A DNA stretch of 64,000 bases. Source: Bacilli bacterium. GTDB taxonomy: Bacteria; Bacillota_I; Bacilli_A; RF39; UBA660. Under the pieces are notes generated by a model that saw only the letters and a list, made by a program, of their open reading frames with translations, did not search any database and was not told the DNA's origin. This document shows positions 1 through 64,000 of the stretch, one piece after another. Every line of letters starts with the position of its first letter. Within the stretch, counting starts at the first letter, position 1. The stretch spans positions 74,920 to 138,919 of the forward strand of contig JAFRQS010000011.1 of the NCBI GenBank assembly GCA_017428495.1, read 5' to 3'. Position numbers and translations under genes: made by a program.

Positions 1-560
1 TTAATATTTCCTTATATGACTTTATGCTTATTTTATCTATATTGTTATCCTTATATTTATTTAAAAATATCCTTATTTCATTAATCTTATCATTTATTAT
101 ATCATTAGATATCATACATTTATCTATATCTACAATATCATTAGAATTAGTCTTTAAAAAGCCAATTTTATCGCCACTTACACTTAATGTTATATGATTT
201 CTATAATAATATTCATTATCATATTCTATATCTATGTTATTAATATCAATATCCGCTATATGTTTTAGATTATTAATAATTTTATTTTTTTTAAATTCTA
301 ATTGATAATTATATAATTGATGCATTATATTACAACCACCACAATTATAGTAATATGGGCATATTACTTCTCTTCTCTCATTAGATGACTTATTTATATT
401 TACAATTTTACCAATATCAAAGTTTTTATTATTTTTTATTATTTCTAAATCAATAATATCATTTTTTAAAGCATAAGGAATAAATACTACTTTATTATTT
501 ATTTTTGCTATTCCTTCTCCTTCATTATTTTGATTTATTATTTTAATATCTTTATACATA
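1..560 (-). CDS. partial CDS (C-terminus beyond window edge): RumA/RlmD-family RNA (uracil-5)-methyltransferase, TRAM domain plus Fe-S Cys cluster
   Basis: Manual minus-strand translation from ATG at 558-560: MYKDIKIINQNNEGEGIAKINNKVVFIPYALKNDIIDLEII... (TRAM-like), then CPYYYNCGGCNIMH (C-x5-C-x2-C as in RumA/TrmA family). Absent from ORF track because it runs off the window. Confidence 0.55.
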
Positions 561-617
561 ACTATCTACTCCAATCTAATTATAGCATATTAAATATATA
601 TTTTGTTAATAATATAA

Positions 618-2048
618 ATGGTGGTTCTTGTGTTAGAAGAAATTAAAACTAGAATTGGTAATAGTCCAGACTTTATAATTAGAGAATTAGATATATGTAA
701 TGAGAAAGTATCATTACTTTTTTTTGAAACATTAACCGATACAAATACTATTAATGAATGTATATTGAAATATTTGAGTTATATTAAGACCAGAAAAAAA
801 ATATCATTAAATTTAGCAAACTATTTAAAAAAATATACACCATCTTTTAAAATAATTGAAGTATATAATATTGATGAAATTATTACTATTTTATTTAGTG
901 GATTTGTAGTATTATCTATTAATAATAATTATTATTCAATGGAAGTGAGAAGACAACTAGATAGTGGTATATCTAAAGTAGAAAGCGAAAAAACAATTAG
1001 AGGCCCAAAAGATGCTTTTACTGAAAACTATCAAACTAATATTGGATTAATTAGAAAAAGAATTAGAAATGAGAATTTGTGGTTAGAAGAATTTAATATT
1101 GGTAAAAAAAGTAATACAAAAATTGGAATAATGTATATTAATGATATTGCAAACAAAAATTTAATAGAAAATATTAAAAACAAAATAAGTATTATTAATA
1201 TTGATTCAATACCAGATAGCACTTATATATATGATTATTTTAAAAAGAATAAATCATTATTTCCTAATGTACTTTTGACAGAAAGACCTGATTTAGTATC
1301 TTATAAATTATTATCTGGTAAAGTAGCAATAGTAGTTGATAATACTCCATATGTACTTTTAGTACCAGCGTTTTTTATGGAATTTTTTCATACTATGGAT
1401 GATTATTTTCAAAATACATTTAATAGTACATATATAAGATTAATAAGGATAATTGCATTTATTACTACTGTTATGTTACCAGGATTTTATATTGCGCTTA
1501 TTACATATAATTATGAAATTGTACCACCAAGTTTACTTATTAATTTTGCAATTCAAAAAGAAGGAGTACCTTTCCCTACTGTGTTAGAAGCAGTACTTAT
1601 GAATATTATATTTGAGATTCTAAGAGAAACAGATATAAGAGCGCCTTCTACTTTGGGTAGCGCATTATCAATAGTAGGTGCATTAGTTTTAGGAGATGCC
1701 GCTGTAAATGCAGGTTTAGTAAGTCCAATAATGGTTATAGTTATAGCTATTACTGCCATTAGTGAGTTAATTTTTTCTATTAATGACGTATCTAATGCAT
1801 CTAAAATATGGAGATTAATATTTATACTATTTGCGTCACTTTCTGGTATGTTAGGTGTATTTATTGCATTAATATTACTTGTATCTGAATTGGTAAGTAT
1901 AGATTCATTTGATTATCCATATATGTATCCAAATGCTCCATTTAATTTAATAGATCAAGAAAATAATATATTACTTACAAATAATTATAAATTAAAATTT
2001 AGAAATAGACTTACAGCAATAAAAAATAAGATTAGAGGTGTAAGATGA
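618..2048 (+). CDS. spore germination receptor A subunit (GerA/GerKA family)
   Basis: 476 aa; N-terminal soluble region followed by multi-TM C-terminus typical of GerAA family; first of a three-gene A-C-B germinant receptor operon with 4-nt overlap to the next gene. Confidence 0.85.
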   Translation: MVVLVLEEIKTRIGNSPDFIIRELDICNEKVSLLFFETLTDTNTINECILKYLSYIKTRKKISLNLANYLKKYTPSFKIIEVYNIDEIITILFSGFVVLSINNNYYSMEVRRQLDSGISKVESEKTIRGPKDAFTENYQTNIGLIRKRIRNENLWLEEFNIGKKSNTKIGIMYINDIANKNLIENIKNKISIINIDSIPDSTYIYDYFKKNKSLFPNVLLTERPDLVSYKLLSGKVAIVVDNTPYVLLVPAFFMEFFHTMDDYFQNTFNSTYIRLIRIIAFITTVMLPGFYIALITYNYEIVPPSLLINFAIQKEGVPFPTVLEAVLMNIIFEILRETDIRAPSTLGSALSIVGALVLGDAAVNAGLVSPIMVIVIAITAISELIFSINDVSNASKIWRLIFILFASLSGMLGVFIALILLVSELVSIDSFDYPYMYPNAPFNLIDQENNILLTNNYKLKFRNRLTAIKNKIRGVR

Positions 2049-3118
2049 AAAAAATAATATTAATATTACTTATATTTTTTCTTACAGGTTGTACTGATTA
2101 TAAAGAATTAACAGATATGGCAATAGTAACTAATGTTGCAATAGATTATAAAGATGATTATAAACTTATTATACAAGTATTAGATAATAAAGAAAATAAT
2201 AATAATGTAATTATATATGAAAGTAATGGAAATACTTTAGAAGAAGCATTTAGAAATATATCTTTAGAGTGCCCAAAGAAATTATATTTGGGGCATATTC
2301 AAACATTTATAGTAAAAGATGATGTATTTAAAATAAATGCATCAAAGTTTATAGATTTTATACTTAGAAATCATGAGATAGAAAAAGATTTTAATTTATT
2401 AGTAACAAGTAATGATATAAAAGATATTATGAGTATAAAGACAGAATTAATAAATATTCCATCAGAAAGCATATCAAAAGGTATTACAAATTCATCTGTT
2501 GTAAAAGGTATAAGTAATATATATTTTGATAATTATTTAATGATTTTATATGATGTTGGTATTGATCCAGTGCTACCTACAATAAAAATAAAAGACAATA
2601 ATATTGTACTTAATGATGAATTAGCAATATTTAGAAAGGATAAATTAGTATCATATTTAGATAAAGATTCATCTTTTGGATATTCAATATTAAATGACAA
2701 AGCGTCTAAAAGCATAATTACTTTTAAATGTGATAGCAATAATTATTCTAGTATTGAAATATTAAGTACCAAATCAAATTATAAATATATAAATAATAGT
2801 CTAATTATTAATTTAAATTTGACGGCCACATTAAAGGAATTGAATTGTAATATTGATATAACTAATGATAATGGTATAAATAAATTAAAAAATATGTTTA
2901 TTGATGAAATTAAAAGAATAATAAACAAAACAATTGATGATGAAAAAAAGTTAAATTCTGATTATTTAGGCATAGGTAGATATTTATATAAAAATGATTA
3001 TAATTTTTATATTAGTAATAATATGAATAATGTAATTAAAAATATGAATAGCAAAATAATTGTAGATGTAACATTTACTCAAAAATCTTCTATAAAAAAA
3101 GGAGATGAAAAATATTAA
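2045..3118 (+). CDS. spore germination receptor C subunit (Ger(x)C lipoprotein)
   Basis: 357 aa; lipoprotein signal MKKIILILLIFFLTGC; position and size match GerAC/GerKC; translationally coupled to flanking ger genes. Confidence 0.8.
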   Translation: MKKIILILLIFFLTGCTDYKELTDMAIVTNVAIDYKDDYKLIIQVLDNKENNNNVIIYESNGNTLEEAFRNISLECPKKLYLGHIQTFIVKDDVFKINASKFIDFILRNHEIEKDFNLLVTSNDIKDIMSIKTELINIPSESISKGITNSSVVKGISNIYFDNYLMILYDVGIDPVLPTIKIKDNNIVLNDELAIFRKDKLVSYLDKDSSFGYSILNDKASKSIITFKCDSNNYSSIEILSTKSNYKYINNSLIINLNLTATLKELNCNIDITNDNGINKLKNMFIDEIKRIINKTIDDEKKLNSDYLGIGRYLYKNDYNFYISNNMNNVIKNMNSKIIVDVTFTQKSSIKKGDEKY

Positions 3119-4145
3119 AAAGTATGTTAATGAATATATAAGCCCTTATGGTTATATGGTATTAGTAATATTTTTGTCCAGAAGTTTTTATAGTGGTATA
3201 GGATTTTCTAATATATTATTAAGTAGCAAAAATACTACTTGGTTATCATTATTAATTGGATTTTTAATAGGATTTATACCAATACTAATTATAAAAGTAT
3301 TAAATAATAGAAATATTAATTTATTTGAGGTAATACATTCAAAAACAATTAAATTTATAGTAATAATTGTACTTATGCTTTCATTTACTATATTACTAAA
3401 TGACTTTATTAACTTTTGTAATGTTAAATACTTATTCGAAACATCACAATTGTTTATTTCAATATTAATAATTAGTTCATCCCTTTATATAGTAAATAAA
3501 GGAATAGAAACCATAGGCAGAAGTGCATTATTTATGTCATTTATAAGCATCTTACTCTATATTTTAATATCTTTAAGTCTTATTAAATACATCAATATTG
3601 ATAATTTAAAACCAATATTAATAAATACTAATATTATTAAATCTATTATTCTATTTATAAGTTATACTATATCACCTATTATATTATTAAGTATAATACC
3701 TAAAAACAATCTAAATATAGAAGAATACAATAAATTCTTAATTATTGGATATATAATATCTTTTATATCTATATTTATAATATTTTTCTTCATTACCACA
3801 ATATTTAATTATGAATATATATCACTATTTAATTATCCTGCATATTTTGCATTAAAAAAAATAAATTATAATTTCATATCCAATGTGGAAAATATATATT
3901 CATTATTTTTTATTATTGACTATTTTTATTCTATAACAATATATATTTACATTATTAAATATTATTTAAAAAAAGAATATAATATTAATAATTATTACGT
4001 TTTAATAATAATATTAGTATATATTTCAATATATACATTTAAAGATATAAATATTGTACATTTCATTACTAATCAATTATTACATAGTGTATTAATTATA
4101 TTTATATTATTATTTATACTTATTCCAATAAAAAAAGATTCTTAA
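3105..4145 (+). CDS. spore germination receptor B subunit (GerAB/GerKB permease, APC-like)
   Basis: 346 aa, about 10 predicted TM helices, third gene of A-C-B operon. Confidence 0.8.
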   Translation: MKNIKKYVNEYISPYGYMVLVIFLSRSFYSGIGFSNILLSSKNTTWLSLLIGFLIGFIPILIIKVLNNRNINLFEVIHSKTIKFIVIIVLMLSFTILLNDFINFCNVKYLFETSQLFISILIISSSLYIVNKGIETIGRSALFMSFISILLYILISLSLIKYINIDNLKPILINTNIIKSIILFISYTISPIILLSIIPKNNLNIEEYNKFLIIGYIISFISIFIIFFFITTIFNYEYISLFNYPAYFALKKINYNFISNVENIYSLFFIIDYFYSITIYIYIIKYYLKKEYNINNYYVLIIILVYISIYTFKDINIVHFITNQLLHSVLIIFILLFILIPIKKDS

Positions 4146-4153
4146 GAATCTTT

Positions 4154-4756
4154 TTATTTTAATTTTGTCATAATTGATTTTTTCTTTACTTTAGCTTCTT
4201 CATATCTTGATTTAAAACAATTATTAAATGAATCAATCCAATTAGAATCACCAGATTTATAAATTATATTACCATGTGCAATAATATTAGCACCTGGAAC
4301 TGTTACAAATTGAAAGTTCCATTCCGGATCTCTACTTTGTAACACTACCTTTTCATGAGGTTTTATATCTAAATCTAATTCTCTTTTTGTAATAAGTACG
4401 GCAAAATAATAATTTAAATATGGATCTTTACTCTTTAATACAATTTGCTCTAAACTTTTTATATCTGCATCTGATATATATGCTGCAAATAAAATAGAAT
4501 AATAAGCATTCTCCGATTCAATAATAACTCTCTCATGCTCTTTAATATTACAACCTGCAATATCCCTAGCATAATAAAAATTAAACATTGGGTTTTTACT
4601 ATCTATTACTATTTCACCCAATTTTTTTATATTTGCATTACCATTATCCTTTGCATATTCATATGCAAGTTCTGCATCATTAAGCCTTATAATTGTATCT
4701 TCACTTAATTTTCTACCACTATTCTTATATATTCTTTTTAAGTCTTCTAATTTCAT
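4154..4756 (-). CDS. hypothetical repeat protein (about 4 HEAT/LRV-like 37-aa repeats)
   Basis: 200 aa; internal repeats of pattern E[KR]V[IV]L[QK]S[KR]DP..NF[YQ][FY]A... seen four times; no signal peptide. Confidence 0.4.
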   Translation of the reverse strand: MKLEDLKRIYKNSGRKLSEDTIIRLNDAELAYEYAKDNGNANIKKLGEIVIDSKNPMFNFYYARDIAGCNIKEHERVIIESENAYYSILFAAYISDADIKSLEQIVLKSKDPYLNYYFAVLITKRELDLDIKPHEKVVLQSRDPEWNFQFVTVPGANIIAHGNIIYKSGDSNWIDSFNNCFKSRYEEAKVKKKSIMTKLK

Positions 4757-5580
4757 TACTTCTCCTTGTTTCTTTTACTATGAAACATATATTGTATTAC
4801 TAAACCGCTATACTCCTTATATTTTTCTTTAGTAAATTCTTCTATTTTTTTTGTATCCTTAAGACCATATGTATCACTCATATATTTTTTAACCCATGTA
4901 TCTATTGGAAATACATCAAATCTATGATAACCAAATAAAAGTATGCATGACGCGATTTTTAAACCTATACCTTTAAAACTCATTAAATAATCTAATGCTT
5001 CCTTTGTATTCATATTATTAATATTATTTATATCAGTTAATGTGATTCTTTGTATAAAATTATATATATTTTCTGCTCTAAATCCCAATTTAAAACTTCT
5101 TAGATTTTCAATACTTAATTTTTTTAATTTTTCTAATGTTGGAAATAAATAATATTCTTTATTTTCAAATACTATTTTTTTACCACAATATTTACTCATC
5201 AAATTAACACTATTTTGAATGTTTCTAACATTGTTATTAGCACTTATCATATATGAAATAATTGTTTCTAATTTTGGGGAATTGATTATTTTAAATCCAA
5301 TACAATTATCTATCATATTTTTTAATGTAATATCATTTGATAGTAATGTCTTATTAATTGAATCATAATCAATATTTAAACCAAAATATGATTCTACTAC
5401 TTCTTTTAAATTATTTTCATTAGATGAATAAACATAAAAATATTTATCATCTTCAGTAATCTTTATTATTCTATCTTCTAATATTATAATATAACTATTA
5501 TTTTCTAATATGAATCTAAATATTTGACCACAAGTTATAGTATCATATAATTTGAAATTGTTTTTATTAAATTTTACCAT
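4756..5580 (-). CDS. ogg: 8-oxoguanine DNA glycosylase/AP lyase (Ogg, HhH-GPD superfamily)
   Basis: 274 aa; helix-hairpin-helix GPD motif FKGIGLKIASCILLFGYHRFDVFPIDTWV with catalytic Lys (GLK) and Asp (IDTW) in Ogg spacing. Confidence 0.6.
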   Translation of the reverse strand: MVKFNKNNFKLYDTITCGQIFRFILENNSYIIILEDRIIKITEDDKYFYVYSSNENNLKEVVESYFGLNIDYDSINKTLLSNDITLKNMIDNCIGFKIINSPKLETIISYMISANNNVRNIQNSVNLMSKYCGKKIVFENKEYYLFPTLEKLKKLSIENLRSFKLGFRAENIYNFIQRITLTDINNINNMNTKEALDYLMSFKGIGLKIASCILLFGYHRFDVFPIDTWVKKYMSDTYGLKDTKKIEEFTKEKYKEYSGLVIQYMFHSKRNKEK

Positions 5581-6266
5581 ATAAACGTCCCAAAAAATTC
5601 AAATATTTTCTTATTTATATAATCAATTTGATCGCTTTTAAATATATCATGTGTAACATTTTCAAGTACTACCAATTCTTTTTCATTGTTTAATGCCATA
5701 TTATATACATATTTGCTGCTTTCGATTGGTACTACATCATCTTTTGTACCATGAAACAATAATATAGGACATGTAACTTTTGACGGCAAATCTTGTGATT
5801 CATCAGCTAATGCCATAAATTCTTTTACCACTGATACTGGAAACATTATTGCTCTAGGTAACAATACATCTTTACCATAATCTTTAAATAATTTTGGAGT
5901 ATTTCTAAGTGCATGGAATAGTTTAAATTCATCTCCACCAAAAGTCATATATTTAAAAGCAGGTGCTGCTAGTACCATTTTTTTAACTTCTTTATATTTT
6001 GAAGCTAAATGACAAGCTAAAACGCCACCCATACTATGTCCAATCAAATATATTCTTTTATATCCATTATTTATTAATTGTTCAATATGCTCTTCACAGC
6101 TTTTTATCCAATCTTCTTTTTTTACATGTTGAAACATCCTTTTATCATGACCTGGCAAAGTGAATTGAAATACATGATAACCCTTTAATTCTAAATATGT
6201 TGCTACATTTTCTTCATCATAACATCCACCTGCAAATCCATGTATAACTAGTACCGCTTTTTTCAT
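5574..6266 (-). CDS. alpha/beta-hydrolase (carboxylesterase-like)
   Basis: 230 aa; nucleophile elbow GHSMGG, HG oxyanion motif near N-terminus (VLVIHGFAG). Confidence 0.7.
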   Translation of the reverse strand: MKKAVLVIHGFAGGCYDEENVATYLELKGYHVFQFTLPGHDKRMFQHVKKEDWIKSCEEHIEQLINNGYKRIYLIGHSMGGVLACHLASKYKEVKKMVLAAPAFKYMTFGGDEFKLFHALRNTPKLFKDYGKDVLLPRAIMFPVSVVKEFMALADESQDLPSKVTCPILLFHGTKDDVVPIESSKYVYNMALNNEKELVVLENVTHDIFKSDQIDYINKKIFEFFGTFIW

Positions 6267-6274
6267 ACTTCCTC

Positions 6275-6847
6275 CTAATTTATATTTAATTTTTTACTTA
6301 CTATTTTACTAATTATAAAAGTTATAAATAATAATATTAATACTTTTATAATTGAAATAGGATTCTTTAATGACTCTATCAAACTAGTGCCAACAAGACC
6401 CCAAAATAACACAAGTGATATTTTTCCAATCAATAATGCTGGTAAGTATTTTTTTATACTTATCTTTGATATTCCAGCAGCAATATTAATTAGAAATGCC
6501 GGTGTGAATGGTATAGCTATTATTAATACTAAATCACTAAATTTTATATTATCTATTAATTTTATAAATTTATCTGAATATTTATTATTTCTAACATATT
6601 TATCTACCAAACCTTTAAATGTTGTTTGAAATAAATAAAATGATATTACACATCCAAGTATTGTAAATATCCATGACATTAGAAATCCTGGTATAATACC
6701 ATAATTTATAAATAGTATTGTTACAAAAAAACCAAGTGGTAATGGCGGTATAATTGATTCAATCATTATAAGCATACAATCAATAAAAATACCTAATCCA
6801 CTAACACTACCTATTAAACTAATTATTAAATTATATATATTTTCCAT
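6275..6847 (-). CDS. TVP38/TMEM64 (DedA-like) family membrane protein
   Basis: 190 aa, 5-6 TM segments, conserved G-x-L motif region KYLPALLIGKISLVLFWGLVG typical of SNARE-associated/TVP38 family. Confidence 0.5.
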   Translation of the reverse strand: MENIYNLIISLIGSVSGLGIFIDCMLIMIESIIPPLPLGFFVTILFINYGIIPGFLMSWIFTILGCVISFYLFQTTFKGLVDKYVRNNKYSDKFIKLIDNIKFSDLVLIIAIPFTPAFLINIAAGISKISIKKYLPALLIGKISLVLFWGLVGTSLIESLKNPISIIKVLILLFITFIISKIVSKKLNIN

Positions 6848-6895
6848 TACTTATCACAATACAATTTTAACACTTTATTTTATATTTTAATAGCA

Positions 6896-7522
6896 TTATT
6901 TGTATAATATTATAATTCTTCTTCCTTTAACATCAATAAACCCTTCATCTTTTAAATTTTTTAACTCCCTACTCATAGCACTTCTATCTACTGCTAAGTA
7001 ACTGGCTAAATCTTTTAAATAAAATGGTAAATATATATTTTTTGAACCCGTTTTATTAAATTCTATATTTAAGTATGCAAGAATTTTTTCTCTTATTGTT
7101 TTTTTACTAATTATTTCTATTCTTTTATTTCTTTCTTTTATTTTTTCATTAAGTATTACATACATGTTTTTAATAAATTGATTAAAATACTCATTATTAT
7201 TAGATAAATTTAAAATAATATAATCATAATCAAATATAATTACTCTAGTATTATCTTCTTTTATTGAAATATCATCTTCTTCTCTTACTTTTTCATTTAT
7301 TACAAATACATCATTTTCATATATTTCATCTATAATATTTGTATTACCTTCTAAATCCATTTTTGATATTTCGATTGAACCTTTTTCAACTATACCAATA
7401 ATATTATAATTTCTATATCTTTTAGTAAGCGATATTCCCCTATTTAAATTCAGTACTTGTGCTTCTAATAGTTTTAATAATTTTATCTTATTTTTACTAC
7501 TTATATTATCAAATGGATTCAT
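6896..7522 (-). CDS. Crp/Fnr-family transcriptional regulator
   Basis: cNMP-binding-like N-terminus and C-terminal HTH (LASYLAVDRSAMSRELKNLKDEGFI). Start moved from ORF-track 7579 to ATG 7522 (MNPFDNISS), which has RBS AGGTGTA 5 nt upstream. Confidence 0.7.
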   Translation of the reverse strand: MNPFDNISSKNKIKLLKLLEAQVLNLNRGISLTKRYRNYNIIGIVEKGSIEISKMDLEGNTNIIDEIYENDVFVINEKVREEDDISIKEDNTRVIIFDYDYIILNLSNNNEYFNQFIKNMYVILNEKIKERNKRIEIISKKTIREKILAYLNIEFNKTGSKNIYLPFYLKDLASYLAVDRSAMSRELKNLKDEGFIDVKGRRIIILYK

Positions 7523-7557
7523 TTTACACCTCAATATTATTATTCTATCAAAAAATG

Positions 7558-7583
7558 TATAGTGTTGCAACTGCAACACTATA
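7558..7583. promoter_or_regulatory. 26-bp near-perfect palindrome TATAGTGTTGCA-AC-TGCAACACTATA in the Crp/Fnr-nrdD divergent promoter; candidate operator (TGTTG-N6-CAACA)
   Basis: 12-bp arms are exact reverse complements with a 2-bp spacer; lies between the Crp/Fnr start (7522) and nrdD start (7629). Confidence 0.4.
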
Positions 7584-7628
7584 TTTATGATTTTAGCGTT
7601 ACAATTTTTATTGTAAAAGGAGTGTATT

Positions 7629-9782
7629 ATGAAAATTGTTAAAAGAGATGGACATATTGTAGACTATATGCCAGAAAAAATCGAAAATGCAATAATGAAA
7701 GCAAATAATGACGTATGTGATGAAGATAAGGTTTCAGATATACAAATTAAAAACATTATAAAATATATTGAGAGTTTAAAAAAGAAAAGAATGCTAGTTG
7801 AAGATATACAAGACATAATTGAAATGAGACTTATGGCTTTAGGTAAATATCAATTAGCTAAGCAATATATCACTTATAGATATACAAGAGAATTGATAAG
7901 AAAAAGTAATACAACGGATAAATCAATTAAAGAATTAATTGATGGTGAAAATGAATATTGGAATACAGAAAATTCAAATAAAAACGCTAAAGTTGTTACT
8001 ACGCAAAGAGATTATTTAGCAGGCATAACTTCGACAGACATTACTAGAAGATTTTTACTTCCAGAGGATATTGTAAAAGCTCATGATGAAGGAATAATAC
8101 ATTTTCATGATGCTGACTATTTCGCACAAAATGCATTACATAATTGTGATTTAATAAATTTAGAAGATATGCTAAATAATGGCACTATGATGAACGGAGT
8201 AATGATTGAAAAACCACATAGATTTCTAACAGCAATGACAATTGCAACTCAACTTATTACTGCTGTATCATCAAGTCAATATGGTGGTTGTACAATCACT
8301 TTAACACATTTAGCGCCTTTTGTTAGAGATACATATAAACGTTATGTAGAAAAATATAAAAAACGTGGTCTAAAAAAGGAAGATGTTGAAAAATATGCTA
8401 AAGAAGATTTGAAAAAAGAAATTGTTGATGGTGTGCAAACATTTCAATATCAAATTAATGCATTAACTAATACAAATGGTCAAGCTCCATTTTTAAGTGT
8501 AAATATGTATTTAGGAGAAACAGATGAGTATAAAGAAGAACTTGCTATGATAATAGAAGAAGTTTTAAAGCAAAGAATTCAGGGTATGAAAAATAGTAAA
8601 GGTGTATATGTAACCCCTGCTTTTCCTAAACTTCTATATGTATTAGAAGAAGATAATATTCATCCAAAGAGCAAATACTATTATTTAACTAAGTTAGCAG
8701 CAAAATGTACTGCAAAAAGAATGGCACCAGATTATATATCTGAAAAAGTTATGAAAAAATTAAAAATAGATGCTAATGGAAATGGTCAATGTTATCCATG
8801 CATGGGATGTAGAAGCTTTTTAACACCTTATATTGATGAAAATGGTAAGCCTAAATATTATGGTAGATTTAATCAAGGCGTTGTTACAATTAATTTGCCA
8901 GATGTTGCATTGTCCTCTGGCAAAGACATGGACCTATTTTGGAAGATATTTGAGGAAAGATTGGAATTATGTCATAGAGCATTACAAATAAGACATAAAA
9001 GGCTTTCTAAAGCAACTAGTGATGTAGCGCCAATATTATGGCAATATGGTGCATTAGCAAGACTTAACAAAGGTGAATCTATTCATGATTTGTTGCATAA
9101 TGGTTACTCTACCATATCTCTTGGATATGCCGGATTGTATGAATGCGTAAAATATATGACTGGTCATTCTCATACAGATAATGGTGAAGGAAAAGACTTT
9201 GGATTAAAAGTAATGCAATATATGAATGATAAATGTAAAGCTTGGAAAGAATCTGAAAGAATTGATTATTCTGTATATGGTACCCCAATCGAATCTACTA
9301 CTTATAAATTTGCAAAAGGTCTAAGAGAAAGATTTGGCAAAATAAAGGGTATTACTGATAGAGATTACATTACTAATTCTTATCATATTCCAGTATTTGA
9401 AGAAATTGATGCTTTTGAAAAATTAAGAATTGAATCCGAATTTCAAAGATTATCACCAGGTGGTGCAATTAGTTATATTGAAACACCTAACTTGGAAAAT
9501 AATTTAGATACCGTTATGGAAGTAATTAAATTCATATATGATAATATAATGTATGCCGAATTAAATACTAAGAGTGATTATTGTCAAAAATGTGGTTACA
9601 ATGGTGAAATATTAATAGATGATAATCTTGAATGGTATTGTCCAGAATGTGGAAATAGAGATCATGATTTATTAAATGTAGCAAGAAGAACATGTGGTTA
9701 TATTGGTTCTAACTTCTGGAATAAAGGAAGAACTCAAGAAATAAAAGAAAGAGTGTTACACATTGATAATAAGGATGCATAA
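7629..9782 (+). CDS. nrdD: anaerobic ribonucleoside-triphosphate reductase (class III), NrdD
   Basis: 717 aa; N-terminal ATP-cone (MKIVKRDGHIVDY...), C-terminal glycyl-radical motif RTCGYIG and Zn-ribbon Cys (CQKCGY...CPECG). Confidence 0.9.
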   Translation: MKIVKRDGHIVDYMPEKIENAIMKANNDVCDEDKVSDIQIKNIIKYIESLKKKRMLVEDIQDIIEMRLMALGKYQLAKQYITYRYTRELIRKSNTTDKSIKELIDGENEYWNTENSNKNAKVVTTQRDYLAGITSTDITRRFLLPEDIVKAHDEGIIHFHDADYFAQNALHNCDLINLEDMLNNGTMMNGVMIEKPHRFLTAMTIATQLITAVSSSQYGGCTITLTHLAPFVRDTYKRYVEKYKKRGLKKEDVEKYAKEDLKKEIVDGVQTFQYQINALTNTNGQAPFLSVNMYLGETDEYKEELAMIIEEVLKQRIQGMKNSKGVYVTPAFPKLLYVLEEDNIHPKSKYYYLTKLAAKCTAKRMAPDYISEKVMKKLKIDANGNGQCYPCMGCRSFLTPYIDENGKPKYYGRFNQGVVTINLPDVALSSGKDMDLFWKIFEERLELCHRALQIRHKRLSKATSDVAPILWQYGALARLNKGESIHDLLHNGYSTISLGYAGLYECVKYMTGHSHTDNGEGKDFGLKVMQYMNDKCKAWKESERIDYSVYGTPIESTTYKFAKGLRERFGKIKGITDRDYITNSYHIPVFEEIDAFEKLRIESEFQRLSPGGAISYIETPNLENNLDTVMEVIKFIYDNIMYAELNTKSDYCQKCGYNGEILIDDNLEWYCPECGNRDHDLLNVARRTCGYIGSNFWNKGRTQEIKERVLHIDNKDA

Positions 9783-10282
9783 TGAAATATAATAAAATAA
9801 GAAAAATGGATATTTCTAATGGCCCTGGTATAAGAGTTTCAATATTCTTTCAAGGATGTAGATTTCATTGTAAAAACTGTTTCAATCCTGAAACTTGGAG
9901 TTTTAATGATGGTAATGATTTTACTGATGAAACAATTGAAAAAATTTTAGAACTTGCCGACAAGCCTGAAATAATGGGATTATCAATGCTTGGTGGAGAG
10001 CCTATGAATGATATAAATATTGTGGGTTCAACTAAATTAGCAAAAACATTTAAAGAAAAATTTCCAAATAAAACAATATGGTCATGGTCTGGTTATTTAT
10101 TTGATGATTTAAAAGATAAAGAAATTATAAATTACTTAGATGTATTAGTTGATGGTCAATACAAAGATGAACTTAGAAATCCAACTTTAAGATGGAGAGG
10201 TTCTGAAAATCAAAGAGTTATTGATATAAAAAAAACATTAAAAAAAGGAGAAATTATCTCCTATAAAGATGAAGAATATTAA
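9782..10282 (+). CDS. nrdG: anaerobic ribonucleotide reductase activating protein (radical SAM), NrdG
   Basis: 166 aa; radical-SAM cluster CRFHCKNC; start overlaps nrdD stop (TAATG). Confidence 0.85.
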   Translation: MKYNKIRKMDISNGPGIRVSIFFQGCRFHCKNCFNPETWSFNDGNDFTDETIEKILELADKPEIMGLSMLGGEPMNDINIVGSTKLAKTFKEKFPNKTIWSWSGYLFDDLKDKEIINYLDVLVDGQYKDELRNPTLRWRGSENQRVIDIKKTLKKGEIISYKDEEY

Positions 10283-10297
10283 TCTTCATCTTTTTTT
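10268..10297 (+). terminator. rho-independent terminator for nrdDG whose hairpin contains the stop codons of both convergent genes
   Basis: GATGAAGA-ATATTAA-TCTTCATC (8-bp stem, 7-nt loop) followed by TTTTTTT; nrdG TAA lies in the loop, the minus-strand gene's TGA in the 3' stem arm. Confidence 0.55.
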
Positions 10298-11389
10298 AAC
10301 TAAAACAAGTGGTACTTCAGTTTCATCAGTAGTATTTCCAGCATGACTAGATACTGCTTCTACTTTACCCTCTTTTCGTTTATATTTTATACTTAAATTT
10401 TTATTACTAATTGATATAAAATCTCCGATACAACTATCAAAATATGGATGATTATTCCCAGTACCAAATAAGTTATATTCAAATATTTGATTTCTATCAA
10501 GTAATATAAAATTATCATCAAATTCTTTAGTAAATCTATCTTTAAAATAATCATTCATACCATCTTTTATAAAATACATTGCACTTCTTGAATCAATTGA
10601 GGTAGTTCTTTCTAGACATTCAAATAATTCTGGATAATCTTCCAAATATACTATTCTCTGCTTCATATGACCATGATCTGCAATTATAATAACCAAAGTA
10701 TCTTCTAATCCATTACACAATCTTTCTAATTCAAAATTAATCATATTAATTTCTTCAACTACTTCTTTAGAATCAGCACCATATAAATGCATATATGTAT
10801 CTGGGTTTTCATAATAGGCATATATGTAATTTCTATCTTTTTTATTTAAATTTTGTTTAATTTTATTACACATATCATGAAAATCTTCATATCCAATATC
10901 TCCATATAATGATATATATGCCGCATAATATTTGCCTTCTTTATTTATTCTATCCATAATAGTTTGATATGGCATATATTTTTGACATATATTTTCATCA
11001 AAATGTATATCAGTATCTTTTATTTTGTTTTGATACATTATAACTACATTATTAACATCTTTTATATATATTTCCCATCCCAACCAACAATGTTCATTTG
11101 GATTTAAGCCTGTCATTACACTTGTAGTAGCAGCTGTAGTAGTTGGAGGAAATACGCTTGATATTGGCTCTTTGATATGACTAACTAAGAAAGAGTCTTT
11201 ATCTAATGTTCTATTTAATATATTGTATCCCATACCATCGCATAATATTAATACTACATTTTTGGGATTACTAGATAAGGCATCATCTAATGAATCCAAA
11301 GTATTGTGAAAAGGTTCTATTCCAAAATATTTTGATATAGAACTTGCTAAATTAGTAAGGCATTTATTATAATCAATATTTATTTTCAT
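10286..11389 (-). CDS. alkaline-phosphatase-superfamily protein (type I phosphodiesterase/nucleotide pyrophosphatase-like)
   Basis: 367 aa; metal-ligand-like motifs LILCDGMGYN and IIADHGHM characteristic of AlkP/ENPP-type core. Confidence 0.5.
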   Translation of the reverse strand: MKINIDYNKCLTNLASSISKYFGIEPFHNTLDSLDDALSSNPKNVVLILCDGMGYNILNRTLDKDSFLVSHIKEPISSVFPPTTTAATTSVMTGLNPNEHCWLGWEIYIKDVNNVVIMYQNKIKDTDIHFDENICQKYMPYQTIMDRINKEGKYYAAYISLYGDIGYEDFHDMCNKIKQNLNKKDRNYIYAYYENPDTYMHLYGADSKEVVEEINMINFELERLCNGLEDTLVIIIADHGHMKQRIVYLEDYPELFECLERTTSIDSRSAMYFIKDGMNDYFKDRFTKEFDDNFILLDRNQIFEYNLFGTGNNHPYFDSCIGDFISISNKNLSIKYKRKEGKVEAVSSHAGNTTDETEVPLVLVKKR

Positions 11390-11422
11390 GATTCCCCCCC
11401 CTTAAAGTAAATATTATTATAT

Positions 11423-11453
11423 AAAAAAAGATATTGAAAAACAATATCTTTTT
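11423..11453 (-). terminator. rho-independent terminator downstream of ppaC
   Basis: AAGATATTG-AAAAA-CAATATCTT hairpin flanked by A-run (plus) / T-run (minus). Confidence 0.5.
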
Positions 11454-11466
11454 AGAATATTAGCTA

Positions 11467-13116
11467 TTACTGCATTTCTAATATTTCCATTATTGGTGGA
11501 AGCATCTGCTTTTTTCTTGACATAATCGAAGGTATAAACATTCCTTCATATATTTCTTTTAAATTAAATGCATTCATTATTATTTCTTTTGCCCTAGTAT
11601 TATATATTACATATGATCCTTTTTTAAATATATCAGTAATAAATATAACATTTACACCAGGCGTAACACTATTTAGTTCATCTAATTTGTTTACATATTC
11701 ATCAATATTATTATTTATTTTCTCAAAATCCATAGTAATAAGTTGGCTAATACCTAAATGTAATTTACCAACTGTATATGATTTATAATCTTCATATATT
11801 TGTTCATTTACAGTTAATTTATCAATAGAAGATGATGCCTTTAACATTTTATAACCATACTCATTTATATCAATATTTATTATATTTGCAAGCTTATTAG
11901 CAGCATCAATATCATCATCAGTAGTACTTGGAGATGTAAATAATAATGTGTCAGAAATTATTGCAGAAAGCAATAAACCAGCAATATTTTGTGGTATTTC
12001 AATATTCTTTTCTACAAACATTTTATAAATTATTGTAGAAGTACATCCCACAGTCATACACCTAAAATTTATTGGAGTTTTAGTACCAATCATTCCTAAA
12101 TTATGATGATCAATAATTTCCATAACAATTGCCTCTTCAATTCCTTCAACTGATTGTTCATAATTATTATGATCTACTAATATGACTTTTTTTCTTTCAA
12201 ATTCATTAGATAAATTAGTTTGAATAACGCCTAAACATTCTTTCTTTTTATTTACAATCGGATAATTTGTATGTTTTGTTTTTTTAGCTAACAATTGAAA
12301 TTCATCATAATAATCATCATCATAAACTGTAATTGGATTATCACATGTATTAATACTAATAGTATAATTACTTAATCGTATCATATTAGCAATTTCATAA
12401 CTTGTCATTTTACTTCTAATTATAGTTACACTATTAACCTTAGCTTTTTCAATTAACTCCTCATCTATTACACTATTTATAGCTAATATAATTAATTTTA
12501 CTTTAGAATTAATTGCTTGCTCTAATATTTTATATCTATTACCTACAATAAGTATATCACTATAATCTAATAAAATCTCATCCTGTAAATTACTACTTTG
12601 ATTATTAATTATTACCATTCTACCATCAATAATATCATTGTATTTAGTAAGTAACTCAGCATTTAAAATATTTATAATGTTGTTTAATGAAGTATGAATG
12701 CTATCCTTATTACCTTCAATTAAAAATCTTGCAACATCTTTCATAGATAAAAAACCAGTAATTTTTCTATTATTATTCACAATTGGTATAGCAGTTATTT
12801 CAAAATTTTGCATTGTTAAATAAGCATTATATATCGAATCATTTTCATTTACATATGCTTTTTTTCTATAATGTATATCTCTTATTCTAATTTTTACATC
12901 ATTTAAATATTGTGGTTCTGGGATATTAAAGTATTTTAATACAAATTTTGTTTCATTATTTAAATGACCAATAGCCCTAGGCACAGTCTTTTCACCTAGA
13001 GCATTTTTTAAATATGACAACGCTATACATGAACAAATACTATCAGTATCTGGATTTCTATGTCCAAATATCAATGTATTCATTATACCCCTCCTTAAAC
13101 TCAAAAGATTATACAA
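11467..13116 (-). CDS. ppaC: CBS-domain-containing family II (Mn-dependent, DHH-DHHA2) inorganic pyrophosphatase
   Basis: 549 aa; DHH motif region LIFGHRNPDTDSICS, tandem CBS pair in the middle, DHHA2 C-terminus. Confidence 0.75.
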   Translation of the reverse strand: MYNLLSLRRGIMNTLIFGHRNPDTDSICSCIALSYLKNALGEKTVPRAIGHLNNETKFVLKYFNIPEPQYLNDVKIRIRDIHYRKKAYVNENDSIYNAYLTMQNFEITAIPIVNNNRKITGFLSMKDVARFLIEGNKDSIHTSLNNIINILNAELLTKYNDIIDGRMVIINNQSSNLQDEILLDYSDILIVGNRYKILEQAINSKVKLIILAINSVIDEELIEKAKVNSVTIIRSKMTSYEIANMIRLSNYTISINTCDNPITVYDDDYYDEFQLLAKKTKHTNYPIVNKKKECLGVIQTNLSNEFERKKVILVDHNNYEQSVEGIEEAIVMEIIDHHNLGMIGTKTPINFRCMTVGCTSTIIYKMFVEKNIEIPQNIAGLLLSAIISDTLLFTSPSTTDDDIDAANKLANIINIDINEYGYKMLKASSSIDKLTVNEQIYEDYKSYTVGKLHLGISQLITMDFEKINNNIDEYVNKLDELNSVTPGVNVIFITDIFKKGSYVIYNTRAKEIIMNAFNLKEIYEGMFIPSIMSRKKQMLPPIMEILEMQ

Positions 13117-13126
13117 TTGTATAATC

Positions 13127-13558
13127 TTAATTAGCTTTATATACTGGAATTAAGAATGAATATAATTCCTTAATATCATCAACTGTTTTGTCCTTATATT
13201 CATCATCAGCCATTATATATATTACATAATTATCTTTTCTTTCAATTTTATTAATAGATACATTATTTTCTAATTCTCTAACAGCAATTTTATAATTATC
13301 TTCTGCATCTTTTTCTGTTGGATACTCATAATAATGCTCATACCCAGTAATTTGATTTAACTCATTATAATAAAATACTAATTTATACTTATTATCATTA
13401 TTAAAAACTAATTTAGTACTATCTGTATATAATTTGTCTGAAATTTTTTCAATTGCTGGTTTTTCATCCTTTTTAATATCTTCTTTTTTGGAACAACCAC
13501 AACCAACCAATAGTAAGCATATACTAACGCATACAAACAATTTTAATACATTTTTCAT
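13127..13558 (-). CDS. hypothetical lipoprotein
   Basis: 143 aa; lipobox LLLVGCGCS; 10 nt upstream of ppaC start (same operon). Confidence 0.5.
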   Translation of the reverse strand: MKNVLKLFVCVSICLLLVGCGCSKKEDIKKDEKPAIEKISDKLYTDSTKLVFNNDNKYKLVFYYNELNQITGYEHYYEYPTEKDAEDNYKIAVRELENNVSINKIERKDNYVIYIMADDEYKDKTVDDIKELYSFLIPVYKAN

Positions 13559-13613
13559 AATTTCACCAACCCTACTATATAATTATATAACACATAATAT
13601 TAAAAGTAAATAA

Positions 13614-14138
13614 TTAACGTTTCAAAAGAAATCTTCTATTATATACATCTTTATCATTCAATTGATAATAATCTATAGCATCATTAACTATATAACTTGC
13701 TTTATATTTTTCTCTAAATCTTTCAATTTCCTCATCACTAAGTTTTAATCCAGAAACAAATCTAACAGTTCTATCTGGGCTCAAATTAAGCCCATACTCA
13801 ATAATTTCTTCTCTAGTTAATATCTTCAATATTTCTAAATTTTGTGCAGCATATAACCCATAATAACCATCATCCACTTCTACTACTCTATCTTGTTCTC
13901 TTTCTCTAATTTCACCAAAAGCACGTACCTCACATATAAATATATCTTCACATAAATTACTTTTATCAGATTTAAAAAATCTAAATGTATCCTCCATATT
14001 AGTACAAAAATGATATCCATGACCATCATTACCATATCTTACATCCTTATCAGTAGAATATATAATACCTTCTCTAATATCTATACCATATCTATTCTTA
14101 CCATTAGCATTAAAACATTTATATCCAAATAACTCCAT
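13614..14138 (-). CDS. hypothetical protein (conserved-looking GNDGHGYHFC motif)
   Basis: 174 aa ORF, no signal peptide; no family recognised by eye. Confidence 0.4.
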   Translation of the reverse strand: MELFGYKCFNANGKNRYGIDIREGIIYSTDKDVRYGNDGHGYHFCTNMEDTFRFFKSDKSNLCEDIFICEVRAFGEIREREQDRVVEVDDGYYGLYAAQNLEILKILTREEIIEYGLNLSPDRTVRFVSGLKLSDEEIERFREKYKASYIVNDAIDYYQLNDKDVYNRRFLLKR

Positions 14139-14141
14139 AAA

Positions 14142-14969
14142 TCACCTTTTATCATATTCATCTAAAAAACTCTTATATAGTCCATCTTTTTTAGTACCTA
14201 ATATACAATTTAAATTAACATTATCCAAAGCTTTAAAAATATTATAATCAACGTCTTTATTTATTTTTAACATATTTTTAATTAATAATTTCATTTCTAA
14301 TCTTTTACTATCACTATTATTTCTACTACTTGCTTCTGTAAATCTACATGCACAATTAATAAATTCTAATTTATTAGTACTTGCCCATGAAATAATTGAT
14401 TCTTCTCTAACCAAAAACAAAGGTCTTATCAATTCAATACCTGGAAAATTATCACTATGTAATTTAGGCATCATAGTTTTAATTTCAGCTCCATAAAACA
14501 TAGATAATAAAGTTGTTTCAATAACATCATTAAAATGATGCCCTAATGCTATTTTATTACATCCTAACTCTTTTGCTTTATTATATAAATATCCTCTTCT
14601 CATTTTCGCACACATATAACATGATTTTTTCAATTCGAATGTCTTAACAACATTAAAAATATCACTTTCAAACATTTCAATTGGCAAATTTAAAATTTCA
14701 GCATTTTCAATTATTTTTTTCTTATTAATTTCATTGTAACCTGGATTCATTACTACATATCTTACTTCAAAATTACTTTTTCCATGCCTTTTTAATTCCT
14801 CAATACATTTTGCAAGTAAAAATGAGTCTTTACCACCACTAATACATACCATAATTTTATCATTATCTTCAATCAGTTTATAATCATTAATAGCTCGAAT
14901 GAATTTACTCCAAATATCTCTTCTATATTTTTTTATTATACTTCTTTCAATTTCTTTATATCTTTCCAT
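14142..14969 (-). CDS. PP-loop ATPase, TtcA-like tRNA 2-thiocytidine biosynthesis family
   Basis: 275 aa; PP-loop SGGKDS near N-terminus plus conserved Cys (CYMCAKMRRG, CACRF). Confidence 0.65.
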   Translation of the reverse strand: MERYKEIERSIIKKYRRDIWSKFIRAINDYKLIEDNDKIMVCISGGKDSFLLAKCIEELKRHGKSNFEVRYVVMNPGYNEINKKKIIENAEILNLPIEMFESDIFNVVKTFELKKSCYMCAKMRRGYLYNKAKELGCNKIALGHHFNDVIETTLLSMFYGAEIKTMMPKLHSDNFPGIELIRPLFLVREESIISWASTNKLEFINCACRFTEASSRNNSDSKRLEMKLLIKNMLKINKDVDYNIFKALDNVNLNCILGTKKDGLYKSFLDEYDKR

Positions 14970-15025
14970 ATAACCACCAATATACTAAAAAAGAATTATA
15001 TTTTTATAATTCTCATATTTCATTA

Positions 15026-15102
<77 letters not shown>

Positions 15103-15124
15103 ATCCATATAAATTATAACTCAT

Positions 15125-16393
15125 TTATTTATTACTTTCAATTATAAGAATAGATTTATTACGTAAATTTAATTTATTAATTATTGCATTCATTTCATCA
15201 ATATTTAAACTATTCAATATTTTATAAATATCAGTATAAATATTATCATATATTACTTTATTATTTAAAAACAACTTATTTGTCCTTTCTATATCATCTA
15301 GCATATACAATAAATTACTAATTTCTACTTTCTTTTTTCTTTCTAAATCCTCACTTAAAATTATTATATTATTTAAAACCTTATTTATCTCATTTATAAC
15401 TCTCTCATATTTTCTAGTTTTAAAACTTAATATAAATACTTTATAATTATCGACATCTATATTATCAATATCTATTGGTGTATCTATCAATTTTTTATTT
15501 TTGATTTTTTCATAAAATATTGATGTTTCATCAAATAATATATTAAACATATTAGATAAATATATATTAAGTTTTTTTCTATCAATTTTAAAATCATTCA
15601 AAGGTATTTTTATAGAATATGAAACTAATGGTATTGCTACATTATGTTTTATAATTTTTTTACTACATGCAACTATATTAGGTTCAATTACGCTCTTTAT
15701 ATTTATATTAACATCTTTAAATCTTTTACTATCTTGATTTTTTCTTATTATTTCGATAGCATTAGATGCATTTACATTACCTGTAATTACTATAAACATA
15801 TTTTTAGGATGATAAAACATATTATAACAAGTATATAAATCATCTTTTGTAATATTATCAATATCATTAATTGTTCCTGCTATTGAATACTTAATAGGAT
15901 GCACATTAAATAAAATATCTAATGTTTTTTCAAACAATATATTATCTGGCATATCATCATACATTTTTATTTCTTGTTTAATAATTCCCTTTTCTTTATT
16001 CACGTTCTTTTCAGTAAAGTATGGGGATTGTACAAAATCTAACAAATAATTTAAATTGTCTTCAAAATTATTTGTACCTGCAAATACATAGGAAGTATTA
16101 AAATAATTAGTAAATGCATTACAATAAGTACCTGAATTATTATAAAATACAAAAGGGTCTATACCATCTTCTTGGTCAAACATCTTATGCTCTAAAAAAT
16201 GAGCTATTCCATTGGGCATTTGAATATATTTATCATCAACTTTAAACTTATAATTACAACCCCCATATTTAGTAGTAAAAGTTACATAAAAATCATTAAC
16301 TGTATTATTAGGAATAACATATATTTCTAATCCATTAGATAATTTCTCATAATATACATTGTTATTATAAAAACTAATTTTCATCTTTTCCAT
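15125..16393 (-). CDS. M16-family zinc peptidase (active subunit, HxxEH)
   Basis: 422 aa; inverted zinc-binding motif HFLEH (GIAHFLEHKMF); overlaps upstream partner gene by about 20 nt. Confidence 0.7.
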   Translation of the reverse strand: MEKMKISFYNNNVYYEKLSNGLEIYVIPNNTVNDFYVTFTTKYGGCNYKFKVDDKYIQMPNGIAHFLEHKMFDQEDGIDPFVFYNNSGTYCNAFTNYFNTSYVFAGTNNFEDNLNYLLDFVQSPYFTEKNVNKEKGIIKQEIKMYDDMPDNILFEKTLDILFNVHPIKYSIAGTINDIDNITKDDLYTCYNMFYHPKNMFIVITGNVNASNAIEIIRKNQDSKRFKDVNINIKSVIEPNIVACSKKIIKHNVAIPLVSYSIKIPLNDFKIDRKKLNIYLSNMFNILFDETSIFYEKIKNKKLIDTPIDIDNIDVDNYKVFILSFKTRKYERVINEINKVLNNIIILSEDLERKKKVEISNLLYMLDDIERTNKLFLNNKVIYDNIYTDIYKILNSLNIDEMNAIINKLNLRNKSILIIESNK

Positions 16394-17639
16394 TTTTGCT
16401 TCCTTTCAAAAAATAAATGCTTGATATATATATTTTATTAGCTAATGCTTCTACATCTTTAGATGTAACCTTATTATAATTTAACACCTTTTTATTAATA
16501 GGATCTGCATTAAAAACTTCTATACCATAATAATAATTAATAATACTTGCTGGACTATCTAAAAGTGTTTCAATTGATGACAATATTTCTTTTCTAGCTG
16601 TTTCAACCTCTAAATCTTTAACATTTTTAAGATTAATTTCTTCTTTTATAAGATTTACTACAGTATCATAATTTTCCTCATCAATACCAGAACTTATCAT
16701 TAAAATTGAATTTGGACTGTTATTCATAGCACCAATTGAATAAGCTAAAGAATTTTTTTCTCTTACATTAACAAATAATCTAGATGTAGAGCCCGCACCC
16801 AAAATTGAAGTATATATTGGCAACACATATCTTCTCTCAAATAAGCTTAAATTTAGTACTTTACATATTATTGCTAATTTAGATTGACTTATATCCATAA
16901 CTTCAGATTTAGATTTTAATTTTGGTACCTGTTTATATGTTATAAATGGATCAACATCAATTGCTCTATTATTTTTAAATTTAAATTTAGACTCAATATA
17001 TCTTAATACCTCATTCTTATTCACATTACCAACTACAAATATATCAATTATATTAGTATCTAATACATGTTTATAGTATTCATATAATGATTTTTCTGTA
17101 ATATTATATAAATCTTTTTTATACCCCCACATATTAAATGATATTGGATCCATATTATCCATCAATTCTAAAGCTTTATTTAATGTATATTTTTGTGTAT
17201 TCTCTTTAGATGATTTAATTATTAAATTCAATTTATCTTTTACTATATTAAAATTTTTAGATTCAAATTCATTATTAACAACATTAGGATTAAATAATAT
17301 TTCAAATAATAAATCTATAGAATTATATAACAATCTCTCATCACTATATTTTTTATATAAAAATCTAATATCAATATAACTATTTATATAATTTCCAAAC
17401 TTTATATTAGAATGTGATAAACTTAAAGAATATAAATCTTCTAATTTAATTTCAAACAATCTAGAAGTATTATATTTTAATGTTGTACTAGTAAGCATTT
17501 GAAACAAAAATTTTCTTATTGTTATATCCTCTTTTTTTACTTTTTCTCTAAAATTAATAGAAATTGTTGTTGTCTTAAATTTATTAGTAGTTATAAAATG
17601 CACATTATATATACCATTATTTATTTTGCAGTATTTCAT
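16374..17639 (-). CDS. M16-family peptidase-like partner subunit (no HxxEH motif)
   Basis: M16 C-terminal domain-like organisation, lacks HxxEH; probable real start at MKYCKINNG (17639) rather than ORF-track 17675. Confidence 0.6.
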   Translation of the reverse strand: MKYCKINNGIYNVHFITTNKFKTTTISINFREKVKKEDITIRKFLFQMLTSTTLKYNTSRLFEIKLEDLYSLSLSHSNIKFGNYINSYIDIRFLYKKYSDERLLYNSIDLLFEILFNPNVVNNEFESKNFNIVKDKLNLIIKSSKENTQKYTLNKALELMDNMDPISFNMWGYKKDLYNITEKSLYEYYKHVLDTNIIDIFVVGNVNKNEVLRYIESKFKFKNNRAIDVDPFITYKQVPKLKSKSEVMDISQSKLAIICKVLNLSLFERRYVLPIYTSILGAGSTSRLFVNVREKNSLAYSIGAMNNSPNSILMISSGIDEENYDTVVNLIKEEINLKNVKDLEVETARKEILSSIETLLDSPASIINYYYGIEVFNADPINKKVLNYNKVTSKDVEALANKIYISSIYFLKGSKNGKDEN

Positions 17640-17677
17640 AGATCCTCCATTTAGTAGTATATGAAAAAAATACAATT

Positions 17678-18373
17678 TTATAGCTTTAATACTGAGTTAA
17701 GTGCTAAATCTATCATTTTTATTGTACTTTTTTCTCTTTCTTCACTTGTAAGTTTTTCACCAGTTATTAAACTATCTGATACAGTAAGAATACAAGCTGC
17801 ATTCTTATTTAACACTTTAGCGTTTGTAAACAATGCAAAAGATTCCATTTCTACAGCAATACAACCATAATTTAAATATTCACTATAATCTTTATTATAA
17901 AAGGTATCTGTACAATGAATATTACCTCTTACTACATTTATTCCATTATTATTTATAGTTTCCTCTATAACTTTATTTAAATTTAAAGATGCACTAATAT
18001 TATTCTCATTATAACCAAGATTAATGCCATATGCAGTATTACTATAAGATTTATCTACTAGAACTAAATCAAATAATTTTAAATCAGTAGTATATGCTCC
18101 ACAAGTACCAATTCTAATTATATAATCCACATTATAGTCATTAAATAATTCATAAGAATAAATACCCATTGAAGCATTACCCATACCACTAGCCATTACT
18201 GTTATTCTTTTGCCTTTGTAATATCCAGTATATCCAAGCATACCACGAACATTATTTATTAATTTATAATCAGTTAAAAATTTTTCTGCTATAAATTTAG
18301 CTCTATTTGGATCTCCTGGCATTATTACTACTTTACTTATGTCTTCTTTTAAAGCACCTATATGTACTGTCAT
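17678..18373 (-). CDS. deoD: purine nucleoside phosphorylase, DeoD type
   Basis: Aligns by eye with E. coli DeoD: VIMPGDPNRAKFIAEKFL...NNVRGMLGYTGYYKGKRITVMASGMG; start set at MTVHIGAL. Confidence 0.8.
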   Translation of the reverse strand: MTVHIGALKEDISKVVIMPGDPNRAKFIAEKFLTDYKLINNVRGMLGYTGYYKGKRITVMASGMGNASMGIYSYELFNDYNVDYIIRIGTCGAYTTDLKLFDLVLVDKSYSNTAYGINLGYNENNISASLNLNKVIEETINNNGINVVRGNIHCTDTFYNKDYSEYLNYGCIAVEMESFALFTNAKVLNKNAACILTVSDSLITGEKLTSEEREKSTIKMIDLALNSVLKL

Positions 18374-18414
18374 ATTATCACCCAAATATAGTATAACAAA
18401 AAAGAATTGAACTA

Positions 18415-18948
18415 TCAATTCTTTACTTTACATTTACCAATTTCATCTTTTGTAATAATCATATCAGTTGTATTTTCATCAATAAATTCTTCATATCTTC
18501 TACATACTTCTAAATCAGATTCAAATTCTCTAACTAATTCCTCATATCCTTTTGCTACATAAATAACAGGCCTATTAAACATTAAATTCTTTCTTAATTC
18601 ATTATTTTTCTCTTCTGCATTTTCCTTAGCTTCTTCAAATGTATCAAATAATTCTACTACTATTTCAACTGGCCAAGGAGTCATATTGTAATTAAATCTA
18701 ATTGTATCTTTTTCGTCACTTTCTAGATTACTGTTTTTAAAATTTTTAATATTATTATATGGAAAAAATACTATATTAGACGTCTTTAATGTACCATCAA
18801 CAGAATATATAACAGCACTACTTAATACATAACATTTAGATGCTATATACCCCAATATTACCTTTTTATATCCTTGTAAATAACCACCCTGCTCTTTTAC
18901 TTCTAACACTGCATATTTTATTGGATATTTCATTACCATAATATTCAC
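18415..18948 (-). CDS. hypothetical protein, member A of a 3-gene tandem paralog array
   Basis: 177 aa; shares YP[IV]KYAV, GYI.SKCYV, FPY, ENTTDM, KCKVK motifs with the two upstream genes; no signal peptide. Confidence 0.6.
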   Translation of the reverse strand: MNIMVMKYPIKYAVLEVKEQGGYLQGYKKVILGYIASKCYVLSSAVIYSVDGTLKTSNIVFFPYNNIKNFKNSNLESDEKDTIRFNYNMTPWPVEIVVELFDTFEEAKENAEEKNNELRKNLMFNRPVIYVAKGYEELVREFESDLEVCRRYEEFIDENTTDMIITKDEIGKCKVKN

Positions 18949-19464
18949 CTATTCCTTAACTTTACGTTTAACTTTATCTACAACCATATCTGTTGTATTT
19001 TCTGAAATATAACTTTCATATAATCTACATGCTACAAATGTTCTATCAATTTGTTGAGATATTTTTTCTCTAGTTATAGAATGTTCTATATAAGCAATTT
19101 TTTCTTCTTTTAAATAAATATTTTTCCATTTTACTGCTAAAGCTGCTTCTTCATATGTATCATATAATTCATTAACTATAAATTCTGGATGTTCAAGATT
19201 TTCTCTTTCCGGTACACATCTTTGCTCATAGTAACTATCTCCATTTAAGTGTTTTCTAAAATATTCATTAAAATCACCAAATCTTCTATATGGAAAGGTT
19301 ACTATATGCCTAATAGTTGGTCCATCATTTCTATCATATTTAATTCTATCTTCAACAACATAACATTTTGATACAATGTATCCCTCTGTAATATCTCTAT
19401 ATTCTTCAGTAGAATCGCCTATAACTTTTAGTACTTCTACTGCATATTTTATTGGATAACTCAT
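18949..19464 (-). CDS. hypothetical protein, member B of tandem paralog array
   Basis: 171 aa; MSYPIKYAVEVLK...GYIVSKCYVVEDRIKY...VTFPYRRF...ISENTTDMVVDK. Confidence 0.6.
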   Translation of the reverse strand: MSYPIKYAVEVLKVIGDSTEEYRDITEGYIVSKCYVVEDRIKYDRNDGPTIRHIVTFPYRRFGDFNEYFRKHLNGDSYYEQRCVPERENLEHPEFIVNELYDTYEEAALAVKWKNIYLKEEKIAYIEHSITREKISQQIDRTFVACRLYESYISENTTDMVVDKVKRKVKE

Positions 19465-19483
19465 ATTAAAATCTCCTTTTCAA

Positions 19484-20005
19484 CTAAATTTTAACTTTAC
19501 ATTTTTCTTTATCTACAACCATATCTGTTGTATTTTCTGAAATAAAAATTGCATATTCTCTACATAAATCTAAATCCTCATCAATTTGTTTGCTTAAACT
19601 TTCAAATTGTGCACTTGATGTATGTAATAACAGCTCACTTTTTAAATTATTGTTTCTTCTTTCTGCTTCAAGATATGCATCTTCAATATTATCATATAAT
19701 TTTTCCATAACAACTAATTCTTCTAATGAAGGTATGTTTCTTTGTTCATAATATGCTTGCGGTAAACGGAATGGACTTGTATGTATATTTTTAAGTATTT
19801 TATTATATCTAATAAAGTCTTCAAATCTACTATATGGAAATGTTACAGCATGCACAACATATGGAGTATGTCCACCATATCTAATTCTGTCTTCTATAAC
19901 ATAACACTTTGATACAATATATCCTTTTATTGTGTCTTGGTAATCTTCAACGTATCCACCTTCAATTTTTAATTCTTCTACTGCATATTTAACTGGGTAA
20001 CTCAT
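19484..20005 (-). CDS. hypothetical protein, member C of tandem paralog array
   Basis: 173 aa; MSYPVKYAVEELK...GYIVSKCYVIEDRIRY...VTFPYSRF...ISENTTDMVVDKEKCKVKI; 8 nt downstream of lon stop. Confidence 0.6.
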   Translation of the reverse strand: MSYPVKYAVEELKIEGGYVEDYQDTIKGYIVSKCYVIEDRIRYGGHTPYVVHAVTFPYSRFEDFIRYNKILKNIHTSPFRLPQAYYEQRNIPSLEELVVMEKLYDNIEDAYLEAERRNNNLKSELLLHTSSAQFESLSKQIDEDLDLCREYAIFISENTTDMVVDKEKCKVKI

Positions 20006-20013
20006 AATTCCTC

Positions 20014-22332
20014 CTAAAATACTATTTTATATACTTCTTTATATTTTTTAACAAATATAAATTTAATATCTTTTTTTATTTCTTCTGGTATTTCATCTAA
20101 ATCTTTTTCATTTTTAATAGGTAAAATAATAGTTTTAATACCACTTCTATGTGCACCTATACATTTTTCTTTTAATCCACCTATAGGCAATATTTCTCCT
20201 CTTAATGTTATTTCACCTGTCATACCTATTTTATTATTAATAGCTTTATTTGTAAATGCACTTATTATAGCAGTAGTAAGTGTTATTCCTGCAGATGGAC
20301 CATCTTTTGGTACAGCACCTTCTGGTACATGTATATGTATATCACTATTTTCAAGTAAATCATAATCTATATTAAATTCTTTATAATGACTTTTTATATA
20401 ACTTAGTGCTATCTTGGCACTTTCTTTCATTACGTCACCCAAAGAACCAGTAAGAGTAAGTTCTCCTTTACCTTTATAATAACATACTTCAATAGGCAAA
20501 ATAGTACCACCAAATTCTGTATATGCAAGACCATTTGCTACTCCACTAGGAAGAGGCTCATTTTCTTCATCTAAATATCTTTTCTTACCTAAATATTCTT
20601 CAATATTTTTTTCAGTAATAGAATATTTTTTCTTAGTACTAATTTTATTTACAATATTAGTACTTATTTTTCTTAATACATCTGCTATTTTTCTTTCTAA
20701 ATCTCTTACTCCAGCTTCTTTAGTATAATTTCTAATAATAGAAAGTATTGCACCATCACTAAATGTTACATCCTTACTAGTTAAACCATGCTCTAATATT
20801 TCTCTTTTAATTAAATGCTTTTTAGCAATATCTAACTTTTCTAATTCTGTATAACCACTAAGCTCAATTATTTCTAATCTATCTCTTAAAGCTTCGGGTA
20901 TTTGATATAAATAATTAGCTGTTAATATAAACATAACATTTGATAAATCAAATTCTTCTTCTACATAACTATCTACAAAATATTTGTTCTGTTCTGGATC
21001 TAACACTTCAAGTAAAGAACTAGCAGGATCACCTTTTATATCTTTAGTCATCTTATCTATTTCATCAATTAAAAATACAGGATTATTACTATTACATTTT
21101 TTCATAGCAGTAATAATTTTACCAGGATTAGATCCAATATAAGTTCTTCTATGTCCTACTATTTCAGCTTCATCATTAACTCCACCAACACTTATTTTAA
21201 CAAAGTTTCTATTAGTAGCATCTGCAATACTCCTAGCAAGAGATGTTTTTCCTACACCTGGTGGACCAACTAAACATATTATTGGACTTTTTAAATTATT
21301 CGATAACTGCTTAACTGCCAAATATTCTATAATTCTATCTTTAACTTTATCAAGTCCATAATGAGTAGAATCTAATTTCTTTCTAGCTAATTTTAAATCT
21401 TTATTTTCATTTGTTTTAACTTCCCATGGTAAAGATAATAATAATTCAATATAATTTCTTACAACACCAACTTCTGGTGAATTAGAATTCATTAATTCAT
21501 ATTTCTTTAACTCATTATATAATTTATCTTTTATATAACTTGGACATTTAAACTTATCAATTTTTACTTTTAATAAGTTTACATCTGATTCTTTTAAATT
21601 AACATCCCCAAGTTCTTCTCTTATTAATCTTATTTTTTCTCTTAATATAAATTCCTTTTGATTATCATCTAAAGTCTTTTTTAATTTAATATCTATCTTT
21701 TTATCTAATTCTAATATTTCTTCTTCAGTCTTTATATCTTCAAACAACATTATTACCCTTTTATAAGGATTAACTGTAGTTAAATATTCTAATTTTCTTT
21801 CAAATTCGATTGGCAAATAATTTGCAACAATATCACTTATTTTTGAAATACTATTTAGTTCTCCTATTTGTGCTAAAACACTATTACTTACATTTGGCAC
21901 ATTAGATACATATGCTTCTACTCTTCTTTGCAATTTTCTTATTAATGCTTTCTCATCAACAGGAGACATAGCAAACTGTGTAGTGCTTGTAATAACCGCA
22001 TCTAATATATTGGCTTCACCTTCATAATCTTTATATTCCAATACATTTACTCTATTTATTCCTTCAAGAACAATTCTAGTAGTTCTTCCGATTTGCATTT
22101 TCATTGTTACTTTAGCAACTGTACCTATTTTAGGCAATTTATTAATATCAATATTTTCATCAAGTGGATTAACTTGACTAACTAAAAGAATGTGGGAGTC
22201 ATGATTCATTTCTGATACATCTAATACATGCTTATCTATATCATTATTTAATTCTAACCTAAATTCACAATATGGTAGTAATACTGCACCTCTAAGTATT
22301 ATTACTGGTAAATTAGTTTTAATCATAAGCAT
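20014..22332 (-). CDS. lon: ATP-dependent protease Lon (La)
   Basis: 772 aa; Lon N-domain, Walker A GPPGVGKTS, proteolytic Ser-Lys dyad region PKDGPSAGIT...; RBS GGGAGGG upstream of ATG at 22330-22332. Confidence 0.9.
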   Translation of the reverse strand: MLMIKTNLPVIILRGAVLLPYCEFRLELNNDIDKHVLDVSEMNHDSHILLVSQVNPLDENIDINKLPKIGTVAKVTMKMQIGRTTRIVLEGINRVNVLEYKDYEGEANILDAVITSTTQFAMSPVDEKALIRKLQRRVEAYVSNVPNVSNSVLAQIGELNSISKISDIVANYLPIEFERKLEYLTTVNPYKRVIMLFEDIKTEEEILELDKKIDIKLKKTLDDNQKEFILREKIRLIREELGDVNLKESDVNLLKVKIDKFKCPSYIKDKLYNELKKYELMNSNSPEVGVVRNYIELLLSLPWEVKTNENKDLKLARKKLDSTHYGLDKVKDRIIEYLAVKQLSNNLKSPIICLVGPPGVGKTSLARSIADATNRNFVKISVGGVNDEAEIVGHRRTYIGSNPGKIITAMKKCNSNNPVFLIDEIDKMTKDIKGDPASSLLEVLDPEQNKYFVDSYVEEEFDLSNVMFILTANYLYQIPEALRDRLEIIELSGYTELEKLDIAKKHLIKREILEHGLTSKDVTFSDGAILSIIRNYTKEAGVRDLERKIADVLRKISTNIVNKISTKKKYSITEKNIEEYLGKKRYLDEENEPLPSGVANGLAYTEFGGTILPIEVCYYKGKGELTLTGSLGDVMKESAKIALSYIKSHYKEFNIDYDLLENSDIHIHVPEGAVPKDGPSAGITLTTAIISAFTNKAINNKIGMTGEITLRGEILPIGGLKEKCIGAHRSGIKTIILPIKNEKDLDEIPEEIKKDIKFIFVKKYKEVYKIVF

Positions 22333-22502
22333 ACCCTCCCAGAAACAATAATTATTATACTTATTTTATATTTTTTGTCTATCAAAAAATCAATAAATTT
22401 TTAACTTTTTTATACTAATATTTTTTTATTGTTTTTTTTCATTTTTTTGATAGACATTAATAATTTATTATGCTATCATAAAGGTCAAAGATATTATGGA
22501 AA

Positions 22503-22533
22503 TTAAAAAGGCATTTAATATAAATGCCTTTTA
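22503..22533 (-). terminator. rho-independent terminator of EamA-family gene (upstream edge of lon promoter region)
   Basis: AGGCATTTA-ATA-TAAATGCCT hairpin overlapping stop codon, followed on minus strand by CTTTTTAATTT. Confidence 0.5.
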
Positions 22534-23430
22534 TATATCTAAAACTGCTAATATAAATATGCCCACCAAAACAATACCTATTGATGCGTATTCTTTTCTA
22601 CTTAATTTTTCTTTTAAAAATACTCTAGATAAAATCATAGATAGGACACAATAACTTCCTACTATTGGTGCTGATATTGTTGAATTACTAGACATTGCAT
22701 AAACATAAAAGAATTGACCTATTGTTTCAAATATTGCTGCAAATATTTTTGGCTTTTCAAAAGAGATGTTAAAAGTCTCTTTTTTTAATTTTAAATAAAT
22801 ATATGTAATTATTGAATATAATAAAAATGTTAATTCATATGCAATAAGAGCACTATCTTCATTAATCAATTCAAATTTATCTAAATATATTCCATCTAAA
22901 AAAGTCCCTGCACCATCTAATATACAATAAATCAAAGGAAAAACAATTGTATATATTATAACCTTTAATTTCACATTATTCTTTTTATATTCAATTCTCA
23001 CTGATTTATTTTCTTTTACTTCAATTAATGATAATGCAAATATACCTATAAATATTAATGCTACTGCAATATAGAATGGAAAATCATAATGTTCTTTAAA
23101 AAATACTAATAATAATAATGCAGTAATGACACCACTAGTATTTTGTACTGGACTGGATATAGATAATTCTAAATATTTTAATCCTTTATATCCTATAACC
23201 ATACTAGAAATATATAACAATGAAACTGGTAAATATTTTAATATATCAATAATATCTATTGAAAGTCCTTTAACAATCATATAGATAATAGCATGAATAC
23301 CCATTACTAATCCAACTATTATTCCTGTTTTTAAATGATTATTATCTTCATCACCTTTATTACCAATTTTATAAAATAAATCTGCTACACCCCAGCATAC
23401 AAATGTTAAAAGAGCAAACATAATCCACAT
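22531..23430 (-). CDS. EamA/DMT-superfamily transporter
   Basis: 299 aa, about 10 TM helices arranged as two EamA-like halves. Confidence 0.6.
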   Translation of the reverse strand: MWIMFALLTFVCWGVADLFYKIGNKGDEDNNHLKTGIIVGLVMGIHAIIYMIVKGLSIDIIDILKYLPVSLLYISSMVIGYKGLKYLELSISSPVQNTSGVITALLLLVFFKEHYDFPFYIAVALIFIGIFALSLIEVKENKSVRIEYKKNNVKLKVIIYTIVFPLIYCILDGAGTFLDGIYLDKFELINEDSALIAYELTFLLYSIITYIYLKLKKETFNISFEKPKIFAAIFETIGQFFYVYAMSSNSTISAPIVGSYCVLSMILSRVFLKEKLSRKEYASIGIVLVGIFILAVLDI

Positions 23431-23471
23431 ATAATACTTCTCCTTATCAAAAATAAAAAAGAGCTATGCTC

Positions 23472-24719
23472 TTAATTATTCTCCTTTAAGAACTCTAAAG
23501 CTTTACGCATTTTTAAATCATAACCGACCATATCTTTACCACCAAATGCTTTAACTAATTCTTCTTTAGTCATTTGATACATTTTTGCAAGTCTTTCAGT
23601 TTCTTCTTCTCTTTCTTTATCTGTTACATCAATCTTTTCTTTTTTAGCAATTTCTTCCATCATATATCTATATGTAATGTTTTTCTCTGCTTCAGGTTTC
23701 AATTCTTCCTCTAAATCATCGATTGATTTCTTTGAAAATTGTAAATATTGATCTAAAGATAACCCTTGCATATGAAGCCTTTGATCATATGTATCTAGCA
23801 TACGATGAATCTCTTCATGCACTAATTCATCTGGAATATCTATAGTTGTTTCTTTTCTAACTGCTTCTAATATTTCATCAATAAACTTATTATCAATTGA
23901 CTTTTCTTTTTGTTCAGTTAAATCTTTCTTTATATGCTTTTTTAATTCTTCTAATGAATTAACATTTTCTATACCTATATCATCAAAAAATTCTTCATTT
24001 ATTTCTGGTAACTTTCTTGTTTTTACTTCATGTACAGTTACTTTAAATACAACTGCTTGACCTTTTAGCTCTTCACTTGGGTAATCCTCTGGAAATGTAA
24101 GATTTATATCTTTCTTATCACCAGTCTTAAGTCCAATCAAAGCATCTTCAAAGCCAGGAATAAATGTGTTACTACCAATTTCTAATGGATAGTTCTCACC
24201 TTTTCCACCATCAAAAGCTACTCCATCTTTAAATCCTTCAAAATCAATTACAGCAGTATCTCCTTTTTTTATCTTTCCTTCCTTAATTTCAATTTCAGCA
24301 TATTGTTCTCTCAATCTATTAATTTCTGTTTCGACCTCTTCTGCACTAACTTTAGCCTTTTCTCTTTTTACACCTAAACCTGTATATTTTTTTATTTTTA
24401 CTTCTGGTTCAGTAATAATTGTAAATTCAATTTCTACTCCATTTTTATCTATACTTTTAATATCAATAGATGGTTGAACAACTGGCACTAATTTACTTTC
24501 AGTTAATACTTCTGAATATAAATTAGGCAATATCATATCAACAGCATCATTATATAAAGATTCAACACCATATTTTTTTTCAAAAATATTCCTTGGACAT
24601 TTTCCCTCTCTAAAACCATCTACTTTAACTTTTTTTACATTTTTTTCAAATGATTTATTTAATGCTTCTTTCCAAGCATCACCATCTACTTTTTTAACAA
24701 CTACATGTTTATTTGACAT
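23472..24719 (-). CDS. tig: trigger factor (ribosome-associated PPIase chaperone)
   Basis: VKVDGFREGKCPRNIFEKKYG matches trigger-factor N-domain signature (RIDGFRKGKVP...); central FKBP-type domain; start set at MSNKH. Confidence 0.85.
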   Translation of the reverse strand: MSNKHVVVKKVDGDAWKEALNKSFEKNVKKVKVDGFREGKCPRNIFEKKYGVESLYNDAVDMILPNLYSEVLTESKLVPVVQPSIDIKSIDKNGVEIEFTIITEPEVKIKKYTGLGVKREKAKVSAEEVETEINRLREQYAEIEIKEGKIKKGDTAVIDFEGFKDGVAFDGGKGENYPLEIGSNTFIPGFEDALIGLKTGDKKDINLTFPEDYPSEELKGQAVVFKVTVHEVKTRKLPEINEEFFDDIGIENVNSLEELKKHIKKDLTEQKEKSIDNKFIDEILEAVRKETTIDIPDELVHEEIHRMLDTYDQRLHMQGLSLDQYLQFSKKSIDDLEEELKPEAEKNITYRYMMEEIAKKEKIDVTDKEREEETERLAKMYQMTKEELVKAFGGKDMVGYDLKMRKALEFLKENN

Positions 24720-24762
24720 AAAATTCCTCCTACAAAACATTTAATATTATATATAATATACT

Positions 24763-24790
24763 AAAAAAATGCAACTAGTTGCATTTATTT
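24763..24790 (-). terminator. rho-independent terminator (perfect 20-bp palindrome AAATGCAACTAGTTGCATTT) after metallophosphoesterase gene
   Basis: Perfect palindrome with A-run upstream/T-run downstream; lies between the metallophosphoesterase stop and tig start. Confidence 0.55.
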
Positions 24791-25696
24791 ATCTAAACTT
24801 TCCTTTTTATGCTTAATCTTTTTTACTTTACCATCATCATCAAAATAAACATCTACAAAGTAAAATGAAATATGACTATTATAACCTTTACTCTTATGAT
24901 ATGGTGATAAATGCATAAGTGCCCCTGTTCTAACACATAAAACACCATAAATATCATTATGATATGGAGTGTGCATATGTCCAAGATGCACGATATTAGG
25001 TCTCTCATTCTCAGGTATATTTCTTATGTATAAACCAGCTTTAAAATCAATTGAACCATTTTGAAGTGTATTACCATGAACTAAATCTATTATTAGATTA
25101 CCTATAGCTATTTTTCTTCTATTTGCACCTAAATATATAACATCATCACGTCTTTCACTAAAATCTTTTAATATTTCTTTACCAGTAAGTTGATACCAAT
25201 AATCATCATGATTACCACTTACTATTAATGTTTTATTGCTATAACTTGGATAATAATGCAATGAATAATCTAATTGTCCTTCATATGTTCTTTCTCTTAA
25301 TTCTCTTATATGATCTTTGTTCATTGGATTTAAACCATCTACAAAATCACCACAATGTAAAACAAAATCTGTTTGATTCTTCTCAATAATATAATATGCA
25401 TCACGTATTTCTTCAACTGCATCGCTTTTACTACATAAATGAGTATCACCAAGCAATGCAAGTCTTAAATGTTCTTTATTTGAATATATTTTATAAGTTC
25501 CCTCTGTTATTGGTGGCCTCTTCAAGCGTTTATAATCTTCACCAAACAATTTTGTGTAGATACTAGTATCATCTAAAGAATCTATAAGCAACATAACTTG
25601 AGAATCACTCAAGTTTAATTCGGAACATATTTCATAAAAATTTTTCTTTTTTGCTAGCAAATATCTAAACTTACAATATAATTCTTTAGTAAACAT
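24785..25696 (-). CDS. calcineurin-like metallophosphoesterase
   Basis: 303 aa; motifs GDTHL, GDFVDG, GNHD, GHMH in canonical order. Confidence 0.7.
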   Translation of the reverse strand: MFTKELYCKFRYLLAKKKNFYEICSELNLSDSQVMLLIDSLDDTSIYTKLFGEDYKRLKRPPITEGTYKIYSNKEHLRLALLGDTHLCSKSDAVEEIRDAYYIIEKNQTDFVLHCGDFVDGLNPMNKDHIRELRERTYEGQLDYSLHYYPSYSNKTLIVSGNHDDYWYQLTGKEILKDFSERRDDVIYLGANRRKIAIGNLIIDLVHGNTLQNGSIDFKAGLYIRNIPENERPNIVHLGHMHTPYHNDIYGVLCVRTGALMHLSPYHKSKGYNSHISFYFVDVYFDDDGKVKKIKHKKESLDK

Positions 25697-25760
25697 AATA
25701 CCTACACCCCCTCTTTTTTATTGATATTATACATATTTTTAAAAAAAAAGCAACTTTACG

Positions 25761-26231
25761 TTACTTTATCTCTACTAATTCAATATCATATTTACCATTT
25801 GGACTTTCAACTGTAACAACTGAGCCTTTTTTCTTACCAAGTAATGCCTTAGCAATTGGAGATTCATTAGATATCTTGTTTTCAAATGGGTCAGCTTCTG
25901 TACTTCCAACTATTTGATATTCTTCTGTGTCATCTTCACCATCATATCTTATTACAACAGATGAACCAATTCTAACAACATCACTAGCACCTTCATTAAT
26001 TATAACAGCATGATCTATCATATATTCAAGCTCTTGAATTCTGCCTTCAATTATAGCTTGTTCTTCCCTTGCTGAATGATATTCAGCATTTTCAGACAAA
26101 TCACCTAATGCCCTAGCTTCTTTAATTGCCTTAATTATTTCCGGGCGTTTAACTCTCTTCAATTCATCTAATTCTTCTTCTATTTCTGTAAAACCTTTAG
26201 CAGTAAGAAAAACTTCTTTTTTATCTGCCAT
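25761..26231 (-). CDS. greA: transcription elongation factor GreA
   Basis: LTAKGFTEIEEELDELKRVKRPEIIKAIKEARALGDLSENAEYHSAREEQ... coiled-coil N-domain plus FKBP-like C-domain; start set at MADKKEV. Confidence 0.85.
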   Translation of the reverse strand: MADKKEVFLTAKGFTEIEEELDELKRVKRPEIIKAIKEARALGDLSENAEYHSAREEQAIIEGRIQELEYMIDHAVIINEGASDVVRIGSSVVIRYDGEDDTEEYQIVGSTEADPFENKISNESPIAKALLGKKKGSVVTVESPNGKYDIELVEIK

Positions 26232-26331
26232 AATTATCACCTCTTAATTTTTTCACTTAGTTCATAATACGCTATTTTCAAAATATTGTCAATAGCATTT
26301 TTATATATAATATGCATCAGCAAAATAATGA

Positions 26332-26910
26332 TTACTCATTTCTACAAGAAACACTTATTCCATCACCAATTTTATAAAAAGTTGTATCAAATTCTGTATT
26401 GGTCTTTAAAAATTCAATATAATCTCTAATGTGATTTACTAATTGTCTTAAATTCTTACTTGGTATTCTTTCCTCTTGCTCTACAAGGCCATGAAATTCC
26501 ATATTATCTGAGATAATAACACCATTCTTACTCAAGTTTTTAGAATACTTATCAAAAAATTTAATATATTGACCTTTAGCAGCATCAATAAATATCAAAT
26601 CATATTTACCATCAAGAGTAATATCTAATGCATCAGCATGTACTAATGTAATCCTTTTCTCCAAATTAAAATCCTTAATATTTTTGATTGCCATTAAATA
26701 TCTCTCATCATCTTTTTCAATAGTTGTCACTTTAACTTTATCATTTACTAAAGCCATTTTAATTGCTGAATAACCAATTGCAGAACCAATTTCTAAAATA
26801 TTCTTAACGTTGTTTTCAGCTATATATTTACTTAAAAACTCAATTCCAGTTTTTTGCATTATTGGAACATTATGTTCTTTAGCATATTTTTCTATTTGTT
26901 TAAAATTCAT
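26332..26910 (-). CDS. class I SAM-dependent O-methyltransferase (family 3, YrrM/TrmR-like)
   Basis: 192 aa; SAM-binding motif LEIGSAIGYSAI and acidic motif FIDAAK. Confidence 0.65.
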   Translation of the reverse strand: MNFKQIEKYAKEHNVPIMQKTGIEFLSKYIAENNVKNILEIGSAIGYSAIKMALVNDKVKVTTIEKDDERYLMAIKNIKDFNLEKRITLVHADALDITLDGKYDLIFIDAAKGQYIKFFDKYSKNLSKNGVIISDNMEFHGLVEQEERIPSKNLRQLVNHIRDYIEFLKTNTEFDTTFYKIGDGISVSCRNE

Positions 26911-26924
26911 ATTTTAACCTCTTT

Positions 26925-26960
26925 GTAAAAAATAGTAACTTCAATCAAATTGAAATTACT
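26925..26960 (-). terminator. rho-independent terminator downstream of recO
   Basis: GTAACTTCAAT-caaa-ATTGAAATTAC imperfect hairpin preceded (minus strand: followed) by a T-run. Confidence 0.4.
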
Positions 26961-27004
26961 AGATAATAATATACTTTTTTTTTAATTTTGTCAAATTATA
27001 CGTT

Positions 27005-27751
27005 TTATACATATATATTTACCATTTTTAAATCGTCTATAAACTTTTTACAATTTAAATATATCCCAGTATGAGTATTATAATATTCTGTTAAAAAATC
27101 ATCTATAGCATTTTTTATTTTCGAATCCATATCTATTTTAGATATTTTAGAAATATCTAGATAATAGTACATTCTTAAATATTTAATAACTTTTAAATCT
27201 ACCAGTTTCTCATTTATTCTACACTTATTACATAATAAACCATTTTTATCTGCTGAAATAGTCACAATATCAGTACTTTTACCACAAATAGTACATCTAT
27301 CTAATATAGGCTCAACACCTAAATATTTAAGTAATTTTAATTCTAAAATATTAGTAATAACTAAAGGATCATATGACTCATTAATTTTTAATATTGAATT
27401 TATAAATAAATTATATATTTCATCCTTTTTCATAGATTGATTAAGAACTTGATGTACAAGCTCAGATAAATAAGTTGCAAAACTAATATTTATGATACTA
27501 TTTCTAATATTTAATAATGGATTATAAATGTCTACACTATTAAGAATAGATAATTTATCTTCCTTATAATATATGTGAAATAACCCATATGTAAGTCTAC
27601 TTGATACCCCTGACAACTTACTTTTTATTTTCTTAGAACCTTTAGAGATTATACCTATAACACCATATTCTTTGGTAAATAAATCTAATATTTTACTAGA
27701 TTCACCATAATCTCTCTCTCTTAAAATAATTCCTTCAATATCTTTAAGCAT
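27005..27751 (-). CDS. recO: DNA repair protein RecO
   Basis: 248 aa; N-terminal OB-fold region (GIILRERDYGESSKILDLFTKEYGVIGIISKG) and C-terminal 4-Cys zinc motif (CTICGK...CNKC). Confidence 0.8.
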   Translation of the reverse strand: MLKDIEGIILRERDYGESSKILDLFTKEYGVIGIISKGSKKIKSKLSGVSSRLTYGLFHIYYKEDKLSILNSVDIYNPLLNIRNSIINISFATYLSELVHQVLNQSMKKDEIYNLFINSILKINESYDPLVITNILELKLLKYLGVEPILDRCTICGKSTDIVTISADKNGLLCNKCRINEKLVDLKVIKYLRMYYYLDISKISKIDMDSKIKNAIDDFLTEYYNTHTGIYLNCKKFIDDLKMVNIYV

Positions 27752-27752
27752 A

Positions 27753-27845
27753 TTATTTTCCTTTCTTAATCATTTCTTTATATTTTAAATAATATGTTAT
27801 CTTTCCAGTTTTCTTAAATAAATTCCATAAATCTTCTTTTGTCAT
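27753..27845 (-). CDS. yqzL: small YqzL-like protein (30 aa) between era and recO; not in ORF track
   Basis: Manual translation MTKEDLWNLFKKTGKITYYLKYKEMIKKGK with RBS GGTGGAT upstream of the ATG (27843-27845). Its position between era and recO matches the B. subtilis era-yqzL-recO order. Confidence 0.5.
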   Translation of the reverse strand: MTKEDLWNLFKKTGKITYYLKYKEMIKKGK

Positions 27846-27890
27846 AAAATATCCACCTTTCTATTATATGGTGGACATTTATTTTAATTA

Positions 27891-28775
27891 TTATTCATTA
27901 TTTTTGTAACCAAATTCAATTAAATATCTTTCTTTATCTCTCCATTTAGGAACAGTTTTTACAAATAAATTTAAATATACTTTTTTACCAAATAATGCTT
28001 CAATATCTTTTCTTGAATCTATTCCAATTTTCTTAATCATTTCACCATTATGACCTATAATTATCTTTTTTAAATTTTCTCTTTCAACAATTATAAGTAC
28101 ATCTACTTCAATAGCATCCTTACCAGGTTTAATATTTTCAGTTATACAAGTTATTGCATGTGGAACTTCCTCATTAGTATAATTAAGAATTTTTTCTCTT
28201 ACATATTCTGCCGCAAAAAATTCAGCATTTTTATCAGTAATATAATCATCATCATAATATTTAATATCATCTGTTAAATATTTCTTAATCTCTTTAATTA
28301 ATATATCTGTATCTTCTTTTTTTATTACAGATAAAGGAATTATTTCTTTAAAATCATATAAATCTTTATATTCATCTATTTTTCTTAATATCATTTCTTT
28401 TGGTATTTTATCTATTTTATTCAATACCAAAATAACAGGTTTATCTATATCTTTTAATTTATCTAGTACAAACTTATCACCACTACCATAACGCTCACTT
28501 ATATCAACAACCAAAACAAGTATATCAACATCATTAATTGAATAATACGCTTGACTATTAAGCGCTTTACCTAAACTATGCTTAGGTTTATGAATTCCAG
28601 GTGTATCTATAAATACAATTTGTGTATCTTCATCATGATAAATTCCCATTATATTATTTCTTGTTGTTTGAGCTTTAGGACTTACTATTGCAATTTTTCT
28701 ATCCATTATTGTATTCAATAATGTAGATTTACCTACATTAGGTCTACCTATAATACTTACAAAGCCAGACTTCAT
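27891..28775 (-). CDS. era: GTPase Era
   Basis: 294 aa; G1 GRPNVGKST, G3 DTPG, G4 NKID, C-terminal KH domain. Confidence 0.9.
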   Translation of the reverse strand: MKSGFVSIIGRPNVGKSTLLNTIMDRKIAIVSPKAQTTRNNIMGIYHDEDTQIVFIDTPGIHKPKHSLGKALNSQAYYSINDVDILVLVVDISERYGSGDKFVLDKLKDIDKPVILVLNKIDKIPKEMILRKIDEYKDLYDFKEIIPLSVIKKEDTDILIKEIKKYLTDDIKYYDDDYITDKNAEFFAAEYVREKILNYTNEEVPHAITCITENIKPGKDAIEVDVLIIVERENLKKIIIGHNGEMIKKIGIDSRKDIEALFGKKVYLNLFVKTVPKWRDKERYLIEFGYKNNE

Positions 28776-29149
28776 AGTAAATCTTCCTCCCCAAATTTAT
28801 GTGGACACAACTCTTCTAAAATCATTTCCTTAGTATTACCAATAGTATCATATATATATACTTTAGTATTCATATTACAATAATCTACTAAAGCTTGTCT
28901 ACATATAAAACAAGGAGTTACACCTTTATTACTCATAACATGAATTTCTTTAATGTCTTCTTTTTTAACTCCATTAGTTATCGCATTATATAGTGCATTT
29001 CTTTCAGCACAAATTCCTGCTGCTGGACTTGATGTTTCTACATTAACACCATAAAAATTTCCCTTATCAGTAACAATACAAGCACTTACAGGGAAATGAA
29101 AATAATCACTTCTACTTTTATTTAACAAATTAATTAATACTTCTTTCAT
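28772..29149 (-). CDS. cdd: cytidine deaminase
   Basis: Zinc motifs CAERNA and PCFICRQ; start set at MKEVL (the ORF-track 5' extension overlaps dgkA). Confidence 0.8.
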   Translation of the reverse strand: MKEVLINLLNKSRSDYFHFPVSACIVTDKGNFYGVNVETSSPAAGICAERNALYNAITNGVKKEDIKEIHVMSNKGVTPCFICRQALVDYCNMNTKVYIYDTIGNTKEMILEELCPHKFGEEDLL

Positions 29150-29157
29150 AAAACCTC

Positions 29158-29589
29158 CTATGCGAAAAGAATTGCTATTTTTGGATAAAATATAATTATA
29201 TTCAATATTAATATAACAACAAATATAATAAACGTTGCTCCAGAACCACAATCTTTTGCAATCTTAATATATGGATTATAATCTTTTGTAATGGCATCAC
29301 AAGCTTTTTCAATAGCAGTATTTAACAATTCTACAGCTAAAAGTATACCAAGCATACATATAATTAATATCCATTCAAGACCATTTATATGAAATATAAA
29401 ACCAAATATTATCTCAAGTATACTTCCAAAAGAATATAAAATTATGCTTTTGCCATCATCTGCATAGCTTTTAATACCATTTAATGAATACTTTATAACG
29501 TTCATTACAGACTTTGGATTTAAATCTCTTCTTTCAAACTCTTCCATTAATGTTAGATTTTTCTTCTTATCTTTTGATCCCATAGCCAT
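29158..29589 (-). CDS. dgkA: diacylglycerol/undecaprenol kinase DgkA family
   Basis: 143 aa, three TM helices, IKYSLNGIKSYADDGKS N-terminal amphipathic region and ELLNTAIE motif. Confidence 0.75.
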   Translation of the reverse strand: MAMGSKDKKKNLTLMEEFERRDLNPKSVMNVIKYSLNGIKSYADDGKSIILYSFGSILEIIFGFIFHINGLEWILIICMLGILLAVELLNTAIEKACDAITKDYNPYIKIAKDCGSGATFIIFVVILILNIIIFYPKIAILFA

Positions 29590-30007
29590 CTAATATTTCC
29601 TCCTGTAATTTAAACATAACCTTCTCATCTTCTTCATTCATATGATCATACCCAAGCAAATGTAAAAAACCATGTATCATTAAAAACGCTAATTCCCTTA
29701 AATATGAATGACCATACTCAATTGATTGAGTTTTAGCCTTGTCAATTGATATGTATATATCACCCAATATAGTAACATTATCAAAAACTACATTCTCATA
29801 ATCTGCAAGCCTAAAAGTTATAACATCAGTTTCCCTATCAATATTTCTATATGTCTTATTTAATTCTCTAATTTTAGCATTATCTACAAATATTACATTA
29901 AATTCAACTTCATCTAATTTCATATATTTTATAGCATACTTAATTAACTTCTTTAATTCAGATAAATTCTCGATTTTTTCTTTTGTTTCATTTTCAAAAC
30001 TAACCAT
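29567..30007 (-). CDS. ybeY: endoribonuclease YbeY (rRNA maturation factor)
   Basis: 146 aa; H-x3-H-x5-H motif HGFLHLLGYDH. Confidence 0.85.
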   Translation of the reverse strand: MVSFENETKEKIENLSELKKLIKYAIKYMKLDEVEFNVIFVDNAKIRELNKTYRNIDRETDVITFRLADYENVVFDNVTILGDIYISIDKAKTQSIEYGHSYLRELAFLMIHGFLHLLGYDHMNEEDEKVMFKLQEEILDGYGIKR

Positions 30008-30648
30008 TAATTCACCATCTCCCCAATATACTCAGTAAAATTAGTAAGATATATTATTCCAACTAACATCAATAATATCATAACTAAATTCAAAAACCAT
30101 TCTTTTTTTAAAACATTTGGTAATTTATCTCTCAATTTATCTAATAAAATAAATACAATAGCTCCAATTGCACCACCAATTATATTTAATATAATATCAT
30201 CTACATCAAACACCCTACCTATAATATTTTGTACAATTTCAATAGAAACAGATGATATAGCAGTAAGAATAACAGCAGGATATACTTTATTTTGATCCAA
30301 ATACGCTGTTACAAATAGCCCAAATGGCATAAATAATAGTATATTACCAACAAAGTTCTTTATAAACATTTTTGAATTCAAACTATATCTAAACATTTCT
30401 TTAAATGGTATATAATTTGATAACCCATAATTATCATCTTGAAATGTAACAATATAGAATAAACTAAGTAAATATATAATAAACAATAGATATGTTAATT
30501 CCTTGTAAAATACAAATTTCTCTTTTTTAGATATAAGATATGCAATTCTAACAGAAGAAAGAATAATAGTAAATATAACTATCATAGTCCATGCTCCTCC
30601 AAATATTTCAAGAATCATACCTTTTATCAATATTTCACTTCCTCTCAA
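30007..30648 (-). CDS. VanZ-family membrane protein
   Basis: 213 aa; multi-TM with VanZ-like motif region YIPFKEMF...NILLFMPFGLF. Confidence 0.55.
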   Translation of the reverse strand: MRGSEILIKGMILEIFGGAWTMIVIFTIILSSVRIAYLISKKEKFVFYKELTYLLFIIYLLSLFYIVTFQDDNYGLSNYIPFKEMFRYSLNSKMFIKNFVGNILLFMPFGLFVTAYLDQNKVYPAVILTAISSVSIEIVQNIIGRVFDVDDIILNIIGGAIGAIVFILLDKLRDKLPNVLKKEWFLNLVMILLMLVGIIYLTNFTEYIGEMVN

Positions 30649-31810
30649 TATCTATCCTTCTTACACTAGTTATATTGGCATATATCTTATAGAATATATC
30701 CATATATATTGTATTACTATTTGAACTATATTTCAATACTTTGTAACTAATTATGTACTCATCTTCATCCAATAATTCTTTCATTTTATTTTTAGAATAC
30801 TCTTTAGCATTTAAAATTGCTTCTGCTTCTGTATATATACCATTAATACTTTTTAATTCATAAATAGTATCACGTGATATTCCAATAGGTAAAATTGCAT
30901 TTTTATATATATATTCCTTACTCACATAACTATTATTAAAACCATTTTTATCAAACAAAATAATACTCTTATTAAATATATTTAAACTAAAAACTTGCTT
31001 CTTATTTCCAGTTTCTTCTTTTGTATCATTAATAAGTGGATATTCTACACTCAATTTATACCACACTTCTCCATATACTTCCCCTGAAGCTTCTACAGTT
31101 TTTTTAATTTCATCATTTAAATAAATATTACCACTAATAATTATGTCCCCTTTTTTTACATAATCATTTATATCCTTAACTTTCATACCACTATTAACTA
31201 CTATTTTTTTTATTACAGCATCTCTTTTAGCTACTATATCCTGAAATTCATAATTATTAGTAATATTATTTATTTTTCTTTCTTCAAGTCTTACCACATA
31301 CTTTGTACCTATTCTTTCAATTTCTAACCACTCTATTTTATCCTTATTATTATCCAATATCTTATTTTTTATTTTTTCTAATTCCTTAAAACTTTTTCTA
31401 AACTGTAATACATTTATTCCATTTTTATTTAATTCATTCATAACAAAATTTCTTGTCTTTTCGCTACTATGACTTATTTCTATAGAAAAGATAATATTAG
31501 TCAAAAAAATAAGAATAACTATTCCAAAAAATAAGGATATTAATAATATTTTATTAAATTTTAATTTATTAATTTTATCTTTTTTACCTCTATAGCTAAT
31601 AATATCAATTTTATTTAAAATACTTAATTTCTTTACTTTATTATAATCACATTCATTTATCTCAACTACTACCTCTTTAAAACTAACCACATTCACACTA
31701 TATATATCTATATTAAGCTTATATAAATTACTTAAAAACCTATCTATATTTTTAGTTTTAATTTTTAATACAATTATATTATTAAGATTATCTAAAAATC
31801 TATTCTTCAT
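30635..31810 (-). CDS. yqfD: sporulation protein YqfD (stage IV sporulation, single-TM)
   Basis: 391 aa, one central TM helix, immediately downstream of yqfC-like gene and upstream of the ybeY block, matching the yqfC-yqfD arrangement of sporeformers. Confidence 0.65.
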   Translation of the reverse strand: MKNRFLDNLNNIIVLKIKTKNIDRFLSNLYKLNIDIYSVNVVSFKEVVVEINECDYNKVKKLSILNKIDIISYRGKKDKINKLKFNKILLISLFFGIVILIFLTNIIFSIEISHSSEKTRNFVMNELNKNGINVLQFRKSFKELEKIKNKILDNNKDKIEWLEIERIGTKYVVRLEERKINNITNNYEFQDIVAKRDAVIKKIVVNSGMKVKDINDYVKKGDIIISGNIYLNDEIKKTVEASGEVYGEVWYKLSVEYPLINDTKEETGNKKQVFSLNIFNKSIILFDKNGFNNSYVSKEYIYKNAILPIGISRDTIYELKSINGIYTEAEAILNAKEYSKNKMKELLDEDEYIISYKVLKYSSNSNTIYMDIFYKIYANITSVRRIDIERK

Positions 31811-32042
31811 TAAAACTAATACTATTTATATCCCCAGATATAAATAATTCATCCTTCTTTAACTTAGATATAACTAATTTATTTCCACTTATAGATATAA
31901 CTTTATATTTAGTATTTACTTTAATACTTTTATCACTAAAATTAGATATACACACATAGTTAATAATATAAATACCAGATTTATATATATGTATTTCTAA
32001 ATCACTCGGATCAATATAGTTCTTTATCCTATCTAAAATCAC
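31800..32042 (-). CDS. yqfC: sporulation protein YqfC
   Basis: 80 aa; pattern ...HIYKSGIYIINYV...ISGNKLVISKL...ELFISGDINSI parallels B. subtilis YqfC. Confidence 0.6.
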   Translation of the reverse strand: MILDRIKNYIDPSDLEIHIYKSGIYIINYVCISNFSDKSIKVNTKYKVISISGNKLVISKLKKDELFISGDINSISFNEE

Positions 32043-32100
32043 AATATCACCTATTAAAATATATGAAAAAAAGACTTCATTAGAAGTCTTAAATAATCAA

Positions 32101-33342
32101 TTAACTGCCCGAAGTAGTGCATGAACTACCTGCACACCAATTTGTAACCCCATTACTTGTAATATGACATCTAGCCTCATTCCACCACTCAGTAGGAACG
32201 TGGCAATATACATCACCATTAGTACATTTCCATATTTCGCCACCTTGTGCATATCTGCAATTAGACTCACCAAATACTTGAGTTGCATGATTAAGATTAT
32301 CAGCTGAATATTTATTAGAAAAACAATTTATATCTGAATCTCCATTACCTCTATATAATATACATATTTCAGGGTCATCATTCCTAGTAAATTCGGTTGT
32401 ATCTCCAGGCCATCTTATAAATACATTTTTATTTAATAAAGAGTAATCTGCTACAGCAGTATTTGATCTTGTAACAAAACTATCAAAAGCATTATCACTT
32501 CGCGTAAGAAATGAAGTCATTTCATCATATACATATGTACCAGTATTTATTCTATCTCCAAAGTATAAACTAGTGCTCTCATTACTACCATCTTCCCATA
32601 TATCATTACTATTACTACATACCTTTGTCGCATGGGAATCATCTTCTGGATATATTTCATCATTGATATCATAACCTAAATCATTATATAATATCCAATT
32701 TTTACATGCAGTCTGATTAGTTACTGTATATGTATAACCCATCCAATAATTATCCATTAAAAATTGTGATGCACTATAATTGGTACCTATATCAGAACTA
32801 TTAGTACATACATTATTTGAATATAATGTTGCATCTGTATCAGTTTCTCCCCATGAAACAAATAGTGACTTTATAGCTGGTTTACATAATGTCTCATTAG
32901 TTACTGCATATACTAAAGAATATTCAAATGTATATAAATATTCTGGGGCATTTGGATCGCCTTGTGTACAACTTATACTATCTTTTGTACCACTACATTT
33001 TATTCCTGCAAATTTACTTCCACTTGCTCCTTTTAATTTTACTGTTGCGACTCCATTTAAATTATATGTAATTGTACAACTTGAATAATTGTCATTTAAT
33101 TTTGCAACATCAGTACATGGTATACTTGTTTCATCATAATTTGGATTTATAGCTTGTTGAGCCAAATAATCTTTTTCTGCATTTGTTGCTATTAATCTTG
33201 CGCTACTTTCCATACTCTTTAATCTTGATTCTTGTATTGTATTCATTATTTGTGGTATTGCTATTATAAGTATTACTGCTAATATTACTATTACTGCTAA
33301 TAACTCTACCAATGTAAAGGCTTTCTTCTTATTCTTTTTCAT
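32101..33342 (-). CDS. large prepilin-type N-terminal domain protein (type IV pilin-like), Cys-rich, two ~65-aa internal modules; paralog of 37115-38830
   Basis: 413 aa; class III leader MKKNKKKA/FTLVELLAVIVILAVILIIAIPQIM (Glu at +5, Ala at -1); first ~130 aa and last ~80 aa conserved with the 571-aa paralog, variable modular middle (Y[AT]VTN..C....[IV]K ... K[IV]C[ST]N repeated). Confidence 0.75.
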   Translation of the reverse strand: MKKNKKKAFTLVELLAVIVILAVILIIAIPQIMNTIQESRLKSMESSARLIATNAEKDYLAQQAINPNYDETSIPCTDVAKLNDNYSSCTITYNLNGVATVKLKGASGSKFAGIKCSGTKDSISCTQGDPNAPEYLYTFEYSLVYAVTNETLCKPAIKSLFVSWGETDTDATLYSNNVCTNSSDIGTNYSASQFLMDNYWMGYTYTVTNQTACKNWILYNDLGYDINDEIYPEDDSHATKVCSNSNDIWEDGSNESTSLYFGDRINTGTYVYDEMTSFLTRSDNAFDSFVTRSNTAVADYSLLNKNVFIRWPGDTTEFTRNDDPEICILYRGNGDSDINCFSNKYSADNLNHATQVFGESNCRYAQGGEIWKCTNGDVYCHVPTEWWNEARCHITSNGVTNWCAGSSCTTSGS

Positions 33343-33385
33343 ATCTTACTCCTATCTTATATCTTTATTATATCATTCTTATATA
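32950..33385. repeat. dispersed direct repeat copy 1 (5' end of pilin-like gene plus promoter), about 85-90% nucleotide identity to 38455-38875
   Basis: Hand alignment of 33001-33342 with 38498-38830 shows long identical runs (e.g. ATTCATTATTTGTGGTATTGCTATTAT, TACTGCTAATATTACTATTACTGCTAATAA) and shared upstream ACTCCT..TATAT..TTTATTATATCA. Confidence 0.7.
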
Positions 33386-33402
33386 TTTTTTTAAACTATA
33401 AA

Positions 33403-33426
33403 TAAAAAAATTAGACATAGTCTAAT
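33403..33426 (-). terminator. rho-independent terminator after yqeY
   Basis: ATTAGAC-ATA-GTCTAAT hairpin overlapping the yqeY stop, A-run on plus (T-run on minus). Confidence 0.45.
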
Positions 33427-33862
33427 TTAATTTGTTTTTTATTATTGAACTAACTAAAGACATATCAGCTTTACCCTTTAATTTTGATGAAGCCTCTTTC
33501 ATAACACTTCCCATATCTTTAATACTAGTAGCATTAACTGTTTTAATTATATGATCAATTATATCAATAATTTTTTCTTCACTTAATTGCTCAGGCATAT
33601 AACTTGATAATATTTTGATTTCTTCATTTGTTTGATCAATTAAATCCTGTCTATTACCTTTTTCAAATTCAACTATTGATTCTTTTCTAGTTTTAATTTG
33701 TTTACCAATTATTACTATTATATCCTCATCTGACACTTTTTCTAATTTCTTATTAATTCTTTCTAAATCAATAGATCCTTTTAACATTCTTAATGTTTGA
33801 AGTCTTAAAGTGTCTTTGGATTTCATTGCTTCTTTAATATCATTAGTTATTCTTTCTAACAT
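33422..33862 (-). CDS. yqeY: GatB/YqeY-domain protein
   Basis: 146 aa; MLERITNDIKEAMKSKDTLRLQTLRMLKGSI matches YqeY family start. Confidence 0.75.
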   Translation of the reverse strand: MLERITNDIKEAMKSKDTLRLQTLRMLKGSIDLERINKKLEKVSDEDIIVIIGKQIKTRKESIVEFEKGNRQDLIDQTNEEIKILSSYMPEQLSEEKIIDIIDHIIKTVNATSIKDMGSVMKEASSKLKGKADMSLVSSIIKNKLN

Positions 33863-33870
33863 ATTATCAC

Positions 33871-34068
33871 CTAATCATAGTTTCTATTTTTTCTATTTTG
33901 TTTTCTACTATTAATAATAGCATTTTTCTTTGCTTCTCTTCTTAATACTCCTGGTTTACTGAAATGTTCCCTTTTCTTCTTTTCAGAGAGAGTACCACTT
34001 TTTGCTACTTGTTGCTTAAATCTCTTAAGTGAATTCTCAAAACTACCTTTTACAACAGTTCTAGTCAT
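33871..34068 (-). CDS. rpsU: 30S ribosomal protein S21
   Basis: 65 aa, basic; LKRFKQQVAKSGTLSEKKKREHFSKP matches the bS21 signature. Confidence 0.85.
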   Translation of the reverse strand: MTRTVVKGSFENSLKRFKQQVAKSGTLSEKKKREHFSKPGVLRREAKKNAIINSRKQNRKNRNYD

Positions 34069-34163
34069 TATTTTATCCCTCCCTCCAACTTAAATTCAAA
34101 TGAATTATACCACCAAATATGATATATTTCAACAATTTTCTTAATAAGACACAAAAAAAAGCA

Positions 34164-34352
34164 CTACTTAGATGCTTCTTCTTTTGATAATACTTTTTTG
34201 CCCTTATAATATCCACATTCAGTACATACTCTATGTGGTCTTATAATAGCTCCACAATTAGAACACTTAGTTGTACCATTTTCTTCTATTTTATAATGAG
34301 TACGACGCATTCTTTTTCTTGTTTTACTTACTTTTCTAAATGGAACTGCCAT
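34164..34352 (-). CDS. rpmF: 50S ribosomal protein L32
   Basis: 62 aa; MAVPFRKVSKTRKRMRRTH and 4-Cys zinc ribbon. Confidence 0.85.
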   Translation of the reverse strand: MAVPFRKVSKTRKRMRRTHYKIEENGTTKCSNCGAIIRPHRVCTECGYYKGKKVLSKEEASK

Positions 34353-34368
34353 GTTATCCCCTCCTCAT

Positions 34369-34806
34369 TTAATCTTCTCTTATGAATCTCCATCCATCTC
34401 CAGATATAGGAGTATCATCAATATCCGCACTTACAACTCTTAATGGGATTTCCAATACAATATTTTGCCATATAATTGAAATAATATCAATAGTATTTTG
34501 ATTTATTTTTACATATTCTTCATCAAAATCATCTTCATTTGATAATTTTAACTCTGTTTTTATATCAAATGGATAATCGACGTCTTTCAATGTAATAGCG
34601 CAAGGAAGTACCATTGTACCTTTAATTTCAAGACTCATACTATATGAAGAATCTGTAACTCTTCTTATATGTGCATTAACATCCACTGGACTTAAATGTC
34701 TTATATCTGTGTTTTCATATAATGATTCATTTAATATAATTGTATCATTATATTCTAATTCATTTGTCAATCTGTTTTGTAATCTAGTTAAATCTAACAT
34801 AATCAC
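34369..34806 (-). CDS. yceD: YceD/DUF177 family protein (upstream of rpmF)
   Basis: 145 aa acidic protein directly upstream of rpmF, the conserved yceD-rpmF pairing. Confidence 0.65.
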   Translation of the reverse strand: MIMLDLTRLQNRLTNELEYNDTIILNESLYENTDIRHLSPVDVNAHIRRVTDSSYSMSLEIKGTMVLPCAITLKDVDYPFDIKTELKLSNEDDFDEEYVKINQNTIDIISIIWQNIVLEIPLRVVSADIDDTPISGDGWRFIRED

Positions 34807-34849
34807 TCACCTAGTAAATTATACTAGTTTTATTATAGAATTGCAAGTT

Positions 34850-35437
34850 TTATTTATCTTTATCCATATTAAATTTCTTAACTTTTAAAGGCTTTTTAAC
34901 TCTAACTGCTGATTTTTCTGTATTAACTATATTTTCATCTAACTCAGGTTCATACAATTTGATTTGCGGATAATATAGTCCATATTGTGATAATTCATAT
35001 GGTGTCGCATCAATCATACCTTCATCCATCATATCTTTAAATAAATCTAAATCTGCTGATATTTCTTCTACATCTGCAAAATCTAATTTTATATTTCCAG
35101 AATAAACATCCTCTTCAGGCTCAATTGGATAACTACCTATAAATTCATGTAAGTACCCATTTTGGTTAACCCATACTGTTCTCAATCCAACATTTACAAG
35201 TACTACCCCGTCTATTGTAACATCATTATCACTAAATATAAGTTTCTTTAATACAAAAATAACACCTTTTGGTATATTCATATTATTAATAGTAATATTA
35301 TCACTAAGCTTCAGTATATATTGCTCTTTATCATCAATAACTTTTCTTTCTACAGCAATCTTTGAACCATTCTTTGTTTTCATTGCAAATCTTTCTGTAC
35401 CTATCATTTCTTCATGTGTCTTCATACCATCACCCAA
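34850..35437 (-). CDS. hypothetical protein
   Basis: 195 aa ORF, no signal peptide, acidic middle and basic tail; no family recognised. Confidence 0.4.
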   Translation of the reverse strand: MGDGMKTHEEMIGTERFAMKTKNGSKIAVERKVIDDKEQYILKLSDNITINNMNIPKGVIFVLKKLIFSDNDVTIDGVVLVNVGLRTVWVNQNGYLHEFIGSYPIEPEEDVYSGNIKLDFADVEEISADLDLFKDMMDEGMIDATPYELSQYGLYYPQIKLYEPELDENIVNTEKSAVRVKKPLKVKKFNMDKDK

Positions 35438-35503
35438 TTAAATTTTAACATATAACTTCCAATAATTCTACAATTTATGTTAAAATTAATGTGAGGTGTA
35501 ATT

Positions 35504-35989
35504 ATGAGAATTGATAAAATTAACTATTATTTAGATATTGCAGAAGCTGCATTAGAAAGAAGTACATGCATAAGAAGAAATTTTGGTGCAATAATTGTTA
35601 AAAATGATGAGATAATTTCTACTGGATATAATGGTGCTCCAAGAGGTAGAAAAAATTGTACTGATTTAGGATATTGTATGAGGGAAAAATTAAAAATTCC
35701 AAGAGGAGAAAGATATGAACTATGTAGAAGTGTTCATGGAGAAGAAAATGCTATAATAAGTGCATCAAGAAGAGATATGATAGGTGCTGATTTATATTTG
35801 GTTGGTAAAAATTATAATGATGGTTCATATGTTAAAGATGCAAGACCTTGCTCAATGTGTAAAAAAACTATAATTAATTCGGGAATTAATAAAGTATATA
35901 TTAGAAATGATAAAGAGAATTATACTGTAATCGATGTACAAGATTTTATAGATAATGATGAATCATTAGAAGGAACTTTAGGTTATTAA
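35504..35989 (+). CDS. dCMP deaminase (ComEB-like)
   Basis: CMP/dCMP deaminase zinc motifs HGEENAI and PCSMCKK. Confidence 0.8.
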   Translation: MRIDKINYYLDIAEAALERSTCIRRNFGAIIVKNDEIISTGYNGAPRGRKNCTDLGYCMREKLKIPRGERYELCRSVHGEENAIISASRRDMIGADLYLVGKNYNDGSYVKDARPCSMCKKTIINSGINKVYIRNDKENYTVIDVQDFIDNDESLEGTLGY

Positions 35990-37101
35990 TGAATGTTATT
36001 GGAATAATTGCAGAATATAATCCATTCCATAATGGACATTTATATCAAATAAATAAAATAAAAGAATTATATAAAGATTCTATTATAATTGTGATAGTTA
36101 ATGGGAATTTTACTCAAAGAGGAGATATTTCAATAATAAATAAATGGGATAAAGCTAGAATACTACTAAATCATAATGTAGATTTAGTAATTGAACTTCC
36201 TACATTTTATGGAATAAATAATGCTGATATATTTAGCAAAGGAGCATTAAAAATACTAAATGAATTAAAGATAGATACTCTAGTATTTGGTACAGAAAGA
36301 GATAACTTAGATGATTTTTATAAACTAATTAAATGTAAAAAAACTAATGAATACAAGAAATTATTAAAAGAATATTTAAATAAAGGTTATTCTTATCCAA
36401 AAGCATCATTTGAATCTTTAAAGAAATTGACAAATATAGAATTATGTACTCCAAATGATATACTTGCACTATCATATATTGAAGAAATAGAAAATAACAA
36501 ATATAATATTAAACCATTAAATATTAAAAGAACAGCTGATTATCATTCAAAAGAATTAACAAATAGTGCTACATCTATTAGAGAAGCATTAAAAAATAAT
36601 ATTGATATATCTAAATATGTACCTAGAGATGTTATAAAATATATAAGTAATGTATCTTTAAATGATTATTTTGATTTAATAAAATATAAAATATTATCTA
36701 GTGATGATCTAACAATATATCATGATATTAAAGAAGGAATAGATTCTAGAATCAAAAAATATATATTAGAATCAAATAATTTAGATGAATTAATAAATTT
36801 AGTTAAAACAAAAAGATATACATATAATAGGATAAAAAGAATATTACTATATATATTGTTAGATATTAAGAAAGATATACAAATAAATGATTATATTAGA
36901 TTACTAGGATTTAATGACAAAGGTAAAAAATATATTAAAAGTATTAAAAAAGAAATTAATATACCATTAATATCTAATTATAGTAATAATAAAGATTTAT
37001 TAGAATTTGAATATAAAGTAAATACTATATATTCATTAAAACAAACTAACATAAATGAATATATAAAAAAAGAATTAAATAATCCAATAGAGATTAAATA
37101 A
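35989..37101 (+). CDS. tmcAL: tRNA(Met) cytidine acetate ligase TmcAL (YlbM/UPF0348 nucleotidyltransferase)
   Basis: 370 aa; N-terminus MNVIGIIAEYNPFHNGHLYQ matches YlbM/TmcAL HxGH-type motif. Confidence 0.75.
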   Translation: MNVIGIIAEYNPFHNGHLYQINKIKELYKDSIIIVIVNGNFTQRGDISIINKWDKARILLNHNVDLVIELPTFYGINNADIFSKGALKILNELKIDTLVFGTERDNLDDFYKLIKCKKTNEYKKLLKEYLNKGYSYPKASFESLKKLTNIELCTPNDILALSYIEEIENNKYNIKPLNIKRTADYHSKELTNSATSIREALKNNIDISKYVPRDVIKYISNVSLNDYFDLIKYKILSSDDLTIYHDIKEGIDSRIKKYILESNNLDELINLVKTKRYTYNRIKRILLYILLDIKKDIQINDYIRLLGFNDKGKKYIKSIKKEINIPLISNYSNNKDLLEFEYKVNTIYSLKQTNINEYIKKELNNPIEIK

Positions 37102-37114
37102 TTCTTTTTTATTA

Positions 37115-38830
37115 TTAGCTTATCCATTCACCGCATCCACCATTTATATTACATTCTTTTCCAGAATGATATCCTTCTTGGCAATAAAATTCATTACCAC
37201 TAGATAAACTTGTTCTATTAACACGGCACCTAAAACGCCTTCCTCCAGTATTTTGTTCACATACAATTGTATTATTCCATTCAGCAATAACATTGCAGTT
37301 ACTTTCCCCAAATACATTCTTCAATTGATCATCAATTGTATTATCAAAAGTAAAACAATTAAAATCATTATTAGTATTACCTTTATATTTAATGCAAACA
37401 GCTTTATCAGTTGTAGAATCAAATTCATCAGTATCTCCAGGCCATCTTATAAATACAATAGAATTAATATCATTAGGATTTGTATAAGTTTCAGTACCTT
37501 GATATACTCTAGTTGAGAATTGATTATATGCATTTTCCCTATTTAAAAATGCATATAAATTGTATTCATTACCAATACTGTCAGCAAACCATTCACTTGT
37601 TGTTAAAACTATACCTCCAGTATCATATCCATTACCATTACAAACACTAGTAGCAATTGCATTTGCCTCACTTTCTAAATAGCCCCATTTATTTATATAA
37701 TCATCTTTTATTTTAGTTTCACACTCCGATTTATTAGTCACTATATAATTATATAAGTATCTTTCATTATCAATAAACCAATCATCAGCTGTAGATTCTG
37801 TATATTCATCAATATTATTAGTATTGCTACATATTTTTTGAGCACTTAATTCAGCGCTTGAAACATCGTAGTTAAAGTTATTTATCAAATCTCCTTTCAC
37901 AAATGTTTTACAAGCGTTTGCATCAGTTACAGTATATAAATCTACTCCATCAGTTGTAGTTTTAGTTGTAAATGAACTTATACTAGAACTGCTAATACCA
38001 TTGCTAGACACTCCTGTAAAAAACCAATCACTTGTAGTAGTATATCTTATTGTATCTAAATTATTACATACTTTATAAGCTGTTGAAGCAGCATAATAAT
38101 CAGGTTCTCCATTATTCATTTCTTTTTGTTTAATAAATGGTAAACAACTTGATTTGTTAGTTACAGTATAGAAATCAGCACCATAGCGATTTATTTTACT
38201 TACAAAAGAACTTATTTCTGAATAAGTAAATAATCCATTTGCAATTGATTCATCAATATAATCAGATGCTGTAAAAGCTAGGCTTGATTTTGTGCATATT
38301 TTATAAGCATCTGAAGTAAGTCGATAATTACTTTTGTTATAATGCAATTCTTCAATTCTTTTTACAGCATTAACACAATTTGCTTCATTTGTTATTGTAT
38401 ATGTATATAATTCTCTAGGAATTCCAAATGAATACACATATTCTGATACATTATCTCTCTGTATACAATTCATTTCATCTTTTGTACCTGTACATGTTAT
38501 TCCTGCAAACTTACTGCCACTTGCTCCTTTTAATTTTATTGTTGCTGTGCCATTACTATTATATGTAATTGTACAACTCGAATAATCATCATTTAATTTT
38601 GCAACATCAGTACATGGTATACTTGTTGCATTATAATTTTGATTTACTGCTTGCTGACTTAAATAGTCTTTTTCTGCATTTGTTGCTATTAGTTTTGCAC
38701 TACTTTCCATACTTTTTAATCTTGTAGATTTAATTGTATTCATTATTTGTGGTATTGCTATTATTAGTATTACTGCTAATATTACTATTACTGCTAATAA
38801 TTCTACTAATGTAAATCCTTTCTTTTTCAT
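37115..38830 (-). CDS. large prepilin-type N-terminal domain protein (type IV pilin-like), Cys-rich, four ~65-aa internal modules; paralog of 32101-33342
   Basis: 571 aa; canonical class III leader MKKKG/FTLVELLAVIVILAVILIIAIPQIM; four repeats of TVTN..C...IK / KIC.N modules; conserved C-terminal block IVFIRWPGDTDEF...VFGESNC shared with the paralog. Confidence 0.75.
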   Translation of the reverse strand: MKKKGFTLVELLAVIVILAVILIIAIPQIMNTIKSTRLKSMESSAKLIATNAEKDYLSQQAVNQNYNATSIPCTDVAKLNDDYSSCTITYNSNGTATIKLKGASGSKFAGITCTGTKDEMNCIQRDNVSEYVYSFGIPRELYTYTITNEANCVNAVKRIEELHYNKSNYRLTSDAYKICTKSSLAFTASDYIDESIANGLFTYSEISSFVSKINRYGADFYTVTNKSSCLPFIKQKEMNNGEPDYYAASTAYKVCNNLDTIRYTTTSDWFFTGVSSNGISSSSISSFTTKTTTDGVDLYTVTDANACKTFVKGDLINNFNYDVSSAELSAQKICSNTNNIDEYTESTADDWFIDNERYLYNYIVTNKSECETKIKDDYINKWGYLESEANAIATSVCNGNGYDTGGIVLTTSEWFADSIGNEYNLYAFLNRENAYNQFSTRVYQGTETYTNPNDINSIVFIRWPGDTDEFDSTTDKAVCIKYKGNTNNDFNCFTFDNTIDDQLKNVFGESNCNVIAEWNNTIVCEQNTGGRRFRCRVNRTSLSSGNEFYCQEGYHSGKECNINGGCGEWIS

Positions 38831-38875
38831 AATACACTCCTCATATTCTATAATTTTATTATATCACATAAAAAA
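38455..38875. repeat. dispersed direct repeat copy 2 (5' end of pilin-like gene plus promoter)
   Basis: See copy 1 (32950-33385); same orientation, about 5.5 kb apart, flanking the yqeY-rpsU-rpmF-yceD-comEB-tmcAL block. Confidence 0.7.
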
Positions 38876-38941
38876 AGTAATTATATTTCAAAATAATAAA
38901 AATACAAATCTAGACAACTAAATTTGTATTTTTATTAAATA

Positions 38942-39565
38942 TTATTTAAAATTTGGGTAATAAGTAAATTCCATTATCTCATCTTTTACTGGATGTTTAA
39001 ACTTTAATTTATATGCCCATAGGTGTATTTGAATTCCTTCTTTATCTATTCCATATTTTTGATCACCATATATTGGATATCCATGATGTGATAATTGTAC
39101 TCTGATTTGATGATGTCTACCTGTTAATAGATTTATATCTATTAATGAAAAATTATTTCTATATTCAATTAAATTATATTCTAAAATAGATTCTTTACCA
39201 TCATCTCTCACATATGATGTATTAGTATTTTCATCTTTATATAATTTATCAATTAGTTTTTCATGTTCTAATACATGATTATGTACTAAAGCCATATATC
39301 TTTTTTCTATTTTCTTTTCTCTTATTAAATTTGAAAGTCTAGATGCAGCTTTACTAGTTTTTGCAAATACCATTACACCACCTACTGGTCTATCTAATCT
39401 ATGAACTAATCCAAGATATACATTGCCTGGTTTATTATATTTTTCTTTTAAATAAGATTTTATCATAGTAAGTAAATCTGTATCTTTACTAGAATCTTCT
39501 TGTACAGGTATATTATAATCTTTTACTACTACTATAATATGATTATCTTCATATAATATTTTCAT
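38942..39565 (-). CDS. RluA-family pseudouridine synthase
   Basis: Catalytic motif HRLDRPVGGVMVFAKT; start set at MKILYEDNHIIVV. Confidence 0.75.
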   Translation of the reverse strand: MKILYEDNHIIVVVKDYNIPVQEDSSKDTDLLTMIKSYLKEKYNKPGNVYLGLVHRLDRPVGGVMVFAKTSKAASRLSNLIREKKIEKRYMALVHNHVLEHEKLIDKLYKDENTNTSYVRDDGKESILEYNLIEYRNNFSLIDINLLTGRHHQIRVQLSHHGYPIYGDQKYGIDKEGIQIHLWAYKLKFKHPVKDEIMEFTYYPNFK

Positions 39566-40410
39566 TTTTCCCATCTTCCATATATACCACAAGGAAGTAC
39601 TATATCACTATTTTTTAAAGGCAATCCAACTTCACCTGAAGTAATAGTTCCTTTATTCTTTATGCATATTTTTAATATGTTTTCTAATACTTTACAAGAA
39701 AGACCTGTTGTATAACTATTTATTAAAAAGAACAATGGATTATCACTTAATACTTGAGTACACAATTTTACTAATTTAAATAAATTCGTTTCTATATCCC
39801 AAACCTCACCATTAGCTCCTCTTCCATAACTAGGTGGATCCATTATAATTGCATCATATTTATTGCCTCTTCTTATTTCTCTTTCAACAAATTTTATTAC
39901 ATCATCTACTATATATCTAACCGGTTTAGATTCTAGTCCAGATGATATAACGTTCTCTTTAGCCCAAGAAACCATGCCTTTAGATGAATCTACATGACAT
40001 ACTGAAGCTCCAGCATAAAGACACGCTACTGTTGCCCCACCTGTATATGCGAATAGATTTAGTACTTTAATTTCTCTATTAGAATTCTTAATTTTATCTA
40101 TCATATAATCCCAATTAACTGCTTGTTCTGGAAATAAACCCGTATGTTTAAAACTCATTGGTTTAATATTAAACGTTAAATCTTTATACTTTACTTGCCA
40201 ATTTTCGGGTAATTTAGTTTTATATTCCCAATGACCCCCACCTTTATTACTTCTGTGGTATATAGCATCATAATTACCAAAACTATTATCATTATCCCAT
40301 ATTATTTGTGGATCTGGTCTTACTAGTATGTATTTACCCCATCTTTCTTTTTTCATACCATTTTTCATTTCTAAAAGTTCATAATCTTTCCAATTATTTG
40401 CTATATTCAT
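39562..40410 (-). CDS. class I SAM-dependent (RlmI/RlmK-like) RNA methyltransferase
   Basis: 282 aa; SAM motif VLNLFAYTGGATVA and acidic motif IIMDPPSYGRG. Confidence 0.6.
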   Translation of the reverse strand: MNIANNWKDYELLEMKNGMKKERWGKYILVRPDPQIIWDNDNSFGNYDAIYHRSNKGGGHWEYKTKLPENWQVKYKDLTFNIKPMSFKHTGLFPEQAVNWDYMIDKIKNSNREIKVLNLFAYTGGATVACLYAGASVCHVDSSKGMVSWAKENVISSGLESKPVRYIVDDVIKFVEREIRRGNKYDAIIMDPPSYGRGANGEVWDIETNLFKLVKLCTQVLSDNPLFFLINSYTTGLSCKVLENILKICIKNKGTITSGEVGLPLKNSDIVLPCGIYGRWEK

Positions 40411-43355
40411 TATTTCAACTCCTCTAATCTAACACTTACTAATTTAGAAACACCAGATTCTTGCATTGTTATACCATAAAGTACTTTTGCATATTCCATA
40501 GTTTTCTTTTTATGTGTAATTATTATAAATTGTGTAGATTCTTCCATTTTCTTAACATACTTACCAAATATATCAACATTTGCTTCATCAAGTGGAGCTT
40601 CTACTTCATCTAATATACAGAATGGTACTGGTTTAACTCTTAATATTGCAAATAAAAGTGATATTGCAGTAAGAGCTTTTTCTCCTCCGGAAAGAAGCGA
40701 AATAGATGTTAATTTTTTACCTGGAGGAAGTGCTATAATTTCAATTCCAGTGTTTAAAACATCATCTGGATTAGTTAATTTTAATTCTGCATCTCCACCA
40801 TTAAATAATTCTTTAAATACCTTTTTAAATTCTATTTGAATTTGCTTAAATGTAGAATTAAACTCACTAGTCATTACTATATCCATCTCTTTTATTATTT
40901 CTAATAATGTATTTTCTGCTTTAAATAAATCGTTTTTTTGATTATTTAAAAATTCATATCTAGTTTTTACTCTCTCATATTCATCTATTGCACCAAGATT
41001 TACTAAACCAAGTTCATTTATAATTTTCTTTAATTCATTCACCTTTTTTCTAGCATCATTAATTGGTAATGATAATACATAATCTCTTTTAGCCTTATCA
41101 TAAGTAATACTATATTCTTCAGTTAAAGTATTAAGGAGTGTATCCAACTTTACATCTAATCTACCTACTTTTATTTCTAACTCTTTTAATTCATTCTGTT
41201 TTTTATAATATTCACTACCACTAGTCTTAAATTCATGCTCTAAAGTATTTATTTCATCTTGTATATCTTTAACTAGTGCATTTAATTTATTTATTTCATT
41301 AACTATAGTTTCTCTTTCTTTAACTTTAGAATAATATTTATCCAATATATTTTCTTCTTCTTTACTTAAACTAGAATTCAATATATTGTTTGTACCATTA
41401 ATATTAGTCTCTATATCACTTAATTTTTCATTAACATTATCTAACTCATTAGATTTTATATTTAACAATTCATCATTATATATCTTTTTTCTCTTTAAAC
41501 TATCTATTTTTATAATTAATTTATCTAATAACTCATTATTATTATTAATATTTATAGTTAATAAATCCATATCTTTTTTTAAACTATTATTTTCTCTTAT
41601 TAATTTGTCTAGTTCCATTTTATCTAAAATAATACTATTGCTCTTTTTATTTATTCCACCAGTTAAACTACCTCCAACATGTATTATTTCACCATCTAAT
41701 GTAACTATTCTATATTTATGATTAAGTTTTTTACTTATCATATTAGCAGTTTTCATATCATCTACTACTATAATATTACCCAATTGATTTAATATAATAT
41801 TAGTATATTTTGAATCATATTTAACAAGATTGGATGCTATATCTATAAATCCTTTATTATCTTTTAAAATATTATATACATTTGGATCTATAGTTTTAGG
41901 TTCAATTATATTAAGAGGAAAAAATGTAACTCTACCTAAAGAATTACTCTTTAGATAATTAATTGCACTTTCTGCATCTTTTTCAGTTTCAGTAATTATA
42001 AATGAAGCACTAAAACCTAATGCTGTATCTATTGCATTCATATACTTATCTTCTATTTCTACAATATTACCAATTGCATCACATATACCATTTAATTTTG
42101 GATTATTTAATACACTTTTAACAGCATATGAATACTTATCATTATTATCAATAGAATTCTCTAATAAATTAATTCTATAATCATTATTAGTAATCTTTTT
42201 ATCAATAATACTATATTCATTAGATAATTTGCTTTTTTCAATATCACATTTATCTATTTCTATATTTAATTTACCTATTTCTCTATTAGTAATATCTAAT
42301 TCTTTATGTATATTTTCTATATCATTTTCTAATATTTCTTTATTATTATTATATTTTAATTTATCTTCTTTAAATGATAATATACTATCATGTAATTTAA
42401 CATCATCAACTTTATATTTTTGCCTTTCTGATATTATATTTTTCTCACCATTTAACTTTTCTACTTCTTTTGTAACATTAACTAATTCTTCTTGTTTAGA
42501 ATATAATTTATCATTTAAATTAGACAATTCAATCTTTTTCTTAGATAAAGATGCATCAAAAGAAGTATTAGATGTAGACAATTCTATAATACTCTTGTTT
42601 AATATTTCTATTTTATTTTTTGATTCATTATATTCTAGATTTAAAGCATCCAAATCATGTACAATCAAAGATATTTCAACATCTTCTAATTCTTTTTTTG
42701 TTTTTAAATATAAACTTGCTTTTTCACTTTGTTCCTTTAAAGGGGTAACTTGTAATTCTAATTCATTAATAATATCATTTACTCTATCAATATTATCATG
42801 AGTTTTATCTAATTTTCTTTGTGCTTCTTCTTTCCTTTTTTTATACTTTAATACTCCAGCAGCACTTTCAAACACTATTCTTCTATCTTCAGCTTTAGTA
42901 CTTATAATATTTGATATATCTCCTTGCGATATAATTGAAAATGATTCTTTACCACTACCACTATCTATTAACAATTCAATAATATCTTTTAATCTTACTT
43001 TTTCATTATTTATAAAGTATTCATTTTCGCCCGTTCTATATATGCTTCTTTTAATAGAAACCTCAGTATAATCTATCTTTAATGAATGATCACTATTATC
43101 AAACACAAGAGTTACAGATGCATTATTTGATGGATTTCTAGTCTTACTGCCAGAAAATATAACATCAGCCATTGCGCCATCTCCCCTTAGAGATTTAACT
43201 GATTGCTCACCTAAAACCCAACGAACAGCATCTACAATATTACTTTTACCACTACCATTAGGTCCAACTACACCTGTAATACCCTTTTCAAGTTCTATAT
43301 TTATTTTATCTGCAAAAGATTTAAATCCATTTATTTTAATTTGTTTTAATATCAT
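40410..43355 (-). CDS. smc: chromosome partition protein SMC (short-armed, about 981 aa)
   Basis: Walker A GPNGSGKSN, hinge region (GICDAIGNIVEIEDKYMNAIDTALGFSA), signature LSGGEKALTAISLLFA and Walker B ILDEVEAPLD; start set at MILKQIKINGF. Confidence 0.85.
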   Translation of the reverse strand: MILKQIKINGFKSFADKINIELEKGITGVVGPNGSGKSNIVDAVRWVLGEQSVKSLRGDGAMADVIFSGSKTRNPSNNASVTLVFDNSDHSLKIDYTEVSIKRSIYRTGENEYFINNEKVRLKDIIELLIDSGSGKESFSIISQGDISNIISTKAEDRRIVFESAAGVLKYKKRKEEAQRKLDKTHDNIDRVNDIINELELQVTPLKEQSEKASLYLKTKKELEDVEISLIVHDLDALNLEYNESKNKIEILNKSIIELSTSNTSFDASLSKKKIELSNLNDKLYSKQEELVNVTKEVEKLNGEKNIISERQKYKVDDVKLHDSILSFKEDKLKYNNNKEILENDIENIHKELDITNREIGKLNIEIDKCDIEKSKLSNEYSIIDKKITNNDYRINLLENSIDNNDKYSYAVKSVLNNPKLNGICDAIGNIVEIEDKYMNAIDTALGFSASFIITETEKDAESAINYLKSNSLGRVTFFPLNIIEPKTIDPNVYNILKDNKGFIDIASNLVKYDSKYTNIILNQLGNIIVVDDMKTANMISKKLNHKYRIVTLDGEIIHVGGSLTGGINKKSNSIILDKMELDKLIRENNSLKKDMDLLTININNNNELLDKLIIKIDSLKRKKIYNDELLNIKSNELDNVNEKLSDIETNINGTNNILNSSLSKEEENILDKYYSKVKERETIVNEINKLNALVKDIQDEINTLEHEFKTSGSEYYKKQNELKELEIKVGRLDVKLDTLLNTLTEEYSITYDKAKRDYVLSLPINDARKKVNELKKIINELGLVNLGAIDEYERVKTRYEFLNNQKNDLFKAENTLLEIIKEMDIVMTSEFNSTFKQIQIEFKKVFKELFNGGDAELKLTNPDDVLNTGIEIIALPPGKKLTSISLLSGGEKALTAISLLFAILRVKPVPFCILDEVEAPLDEANVDIFGKYVKKMEESTQFIIITHKKKTMEYAKVLYGITMQESGVSKLVSVRLEELK

Positions 43356-43429
43356 ATATGCACCTTCTAACATTAAAATTATACTATAAAATAAACATAT
43401 TAACAAGAAAAAAGACTATTAGTATAGTC

Positions 43430-43954
43430 TTAAAATATTTCTTTAAATATATATATAATTGTTTTAAAAAATATCTTTAAATCTAATATAAAACTCAAAT
43501 TATTTATATATTCATCATCTAGTTCTAATTTTCTCTTATGAGTAAGAGTATACCTACCACTTATTTGTGATAAACCTGTAAGTCCAGGTCTTACAGTATG
43601 TCTTAATTTACTATATGGTATTGGTAAAGGATCATCAACTATAAATGGCCTTGGACCAATTATAGACATATCACCTTTTAATACATTTAAAAATTGTGGT
43701 ATCTCATCTATACCTGTTTTTCTTATAAATCTACTCAATTTAGTAGTTTCTTTTGTAAAATCATTCATAGTTTTAAATTTATATATTTCATAAGGCTTTT
43801 CATTTAAACCAATTCTTCTTTGTTTAAATATTGCACTACCTTTAAATTCAATTTTAGTTATTATATACATAATTATATAAATTGGTATAAGCATAATTAC
43901 AAATACTGCTGCTATTATTATATCTAATATTCTTTTAATATATTTTCTATACAT
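43430..43954 (-). CDS. bacterial sugar transferase (polyprenyl-phosphate hexose-1-phosphate transferase, small EpsL/WcaJ-C-terminal type)
   Basis: 174 aa; single N-terminal TM then conserved SAIFKQRRIGLNEKPYEIYKFKTM...GPRP block of the Bac_transf family. Confidence 0.65.
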   Translation of the reverse strand: MYRKYIKRILDIIIAAVFVIMLIPIYIIMYIITKIEFKGSAIFKQRRIGLNEKPYEIYKFKTMNDFTKETTKLSRFIRKTGIDEIPQFLNVLKGDMSIIGPRPFIVDDPLPIPYSKLRHTVRPGLTGLSQISGRYTLTHKRKLELDDEYINNLSFILDLKIFFKTIIYIFKEIF

Positions 43955-44609
43955 TAGCCATCTTATTTAAGGCATCTTTTGCTGCATTTTGCTCTGCTTC
44001 TTTTTTAGTTTTACCTATACCTGTACCATATATAATATTTTCAACAACTACATTTATCTCAAATTCTTTATCATGTGATGGACCTTTTTCATTTACTAAA
44101 ACATACTCTAATGACATTTTATCTGTTTGTACCAATTCTTGCAATTTTGATTTATAATCATTAAATAACTCCTCATTCTTATTTATTGATCTAATAACTG
44201 TTTTATTTACAAATTCTTTTACTTTATCTATACCCTGATCTAAATATAAAGCTCCAATAAAAGCTTCAAACACATCAGCAAGAATAGCTTTTTTATGTCT
44301 ACCGCCACTATTTTCTTCACCTTTACCAAGTCTTAAATATTCATCAAAATGACAATTCAATGAATACTCACTCAATGCTTCTTCACAAACATGACTTGCT
44401 CTTACCTTTGTCATTTCACCTTCAACTAAATGCCTATTGATATATAAGTATTCAGTTACAATAAAGTCTAATACTTTATCACCCAAAAATTCTAACCTTT
44501 CATAATTCTCTGCCTCTTTATTTTCATTGCAGTATGAACTATGCGTAAAAGCTGTTAAAAATAATTCCATATCATTGGGAATAATTTTAAGTTCATCCAA
44601 TATTTTCAT
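43947..44609 (-). CDS. rnc: ribonuclease III
   Basis: RNase III signature ERLEFLGDKVLDFIV and C-terminal dsRBD. Confidence 0.85.
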   Translation of the reverse strand: MKILDELKIIPNDMELFLTAFTHSSYCNENKEAENYERLEFLGDKVLDFIVTEYLYINRHLVEGEMTKVRASHVCEEALSEYSLNCHFDEYLRLGKGEENSGGRHKKAILADVFEAFIGALYLDQGIDKVKEFVNKTVIRSINKNEELFNDYKSKLQELVQTDKMSLEYVLVNEKGPSHDKEFEINVVVENIIYGTGIGKTKKEAEQNAAKDALNKMANV

Positions 44610-44692
44610 TATATCACCAATTATATTATACCATTTTTTATCTTTTGTTTTACAAAAATATTATTTTGTAATAAAATATAATTGGTGATTAT

Positions 44693-44914
44693 ATGAAATA
44701 CTTACTCATAGGTATTATAAAAATATATCAATTAATACCTGGACCATGGCATAAAATGTGTAGATATAATCCAACATGTTCTAATTATTCCATTGAAGCT
44801 ATCAAAAGATTTGGAGCTTTTAAAGGAAGTATAATTAGTATAAAAAGAATATTAAGGTGTGCCCCTTGGGGTGGTATGGGATATGATCCTGTACCAGAAA
44901 GGAAAAATCAATGA
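44693..44914 (+). CDS. yidD: membrane protein insertion efficiency factor YidD
   Basis: 73 aa; YQLIPGPWHKMCRYNPTCSNYSIEAI... conserved Cys pair. Confidence 0.8.
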   Translation: MKYLLIGIIKIYQLIPGPWHKMCRYNPTCSNYSIEAIKRFGAFKGSIISIKRILRCAPWGGMGYDPVPERKNQ

Positions 44915-45765
44915 AAAAAATTTTTATAAGTTTATTATTAGTAATAGTAACATTATCATTAACTGGTTGTAAAAGAGATAGTATGGAAAATATTACAATA
45001 TATACTACTACATATCCTATAGAATATATAACCAATAGATTGTATGGAAAACATAGTGTAATTAATAGTATATATCCAAGTGAAATTATTGAATTGTCTG
45101 ACAAATTAATAAATGATTATAGTCAAAGTGATTTATTTGTATATAATGGATTAAGTAATGAAAAGAATTATGCAGTAAATATGCTTAATAATAATAAAAA
45201 TCTAAAAATAGTGGATGCTACATTAGGTATGGAAAATAGCACTAGTATTGAAGAATTATGGCTAGATCCATCAAACTTTTTAATGTTATGCCTAAATATA
45301 AGAAATGGTATGAAAGAATATATTACAAATGGTGTATTAAGAAAGCAAATTGATGAAAATTATGAAAAACTAAAATTAGATATATCAGAATTAGATGCTG
45401 ATATAAAATTATTGGTTGAAAATGCTAGTGACAATCACTTATTAGTATCTAATAATGCACTAAACTTTTTAGAAAAATATAATGTAACAGTATATTCAGT
45501 AGATAGTAAAAACACTTTAACTGATACTATTAAAAATGAAATAAAAAAACAAATTAACAATAAACATATTAAATATATAATAATGTTTGAAGAAGATATA
45601 TTAACAGATGAAGTAGAAAAATTTATCACTGATAATAATATTGAAAAAATATACTTTGATTCATTAAATATTTTAACTACTGAAAATAAAAATAGTGAAA
45701 AGAATTATATTTCAATTATGAATAGTAATCTTTCAGTATTAAGACAAGAATTATATGAAGAATAA
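44911..45765 (+). CDS. TroA-like lipoprotein (metal ABC substrate-binding-protein fold) lacking the usual metal-ligand His residues
   Basis: 284 aa; lipobox LSLTGC; DLFVYNGLSNE resembles ZnuA/TroA DLVVYNGLGLE block, but positions of the three canonical metal-binding His are S/N/none; no adjacent ABC permease or ATPase. Confidence 0.45.
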   Translation: MKKIFISLLLVIVTLSLTGCKRDSMENITIYTTTYPIEYITNRLYGKHSVINSIYPSEIIELSDKLINDYSQSDLFVYNGLSNEKNYAVNMLNNNKNLKIVDATLGMENSTSIEELWLDPSNFLMLCLNIRNGMKEYITNGVLRKQIDENYEKLKLDISELDADIKLLVENASDNHLLVSNNALNFLEKYNVTVYSVDSKNTLTDTIKNEIKKQINNKHIKYIIMFEEDILTDEVEKFITDNNIEKIYFDSLNILTTENKNSEKNYISIMNSNLSVLRQELYEE

Positions 45766-45792
45766 CAAAAACAAAATCAATTGATTTTGTTT

Positions 45793-46053
45793 TTATTTTG
45801 TTTCTATAATAAGTTTAATAGCTGTTCTTTCCTCACCATCTATCATGATATCAGAAAAAGCAGGGATGCATATTAAATTTTTACCTGTAGGTGCAACAAA
45901 TCCTCTTGCAATAGCAATTCCTTTTATAGCTTGATTTAATGCTCCTGCACCTATAGCTTGAATTTCAACACTACTCTTTTCTTTTAAAACATTAGCCAGT
46001 GCTCCAGCTACTTTATTTGCATCTGATTTAGATGATACTTTCAATATTTCCAT
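45793..46053 (-). CDS. spoVS: stage V sporulation protein S
   Basis: MEILKVSSKSDANKVAGALANVLKEKSSVEIQAIGAGALNQAIKGIAIARGF matches SpoVS; 86 aa from MEILK. Confidence 0.85.
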   Translation of the reverse strand: MEILKVSSKSDANKVAGALANVLKEKSSVEIQAIGAGALNQAIKGIAIARGFVAPTGKNLICIPAFSDIMIDGEERTAIKLIIETK

Positions 46054-46099
46054 ATTTATTCCTCCTGAATTAATATATGAAAAAAATAACAATTTAGAA

Positions 46100-46939
46100 C
46101 TACATATCTAAATTATTATTTTTATATGCTTTAAGCAAATTTTGATATATCGATAAAACTGTCATTTGACCTACACCACCAGGTACAGGAGTTATATATG
46201 AACAAATATCTTTTACTTCTTCATAATTAACATCACCATATATTTTACCATCTGCTCTATTTATACCAACATCTATTACAACTGCACCTTCTTTAACCAT
46301 TGATGATGTAATCATATGCTTTTTACCAACAGCAACAATTAATATATCTGCAGTTTTTGTAATATCCTTAAGATTTGATGTATAACTATGACAAATAGTT
46401 ACAGTAGCATTATTATTAAGCATCAAAGAAAACATTGGTCTACCTACTAGTTCACTTCTTCCAACTATTACCACATTTTTCCCACTTACTGAAATATCAT
46501 AATATTTTAATATTTCTAATATTCCATTAGGTGTACATGGAACCAAACAATCTTTATTATGCATAAGTAATCCTGCATTAATGTCTGTTAAACCATCAAC
46601 ATCTTTTTTATGACACACTCTATTTTGTATCTTTTCTTTATTTAAATGTTCTGGTAATGGTAACTGTACTATTATACCATCTATTGACATATCATCATTT
46701 AATCTATCAATTGTTGCAAGAATTAAATCTTCTTGTACATCCTCAGGAAATTTAATATATTCAAAATTACAACCTAATTCTAATCCCGTTTTTTCTTTAT
46801 TACTTACATAAACGTTACTTGCTGGATTATCTCCAACTTGAATTACTGCAAGTCCAGGTTTCCTCTTTAATGTACTTATTTCTTTTTTTAATTCTTCTAT
46901 TTTCTCTTGTTTTATCTTTTTACCATCTAATATCTGCAT
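46100..46939 (-). CDS. folD: bifunctional methylenetetrahydrofolate dehydrogenase/methenyl-THF cyclohydrolase
   Basis: 279 aa; MQILDGKKIKQEKIEELKKEI start and VVIVGRSELVGRPM, PVPGGVGQMT motifs. Confidence 0.85.
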   Translation of the reverse strand: MQILDGKKIKQEKIEELKKEISTLKRKPGLAVIQVGDNPASNVYVSNKEKTGLELGCNFEYIKFPEDVQEDLILATIDRLNDDMSIDGIIVQLPLPEHLNKEKIQNRVCHKKDVDGLTDINAGLLMHNKDCLVPCTPNGILEILKYYDISVSGKNVVIVGRSELVGRPMFSLMLNNNATVTICHSYTSNLKDITKTADILIVAVGKKHMITSSMVKEGAVVIDVGINRADGKIYGDVNYEEVKDICSYITPVPGGVGQMTVLSIYQNLLKAYKNNNLDM

Positions 46940-46940
46940 A

Positions 46941-48290
46941 TTATTCCCCCAATCTTTTTTCTAGTTTCTCTTTTATATCATATACTTCTTTACAACCCAT
47001 AAATACTATTACTGCATTTTTATGTCTTAATAATGGATTTATACATTCAGTATAATTTATATCAATCAAATTATCTACACTACCAATCTTTAAATGCTCC
47101 GCATTTTTAAGTTCATTAACTATTAACATTGGTGAAGAATTAGGATATTCCTCTTGAGTTTCTCTATCACTAAATATATCAGTAACATATGCTTTATCAG
47201 CAACACTCAATGCATCTGCATATTCTTTATATAATGCTTGAGTTCTAGAGAAAGTATTTTCTAAAAATACTGCTACCAATTCCTTATTAGGATATTTTTG
47301 CCTTACTGCTTCTAATGTTACTTTAATTTCTGTAGGATGGTGAGCATAATCATCAATTGTTATTATATCTCCTATAGTTTTTTCTTTAAATCTCCTCTTT
47401 GCACCCTTAAATGATTTTATACTATCATGAACTTCATCAATATTAAGTCCTTCTATATAACTTAATATAATCACACTTAAAGCATTTAAAACCATATGCT
47501 TACCATATAATGGCAAATCAAAATGTCCTATGAACTCATTATAATGATATACATCAAAAGAACTACCTTCATGATTTAGTATTATATTCTTTGCTATCCA
47601 TTCATTATCTTCATTAAAACCATAATATATTAGTTTCTTATCTGTTTTTAAACTTCTAACATTTAAATCATCACCACATGCAATTACATTACCATCACAT
47701 TGCCTTAAAAACTCTTCATATGCATCTTTCATATCTTCGATGTCTTTATAATAATCAACATGATCTAATTCTATATTAGTAAGAATGATATTTTTAGGAT
47801 AATAATTTAAAAAATGTCTTTTATACTCACAAGCTTCTAAAAAGAAATATTTATTAGCAGCCATTGCATGACCAGTACCATCACCAATCAAATAATTAGC
47901 TCCTACTAAATCATCAAAAACATGTGAAAGTAATGCAGTTGTAGTAGTCTTACCATGGCAACCACATATACATGTTGTATTATAATTATTTACTAATTCA
48001 TGAAGCATATCATAATAATAATACCTTTTAAGACCTAATTCAATTGCCTTTTTTACTTCAACATTAGATTCATCAAATGCATTACCAATTATAACTATCA
48101 TATGATCATCAATATTACTTTCGTCAAAAGGAGTTATCTTTATTCCTCTTTTAACTAGTTCATCTTCTGTAAACAAATGATGTGTAACATCAGATCCTTC
48201 CACTTCATTACCTAAATCTTTCAAAATAAGTGCAAGTGCACTCATTCCTGAACCCTTTATTCCAATAAAATGATATTTCATAAATCTCAC
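46941..48290 (-). CDS. murC: UDP-N-acetylmuramate--L-alanine ligase
   Basis: 449 aa; HFIGIKGSGMSALA N-terminal, Mur ligase central GTHGKTTTT motif. Confidence 0.85.
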   Translation of the reverse strand: MRFMKYHFIGIKGSGMSALALILKDLGNEVEGSDVTHHLFTEDELVKRGIKITPFDESNIDDHMIVIIGNAFDESNVEVKKAIELGLKRYYYYDMLHELVNNYNTTCICGCHGKTTTTALLSHVFDDLVGANYLIGDGTGHAMAANKYFFLEACEYKRHFLNYYPKNIILTNIELDHVDYYKDIEDMKDAYEEFLRQCDGNVIACGDDLNVRSLKTDKKLIYYGFNEDNEWIAKNIILNHEGSSFDVYHYNEFIGHFDLPLYGKHMVLNALSVIILSYIEGLNIDEVHDSIKSFKGAKRRFKEKTIGDIITIDDYAHHPTEIKVTLEAVRQKYPNKELVAVFLENTFSRTQALYKEYADALSVADKAYVTDIFSDRETQEEYPNSSPMLIVNELKNAEHLKIGSVDNLIDINYTECINPLLRHKNAVIVFMGCKEVYDIKEKLEKRLGE

Positions 48291-48375
48291 TTCCTAATTA
48301 ATCATATTATAATTATACCACTAATTGCTAATTTATTAAGTTTTTTATATAAAAAAATAGTGCTTAACACTATTA

Positions 48376-48735
48376 CTATGTACGATGAAAACCAGAAATA
48401 TAATGGCCATCATTATATATACTATAACTTACATATCCTTTAATTTCAGAATTATCTCTAGGATCAAGTATCGGACAATCTAAATATTTATTTTCACATA
48501 AATCATCAATATCAATGCTTACAGAGTCTCCAACTACATTCAATTCCTCATATAAATCAGGATTATCAAGCATATAATTTTGAGCAACTCTTTCTATTTC
48601 ATTCACTATATCAGTATATAATGCATTTTTCTTTTTATTATATATATCTAATACATTAGGTACAGCAATCATAGCTAACATACCAAGAATTGCTATTACA
48701 GCAATTAATTCTATTAAAGTAAATCCCTTTTTCAT
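48376..48735 (-). CDS. small type IV pilin/pseudopilin (prepilin-type N-terminal cleavage/methylation domain)
   Basis: 119 aa; canonical leader MKKG/FTLIELIAVIAILGMLAMIAVPNV with Glu+5. Confidence 0.7.
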   Translation of the reverse strand: MKKGFTLIELIAVIAILGMLAMIAVPNVLDIYNKKKNALYTDIVNEIERVAQNYMLDNPDLYEELNVVGDSVSIDIDDLCENKYLDCPILDPRDNSEIKGYVSYSIYNDGHYISGFHRT

Positions 48736-48802
48736 ACTATCACCTATTATAATTATATCACATATATAAAAATTACCACAATATTTTTATCGTGGTAATT
48801 TA

Positions 48803-49657
48803 TTATTCATTTTCCTTAATTTCTACTTTAGTATTAGCAGAATCTTCTAATAATTTTGGATTATCAAATATATACTGCAATATTTTAGCAGATTTAACAA
48901 AATAATAACCATCTGCTATTCTCTCATCAAAATTCATACCAAATTCACATAATTTTCTTATCTCTTTTTTACCATTTACTATTACTTCTTCATCTTTAAT
49001 TTCTCCCATAGTCACAAGTGAAGAACATGTTCCAAAGTTTGTTATATTATGGTATATAGCACCACATTTTATACTACCTAAATTAGATACCATCATACTA
49101 CTATAATATACATTGTCACTTACTAAACTCTTAGGAAGCATTCCATTTTTATCAAACCATTTTAATATACCAACTACTGGTACTCTTATTATATTAGGAA
49201 GTTTACCTAATATATCAATTGCACTATTTGCGCCTTCTTTTTTAGATTTTTTATTTCTAAAGCCACTTACCTTTTCCATTATTTTTTTACTAATTGATTC
49301 CAAATTATCATTTTCATTTATTGGAATCATAATCATAACCTCTTCACTCTTATCATCAAAAGAAACTTTAGCAACAAAACTTATAACAACATCATTATGT
49401 TCATAAACATGTCTATTAGCAATAAATCTATTTAATTTTGGTCTATTATATAAAGTTTTACCAATAGCAGTTACAAATGTATGAAAATATGTAATATCAC
49501 TACCATTCTTTTTCTTATTATTTACATATTTAACAAGTTCTGTAACATCCATCTTCTGATTTATATATACATCACTATCACATCTTTGTGGTTTTAAATC
49601 AACAAGTATTTGTTCCATACCACCTAAATTTCTAATTCTTTTCGCATCTTTCCTCAT
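48803..49657 (-). CDS. 2-oxoacid dehydrogenase E2 acyltransferase catalytic-domain-like protein, no lipoyl domain, active-site DHRxxDG replaced by DERIADG
   Basis: 284 aa; hand alignment with E2 catalytic domains (ITYFHTFVTAIGKTL / MVSNLGSI..GAIY / FGMNFDERIADGYYF vs canonical LSFDHRVIDGA). Confidence 0.55.
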   Translation of the reverse strand: MRKDAKRIRNLGGMEQILVDLKPQRCDSDVYINQKMDVTELVKYVNNKKKNGSDITYFHTFVTAIGKTLYNRPKLNRFIANRHVYEHNDVVISFVAKVSFDDKSEEVMIMIPINENDNLESISKKIMEKVSGFRNKKSKKEGANSAIDILGKLPNIIRVPVVGILKWFDKNGMLPKSLVSDNVYYSSMMVSNLGSIKCGAIYHNITNFGTCSSLVTMGEIKDEEVIVNGKKEIRKLCEFGMNFDERIADGYYFVKSAKILQYIFDNPKLLEDSANTKVEIKENE

Positions 49658-49835
49658 AAATCCTCCTATGCATAATAATCAAATATGCCTAAACATAAAT
49701 ATAAATTTATAAATATCAATATTATCTTTCTTAATTGCATTAATAGTCTTCTTCATTATAACAATATATAACTATTGTAAGATCTATTATACCATCACTT
49801 TAACTTATAATTTTATTTTAGCATATTACATAAAT

Positions 49836-49866
49836 AAAAAAAAGAATTATTATTTAAATAATTCTT
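49836..49866 (-). terminator. rho-independent terminator at end of the 5-gene surface-protein cluster
   Basis: AAGAATTATT-ATTTA-AATAATTCTT hairpin overlapping the stop of the 313-aa gene with A/T runs. Confidence 0.5.
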
Positions 49867-50779
49867 TATCATAAAAGCCTTTAAATTTAATTTTACTTTT
49901 ATCATTAAATGTTATAACTATAATATTATTTTCCAACTCACTTATATTAGATACATACTTATTATATTTCTTAATAGTATCACCTTCAACATATAACATT
50001 TCATTATCTGAGGTTATAATAAATTCAGTAGGAACATTTTTAAATCCACTAATATTATTACCCATACCAACTAATATAATATTTTTAACTTTAACATCTT
50101 TATTATCCTTTTTAAATACTTCACCATTAATTTTAGATATTGACATATCAGAATATAATATATATTCATTATTTATGTACATCATATCTTTATCATAAGG
50201 AAATAAGGTATATACATCATACAATTTGTTTTTTGCGGTTAATACTACAAAACTCATATGATTTATATTAATGTAACTTTTTACTTTTAAATTTGTAAAA
50301 TTAACAATTTTTTCATTGGGAATATCAATTTTATTGATATATAACTCATTTAAATTGTCATTATTCAACACAAACTTATATAAATTTCCATCTTCAGTTA
50401 TGCCAAAAGCATTTAATCCTTTTTCGAAAAACATACTAGCATCATATAATGTATTAAATTTTACATTCTCAAGTACTTCCTTATTACTTGAATTCAAACT
50501 TATATGTAAATGCTTTTCATCATCAATATACAATTTGCCAACATTATTATCATTAATAACAGTAAATTCAATTTTATTGATGACATTATAAAATATATTA
50601 TCTTTATAAGACTCATTATATTCAATTGAATTAATGTGTTTTATTCCCTCATACTGAAAAGTAAAACTTTTAGAATCACTTTTATCAGATTTCATAAATT
50701 TGTAATATGATAAGTATCCTACAAATACTAAAAACATTATAACAAATACAATCAACACTATCCTTAACTTTTTATTCAT
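49850..50779 (-). CDS. membrane-anchored hypothetical protein (N-terminal TM, extracytoplasmic body)
   Basis: about 309 aa from MNKKLRIVLIVFVIMFLVFVGYL; RBS GGGTGATTAT upstream. Confidence 0.55.
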   Translation of the reverse strand: MNKKLRIVLIVFVIMFLVFVGYLSYYKFMKSDKSDSKSFTFQYEGIKHINSIEYNESYKDNIFYNVINKIEFTVINDNNVGKLYIDDEKHLHISLNSSNKEVLENVKFNTLYDASMFFEKGLNAFGITEDGNLYKFVLNNDNLNELYINKIDIPNEKIVNFTNLKVKSYININHMSFVVLTAKNKLYDVYTLFPYDKDMMYINNEYILYSDMSISKINGEVFKKDNKDVKVKNIILVGMGNNISGFKNVPTEFIITSDNEMLYVEGDTIKKYNKYVSNISELENNIIVITFNDKSKIKFKGFYDKELFK

Positions 50780-50802
50780 ATAATCACCCATTACTTTATA
50801 TC

Positions 50803-51657
50803 TTAACCCATTTTCTTAACAGAGGCTTCTTTAGCCATATTTAATTCTTCTGTAGTAACTCTCATTGATTCAGGAATCCAATTTAAATATATATGTACCA
50901 TATCATTGTGAGAGTAATAACCTCTTCCACCTTCTTTTCCAAATGGAAAAAACTCAAACATATATTCATCTTCTTCATTTGTTAATTCTCTATCATAATA
51001 TTCAATCCAAAAATTGGCCGCCATAACAACGTTATCTACCAAACGTAGTTGTATATCATTGTTACAAAAATATGGATGAATACCTTCAAACTCTACTACT
51101 TCATGATTCATAGCATTCCAAGTTAATGGTCCAAAATCTTCACCTGTAGTGTGATAAGTAAATAATTCCTCATTAGTAAATAAATCCTTAAATTTATATA
51201 TATTTTCATTTGGAGTATTATATACATATCCAAACATTACTTTTGGTTTACCTTCAATGAAGAAACAAGCTGAGAAATAAAGATTTGAATCATTTATTTC
51301 ATCGTCATCATATGTTTCATATTTTTTCATTTCTTCAGCTTCTTCTTCTTCTGAAAGTCTTTTAAATACCAATTCACTTGAATCATCAATAACTGGTTCT
51401 TCATTAATTTCAATATTTTCATTTTCAACAATTGGTTCTATAGTTGGTTGTGGAGTAGGTTCTGGGGTTGCTTTAATAATAGGATCAACGGATGGAGAAG
51501 GTATAACAGTTTCAATAGGTGTTACCGTTTCCTCTATAATATCCGTTTTATCTAAAGAATAATTGTCACATCCAACTAAAATACTAGATGCCAATAATAC
51601 TGCTGCAATTTGCGTTGCTATTTTGCCATTATACTTATTATTTCTCTGTAATTTCAT
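50803..51657 (-). CDS. hypothetical lipoprotein with Pro/Thr-rich linker
   Basis: 284 aa; lipobox SSILVGC; linker TPIETVIPSPSVDPIIKATPEPTPQPTIEPI. Confidence 0.55.
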   Translation of the reverse strand: MKLQRNNKYNGKIATQIAAVLLASSILVGCDNYSLDKTDIIEETVTPIETVIPSPSVDPIIKATPEPTPQPTIEPIVENENIEINEEPVIDDSSELVFKRLSEEEEAEEMKKYETYDDDEINDSNLYFSACFFIEGKPKVMFGYVYNTPNENIYKFKDLFTNEELFTYHTTGEDFGPLTWNAMNHEVVEFEGIHPYFCNNDIQLRLVDNVVMAANFWIEYYDRELTNEEDEYMFEFFPFGKEGGRGYYSHNDMVHIYLNWIPESMRVTTEELNMAKEASVKKMG

Positions 51658-51719
51658 AATGCCTCCTTAATTTGAATAAATATATTATATGCAATAATTT
51701 ATATTTGTCAATTTAATTG

Positions 51720-54071
51720 TTAACAACCTCCTGTTTCTGTATACGTAGCTGTAACAATGTCTTCTCGTTTTGAAGGATCTGCATAATATGAGACTCTTGT
51801 AAAAACGCAGTGTGTTTCTGTTGTTATAGTTCTCTGATGATTAGAACATATACCTTTTTTTACTGTATAATATGTACTACCTATATAACGTATATTTTTT
51901 TCATTTTTAGAGCAATTAGTCTCATGCCAACATGTTTTATAACCACATTGAATTGCATCTGCTTTATTTTCACAAGCTGTGCATGAATCCGCCCCACAAG
52001 AATCACATGCATTATAGCCACATATACTAGCATCTGTTACATCACCACACCATGCACACGTATTATATTCTATACATTTGTTTTTATTATTTGGATCATA
52101 TTTTTTGCAACCGCATGCTCCACAACTCCTAGGCTTACATGTAGCTGCACCACATCTTGAACATTTTTTATATCCACAATGTTCCACATCATTTCCATAA
52201 AATTCACACACCTCACATGTATCCGCACCACAACTCCAATGTTCACTTTTAACCCTATCGCAGTCTGGTTTTTGCACTTCTTCATTAAAATCATAGTGAC
52301 ATGATTCACCATTGTAACTACTTGAAGTTCCAGGGCCATCATCTGGAGGTTGAGTTTCACAATCTGATTTATAGCATCCTTGTCCATCACCTGTTGCTGA
52401 TGCAACCTGTCCATCTCCACAAGTTGCTTGTGATTTAGCTGTTTCTTCACTTGAATATGGATAATCTCCTGAACATACACAATCTACTTTATAACATCCT
52501 TCTCCATTATTAGAACATTGTTTTACTTGATTTGATGATGAACATGATATTGAATTCTTTGCATCATCTTCACTTATATGTGGATAGCTTGCTGGACATG
52601 CTTTTCCTTTTACAATTAATGTACAAGTACCAGTTTTTGTAGAATCCACTTTTGATGTTACTGTTACTGTTATTTTTTGATCTATTGGTGATAATCCATT
52701 ATTTCCTTTAACTTCTCCTGTTTCTTCATTTATTGTTGCATATGTTGTATCTGATAAACTCCATTTTACATCAGTCTTTGTAGAATTCTTTGGTGTATAA
52801 ACTTTCTCCATTTGCCCTATACCATTATATTCTATCTCTAAATTTTTACATCCTAATGTTTCAGGTATTCCATCCCATACTGTTACTTTACATGTTGATG
52901 TCTGTCCTCTTGTTGTTTTTACCCTTATTGTTACTTCCTTTGTACCTGTTATATTCTGCGCTGTTATTTGTGCCTTTGATAAACAATTCGAATTTGTATT
53001 ATTTAACTCACATGTTTCTGGTGGGTTTGAATATTGTATTGTTAAAGCACTTGGATCGCTACTTGTCCATTCCAACTTTCTATTTGCTGCATTTGCAGGT
53101 ACATATTGTGGATGTAATGTTACTTTTGTTCCAGAAGCTATTTTTATTCCTTCTGCTGGACATACAACATAACTTGAATTATCTGCACTTGGTTCATTTG
53201 GGTTTGTTTCTGGACTTAAATCATTTGGATTCTTTGGTACCAATACTTCTATATCTGTTGTACATACTTGTTTTCTTACTCTTTCTTTTATACTTTCATT
53301 TATTGTTCTTACATCTGTACTTTCACTAAATGTCCATGTATAAATATATTCATTACCTGATGATACTGGATTTGCTGTTACTATTCTTGTCTTTTCACTA
53401 CTCCATTTTCCACATTCACATATTGCATATCTTGCTGTTCTTTCTTTATCTCTTGGGGCTTCCTCATCTTGACATATTCCTATTGGTAAATTTGATTCTC
53501 CCCATCCTAAAAAGCTTATATCTCCTGGTATACAATCCATCTCTTCATCTGATATGTCTGATGCACACCTATTCTCTCCACTTGATGAATCTATTTCTAC
53601 TTTTGTTCCAAACTCTTGTCTTATTGTATTACATTCTTCTGCTGTCTTATCTTCACACAAAAAATCTATTACTTCATCTATTTTATATTTTGTCTCTATA
53701 ACACCATCTACTCGATTTACTAATCCAAATTCTTCTCCTCTTAATGATGTTACTCCACTTCTTATTCTTAATGATATCTTAGGTGGTACTTCATTTAAAT
53801 CTTCTACTATTATCTTATAGTCACCTATTGTTACATTTTGAGCAAATCTTCTTGTTAAATTCTCTATAAATTTATCTTCTGCTATTTTCATGTTTCCTGT
53901 TGTTCTATAATATTGCAAATCTATTGCATCATATGCTGCCGCTTGTGTTGTTTCTTTTATTAAATAATATACTCTATCATTATCTACTGTTACATTTTGA
54001 AATAAATTTACTACTAATATTCCAAATAATCCTAGTACTACTATTAGTACTCCCCATATCGCTTCTTTCAT
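51720..54071 (-). CDS. large surface protein: N-terminal membrane anchor, two Big_2-like Ig domains, C-terminal Cys-rich CGY-x2-C repeat region
   Basis: 783 aa; N-term hydrophobic MKEAIWGVLIVVLGLFGILVVNLF; Big_2-like segments (VVCPAEGIKIASGTKVTLHPQYVPANAANRKLEWTSSDPSALTIQ; KVYTPKNSTKTDVKWSLSDTTYATINEETGEVKG); C-terminal about 150 aa with about 35 Cys including HCGYKKCSRCG, ICGYNACDSCG, QCGYKTCWHETNC. Confidence 0.6.
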   Translation of the reverse strand: MKEAIWGVLIVVLGLFGILVVNLFQNVTVDNDRVYYLIKETTQAAAYDAIDLQYYRTTGNMKIAEDKFIENLTRRFAQNVTIGDYKIIVEDLNEVPPKISLRIRSGVTSLRGEEFGLVNRVDGVIETKYKIDEVIDFLCEDKTAEECNTIRQEFGTKVEIDSSSGENRCASDISDEEMDCIPGDISFLGWGESNLPIGICQDEEAPRDKERTARYAICECGKWSSEKTRIVTANPVSSGNEYIYTWTFSESTDVRTINESIKERVRKQVCTTDIEVLVPKNPNDLSPETNPNEPSADNSSYVVCPAEGIKIASGTKVTLHPQYVPANAANRKLEWTSSDPSALTIQYSNPPETCELNNTNSNCLSKAQITAQNITGTKEVTIRVKTTRGQTSTCKVTVWDGIPETLGCKNLEIEYNGIGQMEKVYTPKNSTKTDVKWSLSDTTYATINEETGEVKGNNGLSPIDQKITVTVTSKVDSTKTGTCTLIVKGKACPASYPHISEDDAKNSISCSSSNQVKQCSNNGEGCYKVDCVCSGDYPYSSEETAKSQATCGDGQVASATGDGQGCYKSDCETQPPDDGPGTSSSYNGESCHYDFNEEVQKPDCDRVKSEHWSCGADTCEVCEFYGNDVEHCGYKKCSRCGAATCKPRSCGACGCKKYDPNNKNKCIEYNTCAWCGDVTDASICGYNACDSCGADSCTACENKADAIQCGYKTCWHETNCSKNEKNIRYIGSTYYTVKKGICSNHQRTITTETHCVFTRVSYYADPSKREDIVTATYTETGGC

Positions 54072-54075
54072 ATTA

Positions 54076-55362
54076 TCACTTCCTATCTATGATATCTGGA
54101 TTTGCAATAATAAATTTGCTCTTATTCATCTCATTAATATTAAATGTATCATAAGGATGATTTTTATTATACTCTCTTACTCTTCCTATTTTACTTCTAT
54201 CTAAAGTTATAACAAATCTTTCCATTGTTGATAAATTACTACTAGTAGAAGTTATATATTTATTTACTAATGTCTTTCCATCTGGAGTAAGACCACTCCA
54301 GTTAGCTGAAGGCTCTCTATTTGGAAATGGATTATTAACATCAATTATTCTATATTGAAATGCCTGGCCACCATATTTATCATAATTTTCATCTGTTTCT
54401 GAACCTGGTTTTGTCACAGGGAATGATAAATTTTTTACTTTATATGAACAATTTACATTTAAATTCCATACATCTCCACCTGCTATTAAATTATTACCTA
54501 AATTTCTAGCAGTTAATACTAATGAATATCCTCTATCAGTAGGATCTGATGCAACTGGCCTTGTATACTCATTAAATGATGTAAAATACTTATCTCCAGC
54601 ATTACACCTATCATATCTATATGTAGATTCTATATTTCCAGTATTTAACTCCAAAAATGTATCAGCCATTGTGTATTTACCATTTAACATAACTGTTTCA
54701 TTCCAACTTTTAATTGTTTTATTACTAAGTTTACAATCATAAGTCGCTTCATCAAAATTACATGCCATAGGAGTTACATTTATCTCATCCATATCTACAA
54801 CTTTTGAATATTCACCCATTTGAGAAAAATGATAAGGAATAGTTTCTACATTCTGAGAAGTAGATACATTTAACTCTACATTTCCATTAAATTTATACTT
54901 ATGAATATTTGATTCATCATCTGATGTAAATTCATCACAAGCTTTTTTATTTTCATAATAATTAACTATTTCTCTTCTTTTGGTTTCTTTTTCTTCACCT
55001 GATAAACTTTTATATTCATTTACCAATTCTTTTATTTTAGATTCATATTGAGTATATTTATATTCAGCAGTACAATTTCTCTTTCCACTAGCATATAATG
55101 GATAATTAAAACCAGTTCCTGCTAATACTCTTTTTATAGGATCAACTGAAAACAATATTTCTTCTTTACATTTAATAGTACAAACATCATTTTTTAGTAC
55201 TTCAATTTCATTCTCAGTTCTAAATGTAGTAACCGTACTTTTACTTGCATCACATGTAATCTCTCTACTATTTGTATTAACCGTATTTATAACTGGATCA
55301 CATGTAGCAGCAAAAGTTACAACTGGTAACAATAACGCAAATAATAATAATTTCTTTTTCAT
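54076..55362 (-). CDS. secreted Cys-containing hypothetical protein
   Basis: 428 aa; signal peptide MKKKLLLFALLLPVVTFAA; 4-nt gap/overlap coupling to flanking genes. Confidence 0.55.
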   Translation of the reverse strand: MKKKLLLFALLLPVVTFAATCDPVINTVNTNSREITCDASKSTVTTFRTENEIEVLKNDVCTIKCKEEILFSVDPIKRVLAGTGFNYPLYASGKRNCTAEYKYTQYESKIKELVNEYKSLSGEEKETKRREIVNYYENKKACDEFTSDDESNIHKYKFNGNVELNVSTSQNVETIPYHFSQMGEYSKVVDMDEINVTPMACNFDEATYDCKLSNKTIKSWNETVMLNGKYTMADTFLELNTGNIESTYRYDRCNAGDKYFTSFNEYTRPVASDPTDRGYSLVLTARNLGNNLIAGGDVWNLNVNCSYKVKNLSFPVTKPGSETDENYDKYGGQAFQYRIIDVNNPFPNREPSANWSGLTPDGKTLVNKYITSTSSNLSTMERFVITLDRSKIGRVREYNKNHPYDTFNINEMNKSKFIIANPDIIDRK

Positions 55363-56021
55363 AATATACCTCGATTCTTTGACCTTCTTTTCATAATTAT
55401 TCTTAATAAAACCAATAATATAATTGTTAAACTAACAATTATCAAATGTCTATGTTCATATATATATCCAAGCACATCTATATTGGTTTCATCATTCTCT
55501 TGTGGTTTAATTTCTGTTTCTTCTCTTTTATTTAAACTTTCTATATACTCATTCATCTTTTTTTCAAATTCTTTTTCACTCAAATTAACATTAGAATTTT
55601 CTTTACATAAAAAGTAATTTTCATATCCTTTGCACAAATCACTTTTTGAATATTTATTATAATATGGAACATTTATTACCTTTGTAAGTATTTTATATCC
55701 TTCACAATAATTATTATTGGATGCATATATTATAACTTGTATTTTACTTCCAGGTGTTAATCCATCAATAACATTACTTGAGTATTTTTTTCCATTACTA
55801 TCTGCCAAATACATATGCTTTGTTATATTGTAAAATATCACTTTATATGTAACTTTATCATTTTCAATATTTTTACTAAGTCTATATACAACATCATTAG
55901 CATCACTTCTAAGTGCTGTTTTAAAGCTATTTGTACATCTTGAATCTATTACATCATATTTTGCTAATGTAGTAATTGGTATAAATAGTAACATTAATAG
56001 CAAATAACGCAATTTCTTCAA
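55359..56021 (-). CDS. type I membrane protein (signal peptide, about 150-aa ectodomain, C-terminal TM and basic tail)
   Basis: 220 aa; N-term MKKLRYLLLMLLFIPITTLA, C-term LIIVSLTIILLVLLRIIMKRRSKNRGIL. Confidence 0.55.
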   Translation of the reverse strand: MKKLRYLLLMLLFIPITTLAKYDVIDSRCTNSFKTALRSDANDVVYRLSKNIENDKVTYKVIFYNITKHMYLADSNGKKYSSNVIDGLTPGSKIQVIIYASNNNYCEGYKILTKVINVPYYNKYSKSDLCKGYENYFLCKENSNVNLSEKEFEKKMNEYIESLNKREETEIKPQENDETNIDVLGYIYEHRHLIIVSLTIILLVLLRIIMKRRSKNRGIL

Positions 56022-56106
56022 TATATCACCTACTTATTCTTACAAATAATATAATACCAAAAAAACACATATTTTTAAAGTGCTTTTTTAAATATTATTT
56101 AGAAAT

Positions 56107-56135
56107 TTGACTTGTTCCCTAAATTATGTTAGTAT
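56107..56135 (+). promoter_or_regulatory. sigma-A-type promoter with extended -10 for SH3-like gene 1
   Basis: TTGACT -17 nt- TGtTAGTAT, then RBS AGGAGGGG 6 nt before ATG 56158. Confidence 0.5.
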
Positions 56136-56157
56136 ATAAGCCAATTTAGGAGGGGTT

Positions 56158-56643
56158 ATGAAAAAGAATAAAGTAGCATGGCTTTTACCATTCATAGTAA
56201 TTATTATATTGAGAAGTTGTAATGCTATAAGAGAACAAGAGACTGGCGAAACTAGATATCAAAGATATCAAAGATATAAAGCTGGAACAACAAGTAGCCA
56301 AATGTATAATAATGATTATACTGAGTGCAAAACAATGGCATACTATGAAGATAAAACTAAGGATAGTTTTTATGCAGTTATGGATTACGCCTGTTTAAAA
56401 GAAGGATATCCACTATATGATTGGTATAAAGATGATATGAATGTAAAAGGATATTGCGAAAAAGATCAAATAGTATATGTGGAATCAACTAATGGTGAAT
56501 ATGCGCATGTATTTACTGATAAGAATATAGATGGTTATATACCTACCAGTATTTTAGAATATATACATAAGGAATATTTAGAACAAGATATATCAGAACC
56601 ATCTGTAAAAGTTCTCAAAAAACAAAAACTAGGAAATTCCTAG
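56158..56643 (+). CDS. secreted/membrane-anchored protein with C-terminal bacterial SH3-like domain (paralog 1)
   Basis: 161 aa; N-terminal hydrophobic anchor; C-terminal FYAVMDYACLKEGYPLYDWYKDDMNVKGYCEKDQIVYVESTNGEYAHVFTDKNIDGYIPTSILEYI. Confidence 0.6.
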   Translation: MKKNKVAWLLPFIVIIILRSCNAIREQETGETRYQRYQRYKAGTTSSQMYNNDYTECKTMAYYEDKTKDSFYAVMDYACLKEGYPLYDWYKDDMNVKGYCEKDQIVYVESTNGEYAHVFTDKNIDGYIPTSILEYIHKEYLEQDISEPSVKVLKKQKLGNS

Positions 56644-56648
56644 TTTTT
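56624..56648 (+). terminator. rho-independent terminator of SH3-like gene 1
   Basis: AACTAGGA-AAT-TCCTAGTT + TTTTT; stop codon inside hairpin. Confidence 0.6.
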
Positions 56649-56665
56649 ACTTTATCTTTTCAAAT

Positions 56666-56694
56666 TTGACTTTTTTTGAGTTTTGTGCTATCAT
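56666..56694 (+). promoter_or_regulatory. sigma-A-type promoter with extended -10 for SH3-like gene 2 (duplicate of 56107-56135)
   Basis: TTGACT -17 nt- TGcTATCAT, then RBS AGGAGGGGG before ATG 56720. Confidence 0.5.
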
Positions 56695-56719
56695 ATAGGC
56701 CAATTTAGGAGGGGGTTTT

Positions 56720-57265
56720 ATGAAAAAGAGGAAATCAAAAGGAAATGGTGCAAAAGCATTATTAATGGCATTTTTAGTTGTACTTGTAGTAAGAGGTTGT
56801 ATAATAGATAGCCAAAAACAACCACATAGTTCAACAAGCAGCAGAACAAATGATGATTCATACAGTAGTGATACTACAATAAGACAATATCAACCTACTA
56901 CATATTATTTAAAAGATGGTACTCCAATTGAATCATCAACAGGTTATGTACCTGAAGGATATGTATATAATGGAACATATTTAATACCTAAAGAATCTGG
57001 TGACAACTTTTATGCAGTTAGAGAATATGCATGCTTAAAAGAGAGTTATCCATTATATGATTGGTATAGAGATGATATGTGCGTAATAGGATATTGCGAA
57101 AAAAATCAAATAGTATATGTAAGTTCAACAAATGGTGATTATTCACATGTATTTACTAGCGATAATGTAGATGGTTACATACCTAATAGTATGTTAGAAT
57201 ACGTACCAGAAGAATATTTAGATCAAGACATATCAGAACAATTTGTAAAAGTACTTAAAAGATAA
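56720..57265 (+). CDS. secreted/membrane-anchored protein with C-terminal bacterial SH3-like domain (paralog 2)
   Basis: 181 aa; FYAVREYACLKESYPLYDWYRDDMCVIGYCEKNQIVYVSSTNGDYSHVFTSDNVDGYIPNSMLEYV nearly identical domain to paralog 1. Confidence 0.6.
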   Translation: MKKRKSKGNGAKALLMAFLVVLVVRGCIIDSQKQPHSSTSSRTNDDSYSSDTTIRQYQPTTYYLKDGTPIESSTGYVPEGYVYNGTYLIPKESGDNFYAVREYACLKESYPLYDWYRDDMCVIGYCEKNQIVYVSSTNGDYSHVFTSDNVDGYIPNSMLEYVPEEYLDQDISEQFVKVLKR

Positions 57266-57293
57266 TAAAAACTAGGAACTTCCTAGTTTTTTT
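57266..57293 (+). terminator. rho-independent terminator of SH3-like gene 2
   Basis: AACTAGGA-ACT-TCCTAGTT + TTTTTTT. Confidence 0.6.
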
Positions 57294-57391
57294 GTCATCT
57301 TTTTACATTCTTCATTATGCTTTTTAAATTCTTGAATATTCAACAATATTTTTCATATTATCACCTAGTGCTTGATATTCTAACACATAAT

Positions 57392-57416
57392 AAAAAACTA
57401 GTAAACTAGTTTTTTA
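57392..57416. terminator. bidirectional terminator-like palindrome between convergent genes
   Basis: AAAAAACTAG-taaa-CTAGTTTTTT, contains the stop of the 125-aa minus-strand gene. Confidence 0.4.
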
Positions 57417-57783
57417 TTGAAAGTATTGAATATATATTTAATAATATATCATAGAATAATAATATCACTAAGTAATAACTTAAATGTATATATTCTACTA
57501 ATAGAATATTATTATATATAATTGATATTACTATTAAAAATATGAATAATATTAAATATGATATTGGTAATAATATATTATCAAATTCATATTTTTTCTT
57601 TTTTAATAATATAGTAAATATTATTGCTAATACAACATTTATACCAATAAAGAAATACATGAATTTATTTACCATAATGATAGTTGTAGTTAAACTATAT
57701 ACAAATATTGATGTTCCAAGTGTTAATGCAAAACATATATAATAAAGTATTAAATATAACTTATTCTTCATTTTGTACCTCAC
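57406..57783 (-). CDS. small integral membrane protein (4 TM)
   Basis: 125 aa, hydrophobic throughout; overlaps end of upstream gene (operon with FAD protein). Confidence 0.5.
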   Translation of the reverse strand: MRYKMKNKLYLILYYICFALTLGTSIFVYSLTTTIIMVNKFMYFFIGINVVLAIIFTILLKKKKYEFDNILLPISYLILFIFLIVISIIYNNILLVEYIHLSYYLVILLFYDILLNIYSILSIKN

Positions 57784-58324
57784 TCGCTAATTCTATATAT
57801 TTTTCAATTATTGATAATTCATTATTTCTTTTAATATTTTCAGTTGCATTAAATAAACTTACTTCAAATGCTTCTTCCAAACTATCACGTAGTGTAATTT
57901 CATATGCAAACATATGCTCTTTATAAATATATTCATATGGTATTATAGCTGACATATACATAGTTGATACATAGTTTTCATTTAATATTTCATCAGTAAA
58001 TCCACATGCATATTTAGCCTTAGTGTAATTAGTTAATATTGTATTATCAGTATATAACTTTTTAATATTTACTTTTCCTTCATAATTAGAATCTTTAACC
58101 TTATCGATAAAGCTAATTATAAAGTCTTTACATTCACCATCTTTTAATTTATTAGCAGCTTCTTTATATAATTCTATTTTCTTATTAAAATCATCCAATG
58201 ATGGAAATTCTACTACTGGATTATATCTGAGTAAATTACATAGTATTAATACAACTAAGGATATACCTGATATTATAAAGAAATAGAATATGCCTTCTTT
58301 AATTTTATTTTTCATTTCTTTCAC
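57761..58324 (-). CDS. membrane-anchored hypothetical protein
   Basis: 187 aa; N-terminal TM (IFYFFIISGISLVVLILCNLL) then soluble domain. Confidence 0.5.
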   Translation of the reverse strand: MKEMKNKIKEGIFYFFIISGISLVVLILCNLLRYNPVVEFPSLDDFNKKIELYKEAANKLKDGECKDFIISFIDKVKDSNYEGKVNIKKLYTDNTILTNYTKAKYACGFTDEILNENYVSTMYMSAIIPYEYIYKEHMFAYEITLRDSLEEAFEVSLFNATENIKRNNELSIIEKYIELASEVQNEE

Positions 58325-59768
58325 CTGTTAATATTCTGGCCATTTTAACACCAGCACATGATGCCATCATAAGCCCAGTAGTAAGTCCTCCACCATCACC
58401 TATTGAATACAAACCATTTATATTAGTCATAAAGTTCTTGTCAAGCACTACTTCATTACTATAAAATTTTATTTCAGGTCCATATAATAAATTATCTGGG
58501 TGTGCAAATCCTTCCACTACTTTATCTACATCTTTTATAAATTGCAATATATCAGTCATTGTTCTATATCCAAGACCATATGTTAAATCTCCTGCTACTG
58601 CTCCTTTTAATGTTGGTACTACACTATTATTTTCTAAATCTTTTGGCCATGTTCTTCTACCTCTATTTATATCTCCCAATCTTTGTACCATAATTGCATT
58701 CCCACCTAATCTATTTAAGTTTTGTGCAACATTTTCACCATATTCAATAGGTTTATCAAATGGATATGTAAAATGATGAGATACAAGTATTGCTAGATTT
58801 GTATTAGTACTTTTTTTATCTTTATATGAATGACCATTTACTAATGTAAGTCCATTATCATATACTTCTGCACTTACAAATCCGCTTGGATTTTGACAAA
58901 AAGTTCTTACTTTATCTCCATATGGAAATGGTCTACCTATAAACTTACCTTCATACATATATTCATTTATTTTAGCCATTACTTTATCAGGAAGTTCATA
59001 ACGAATTCCAATATCAACGCTTCCTAATTTTGTATTAATACCATGTTTAATACATATTTCACTTAACCAAGAAGCACCTTTTCTTCCCACAGCAAGTACC
59101 ACTTTTGAACCCATAATATCTTCATCAGTTTTATCTTTTAATTTATGTACTTTTACACCTTTTACTGTACCATCTTCTATAATTAAATCTTTAACTTCAG
59201 TTTCAAATAACATATTAATATTATGCTCTTTTAAATATTCTTCTAATTTACCATATAAAATATGAGCTTTTTCAGTACCTAAATGTCTTATTGGATATGA
59301 TACTAAGTTAAGATTATTTCTTGATGCTTTTTCTTGAAGTTTTTTAATTTCATCCATATGTTCTACACCATTTAACTTCTTATCTGCACCAAATTTTAAA
59401 TAAACATTATCTGTGTAAGTAAGTAAATCAGTAATTTCTTTTTCAGTCATATATTGTTTGAAATATCCACCATCATTACCACCAAGATATATATTTCCAT
59501 CTTTATCTCTACTTGATAAATGATAAGAATTTAATTTACCATCTGAAAAAGCACCTGCACCACTAAAACCACATGTAATATTACAATATGGTTTACAATT
59601 AACACAATGGCCAACTTTTTCCATTGGACAACTTCTTCTTTCAACTGGTTTACCCTGATCTATTAATAATACATTTTTATAATTATTAAGTTCAATCAAT
59701 TCATAAGCCAAGAATACAGCACTTGGCCCCATGCCTACTACTATTAAATCATACATTTTTATCACCAA
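58305..59768 (-). CDS. FAD-dependent protein (COG2509-type NAD(FAD)-utilising dehydrogenase)
   Basis: 487 aa; N-terminal Rossmann dinucleotide motif DLIVVGMGPSAVFLAYEL, C-terminal GDGGG motif. Confidence 0.7.
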   Translation of the reverse strand: MVIKMYDLIVVGMGPSAVFLAYELIELNNYKNVLLIDQGKPVERRSCPMEKVGHCVNCKPYCNITCGFSGAGAFSDGKLNSYHLSSRDKDGNIYLGGNDGGYFKQYMTEKEITDLLTYTDNVYLKFGADKKLNGVEHMDEIKKLQEKASRNNLNLVSYPIRHLGTEKAHILYGKLEEYLKEHNINMLFETEVKDLIIEDGTVKGVKVHKLKDKTDEDIMGSKVVLAVGRKGASWLSEICIKHGINTKLGSVDIGIRYELPDKVMAKINEYMYEGKFIGRPFPYGDKVRTFCQNPSGFVSAEVYDNGLTLVNGHSYKDKKSTNTNLAILVSHHFTYPFDKPIEYGENVAQNLNRLGGNAIMVQRLGDINRGRRTWPKDLENNSVVPTLKGAVAGDLTYGLGYRTMTDILQFIKDVDKVVEGFAHPDNLLYGPEIKFYSNEVVLDKNFMTNINGLYSIGDGGGLTTGLMMASCAGVKMARILTGERNEK

Positions 59769-59798
59769 TACAATTATAACTTATTTATCAAAAAATAA

Positions 59799-60887
59799 TC
59801 AACTATTATATCTAGAAATATTTAGTAATATTCCCATTTCACATAATGTTATTAATAAAGAACTACCACCATATGAAAGAAAGGGTAATGTTACTCCCGT
59901 TATAGGTATTAAAGATACAACTACCATAAGATTTAATAATGCTTGAAAAGAAAGTTGAAATGTAATACCAAATGATAAATATTTTGCAAATGTATCATTA
60001 GATAATAATGATATTTTTATACCCCTATATATAATTATTAAAAATAAAGTAGACACAATTAATATACCTAAGAATCCTAATTCTTCACTTATTATTGCAA
60101 ATATAAAATCTGTTTGTGGTTCTGGTAAATAGAAATGTTTTTGAATAGAATTACCTATTCCAAGTCCTAAAAATCCACCTGGTCCTATTGCGAATAAACT
60201 TTGAATTGCTTGAAATCCACTACCTAAAGGATCAATCCATGGATTAATAAAAGATAATATTCTTTTGAACCTATATGGAGCTATTAAAATAAGTATAACT
60301 GCTCCTATAGCACCAAATATACCCGTAATGTAGAAAAATTTCATACTTATACCAGCAATAAATAATAATCCAATAATGCTCATTACTATTATTACACCAG
60401 TACCAAAATCAGGTTGTAACATTACTAAACCAAATACAAGTAATGTAATAAATAGTATTGGTAATACCCCTTTTTTAATATCTTTTATATTTTTTTCATT
60501 ATTACACAAATATTTAGATACAAATATAATAAGACCTAATTTCATAAATTCACTTGGTTGAATACCAAATCCCCCTATACCAAACCAACTCCTACTACCA
60601 TTTCTAATTTTTCCTATACCTGGAATTATTACCAATATTAATAATAAAAAGCAAACAAGTAGTATGATGTTTGCTTTATCTTTATAGTACATATATGGTA
60701 TTTTTGATATTATAATCATTAATATAGTTCCAATTATTAAAAATATAGATTGTAATTTTAAGTATTTGAGTGAATCATTAAATTTATATTCTGCCCATAT
60801 ACTTGATGATGAATAAATCATCATAACTCCAAATATAGAAATAATTATTACTGCAAACAATAATATCACATCTATATTTTTTTTCAC
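59799..60887 (-). CDS. SEDS-family peptidoglycan glycosyltransferase (FtsW/SpoVE-like)
   Basis: Multi-TM SEDS motifs; start reassigned to GTG (MKKNIDVILLFAVII) with RBS GGAG 10 nt upstream, overlapping mraY stop as TAGTG. Confidence 0.8.
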   Translation of the reverse strand: MKKNIDVILLFAVIIISIFGVMMIYSSSSIWAEYKFNDSLKYLKLQSIFLIIGTILMIIISKIPYMYYKDKANIILLVCFLLLILVIIPGIGKIRNGSRSWFGIGGFGIQPSEFMKLGLIIFVSKYLCNNEKNIKDIKKGVLPILFITLLVFGLVMLQPDFGTGVIIVMSIIGLLFIAGISMKFFYITGIFGAIGAVILILIAPYRFKRILSFINPWIDPLGSGFQAIQSLFAIGPGGFLGLGIGNSIQKHFYLPEPQTDFIFAIISEELGFLGILIVSTLFLIIIYRGIKISLLSNDTFAKYLSFGITFQLSFQALLNLMVVVSLIPITGVTLPFLSYGGSSLLITLCEMGILLNISRYNS

Positions 60888-61897
60888 TAAATCCACACTC
60901 CAAATGCTATACCTGCCATAGCAAGTATGAATCCTACTACCCAAAATCCTTTCACTATTTCTCTTTCATCTACACCAAGTTTTTCAAAATGATGATGAAG
61001 AGGTGTCATTAAAAACAATTTATGCTTAAATACTTTTACCCATATAACCTGTAGTATTACAGATAATGTTTCTATTATAAATACTCCCATAACCGCAAGT
61101 AATGTTATTTCATGATCAGTAAGTATTGCAACTGTAGCAAGAGTGGCACCTAATGCTAATGAACCAGTATCTCCCATAAACACTTTTGCAGGATTTGTAT
61201 TAAATATAAGGAATCCTAATAATGCACCTACTAATACAAAGCAAAATATTGCTATATCTTGATATCCAGATACCCATCCAGAACCCCACGCAATAATACC
61301 TAAAGCTAAAAATGCTATAGCAGATAGTCCACCAGCCAATCCATCAAGTCCATCAGTTAAATTAACTGCGTTTGAACCTCCTACTAATACAAACAATATA
61401 AATATTCCATAAAACCATCCCATATTTAATTTAATATTTAATGTATATATTTCAAGCAATGGTTCATTACCACTTTTCATATAAATAAAGAAGAATACAA
61501 GTGCTACTATAAGTTGTAAAAATAATTTCTGTAAACTAGTTAAACCAACATTTGTCTTTCTTCTAATGCTTAAATAATCATCTAAAAAACCTATTAACGC
61601 ATAACTAATAAAAACAAAAAACACTATGAATAAATTTGGTGTAAACTCTATTTTATCAAATAATAATAATGTTATTATTGCAATAAATACTGCCAATATA
61701 AATATTATTCCACCCATTGTAGGAGTGCCATCCTTTTTCTTATGAGAATCTTCCAAATATATACTTACTCTTTGCTTAATATGACTTCTTCTTAATATTG
61801 GTACTATTATAAGTCCCAATACAATTGATACTAAAAAACCAATCATTAATGATAATACCGATTTAGCAAGTATTAACATAATATCATCTCCAAACAT
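60887..61897 (-). CDS. mraY: phospho-N-acetylmuramoyl-pentapeptide transferase
   Basis: 336 aa; MraY motifs NAVNLTDGLDGLA and MGDTGSLALG. Confidence 0.9.
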   Translation of the reverse strand: MFGDDIMLILAKSVLSLMIGFLVSIVLGLIIVPILRRSHIKQRVSIYLEDSHKKKDGTPTMGGIIFILAVFIAIITLLLFDKIEFTPNLFIVFFVFISYALIGFLDDYLSIRRKTNVGLTSLQKLFLQLIVALVFFFIYMKSGNEPLLEIYTLNIKLNMGWFYGIFILFVLVGGSNAVNLTDGLDGLAGGLSAIAFLALGIIAWGSGWVSGYQDIAIFCFVLVGALLGFLIFNTNPAKVFMGDTGSLALGATLATVAILTDHEITLLAVMGVFIIETLSVILQVIWVKVFKHKLFLMTPLHHHFEKLGVDEREIVKGFWVVGFILAMAGIAFGVWI

Positions 61898-61963
61898 AAC
61901 AATTATACTATATTATTTATATCATTTCTAGTATAAGTATATTTTATTTTGTATACAAAATGC

Positions 61964-63865
61964 CTAATTTCCTAAAAGTAATCTAACTACCCCACCATAT
62001 TTTATTCTTTTATTTGCCTCTGGTGATTGTTCCTTTACATAGTCTCCAGTACCACTATAATTAATAGTAAAATCTTTTAATAACTTAATTGCATCTTCTT
62101 TCTTCATACCCACTACATTCGGTACATCTAAATATTTAATCTCATTCCAATTATATTCTTTAGGTTTTACATTATCCTCTTTTATATTTAATATATTAAT
62201 ACAATCTGTAAGTATTTCTTTCGCAATAGGTGCAGATACAGTACCACCATATTGAGTAACTCCTTTTGGATAATCTATTGCAACATATACTATAACTTCA
62301 GGGTTAGAAGCAGGAGTAAATCCTATAAAAGATACTATATAATTTCCTACCATATATCTACCATCTTTTACTTTTTGCGCTGTACCAGTTTTACCACCTA
62401 CACTATGACCTTCAATATATGCATTCCTTCCTGTACCATTTGCAACTACACTTTCTAATGCATACCTTACTTTTTTACTTGCATCTTCACTTATTACTTT
62501 TCTTACAAATGTTTTATCATATTCTTTAATAACATTATTTGTTTCAGGCTCTAATATTCTTTTTACAATATAAGGTTTATATAAATTCCCTCCATTTATT
62601 GCTGCAGATACTGCTGTTATTTGTTGTATAGGAGTTACAGATACTCCTTGTCCAAAAGATGTAGTAGCAAGTTCTACAGGACCAACTCTATCTAAATTAA
62701 ATAATATGCCATTTTCTTCACCATTTAAATCTATTCCTGTCTTTTTACCAAAACCAAAATTATTTATATAATTAAATAATTTTTCTTTACCAAGTTTTTG
62801 TCCCATTACTACAAATCCAGGATTACAAGAATTTTCTACTACTTGTAAAAATGTTTCAGCACCATGTCCTCCAGCCTTCCAACATCTAATTCTTGCATTT
62901 TCAACTTGTATACTCCCGCCATCATAAAATGTATCATTAAAATCAATTGTGTTTTCCTCTAATGATGCTGCCAAAGTTATTATTTTAAATGTAGATCCAG
63001 GTTCATAAGTACTCCATATTGGTAAATTCCTATTAATTTGTTCAATAGTATAATTCTTATAATTAGATGGTGAAAAATTTGGTCTAGAACTCATAGCAAG
63101 TATTTCTCCATTATTTGGATTCATTACTATTGCAAGTGCACTATCAGGATTATATTTTGCTACCGCATTATCAAGTTCCCTTTCTACAGCCTTCTGAATA
63201 TCCAAATTTATAGTTAATTGAATATTCATACCATCCTGTGGCTTTTCATATACTTCACTCATAGAAAGCCTATTACCTTTAGCATCACTAAAATATTTAA
63301 TCATCCCATATTTACCTGTCAAATACTTATCATATTGCAATTCTATGCCACTTAAACCCTGATTATCTATTCCTACATAACCAATCACATGAGAAAGTAA
63401 TGTATCATATGGATAATATCTTTTACTTTCCTTAAGTAGATATACTCCATCATAATTTAATTCACTTATTCTATTAGCAATATCATAATTTAATCTTCTA
63501 CCTTCTGGATGAACTCTTTCTATTGATGTCTTTTTAGATACATGTCGATACATTTCTTCATATCTAACATCTAATATTTCACTTAAATCTTTTGCTACCT
63601 TTTCTTTATCTTTAATTTGATTTGGAATTATTACTAAAGATGTAGTAGTAATATTATCCGCTATTATTAAATTATTAATATCATATATGTATCCTCTATT
63701 AGCTTCAACTGGCAAATTTCTACTCCATAAATCAGTAGCTAATGTATTTAATTTTTTATATTGAAACAATTGAATATATGCCACTTTCAATATAACCAAA
63801 AAAAATAGAAAGAATATAATTAATAAAACTATTCTAATTCTTTTATGTATAAATTTAAAAAACAT
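61964..63865 (-). CDS. class B penicillin-binding protein (FtsI/SpoVD-type) with C-terminal PASTA domain
   Basis: 633 aa; N-terminal TM, dimerisation domain, transpeptidase motifs STFK, SxN (SCN), KTGT; C-terminal PASTA (LDVPNVVGMKKEDAIKLL). Confidence 0.85.
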   Translation of the reverse strand: MFFKFIHKRIRIVLLIIFFLFFLVILKVAYIQLFQYKKLNTLATDLWSRNLPVEANRGYIYDINNLIIADNITTTSLVIIPNQIKDKEKVAKDLSEILDVRYEEMYRHVSKKTSIERVHPEGRRLNYDIANRISELNYDGVYLLKESKRYYPYDTLLSHVIGYVGIDNQGLSGIELQYDKYLTGKYGMIKYFSDAKGNRLSMSEVYEKPQDGMNIQLTINLDIQKAVERELDNAVAKYNPDSALAIVMNPNNGEILAMSSRPNFSPSNYKNYTIEQINRNLPIWSTYEPGSTFKIITLAASLEENTIDFNDTFYDGGSIQVENARIRCWKAGGHGAETFLQVVENSCNPGFVVMGQKLGKEKLFNYINNFGFGKKTGIDLNGEENGILFNLDRVGPVELATTSFGQGVSVTPIQQITAVSAAINGGNLYKPYIVKRILEPETNNVIKEYDKTFVRKVISEDASKKVRYALESVVANGTGRNAYIEGHSVGGKTGTAQKVKDGRYMVGNYIVSFIGFTPASNPEVIVYVAIDYPKGVTQYGGTVSAPIAKEILTDCINILNIKEDNVKPKEYNWNEIKYLDVPNVVGMKKEDAIKLLKDFTINYSGTGDYVKEQSPEANKRIKYGGVVRLLLGN

Positions 63866-63896
63866 ATAATCACCAATTAATTATATGTTTTTATAT

Positions 63897-64000
63897 TCAC
63901 TTCTTTACTTTACGTTTTATATCCTTATCACTATTTATTAATTCTAATCCCGCAATTATTTTATCTAAATTTCTACTTCTAAATAATCCTTCTATATCTA
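63897..64000 (-). CDS. partial CDS (C-terminal end only); possibly FtsL-like division protein upstream of the PBP gene
   Basis: Minus-strand frame reads ...DIEGLFRSRNLDKIIAGLELINSDKDIKRKVKK* with TGA at 63897-63899; identity unsupported beyond position in the dcw cluster. Confidence 0.3.
   Translation of the reverse strand, partial: DIEGLFRSRNLDKIIAGLELINSDKDIKRKVKK

Follow-up and report, generated by a model that had tools for sequence, protein, structure and literature searches.

This locus raises the question of what a protein built like the catalytic domain of a 2-oxoacid dehydrogenase E2 subunit may do as a stand-alone gene, with a glutamate where E2 enzymes carry their catalytic histidine. 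The window (by which we mean the whole stretch of 64,000 nucleotides analysed here) belongs to an anaerobic spore-former (GerA operon, NrdD, SpoVS, YqfD), and the gene lies on its minus strand at positions 48803..49657, from an ATG start up to and including the stop codon. A sequence-only reading of the same DNA had called this open reading frame, with its 284-aa product but not its strand, and had described the protein as a stand-alone E2 catalytic-domain homologue; both calls are confirmed. The sole Pfam match of the protein is PF00198, the 2-oxoacid dehydrogenase catalytic domain (E=2e-13; score 50.7 bits, cutoff 23), and the same scan gives no second match at E<=1, so that no lipoyl or subunit-binding domain is found. 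Against the NCBIfam equivalog models for E2 subunits (sucB, PDH E2 and similar) the window protein scores 13-21 bits, where the cutoffs are 378-722. When 51 diverse family members were scanned against NCBIfam, only weak matches were obtained (the one shown has 30.6 bits, its cutoff being 445; the lowest E is 1.4e-10), no cutoff was approached, and none of the curated models covers these members as a family. The source annotations of the homologues are generic (“2-oxo acid dehydrogenase subunit E2” or “hypothetical protein”), and a literature search found no paper on the E2-like family or on the ligase pairing described below.

The catalytic motif of E2 enzymes, DHRxxDG, has its counterpart here in D244-E245-R246-I-A-D249-G250 (48908..48928, minus strand), where the Glu245 codon is GAG (48925-48923). 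The sequence-only reading had already proposed that this glutamate replaces the catalytic histidine, and the proposal holds in three independent HMMER alignments. A single-sequence alignment with 3MAE, 9NJT and 7Q5Q sets DERIADG on the E2 motif DHRI(I/L)DG, and two profile alignments, one built on 17 sequences and the other on 89 sequences (the latter compared with 1B5S and 3MAE), agree on the substituted column; Glu245 therefore occupies the canonical E2 catalytic histidine column. In the comparison of the 89-sequence profile with 1B5S (Geobacillus E2p), ‘SnLGS’ falls on ‘TNIGS’, ‘yHhL’ on ‘FTPV’ and ‘DERiaDG’ on ‘DHRMIDG’. We then tallied residues, in the numbering of the window protein, over all 399 family sequences gathered, a check of the conservation of the glutamate that the sequence-only reading had called for. 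Position 245 is Glu in 381 of them, Asp in 9 and His in 0; among 121 full-length representatives plus the query, Glu is found in 106 and Asp in 9, the rest being Ser, Asn, Gln or Gly, and never His. The surrounding frame is nearly invariant in the same 399 sequences (D244 in 394, R246 in 393, G250 in 394), as are two residues far upstream (R25 in 393 and N76 in 395), and these five, together with K97, stay near-invariant down to about 27% identity. The histidine-to-glutamate substitution is a signature of the family, not a lesion or a one-off loss.

A second feature of the site is a histidine that E2 enzymes lack at the corresponding position. The stretch Y202-H203-N204 (49046..49054, minus strand; His203 codon CAT, 49051-49049) corresponds to the family signature ‘Y-H-H’, and His203, which lies some 42 residues before position 245, is conserved without exception wherever the column is occupied (398 of 398 sequences). 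Position 204 is His in 240 and Asn in 157 of the 399 sequences, Asn being the state of the query's own subclade. In the alignment of the 89-sequence profile with 1B5S, His203 falls on the Thr of the E2 strand ‘F-T-P-V-I-N’. Twelve residues before it, on the preceding strand, V190-S191-N192-L193 (49079..49090, minus strand) is the counterpart of the E2 segment ‘T-(S/T)-N-x-G’ with its oxyanion Ser/Thr, which in E. coli E2o we take to be Thr323. The alignment of ‘SnLGS’ with ‘TNIGS’ thus places S191 at the E2 oxyanion Ser/Thr position; across the 399 sequences this residue is Ser in 249, Thr in 92 and Ala in 57, and N192 is kept in 382. The stretch equivalent to His203 presumably lines the acyl/acceptor pocket at the subunit interface (Ser330/Ser333 in E. 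coli E2o, Leu160 in CAT), and a cross-subunit pair of His203 and Glu245 is therefore plausible. Judging by this register with E2 and CAT, His203 would be placed in the active site. A glutamate at the old histidine column would be compatible with catalysis, as is supported by E. coli E2o, where mutants of His375 keep activity (2% in H375A, 13% in H375G and 60% in H375W), and the authors of that work concluded that His375 is no general acid-base catalyst in thiol-thioester exchange (PMC5986005). Taken together, we hold with high confidence that these proteins form a distinct, non-PDH family with a conserved glutamate and a new histidine site.

The fold agrees with this assignment. A monomeric structure model built on a diverse alignment of 89 sequences reached a mean pLDDT of 91 and a pTM of 0.90 (an earlier model, built with 17 close homologues, had a pLDDT of 60 and was set aside), and Foldseek searches with the 89-sequence model returned only E2 cores as top matches (E 1e-17 to 1e-13). 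About 80 residues of the model do not superpose on E2, namely the termini and two extra helices at about residues 143-170 (49148..49231, minus strand). These helices (143-152 and 155-170 in the model) flank P154, which is invariant in the family alignment, and are inserted between the E2 ‘R-x-G-K-L’ region and the (S/T)-N-x-G strand; this insertion of about 30 residues appears to be specific to the family, with no counterpart in E2 or CAT. The C-terminus of the model is a low-confidence polar tail after ‘NPKLLED’, which is at most suggestive with regard to the 24- or 60-mer cores into which E2 trimers assemble.

Compared with known E2 catalytic cores (PF00198; 1B5S, 3MAE, 1C4T, 1DPC), the family shares the D-x-R-x-x-D-G frame, the (S/T)-N-x-G segment and the C-terminal ‘NPxLL’ helix. 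It differs in its lack of lipoyl and subunit-binding domains, in the acidic residue at the histidine column, in the new invariant histidine on the ‘FTPxIN’ strand and in the two-helix insertion; the polar C-terminal tail is also distinctive, some E2 chains ending instead in a short hydrophobic segment. Its genomic partners differ as well, as there are no E1 or E3 neighbors in the loci examined, and an AMP-forming acyl ligase and lipid-synthesis genes are found in their place. Type A CAT (6X7Q, 2I9D) is a protein of about 215 residues that keeps His195 in H-H-x-x-x-D-G and has no insertion; it uses acetyl-CoA to acetylate chloramphenicol and is typically a resistance gene. The window protein lacks the features that define CAT, and its sequence similarity is to E2. 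Neither does it resemble the E3-binding protein (protein X), a component of the eukaryotic PDH core that retains the lipoyl and binding domains and is considered non-catalytic. The proteins described here are bacterial and stand alone, have a conserved replacement at the site and no such domains, and there are no PDH genes in the contexts examined. The two-lobed HHxxxDG acyltransferases (NRPS condensation domains, WS/DGAT, PapA5) are pseudo-dimers of about 430-450 aa, functional as monomers and with the catalytic histidine retained, whereas the E2-like protein consists of a single CAT-like lobe, and by analogy with E2 and CAT would presumably act as a trimer.

The family so delimited is large. 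A word-indexed search found 4,440 homologues of the window protein, and an exhaustive search of representatives at 50% identity gave 1,474 clusters at E<=1e-3, including 144 at E<=1e-30; almost all of the 150 top-ranking ones are stand-alone proteins of 275-310 aa that align end to end. The sequence-only reading had named a common, conserved family of known activity as the finding that would overturn it. Common and conserved the family proved to be, by these counts, whereas no known activity and no curated model was found for it. In a GTDB scan, close relatives (54-88% identity) occur in at least 133 species, all of them uncultured gut MAGs of Bacilli, ‘Mollicutes’ or Erysipelotrichaceae type, such as Mycoplasma sp. 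CAG:472 and Ca. Coprovivens. The window protein has each of the features that define the family (a single E2-type domain of about 275-310 aa, an acidic residue at the histidine column, the upstream His203 and the insertion with its proline). The family is a large, ancient and uncharacterized one of which the window gene is an ordinary member, and the window itself is for that reason without anything unique. The gene is functional and under purifying selection, with dN/dS of 0.09-0.19 against five relatives. Its divergence tracks that of the neighboring housekeeping genes murC and folD in the two relatives compared: the E2-like protein is 88% identical to its counterpart in locus L009 and 75% in locus L011, where the flanking MurC proteins are 91% and 80% identical and the flanking FolD proteins 85% and 70%.

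In the window, the gene adjoins an N_methyl pilin gene (48376-48735, by Pfam), and on its other flank there is a block of secreted or DUF5411/Big_2 proteins. The statement of the sequence-only reading that the gene lies next to a pilin gene, and not with genes for E1 or E3, is correct for the window: no E1, E3, lipoyl or lipoate-ligase domain is found in the 41 window ORFs scanned (the target and 40 others), and none of E1, E3 or lipoyl appears among the Pfam domains of the annotated loci of relatives. Its suggestion that this accessory surface locus is the functional context of the protein did not survive. A Shine-Dalgarno sequence, AGGAGGA (49661..49667, minus strand), can be read 3 nt 5' of the ATG and follows an AT-rich, non-coding stretch of about 190 nt; directly 3' of the stop codon, between the E2-like and the pilin gene, lies a hairpin with a T-run that resembles an intrinsic terminator (48770..48801, minus strand); a terminator scan found this one site where 0.2 are expected in shuffled sequence. 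No Rfam match at E<=1 points to a regulatory RNA or leader upstream of the gene, nor is the DNA of this region conserved among relatives. As far as these signals can be read, the window gene is a solitary, self-terminated, monocistronic transcription unit.

The flanks vary between relatives. The pilin gene is missing from both of the relatives checked (L009, at 88% identity, and L011, at 75%), and its position is occupied by another gene in a relative of 70% identity. Upstream, the DUF5411/Big_2 block is missing in relatives at 70-75% identity, where aspS, metK, Fic genes or a GT4 glycosyltransferase are found instead (the GT4 gene of locus L007 lies 47 nt upstream of the E2-like gene). Given the gene's own ribosome-binding site and terminator, and the absence of pilin from two relatives, the pilin neighbor is incidental. 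Gene order with murC, folD and spoVS is kept at 70-88% identity and broken at 75% in another lineage; a functional link to these genes was considered and rejected, the arrangement being read as inherited gene order and not as an operon, since the synteny breaks.

A more informative context emerges from the family at large. The neighbors were clustered for the clade to which the query belongs, over 80 of its GTDB loci. An AMP-binding protein of about 575 aa proved the most frequent; it is encoded on the same strand and abuts or overlaps the E2-like gene in 20 of the 80 loci (immediately downstream in 15, immediately upstream in 5), and PF01553 acyltransferases (PlsC/LPLAT) then follow in 14 loci. 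The best NCBIfam matches of this ligase are long-chain-fatty-acid-CoA ligase models (PRK05605 and PRK06187), with E about 1e-100 and scores under the curated cutoffs, and NF006386, the model for the E. coli Aas type, is among the matches of both the ligase and the PlsC-like proteins. In locus L041 the genes form a tight four-gene operon, in which the E2-like gene and the ligase are followed by two PlsC-like genes, both PF01553.

Deep clades of the family were sampled by profile search, with the context annotated by Pfam, and the pairing recurs there. In P0334 (locus L089) the ligase lies directly downstream and is followed by VTT/DedA and CDP-alcohol phosphatidyltransferase (CDP-OH_P_transf) genes. 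It is again downstream in P0414 (L093), after a gap of 2 nt, in P0363 (L097), after a gap of 1 nt, and in P0391 (L095), while in P0206 (L103) an MGDG-synthase-type glycosyltransferase gene (MGDG_synth) overlaps the start of the E2-like gene and the ligase follows 4 nt downstream. P0376, P0412, P0343 and P0191 have no adjacent ligase. As P0334, P0414 and P0363 fall in one clade, ligase adjacency is counted in 4 of the 8 clades separated at <50% identity. In a metagenome scan of the P0363-type clade, 31 of the 76 loci that could be assessed have the ligase directly 3' of the E2-like gene, a number taken from a tblastn tally, as ORF clustering in this high-GC clade gave antisense shadow ORFs and undercounted truncated ligases. 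The adjacent ligases are orthologues of one another, with full-length identities of 41-79%, and their divergence goes hand in hand with that of the E2-like partners (29-71%). In the two clades that were quantified, the ligase is not adjacent in 55-75% of loci, and no ligase or PlsC homologue was found by tblastn in the 64-kb window. One apparent ligase match, at 48850-48945 inside the window gene, is an artefact: the ligase ORF of locus L029, taken at its maximal extent, runs in a different frame into the conserved 3' end of the E2-like gene. Ligase pairing is a frequent, but not universal, trait of the family. A typical genome of this kind is estimated to have only a handful of AMP-binding genes, and the repeated adjacency, in both gene orders and in deep clades, therefore argues for a functional module.

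Based on this pairing with a fatty-acid-activating enzyme, the E2-like protein probably transfers fatty acyl groups into membrane lipids and is not engaged in dehydrogenase work. From the gene pairing and the conservation, we consider it somewhat better than even (a probability of about 0.55) that the protein is an active, repurposed, ligase-coupled and acyl-CoA-dependent acyltransferase in membrane-lipid acylation; we infer its catalytic competence, the role of His203, the substrate class and the pathway. Repurposing and altered chemistry had already been suggested by the sequence-only reading, and its suggestion gains from the missing link to E1 and E3, by which the E2-fold protein is to be regarded as repurposed, and from the conserved, altered site. 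In the mechanism that we propose, the E2-like protein would be cytoplasmic or peripheral to the membrane, and the partner enzyme, of the long-chain-fatty-acid-CoA-ligase type, would activate a fatty acid, probably an exogenous one (the ligase substrate is likely to be a long-chain fatty acid, to judge from the below-cutoff similarity and from the neighbors). From the resulting thioester, the E2-like protein would transfer the acyl group to an acceptor that belongs to the synthesis or remodeling of membrane lipids; other enzymes of the same operon may contribute in some genomes (PlsC-type acyltransferases, glycolipid glycosyltransferases or a CDP-alcohol phosphatidyltransferase). Within a trimer, the strand of His203 would face the DERxxDG loop of the neighboring subunit; His203 could then serve as the base, with Glu245 orienting or polarizing it.

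The candidate acceptors are, in order of preference, a thiol arm such as that of holo-ACP, a lipid or glycolipid hydroxyl, and phosphate. The pantetheine thiol of holo-ACP would keep the E2 chemistry and would join acyl-CoA to the PlsX/Y/C route, the acyl-ACP- and acyl-phosphate-dependent route that is usual in Firmicutes. Scanning the window and 184 loci by motif turned up no ACP-like ORF, so that the idea of an ACP acceptor has no support from gene context; a lipid or glycolipid hydroxyl, which would involve CAT-like chemistry, would fit the glycosyltransferase and PlsC neighbors. The known routes for exogenous fatty acids (FadD; AasS/Aas with PlsC-type enzymes; FakAB with PlsX/PlsY/PlsC) show the same operon logic as L041, with an activating enzyme followed by PlsC-type acyltransferases. 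To our knowledge, none of the FadD, AasS/Aas and FakAB routes has an E2/CAT-fold component, and the E2-like protein, if obligatory, would be an added or alternative transfer step with respect to them. A bolder version, which we put forward only tentatively and regard as doubtful, is a third, hitherto unrecognized exogenous fatty-acid route for Gram-positive and reduced-genome bacteria of the gut, in which a FadD-type ligase would make long-chain acyl-CoA and the E2-like protein would transfer the acyl group, through a Glu-His site rebuilt across the trimer interface, to holo-ACP (by transthioesterification) or to phosphate, feeding PlsX/PlsY/PlsC without FakAB or an acyl-ACP synthetase.

Other explanations have to be weighed against an active, lipid-directed acyltransferase. 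The combination of an A-domain-like ligase with a C-domain-like E2/CAT-fold protein could be read as a minimal NRPS-like amide or ester synthase, making a secreted or signaling N-acyl amine, N-acyl amino acid or ester; this is rather unlikely, as no carrier-protein gene occurs in the 184 loci, the operon partners are core membrane-lipid enzymes, and divergence of a housekeeping kind across at least 133 GTDB species of one clade is unlike that of an accessory biosynthetic cluster. We also judge it unlikely that the protein is a pseudoenzyme or scaffold, a dead E2-fold protein comparable to protein X that only binds the ligase, CoA or a lipid. The sequence-only reading had entertained a non-catalytic protein, which now is the less likely branch. 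A specific acidic residue conserved within an intact D-x-R-x-x-D-G frame, together with a new invariant histidine, suggests a site that has changed and been maintained, not one that has decayed; the low dN/dS and the coupling to a ligase weigh in the same direction, as does the mutagenesis of E2o, in which the histidine is not essential for transthioesterification (PMC5986005).

A CAT-like O-acetyltransferase modifying small molecules, such as xenobiotics or antibiotics, is very unlikely, given that the protein is nearer to E2 than to CAT in sequence and fold, has no equivalent of CAT His195, is encoded by a conserved chromosomal gene with syntenic housekeeping neighbors (and not by a mobile one), and is partnered by a ligase of the long-chain type. 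That the gene encodes a true E2 core, working in a 2-oxoacid dehydrogenase or acetoin-type complex whose lipoyl carrier is encoded separately, would agree with the source annotation and with the PF00198 match, but it is highly improbable: the lipoyl and subunit-binding domains are absent, the catalytic histidine is missing throughout the family, the window and the Pfam-annotated loci of relatives have no E1, E3 or lipoyl gene, the equivalog scores of the window protein and of the other members (up to 30.6 bits shown) fall far below the cutoffs, and the host is an anaerobic spore-former (NrdD, GerA). Just as improbable is an accessory factor of the adjacent surface locus that acylates, for example, the pilin or a surface protein. 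The position of the gene between the pilin gene and the secreted or DUF5411/Big_2 block would suit such a role, which the comparative context largely refutes, since the gene has its own Shine-Dalgarno sequence and terminator, and both the pilin gene and the surface block give way to other genes in relatives.

Within the E2/CAT acyltransferases, then, the family appears to be an unrecognized variant whose active site is rewired and whose probable role is to transfer fatty acyl groups to membrane lipids. Thousands of genomes and MAGs, mostly of gut Firmicutes, carry for it the label “2-oxo acid dehydrogenase subunit E2”, which wrongly implies a PDH-type complex in anaerobes that have none. The glutamate in place of the catalytic histidine, together with a relocated invariant histidine, offers a clean natural example of active-site migration within the E2/CAT superfamily. 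The pairing with a ligase and with membrane-lipid genes suggests that acyl groups are passed into phospholipids or glycolipids, in organisms whose textbook route of lipid assembly is not based on acyl-CoA, and, if true, would bear on the use of dietary or host fatty acids by gut commensals and on the bypass of inhibitors of fatty-acid synthesis. Additionally, one member of the family carries an N-terminal fusion with six transmembrane segments (a weak GtrA-like match), and several members have long polybasic C-terminal tails, features that may hint at membrane association.

Among the relatives of the stand-alone E2-like gene, in which a Glu takes the place of the catalytic His of E2 enzymes, some members carry extensions (P0155, P0167, P0175, P0193 and P0391). 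In P0155 the extension is N-terminal and spans ~210 aa, in which six transmembrane helices are predicted and which gives a weak GtrA-like match. The other four have long, Lys/Arg-rich polybasic C-terminal tails; the transmembrane segment and the tails suggest that these members are membrane-associated.

In many relatives the E2-like gene adjoins a gene for a long-chain fatty-acid-CoA-ligase-like protein, and on the Clostridia-type contig L093 this pair and its upstream genes occupy positions 800-4875. Directly upstream of the pair lie the two genes of a 2-oxoacid:ferredoxin oxidoreductase (POR_N/TPP and POR), together with a further AMP-binding gene, this one similar to phenylacetate-CoA ligases (AMP-binding_C_2), and a gene whose product has an ACT domain, a gene context hinting that the substrates in this lineage may be aryl or branched acyl groups. 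In another relative's locus, L089, a VTT/DedA-family membrane protein is encoded within the E2-like/ligase operon; the window also holds a VTT/DedA gene (6275-6847, minus strand), beside an alpha/beta hydrolase gene (Hydrolase_4; 5574-6266, minus strand), and any tie of these two genes to the window's E2-like gene would be hypothetical.

Family members are also present in metagenome-assembled genomes labelled Candidatus Nomurabacteria, Nanosyncoccus and Saccharibacteria (P0141; L051, L052), all of them names of CPR bacteria, which are thought to rely on scavenged lipids. Since both Saccharibacteria-labelled loci show 64-65% identity to the query, these two may be mis-binned Bacilli contigs.

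In the window, the E2-like gene adjoins a 119-aa type IV pilin-like protein (48376-48735, minus strand), whose gene is absent from both relatives checked (2/2; 88% and 75% identical to the target). The N-terminal methylation motif recurs in two further, dispersed minus-strand proteins of widely unequal size (413 aa, 32101-33342; 571 aa, 37115-38830).

A minus-strand block of secreted or lipoprotein-like ORFs (49850-56021) lies between the ftsW/mraY/PBP genes (59799-63865) and murC (46941-48290), and thus interrupts a dcw-type cell-wall cluster. Its ORFs of 313, 284, 428 and 220 aa, which have no Pfam family, surround a 783-aa DUF5411 and Big_2 protein (51720-54071, minus strand) with an extremely high Cys content in its C-terminal third. 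Two small secreted paralogues are encoded side by side on the plus strand (161 aa, 56158-56643; 181 aa, 56720-57265); their N-terminal halves have diverged and their C-terminal domain of ~70 aa is well conserved (FYAV.DYACLKE.YPLYDWY.DDM.V.GYCEK.QIVYV.STNG.Y.HVFT..N.DGYIP.S.LEY).

The source organism is an anaerobic endospore-former, because the window encodes a GerA/GerAC/spore-permease germination operon, the anaerobic ribonucleotide reductase NrdD, YqfD and SpoVS (618-4145 and 7629-9782, plus strand; 30635-31810 and 45793-46092, minus strand). Despite this gene set, public records name close relatives 'Mycoplasma', 'Mollicutes' or 'Tenericutes'.

Follow-up and report, generated by a model that had tools for sequence, protein, structure and literature searches.

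A hypervariable cysteine-rich insert in the tip domain of a DUF5411-family surface protein from a gut or rumen Firmicute lineage

The window analyzed here is a 64-kb stretch of DNA from a lineage of gut or rumen anaerobe-type Firmicute MAGs, and it encodes on its minus strand a DUF5411-family surface protein with a Cys-rich tip (51720..54071; 783 aa, 49 Cys). The length of 783 aa given in the earlier note was confirmed, as were the position and strand of the open reading frame. Partner genes on the same strand flank it on both sides. Upstream (54076..56021) lie genes for a 220-aa protein with a signal peptide, a C-terminal TM segment and 4 Cys, and for a secreted 428-aa protein with 10 Cys; downstream (49850..51657), one gene encodes a lipoprotein of 284 aa and another a membrane-anchored protein of 313 aa. 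The two upstream partners are conserved beside DUF5411 genes at loci L005 and L007 of relatives with 44-55% identity, and the 313-aa protein shares 26-33% identity with the products of genes directly 3' of DUF5411 genes at L005, L006 and L007, giving a conserved cassette order of 220aa-428aa-DUF5411-313aa. At L005 the cassette adjoins genes for RcpC/CpaB and a T2SSE ATPase, and the DUF5411 protein of that locus, P0030, also has CGY repeats. Stand-alone DUF5411 versions of 117-170 aa adjoin CpaB/CpaF-like genes as well, as at L018, where such a gene lies immediately upstream of them. The cassette is linked to Tad loci in relatives, and DUF5411 has been reported in predicted T4P/T2SS-like operons (PMC9523054).

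The name "Big_2 protein", under which this product was first described, refers to its Ig-like beta sandwiches, which match the Big_2 profile (PF02368) above the gathering score. The protein is better described as a member of the DUF5411 family on the basis of its N-terminal domain (PF17424, residues 1-129; E 1.6e-37, 128.8 bits against a gathering cutoff of 30). This domain (53685..54071, minus strand) begins with the motif MKEAxWG, in which M1, E3, W6 and G7 are invariant, and continues with a hydrophobic helix and a small beta sheet (helix 2-48 and strands 84-124 in the AF2 model). Because the N-terminus forms a hydrophobic signal-anchor with no evident twin-arginine motif, export by the Sec route is assumed. 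Type IV pilins of the modular (bimodular) kind and Tad pseudopilins have a functional domain grafted onto the C-terminal end of a pilin module, and the DUF5411 domain resembles them in its short conserved N-terminus ending in Gly, its modeled long hydrophobic helix and small sheet, its stand-alone forms of ~130 aa and the embedding of its genes in CpaB/CpaF loci in relatives. Unlike type IV pilins, however, the 783-aa protein has no match to the GFxxxE prepilin profile (N_methyl/TIGR02532), which does match the neighboring 119-aa and 413-aa proteins, and it has no Glu at +5 after the putative cleavage site. The DUF5411 profile also found no pilin or other relative among PDB sequences, and the window has neither a Tad ATPase gene nor platform genes adjacent to this ORF. 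The invariant Gly-terminated MKEAxWG is only suggestive of a pilin-type cleavage signal; two small neighbors at L005 also have M[KR]EAxxG followed by a hydrophobic N-terminus. Residues 1-129 may nonetheless act as a pilin-like anchor, and the protein may be displayed at the surface on a pilus-like fiber.

Beyond the anchor, a conserved beta-rich middle domain was delimited by sequence conservation and AF2 (residues 130-300; 53172..53684, minus strand), with invariant cysteines at C169, C180, C200, C218, C220 and C270, and is followed by two Ig-like (Big_2-type) domains forming a stalk (residues 301-489; 52605..53171, minus strand). Two tandem units of ~41 aa, here called GCY units, come next (residues 490-571; 52359..52604, minus strand), defined by sequence and AF2. 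They follow the pattern CPxxYPxxSExxAKxxxxC...GxGCYKxDC with four conserved Cys per unit, the first unit having an extra, non-conserved Cys (C519), and each is modeled as a helix plus hairpin with pLDDT >90. GCY units have no Pfam match and were also found in P0001, P0002, P0004, P0005 and P0006. The CYKVDC (526-531), CSGDYPYSSEETAKSQATCGDGQ (533-555) and CYKSDC (566-571) sequences pointed out in the earlier note do exist, but as parts of these units they fall at ~52359-52494 of the window, outside the interval 51720-52200 that it had assigned to the Cys-rich region. A Pro/Gly/Ser-rich linker, recognized in the sequence and by a drop in pLDDT (residues 572-585; 52317..52358, minus strand), leads into the terminal domain. 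The first strands of this tip beta-sheet domain (residues 586-603 with C591; 52263..52316, minus strand; AF2 model positions 101-129, pLDDT 69-81) were placed from AF2 and from a GxC...E flank conserved in P0006, P0020 and P0026. Its remaining strands (residues 721-783; 51723..51911, minus strand; pLDDT 76-86) contain C742, C755 and the C-terminal C783. With 94% identity to P0001, this remainder is conserved where the insert varies. The tip module is also present in P0002-6, P0020, P0026 and P0030.

Between these strands lies the hypervariable Cys-rich insert (residues 604-720; 51912..52262, minus strand; 117 aa, 22 Cys). Its repeats start at residue 604, or window position 52262, which is upstream of the end of the interval first given. 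Alignment and AF2 secondary structure place the insert inside the tip domain: strands at 581-609 and 714-781 (pLDDT 70-86) enclose a low-confidence stretch at 616-712, and the insert itself, with pLDDT ~30, has no confident structure. It is built of C-G-[YA]-x-x-C-x-x units of ~8 residues, including HCGYKKCSRCG (631-641), ICGYNACDSCG (683-693) and QCGYKTCWHETNC (708-720), all of which had been noticed before. It contains five C-x4-C-x2-C triads and six CxxC motifs, of which four have Gly as the next residue, and the triads (shuffle p = 5e-5) and the seven occurrences of CGxxxC (p < 5e-5) both exceed what shuffling produces. Over residues 591-720, 23 Cys in 130 aa amount to 17.7%, versus 1.5% in the long ORFs of the window. 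The earlier estimate of about 35 Cys for the final ~150 residues proved too high: the last 160 (624-783) hold 21, and 36 of the 49 are reached only over the last 301 (483-783). The local rise in GC that had been reported was borne out (0.33-0.40 versus 0.17-0.31; GC3 0.18 versus 0.11), and since it falls mainly at codon positions 1-2 it reflects amino-acid composition. At the DNA level, Tandem Repeats Finder detected no tandem repeat across the Cys-rich region; the repeats are therefore either old or exist at the protein level, with no ongoing simple slippage.

The earlier view that this is an extracellular, very Cys-dense, patterned module is supported, and the insert matches no ordinary known fold and no described domain family. 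Pfam gave no match to residues 591-726 at E<=10, and only DUF5555 at a noise-level E of 0.11 for the isolated C-terminal modules at the same threshold; NCBIfam gave none. A PDB sequence search with the C-terminal 296 aa returned only noise (E>=0.07), with no Zn-ribbon-type fold matching the Cys-rich region. With two 50%-identity clusters in a set of 1.84 billion representatives and no relatives found outside the DUF5411 family, the insert is in essence an orphan sequence family. A tblastn search of the tail against the 64-kb window uncovered no silent donor cassettes, the sole match being a weak local one to the zinc ribbon (CSNCG...CTECGYY) of ribosomal protein L32 (window 34203-34289; E 0.013). 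Several other origins were set aside. A phage tail-fiber origin was rejected, as PHROGs matched the Ig domains only; a Fe-S cluster or radical-SAM-modified peptide was dropped because the Cx4Cx2C spacing is neither a ferredoxin nor an rSAM motif and the protein is assumed to leave the cell by the Sec route; and no rSAM or reverse-transcriptase family was found among the scanned neighbor genes, which removed the radical-SAM and DGR-target readings.

All 84 homologs possess residues 1-~490, that is, the DUF5411 anchor, the beta domain and the two Ig-like domains. CGY repeats, in differing copy numbers, occur in only five of them, the closest relatives. The remaining ~79 members of the family lack the repeats, since the C-terminal part as a whole is a hypervariable cassette that can be swapped, and the earlier note's criterion of absence from orthologs therefore gives a mixed outcome. 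In relatives the insert ranges from 0 to ~170 aa: P0006, P0026 and P0020 have the same flanks around inserts with 0, 2 and 6 Cys, with P0006 lacking the insert altogether, while P0005 replaces the usual units with single-Cys CGYNANATL or AAGAAxC units that contain no CxxC. The closest allele, P0001, is ~80% identical over the C-terminal 198 aa. Residues 1-603 are 98% identical to it with a dN/dS of 0.16, versus 67% identity plus a 25-aa indel in the insert, where dN is 0.219, dS 0.159 and dN/dS 1.38, a value from one close pair whose excess over 1 is not itself statistically established. The ratio of non-synonymous to synonymous changes in the insert does differ from that elsewhere in the gene (Fisher p = 9e-6), and since dS is also raised about twofold, recombination may contribute. 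Every aligned Cys is kept (18/18), versus 59.5% identity at non-Cys sites, and the indel removes exactly 4 Cys. Elsewhere in the family, P0003 is ~96% identical over residues 1-390 and then 10-45%, and P0028 is ~97% identical over residues 1-210 and unrelated beyond. These comparisons indicate localized fast evolution of the insert together with swapping of tail cassettes.

Starting from the observed pattern, modular anatomy, Cys conservation and even Cys parity, we lean, on balance, toward reading residues 604-720 as a disulfide-stapled hypervariable binding or antigenic loop in the distal tip domain of a stalk protein. Its carrier would be a membrane-anchored or pilin-like stalk in which the DUF5411 anchor is followed by the beta domain, the pair of Ig-like domains and the two GCY units as mini-domains. 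The loop would sit at the tip of an apparatus whose genes form the conserved cassette of 4-5 genes, which in relatives lies inside Tad-type (CpaB/CpaF) pilus loci. The C-G-Y-x-x-C-x-x units are most likely closed by disulfides, probably as local C-x4-C rings or as ladders between neighboring units. Disulfide closure would make each unit self-contained, so that gain, loss or rewriting of single units could leave the Cys framework intact. Exposed residues between the cysteines would then form a rapidly diversifying surface, which may serve ligand or receptor binding or the evasion of immunity or phage.

The same variability might instead mark a passive disulfide-rich spacer or low-constraint filler, in which repeats add only length or rigidity and differences among relatives arise from relaxed constraint and slippage. 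Free variation in copy number and length, the insert-free P0006 and the low AF2 confidence would all suit such a filler, and the dN/dS of ~1.4, which comes from one pair, does not differ statistically from the ~1 expected under neutrality. Yet the insert is situated at the distal end, within the terminal domain rather than between the anchor and a functional domain, and its cysteines are under strict constraint. No DNA-level tandem repeat points to slippage, and near-identical alleles exchange whole C-terminal heads, as is typical of selected interaction surfaces. We regard the spacer as unlikely.

The chemistry of the cysteines bears on a further alternative. Most Firmicutes keep Cys out of exported proteins (Daniels et al., PMC2823432), which upholds the earlier remark that such a region is unusual on a Firmicute surface protein, and an even-number Cys bias is an accepted signature of disulfide formation (PMC2823432). 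Tip modules from ten variants contain 26, 22, 24, 22, 30, 32, 10, 6, 4 and 14 Cys, all even, and their inserts 22, 18, 20, 18, 26, 28, 6, 2, 0 and 10. Across the family, tails without HINT have an even Cys count in 23 of 25 cases and tails with HINT an odd one in 22 of 24, the odd counts thus representing Cys pairs plus one catalytic HINT Cys. The tail of the 783-aa protein is itself odd, with 35 Cys after C483; the non-conserved C519 accounts for this. This parity fits disulfide pairing and speaks against purely Zn(Cys)4 sites, as does the finding that insert counts are multiples of four in only 3/10 variants; a tip that combines Zn(Cys)4 sites with disulfides would yield even counts as well. 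Pairing is further supported by the indel relative to P0001, in which exactly 4 Cys are lost, and by the 16, 20 and 10 Cys of the other very Cys-rich exported proteins encoded in the window. Of the two possibilities originally raised, metal binding and a disulfide knot, these tests therefore favor the second for the Cys-rich region, although a subset of CxxCG knuckles could conceivably bind Zn.

A fully metal-based version, in which paired CxxCG knuckles form an extracellular array of zinc-ribbon/rubredoxin-like Zn(Cys)4 sites that stabilize the loop in a reducing gut where disulfides would be unstable, seems quite unlikely. It draws on the resemblance of the Gly-followed CxxC motifs to the CPxCG zinc knuckle, on the local match to CTECGYY of L32, on the loss of exactly four Cys in the indel and on a host lineage of gut/rumen Firmicutes, anaerobe-type members of which are usually without Dsb systems (PMC2823432). 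This usual lack of Dsb also counts against the disulfide reading, as does a search of the 64-kb window for the thioredoxin-type motif C[PGS][HYPSAT]C, a motif grep rather than a family scan, which matched only the target ORF, so that no candidate oxidoreductase was seen in the window. Against the array, the CxxC-less, single-Cys units of P0005 substitute for the usual ones, the GCY units and tip core have 4 and 4 Cys at clearly non-knuckle spacing, and Zn-ribbon, DnaJ-CR and metallothionein profiles did not match the insert even at E<=10. Unlike a zinc ribbon, moreover, the insert is a tandem array in an extracellular protein assumed to be Sec-exported. A conserved aromatic Tyr is atypical of metallothioneins, which are small proteins with clusters of CxC/CxxC and no aromatic residues, and a metallothionein was rejected given the Tyr at a conserved repeat position (CGY), the exported 783-aa protein and the lack of a profile match.

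Returning to the disulfide-stapled loop, a broader and rather improbable extension would treat the CGY insert as one kind of head in a polymorphic "head-swapping" system not described before. A Gram-positive Tad-type apparatus would use DUF5411 proteins as modular pilins whose leader is cleaved off (MKEAxWG|), and an arms race with host, phage or competitors would drive the exchange and diversification of their distal Cys-rich heads. A terminal HINT would process these heads or transfer them covalently in about half of the family, and the CxxCG insert could be metal-stabilized as a Zn-knuckle, rather than by disulfides, suiting a reducing gut lumen. HINT domains (PT-HINT/Hint/Intein_splicing) do occur in about half of the homologs and, with a conserved N-terminal delivery part and recombining C-termini, recall PT-HINT polymorphic-toxin surface proteins. 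A delivered Cys-rich toxin or bacteriocin-like effector head with immunity encoded downstream is nevertheless very unlikely, as the 783-aa protein has no HINT, HINT in relatives is usually the last domain (only 2-6 residues after ...VHN) and not pre-toxin, so that no toxin follows it, no toxin family was matched, and, unlike an immunity gene, the gene for the 313-aa protein downstream stays conserved from locus to locus although the heads differ.

Variable surface proteins of protists, such as Giardia VSPs and ciliate surface antigens, are Cys-scaffolded, with CXXC and GGCY motifs in Giardia. Like them, the present protein is extracellular and very rich in Cys with frequent CxxC, its Cys framework is invariant around hypervariable residues with allelic or cassette diversity, and G-x-G-C-Y recurs as GEGCYK and GQGCYK in residues 523-571. 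Unlike them, it is bacterial, has an 8-residue CG[YA]xxCxx unit and has its anchor at the N-terminus, in the DUF5411 helix, where theirs is a C-terminal TM segment, and there is no detectable homology to Giardia VSPs (no Pfam VSP or furin-like match at E<=10). The CXXC motifs of Giardia VSPs bind Zn according to published reports, whereas the parity data here disfavor Zn. Among disulfide-rich comparators are hypervariable peptides of the conotoxin/defensin type and the antifreeze beta-helix of Tenebrio, a disulfide-braced repeat of period 12. The insert shares with such molecules an invariant Cys framework, accelerated non-synonymous change between cysteines and a short regular Cys period, but it is part of an anchored 783-aa protein rather than a secreted peptide, and its period is 8 residues rather than the 12 of Tenebrio.

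Firmicutes are textbook "cysteine excluders" for exported proteins, and this uncultured gut/rumen lineage makes surface and pilus-associated proteins with dozens of probably paired Cys, whose framework supports very fast sequence diversification where the conserved stalk ends in its tip. Should the proposed function hold, this would be a Gram-positive, pilus-locus-linked case of Cys-framework hypervariability, for which the other known examples are surface antigens of protists and toxins of animals. The case would then point to a strain-level specificity determinant in gut microbiota, acting in adhesion, as a phage receptor or in immune evasion, and would imply oxidative-folding capacity in these bacteria. 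Proteins identical to the 783-aa product are encoded on seven metagenome contigs.

The gene encoding the 783-aa DUF5411-family surface protein lies on the minus strand (783 codons, window 51720-54071), with its Cys-rich stretch in the 3' part. The three CGY motifs reported by the earlier note were located at residues 631-641, 683-693 and 708-720; its CYKVDC, CYKSDC and CSGDYPYSS... motifs also exist, but upstream of the interval assigned to them, at residues 526-571 (window 52359-52494, minus strand). The estimate of about 35 cysteines in the last ~150 residues was an over-count, as 51720-52200 (residues 624-783) holds only 21, with 36 within residues 483-783 and 49 in the whole protein. The observation is real, yet was mis-counted and mis-bounded. 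Cysteine makes up 23 of the 130 residues at positions 591-720 (17.7%, versus 1.5% across the long ORFs of the window), and the pattern is far from chance in composition-preserving shuffles, both for C-x4-C-x2-C (five copies, p = 5e-5) and for CGxxxC (seven copies, p < 5e-5). The locally raised GC content is genuine and falls mainly on codon positions 1 and 2, with a small rise in GC3, and is therefore due to amino-acid composition.

The protein consists of a conserved anchor and stalk and a terminal sheet domain bearing an insert. DUF5411 and Big_2 are the only family memberships that hold, and they cover the N-terminal two-thirds. The Pfam DUF5411 domain (residues 1-129, E 1.6e-37) is followed by a conserved beta-rich domain (residues 130-300), predicted by AF2 from a 50-sequence alignment. 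AF2 modeling of residues 481-783 from an 8-sequence alignment predicts two tandem ~41-aa units (residues 490-571, pLDDT >90), both folded as a hairpin with a short helix and bearing four conserved Cys in the pattern CPxxYPxxSExxAKxxxxC...GxGCYKxDC, and a terminal domain of long beta strands (residues 581-609 and 714-781, pLDDT 70-86) with a stretch of pLDDT ~30 between them (residues 616-712), so that the model offers no usable geometry of the insert. Units of ~8 residues, C-G-[Y/A]-x-x-C-x-x, make up the insert proper (residues 604-720), with six CxxC and the five C-x4-C-x2-C among them. Three homologs, P0006, P0026 and P0020, retain the flanks GxC...E, then V-x-Y-x-G ... YC..R..YY.NP ... C around 0, 2 and 6 insert cysteines respectively, which identifies the Cys-rich repeats as an insert in the terminal domain.

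A full-length search recovered 84 homologs, all of which have residues 1 to ~490 (62-63% coverage) and differ in their C-terminal parts. The CGY-type repeats do recur in homologs, but only in P0001, P0002, P0004, P0005 and P0030, with unit number and arrangement differing in each; identity to the 783-aa protein is 91% for P0001, 72% for P0002, 51% for P0004 and 41% for P0030. The units of P0030 read CG[YF]xxC-xxEA. P0005 contains AAGAAxC units, in which a single Cys recurs every 8 residues, and, at residues ~790-850, perfect tandem CGYNANATL/CGYNTSATL units whose sequence indicates recent unit expansion and whose abundant N-x-T/S sequons are possibly glycosylation sites. Remaining homolog tails carry other Cys-rich modules, Gly/Ser- or Pro-rich linkers, or extra Ig domains. 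No ordinary known family or fold was found for the Cys-rich modules: there was no Pfam match at E<=10, none in NCBIfam, no meaningful match in a PDB sequence search, and a best E of 2.4 with Foldseek against the PDB. A HMMER scan of 1.84 billion representative proteins with a profile spanning the insert and the tip domain recovered the P0001 and P0030 clusters plus a single 53-aa fragment and nothing else; the module is thus essentially a lineage-restricted orphan. When one genome per species was scanned with the alignment, the family carriers were uncultured gut and rumen MAGs labeled Erysipelotrichaceae, Bacilli, Mollicutes, 'Clostridium sp.' and a few others; for the window itself the match is a metagenome scaffold.

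To the closest allele, P0001 (gene in locus L008), divergence is concentrated in the insert. By Nei-Gojobori counting, residues 1-603 are 98% identical with a dN/dS of 0.16, and residues 721-783 are 94% identical with zero synonymous differences, whereas the insert is 67% identical with a 25-aa indel and a dN/dS of 1.38 (dN 0.219, dS 0.159); its ratio of non-synonymous to synonymous changes differs from that of the rest of the gene (Fisher p = 9e-6). Within the aligned insert all 18 of 18 Cys are kept, versus 59.5% identity at non-Cys positions. Other alleles exchange larger parts: P0003 keeps ~96% identity as far as residue ~390 and is unrelated afterwards, with additional Big_2 (Ig) domains and a distinct Cys-rich head, and P0028 keeps ~97% identity as far as residue ~210 and is unrelated beyond. 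These mosaics with sharp breakpoints look like recombinational head swapping between near-identical strains; no silent donor copies of the tail were found in the 64-kb window, and no DNA-level tandem repeat in the Cys-rich region. The Cys framework is fixed, while the residues between cysteines, the number of units and the whole architecture shift rapidly between near-identical strains. That such a stretch is a passive spacer under low constraint is, in our estimation, unlikely.

The region was described as unusual for a Firmicute, and it genuinely is: most Firmicutes exclude Cys from exported proteins, and bacteria that oxidize these cysteines have even numbers of them (PMC2823432). With Cys parity used as a test for disulfides, the tip module with its insert has an even count in ten of ten variants (26, 22, 24, 22, 30, 32, 10, 6, 4 and 14), and the 25-residue indel between the protein and P0001 removes exactly four. 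In an alignment-anchored count over 49 homologs, Cys numbers are even in 23 of 25 tails without a HINT domain and odd in 22 of 24 with one, the expectation if all Cys are paired but the catalytic HINT Cys. A caveat is that the protein and P0001 share an extra non-conserved Cys, C519. Counts are also even in other very Cys-rich exported proteins of the window, namely 10 in the 428-aa partner and 16 and 20 in two paralogous large prepilin-type proteins with an N_methyl motif and Cys-rich C-termini (413 aa, 32101-33342; 571 aa, 37115-38830; both minus strand); Cys richness with even counts is a general trait of this organism's pilus proteins. As a further caveat, a thioredoxin-type C[PGS][HYPSAT]C active-site motif search of the window matched the target ORF only.

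An array of zinc knuckles, to which four of the six CxxC conform as CxxCG, is less probable still than a spacer. The sole in-window similarity to the CGY region is the zinc ribbon of ribosomal protein L32 (CSNCG...CTECGYY, 34203-34289, minus strand, tblastn E 0.013), a likeness at motif level only. Once four core Cys are subtracted, just 3 of 10 variants have an insert count divisible by four, and some relatives have single-Cys units in place of CxxC-containing ones; both the stoichiometry and these units speak against an array made purely of Zn(Cys)4 sites. Even parity would also arise if some Cys bound Zn and others formed disulfides. The earlier note was half right: of its two interpretations, a Cys-knot-like disulfide scaffold is likelier than metal binding.

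We propose that disulfides close the units, either in local C-x4-C rings or in ladders between neighbors, which would make each unit an autonomous, expandable staple. In such a surface or pilus-tip protein the insert would form the exposed face at the distal end, and it may mediate or evade a co-evolving interaction, such as adhesion to host glycan or mucus, phage or antibody recognition, or cell-cell contact. A hypervariable insert with paired Cys is probable, a binding or antigenic function is a tentative suggestion, and the explanation combining the two is modestly favored. The closest functional analogues are disulfide-rich hypervariable peptides and Giardia VSPs, variable surface proteins on a Cys framework that share GxGCY-like and CXXC motifs with the 783-aa protein; modular pilins and polymorphic C-terminal cassette proteins are closest in architecture. 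Membership in these families fails wherever testable, with no profile or fold match and no class III signal motif. Judged from sequence and models, the insert is a new lineage-restricted form of a known type, the Cys-scaffolded hypervariable surface module, and the wider family adds to its interest through swapped heads, HINT domains at the terminus and a linkage to Tad genes.

The gene sits in an island inside a division/cell-wall cluster, between ftsI-mraY-ftsW and murC, in the order 220-aa, 428-aa secreted, 783-aa, 284-aa lipoprotein, 313-aa anchored, 2-oxoacid_dh-like and 119-aa prepilin. Other loci also carry the 220/428/DUF5411/313 cassette, at 26-55% identity, and in L005, the locus of P0030 with its CGY repeats, it is directly followed by RcpC/CpaB-like and T2SSE (CpaF-like) genes. 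Stand-alone DUF5411 proteins of 117-231 aa occur in L017, L018, L019, L020 and L022-L027; the L018 gene (5992-6417) lies immediately upstream of RcpC/CpaB-like and T2SSE (CpaF-like) ATPase genes, which suggests that DUF5411 contributes a pilin-sized part to a Tad-like apparatus. According to a published gene-embedding study (PMC9523054), predicted type IV pilus/T2SS-like operons of Clostridia include DUF5411. The invariant residues M1, E3, W6 and G7 and the long helix and small sheet modeled by AF2 for the N-terminal part make a pilin-like role plausible; the protein has no N_methyl motif and no PDB relative, and no Tad genes adjoin it in this window. Beside P0030, two small L005 proteins (17016-17213, 65 aa; 17237-17626, 129 aa) begin MKEASGE... 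and MREAIGG... before a hydrophobic helix. They share M[KR]EAxxG plus a hydrophobic stretch with DUF5411 proteins (MKEAFWG), and this signature may be a shared, short Gly-terminated leader that serves as an unconventional class III-like signal.

A HINT/intein-like domain (CFLAGT...ILVHN) ends about half of the homologs, as of the long DUF5411 proteins, among them P0006, P0007, P0009, P0016, P0017, P0021-23, P0045-47, P0053 and others (loci L006 10001-12577; L007 4692-6974 and 10001-12211). Only 2-6 residues follow HN, so the domain is terminal, as in Hedgehog, with no toxin behind it. The odd counts in 22 of 24 such tails are consistent with one free catalytic Cys, and the arrangement suggests that these proteins process themselves or transfer their Cys-rich head covalently. 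That the 783-aa protein bears a toxin head is very improbable, as it has neither a HINT nor a toxin domain and no variable immunity gene.

Between the cassette and the 119-aa prepilin, a 284-aa protein (48803-49657, minus strand) matches a 2-oxoacid dehydrogenase acyltransferase catalytic domain (E 2e-13), of which it has just the C-terminal part. Two small lipoprotein-like genes on the plus strand (56158-56643 and 56720-57265), paralogous and divergently oriented, share the conserved motif YACLKE.YPLYDWY..DM.V.GYCEK and match no family. An identical 783-aa gene on a metagenome contig (L004 1-1323) has other upstream genes, the 428-aa and 220-aa partners being absent from the 1.3 kb upstream, a possible sign of rearrangement at strain level or of a difference in assembly. 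MAGs whose Muribaculaceae labels look unreliable (L013, L015, L016) encode very long DUF5411 proteins of 1015-1224 aa with 34-48 Cys and many Cys-rich repeats of xxCY type (e.g. GKCYVAADL, GDCYYTV), making GCY-type modules a wider theme of the family.
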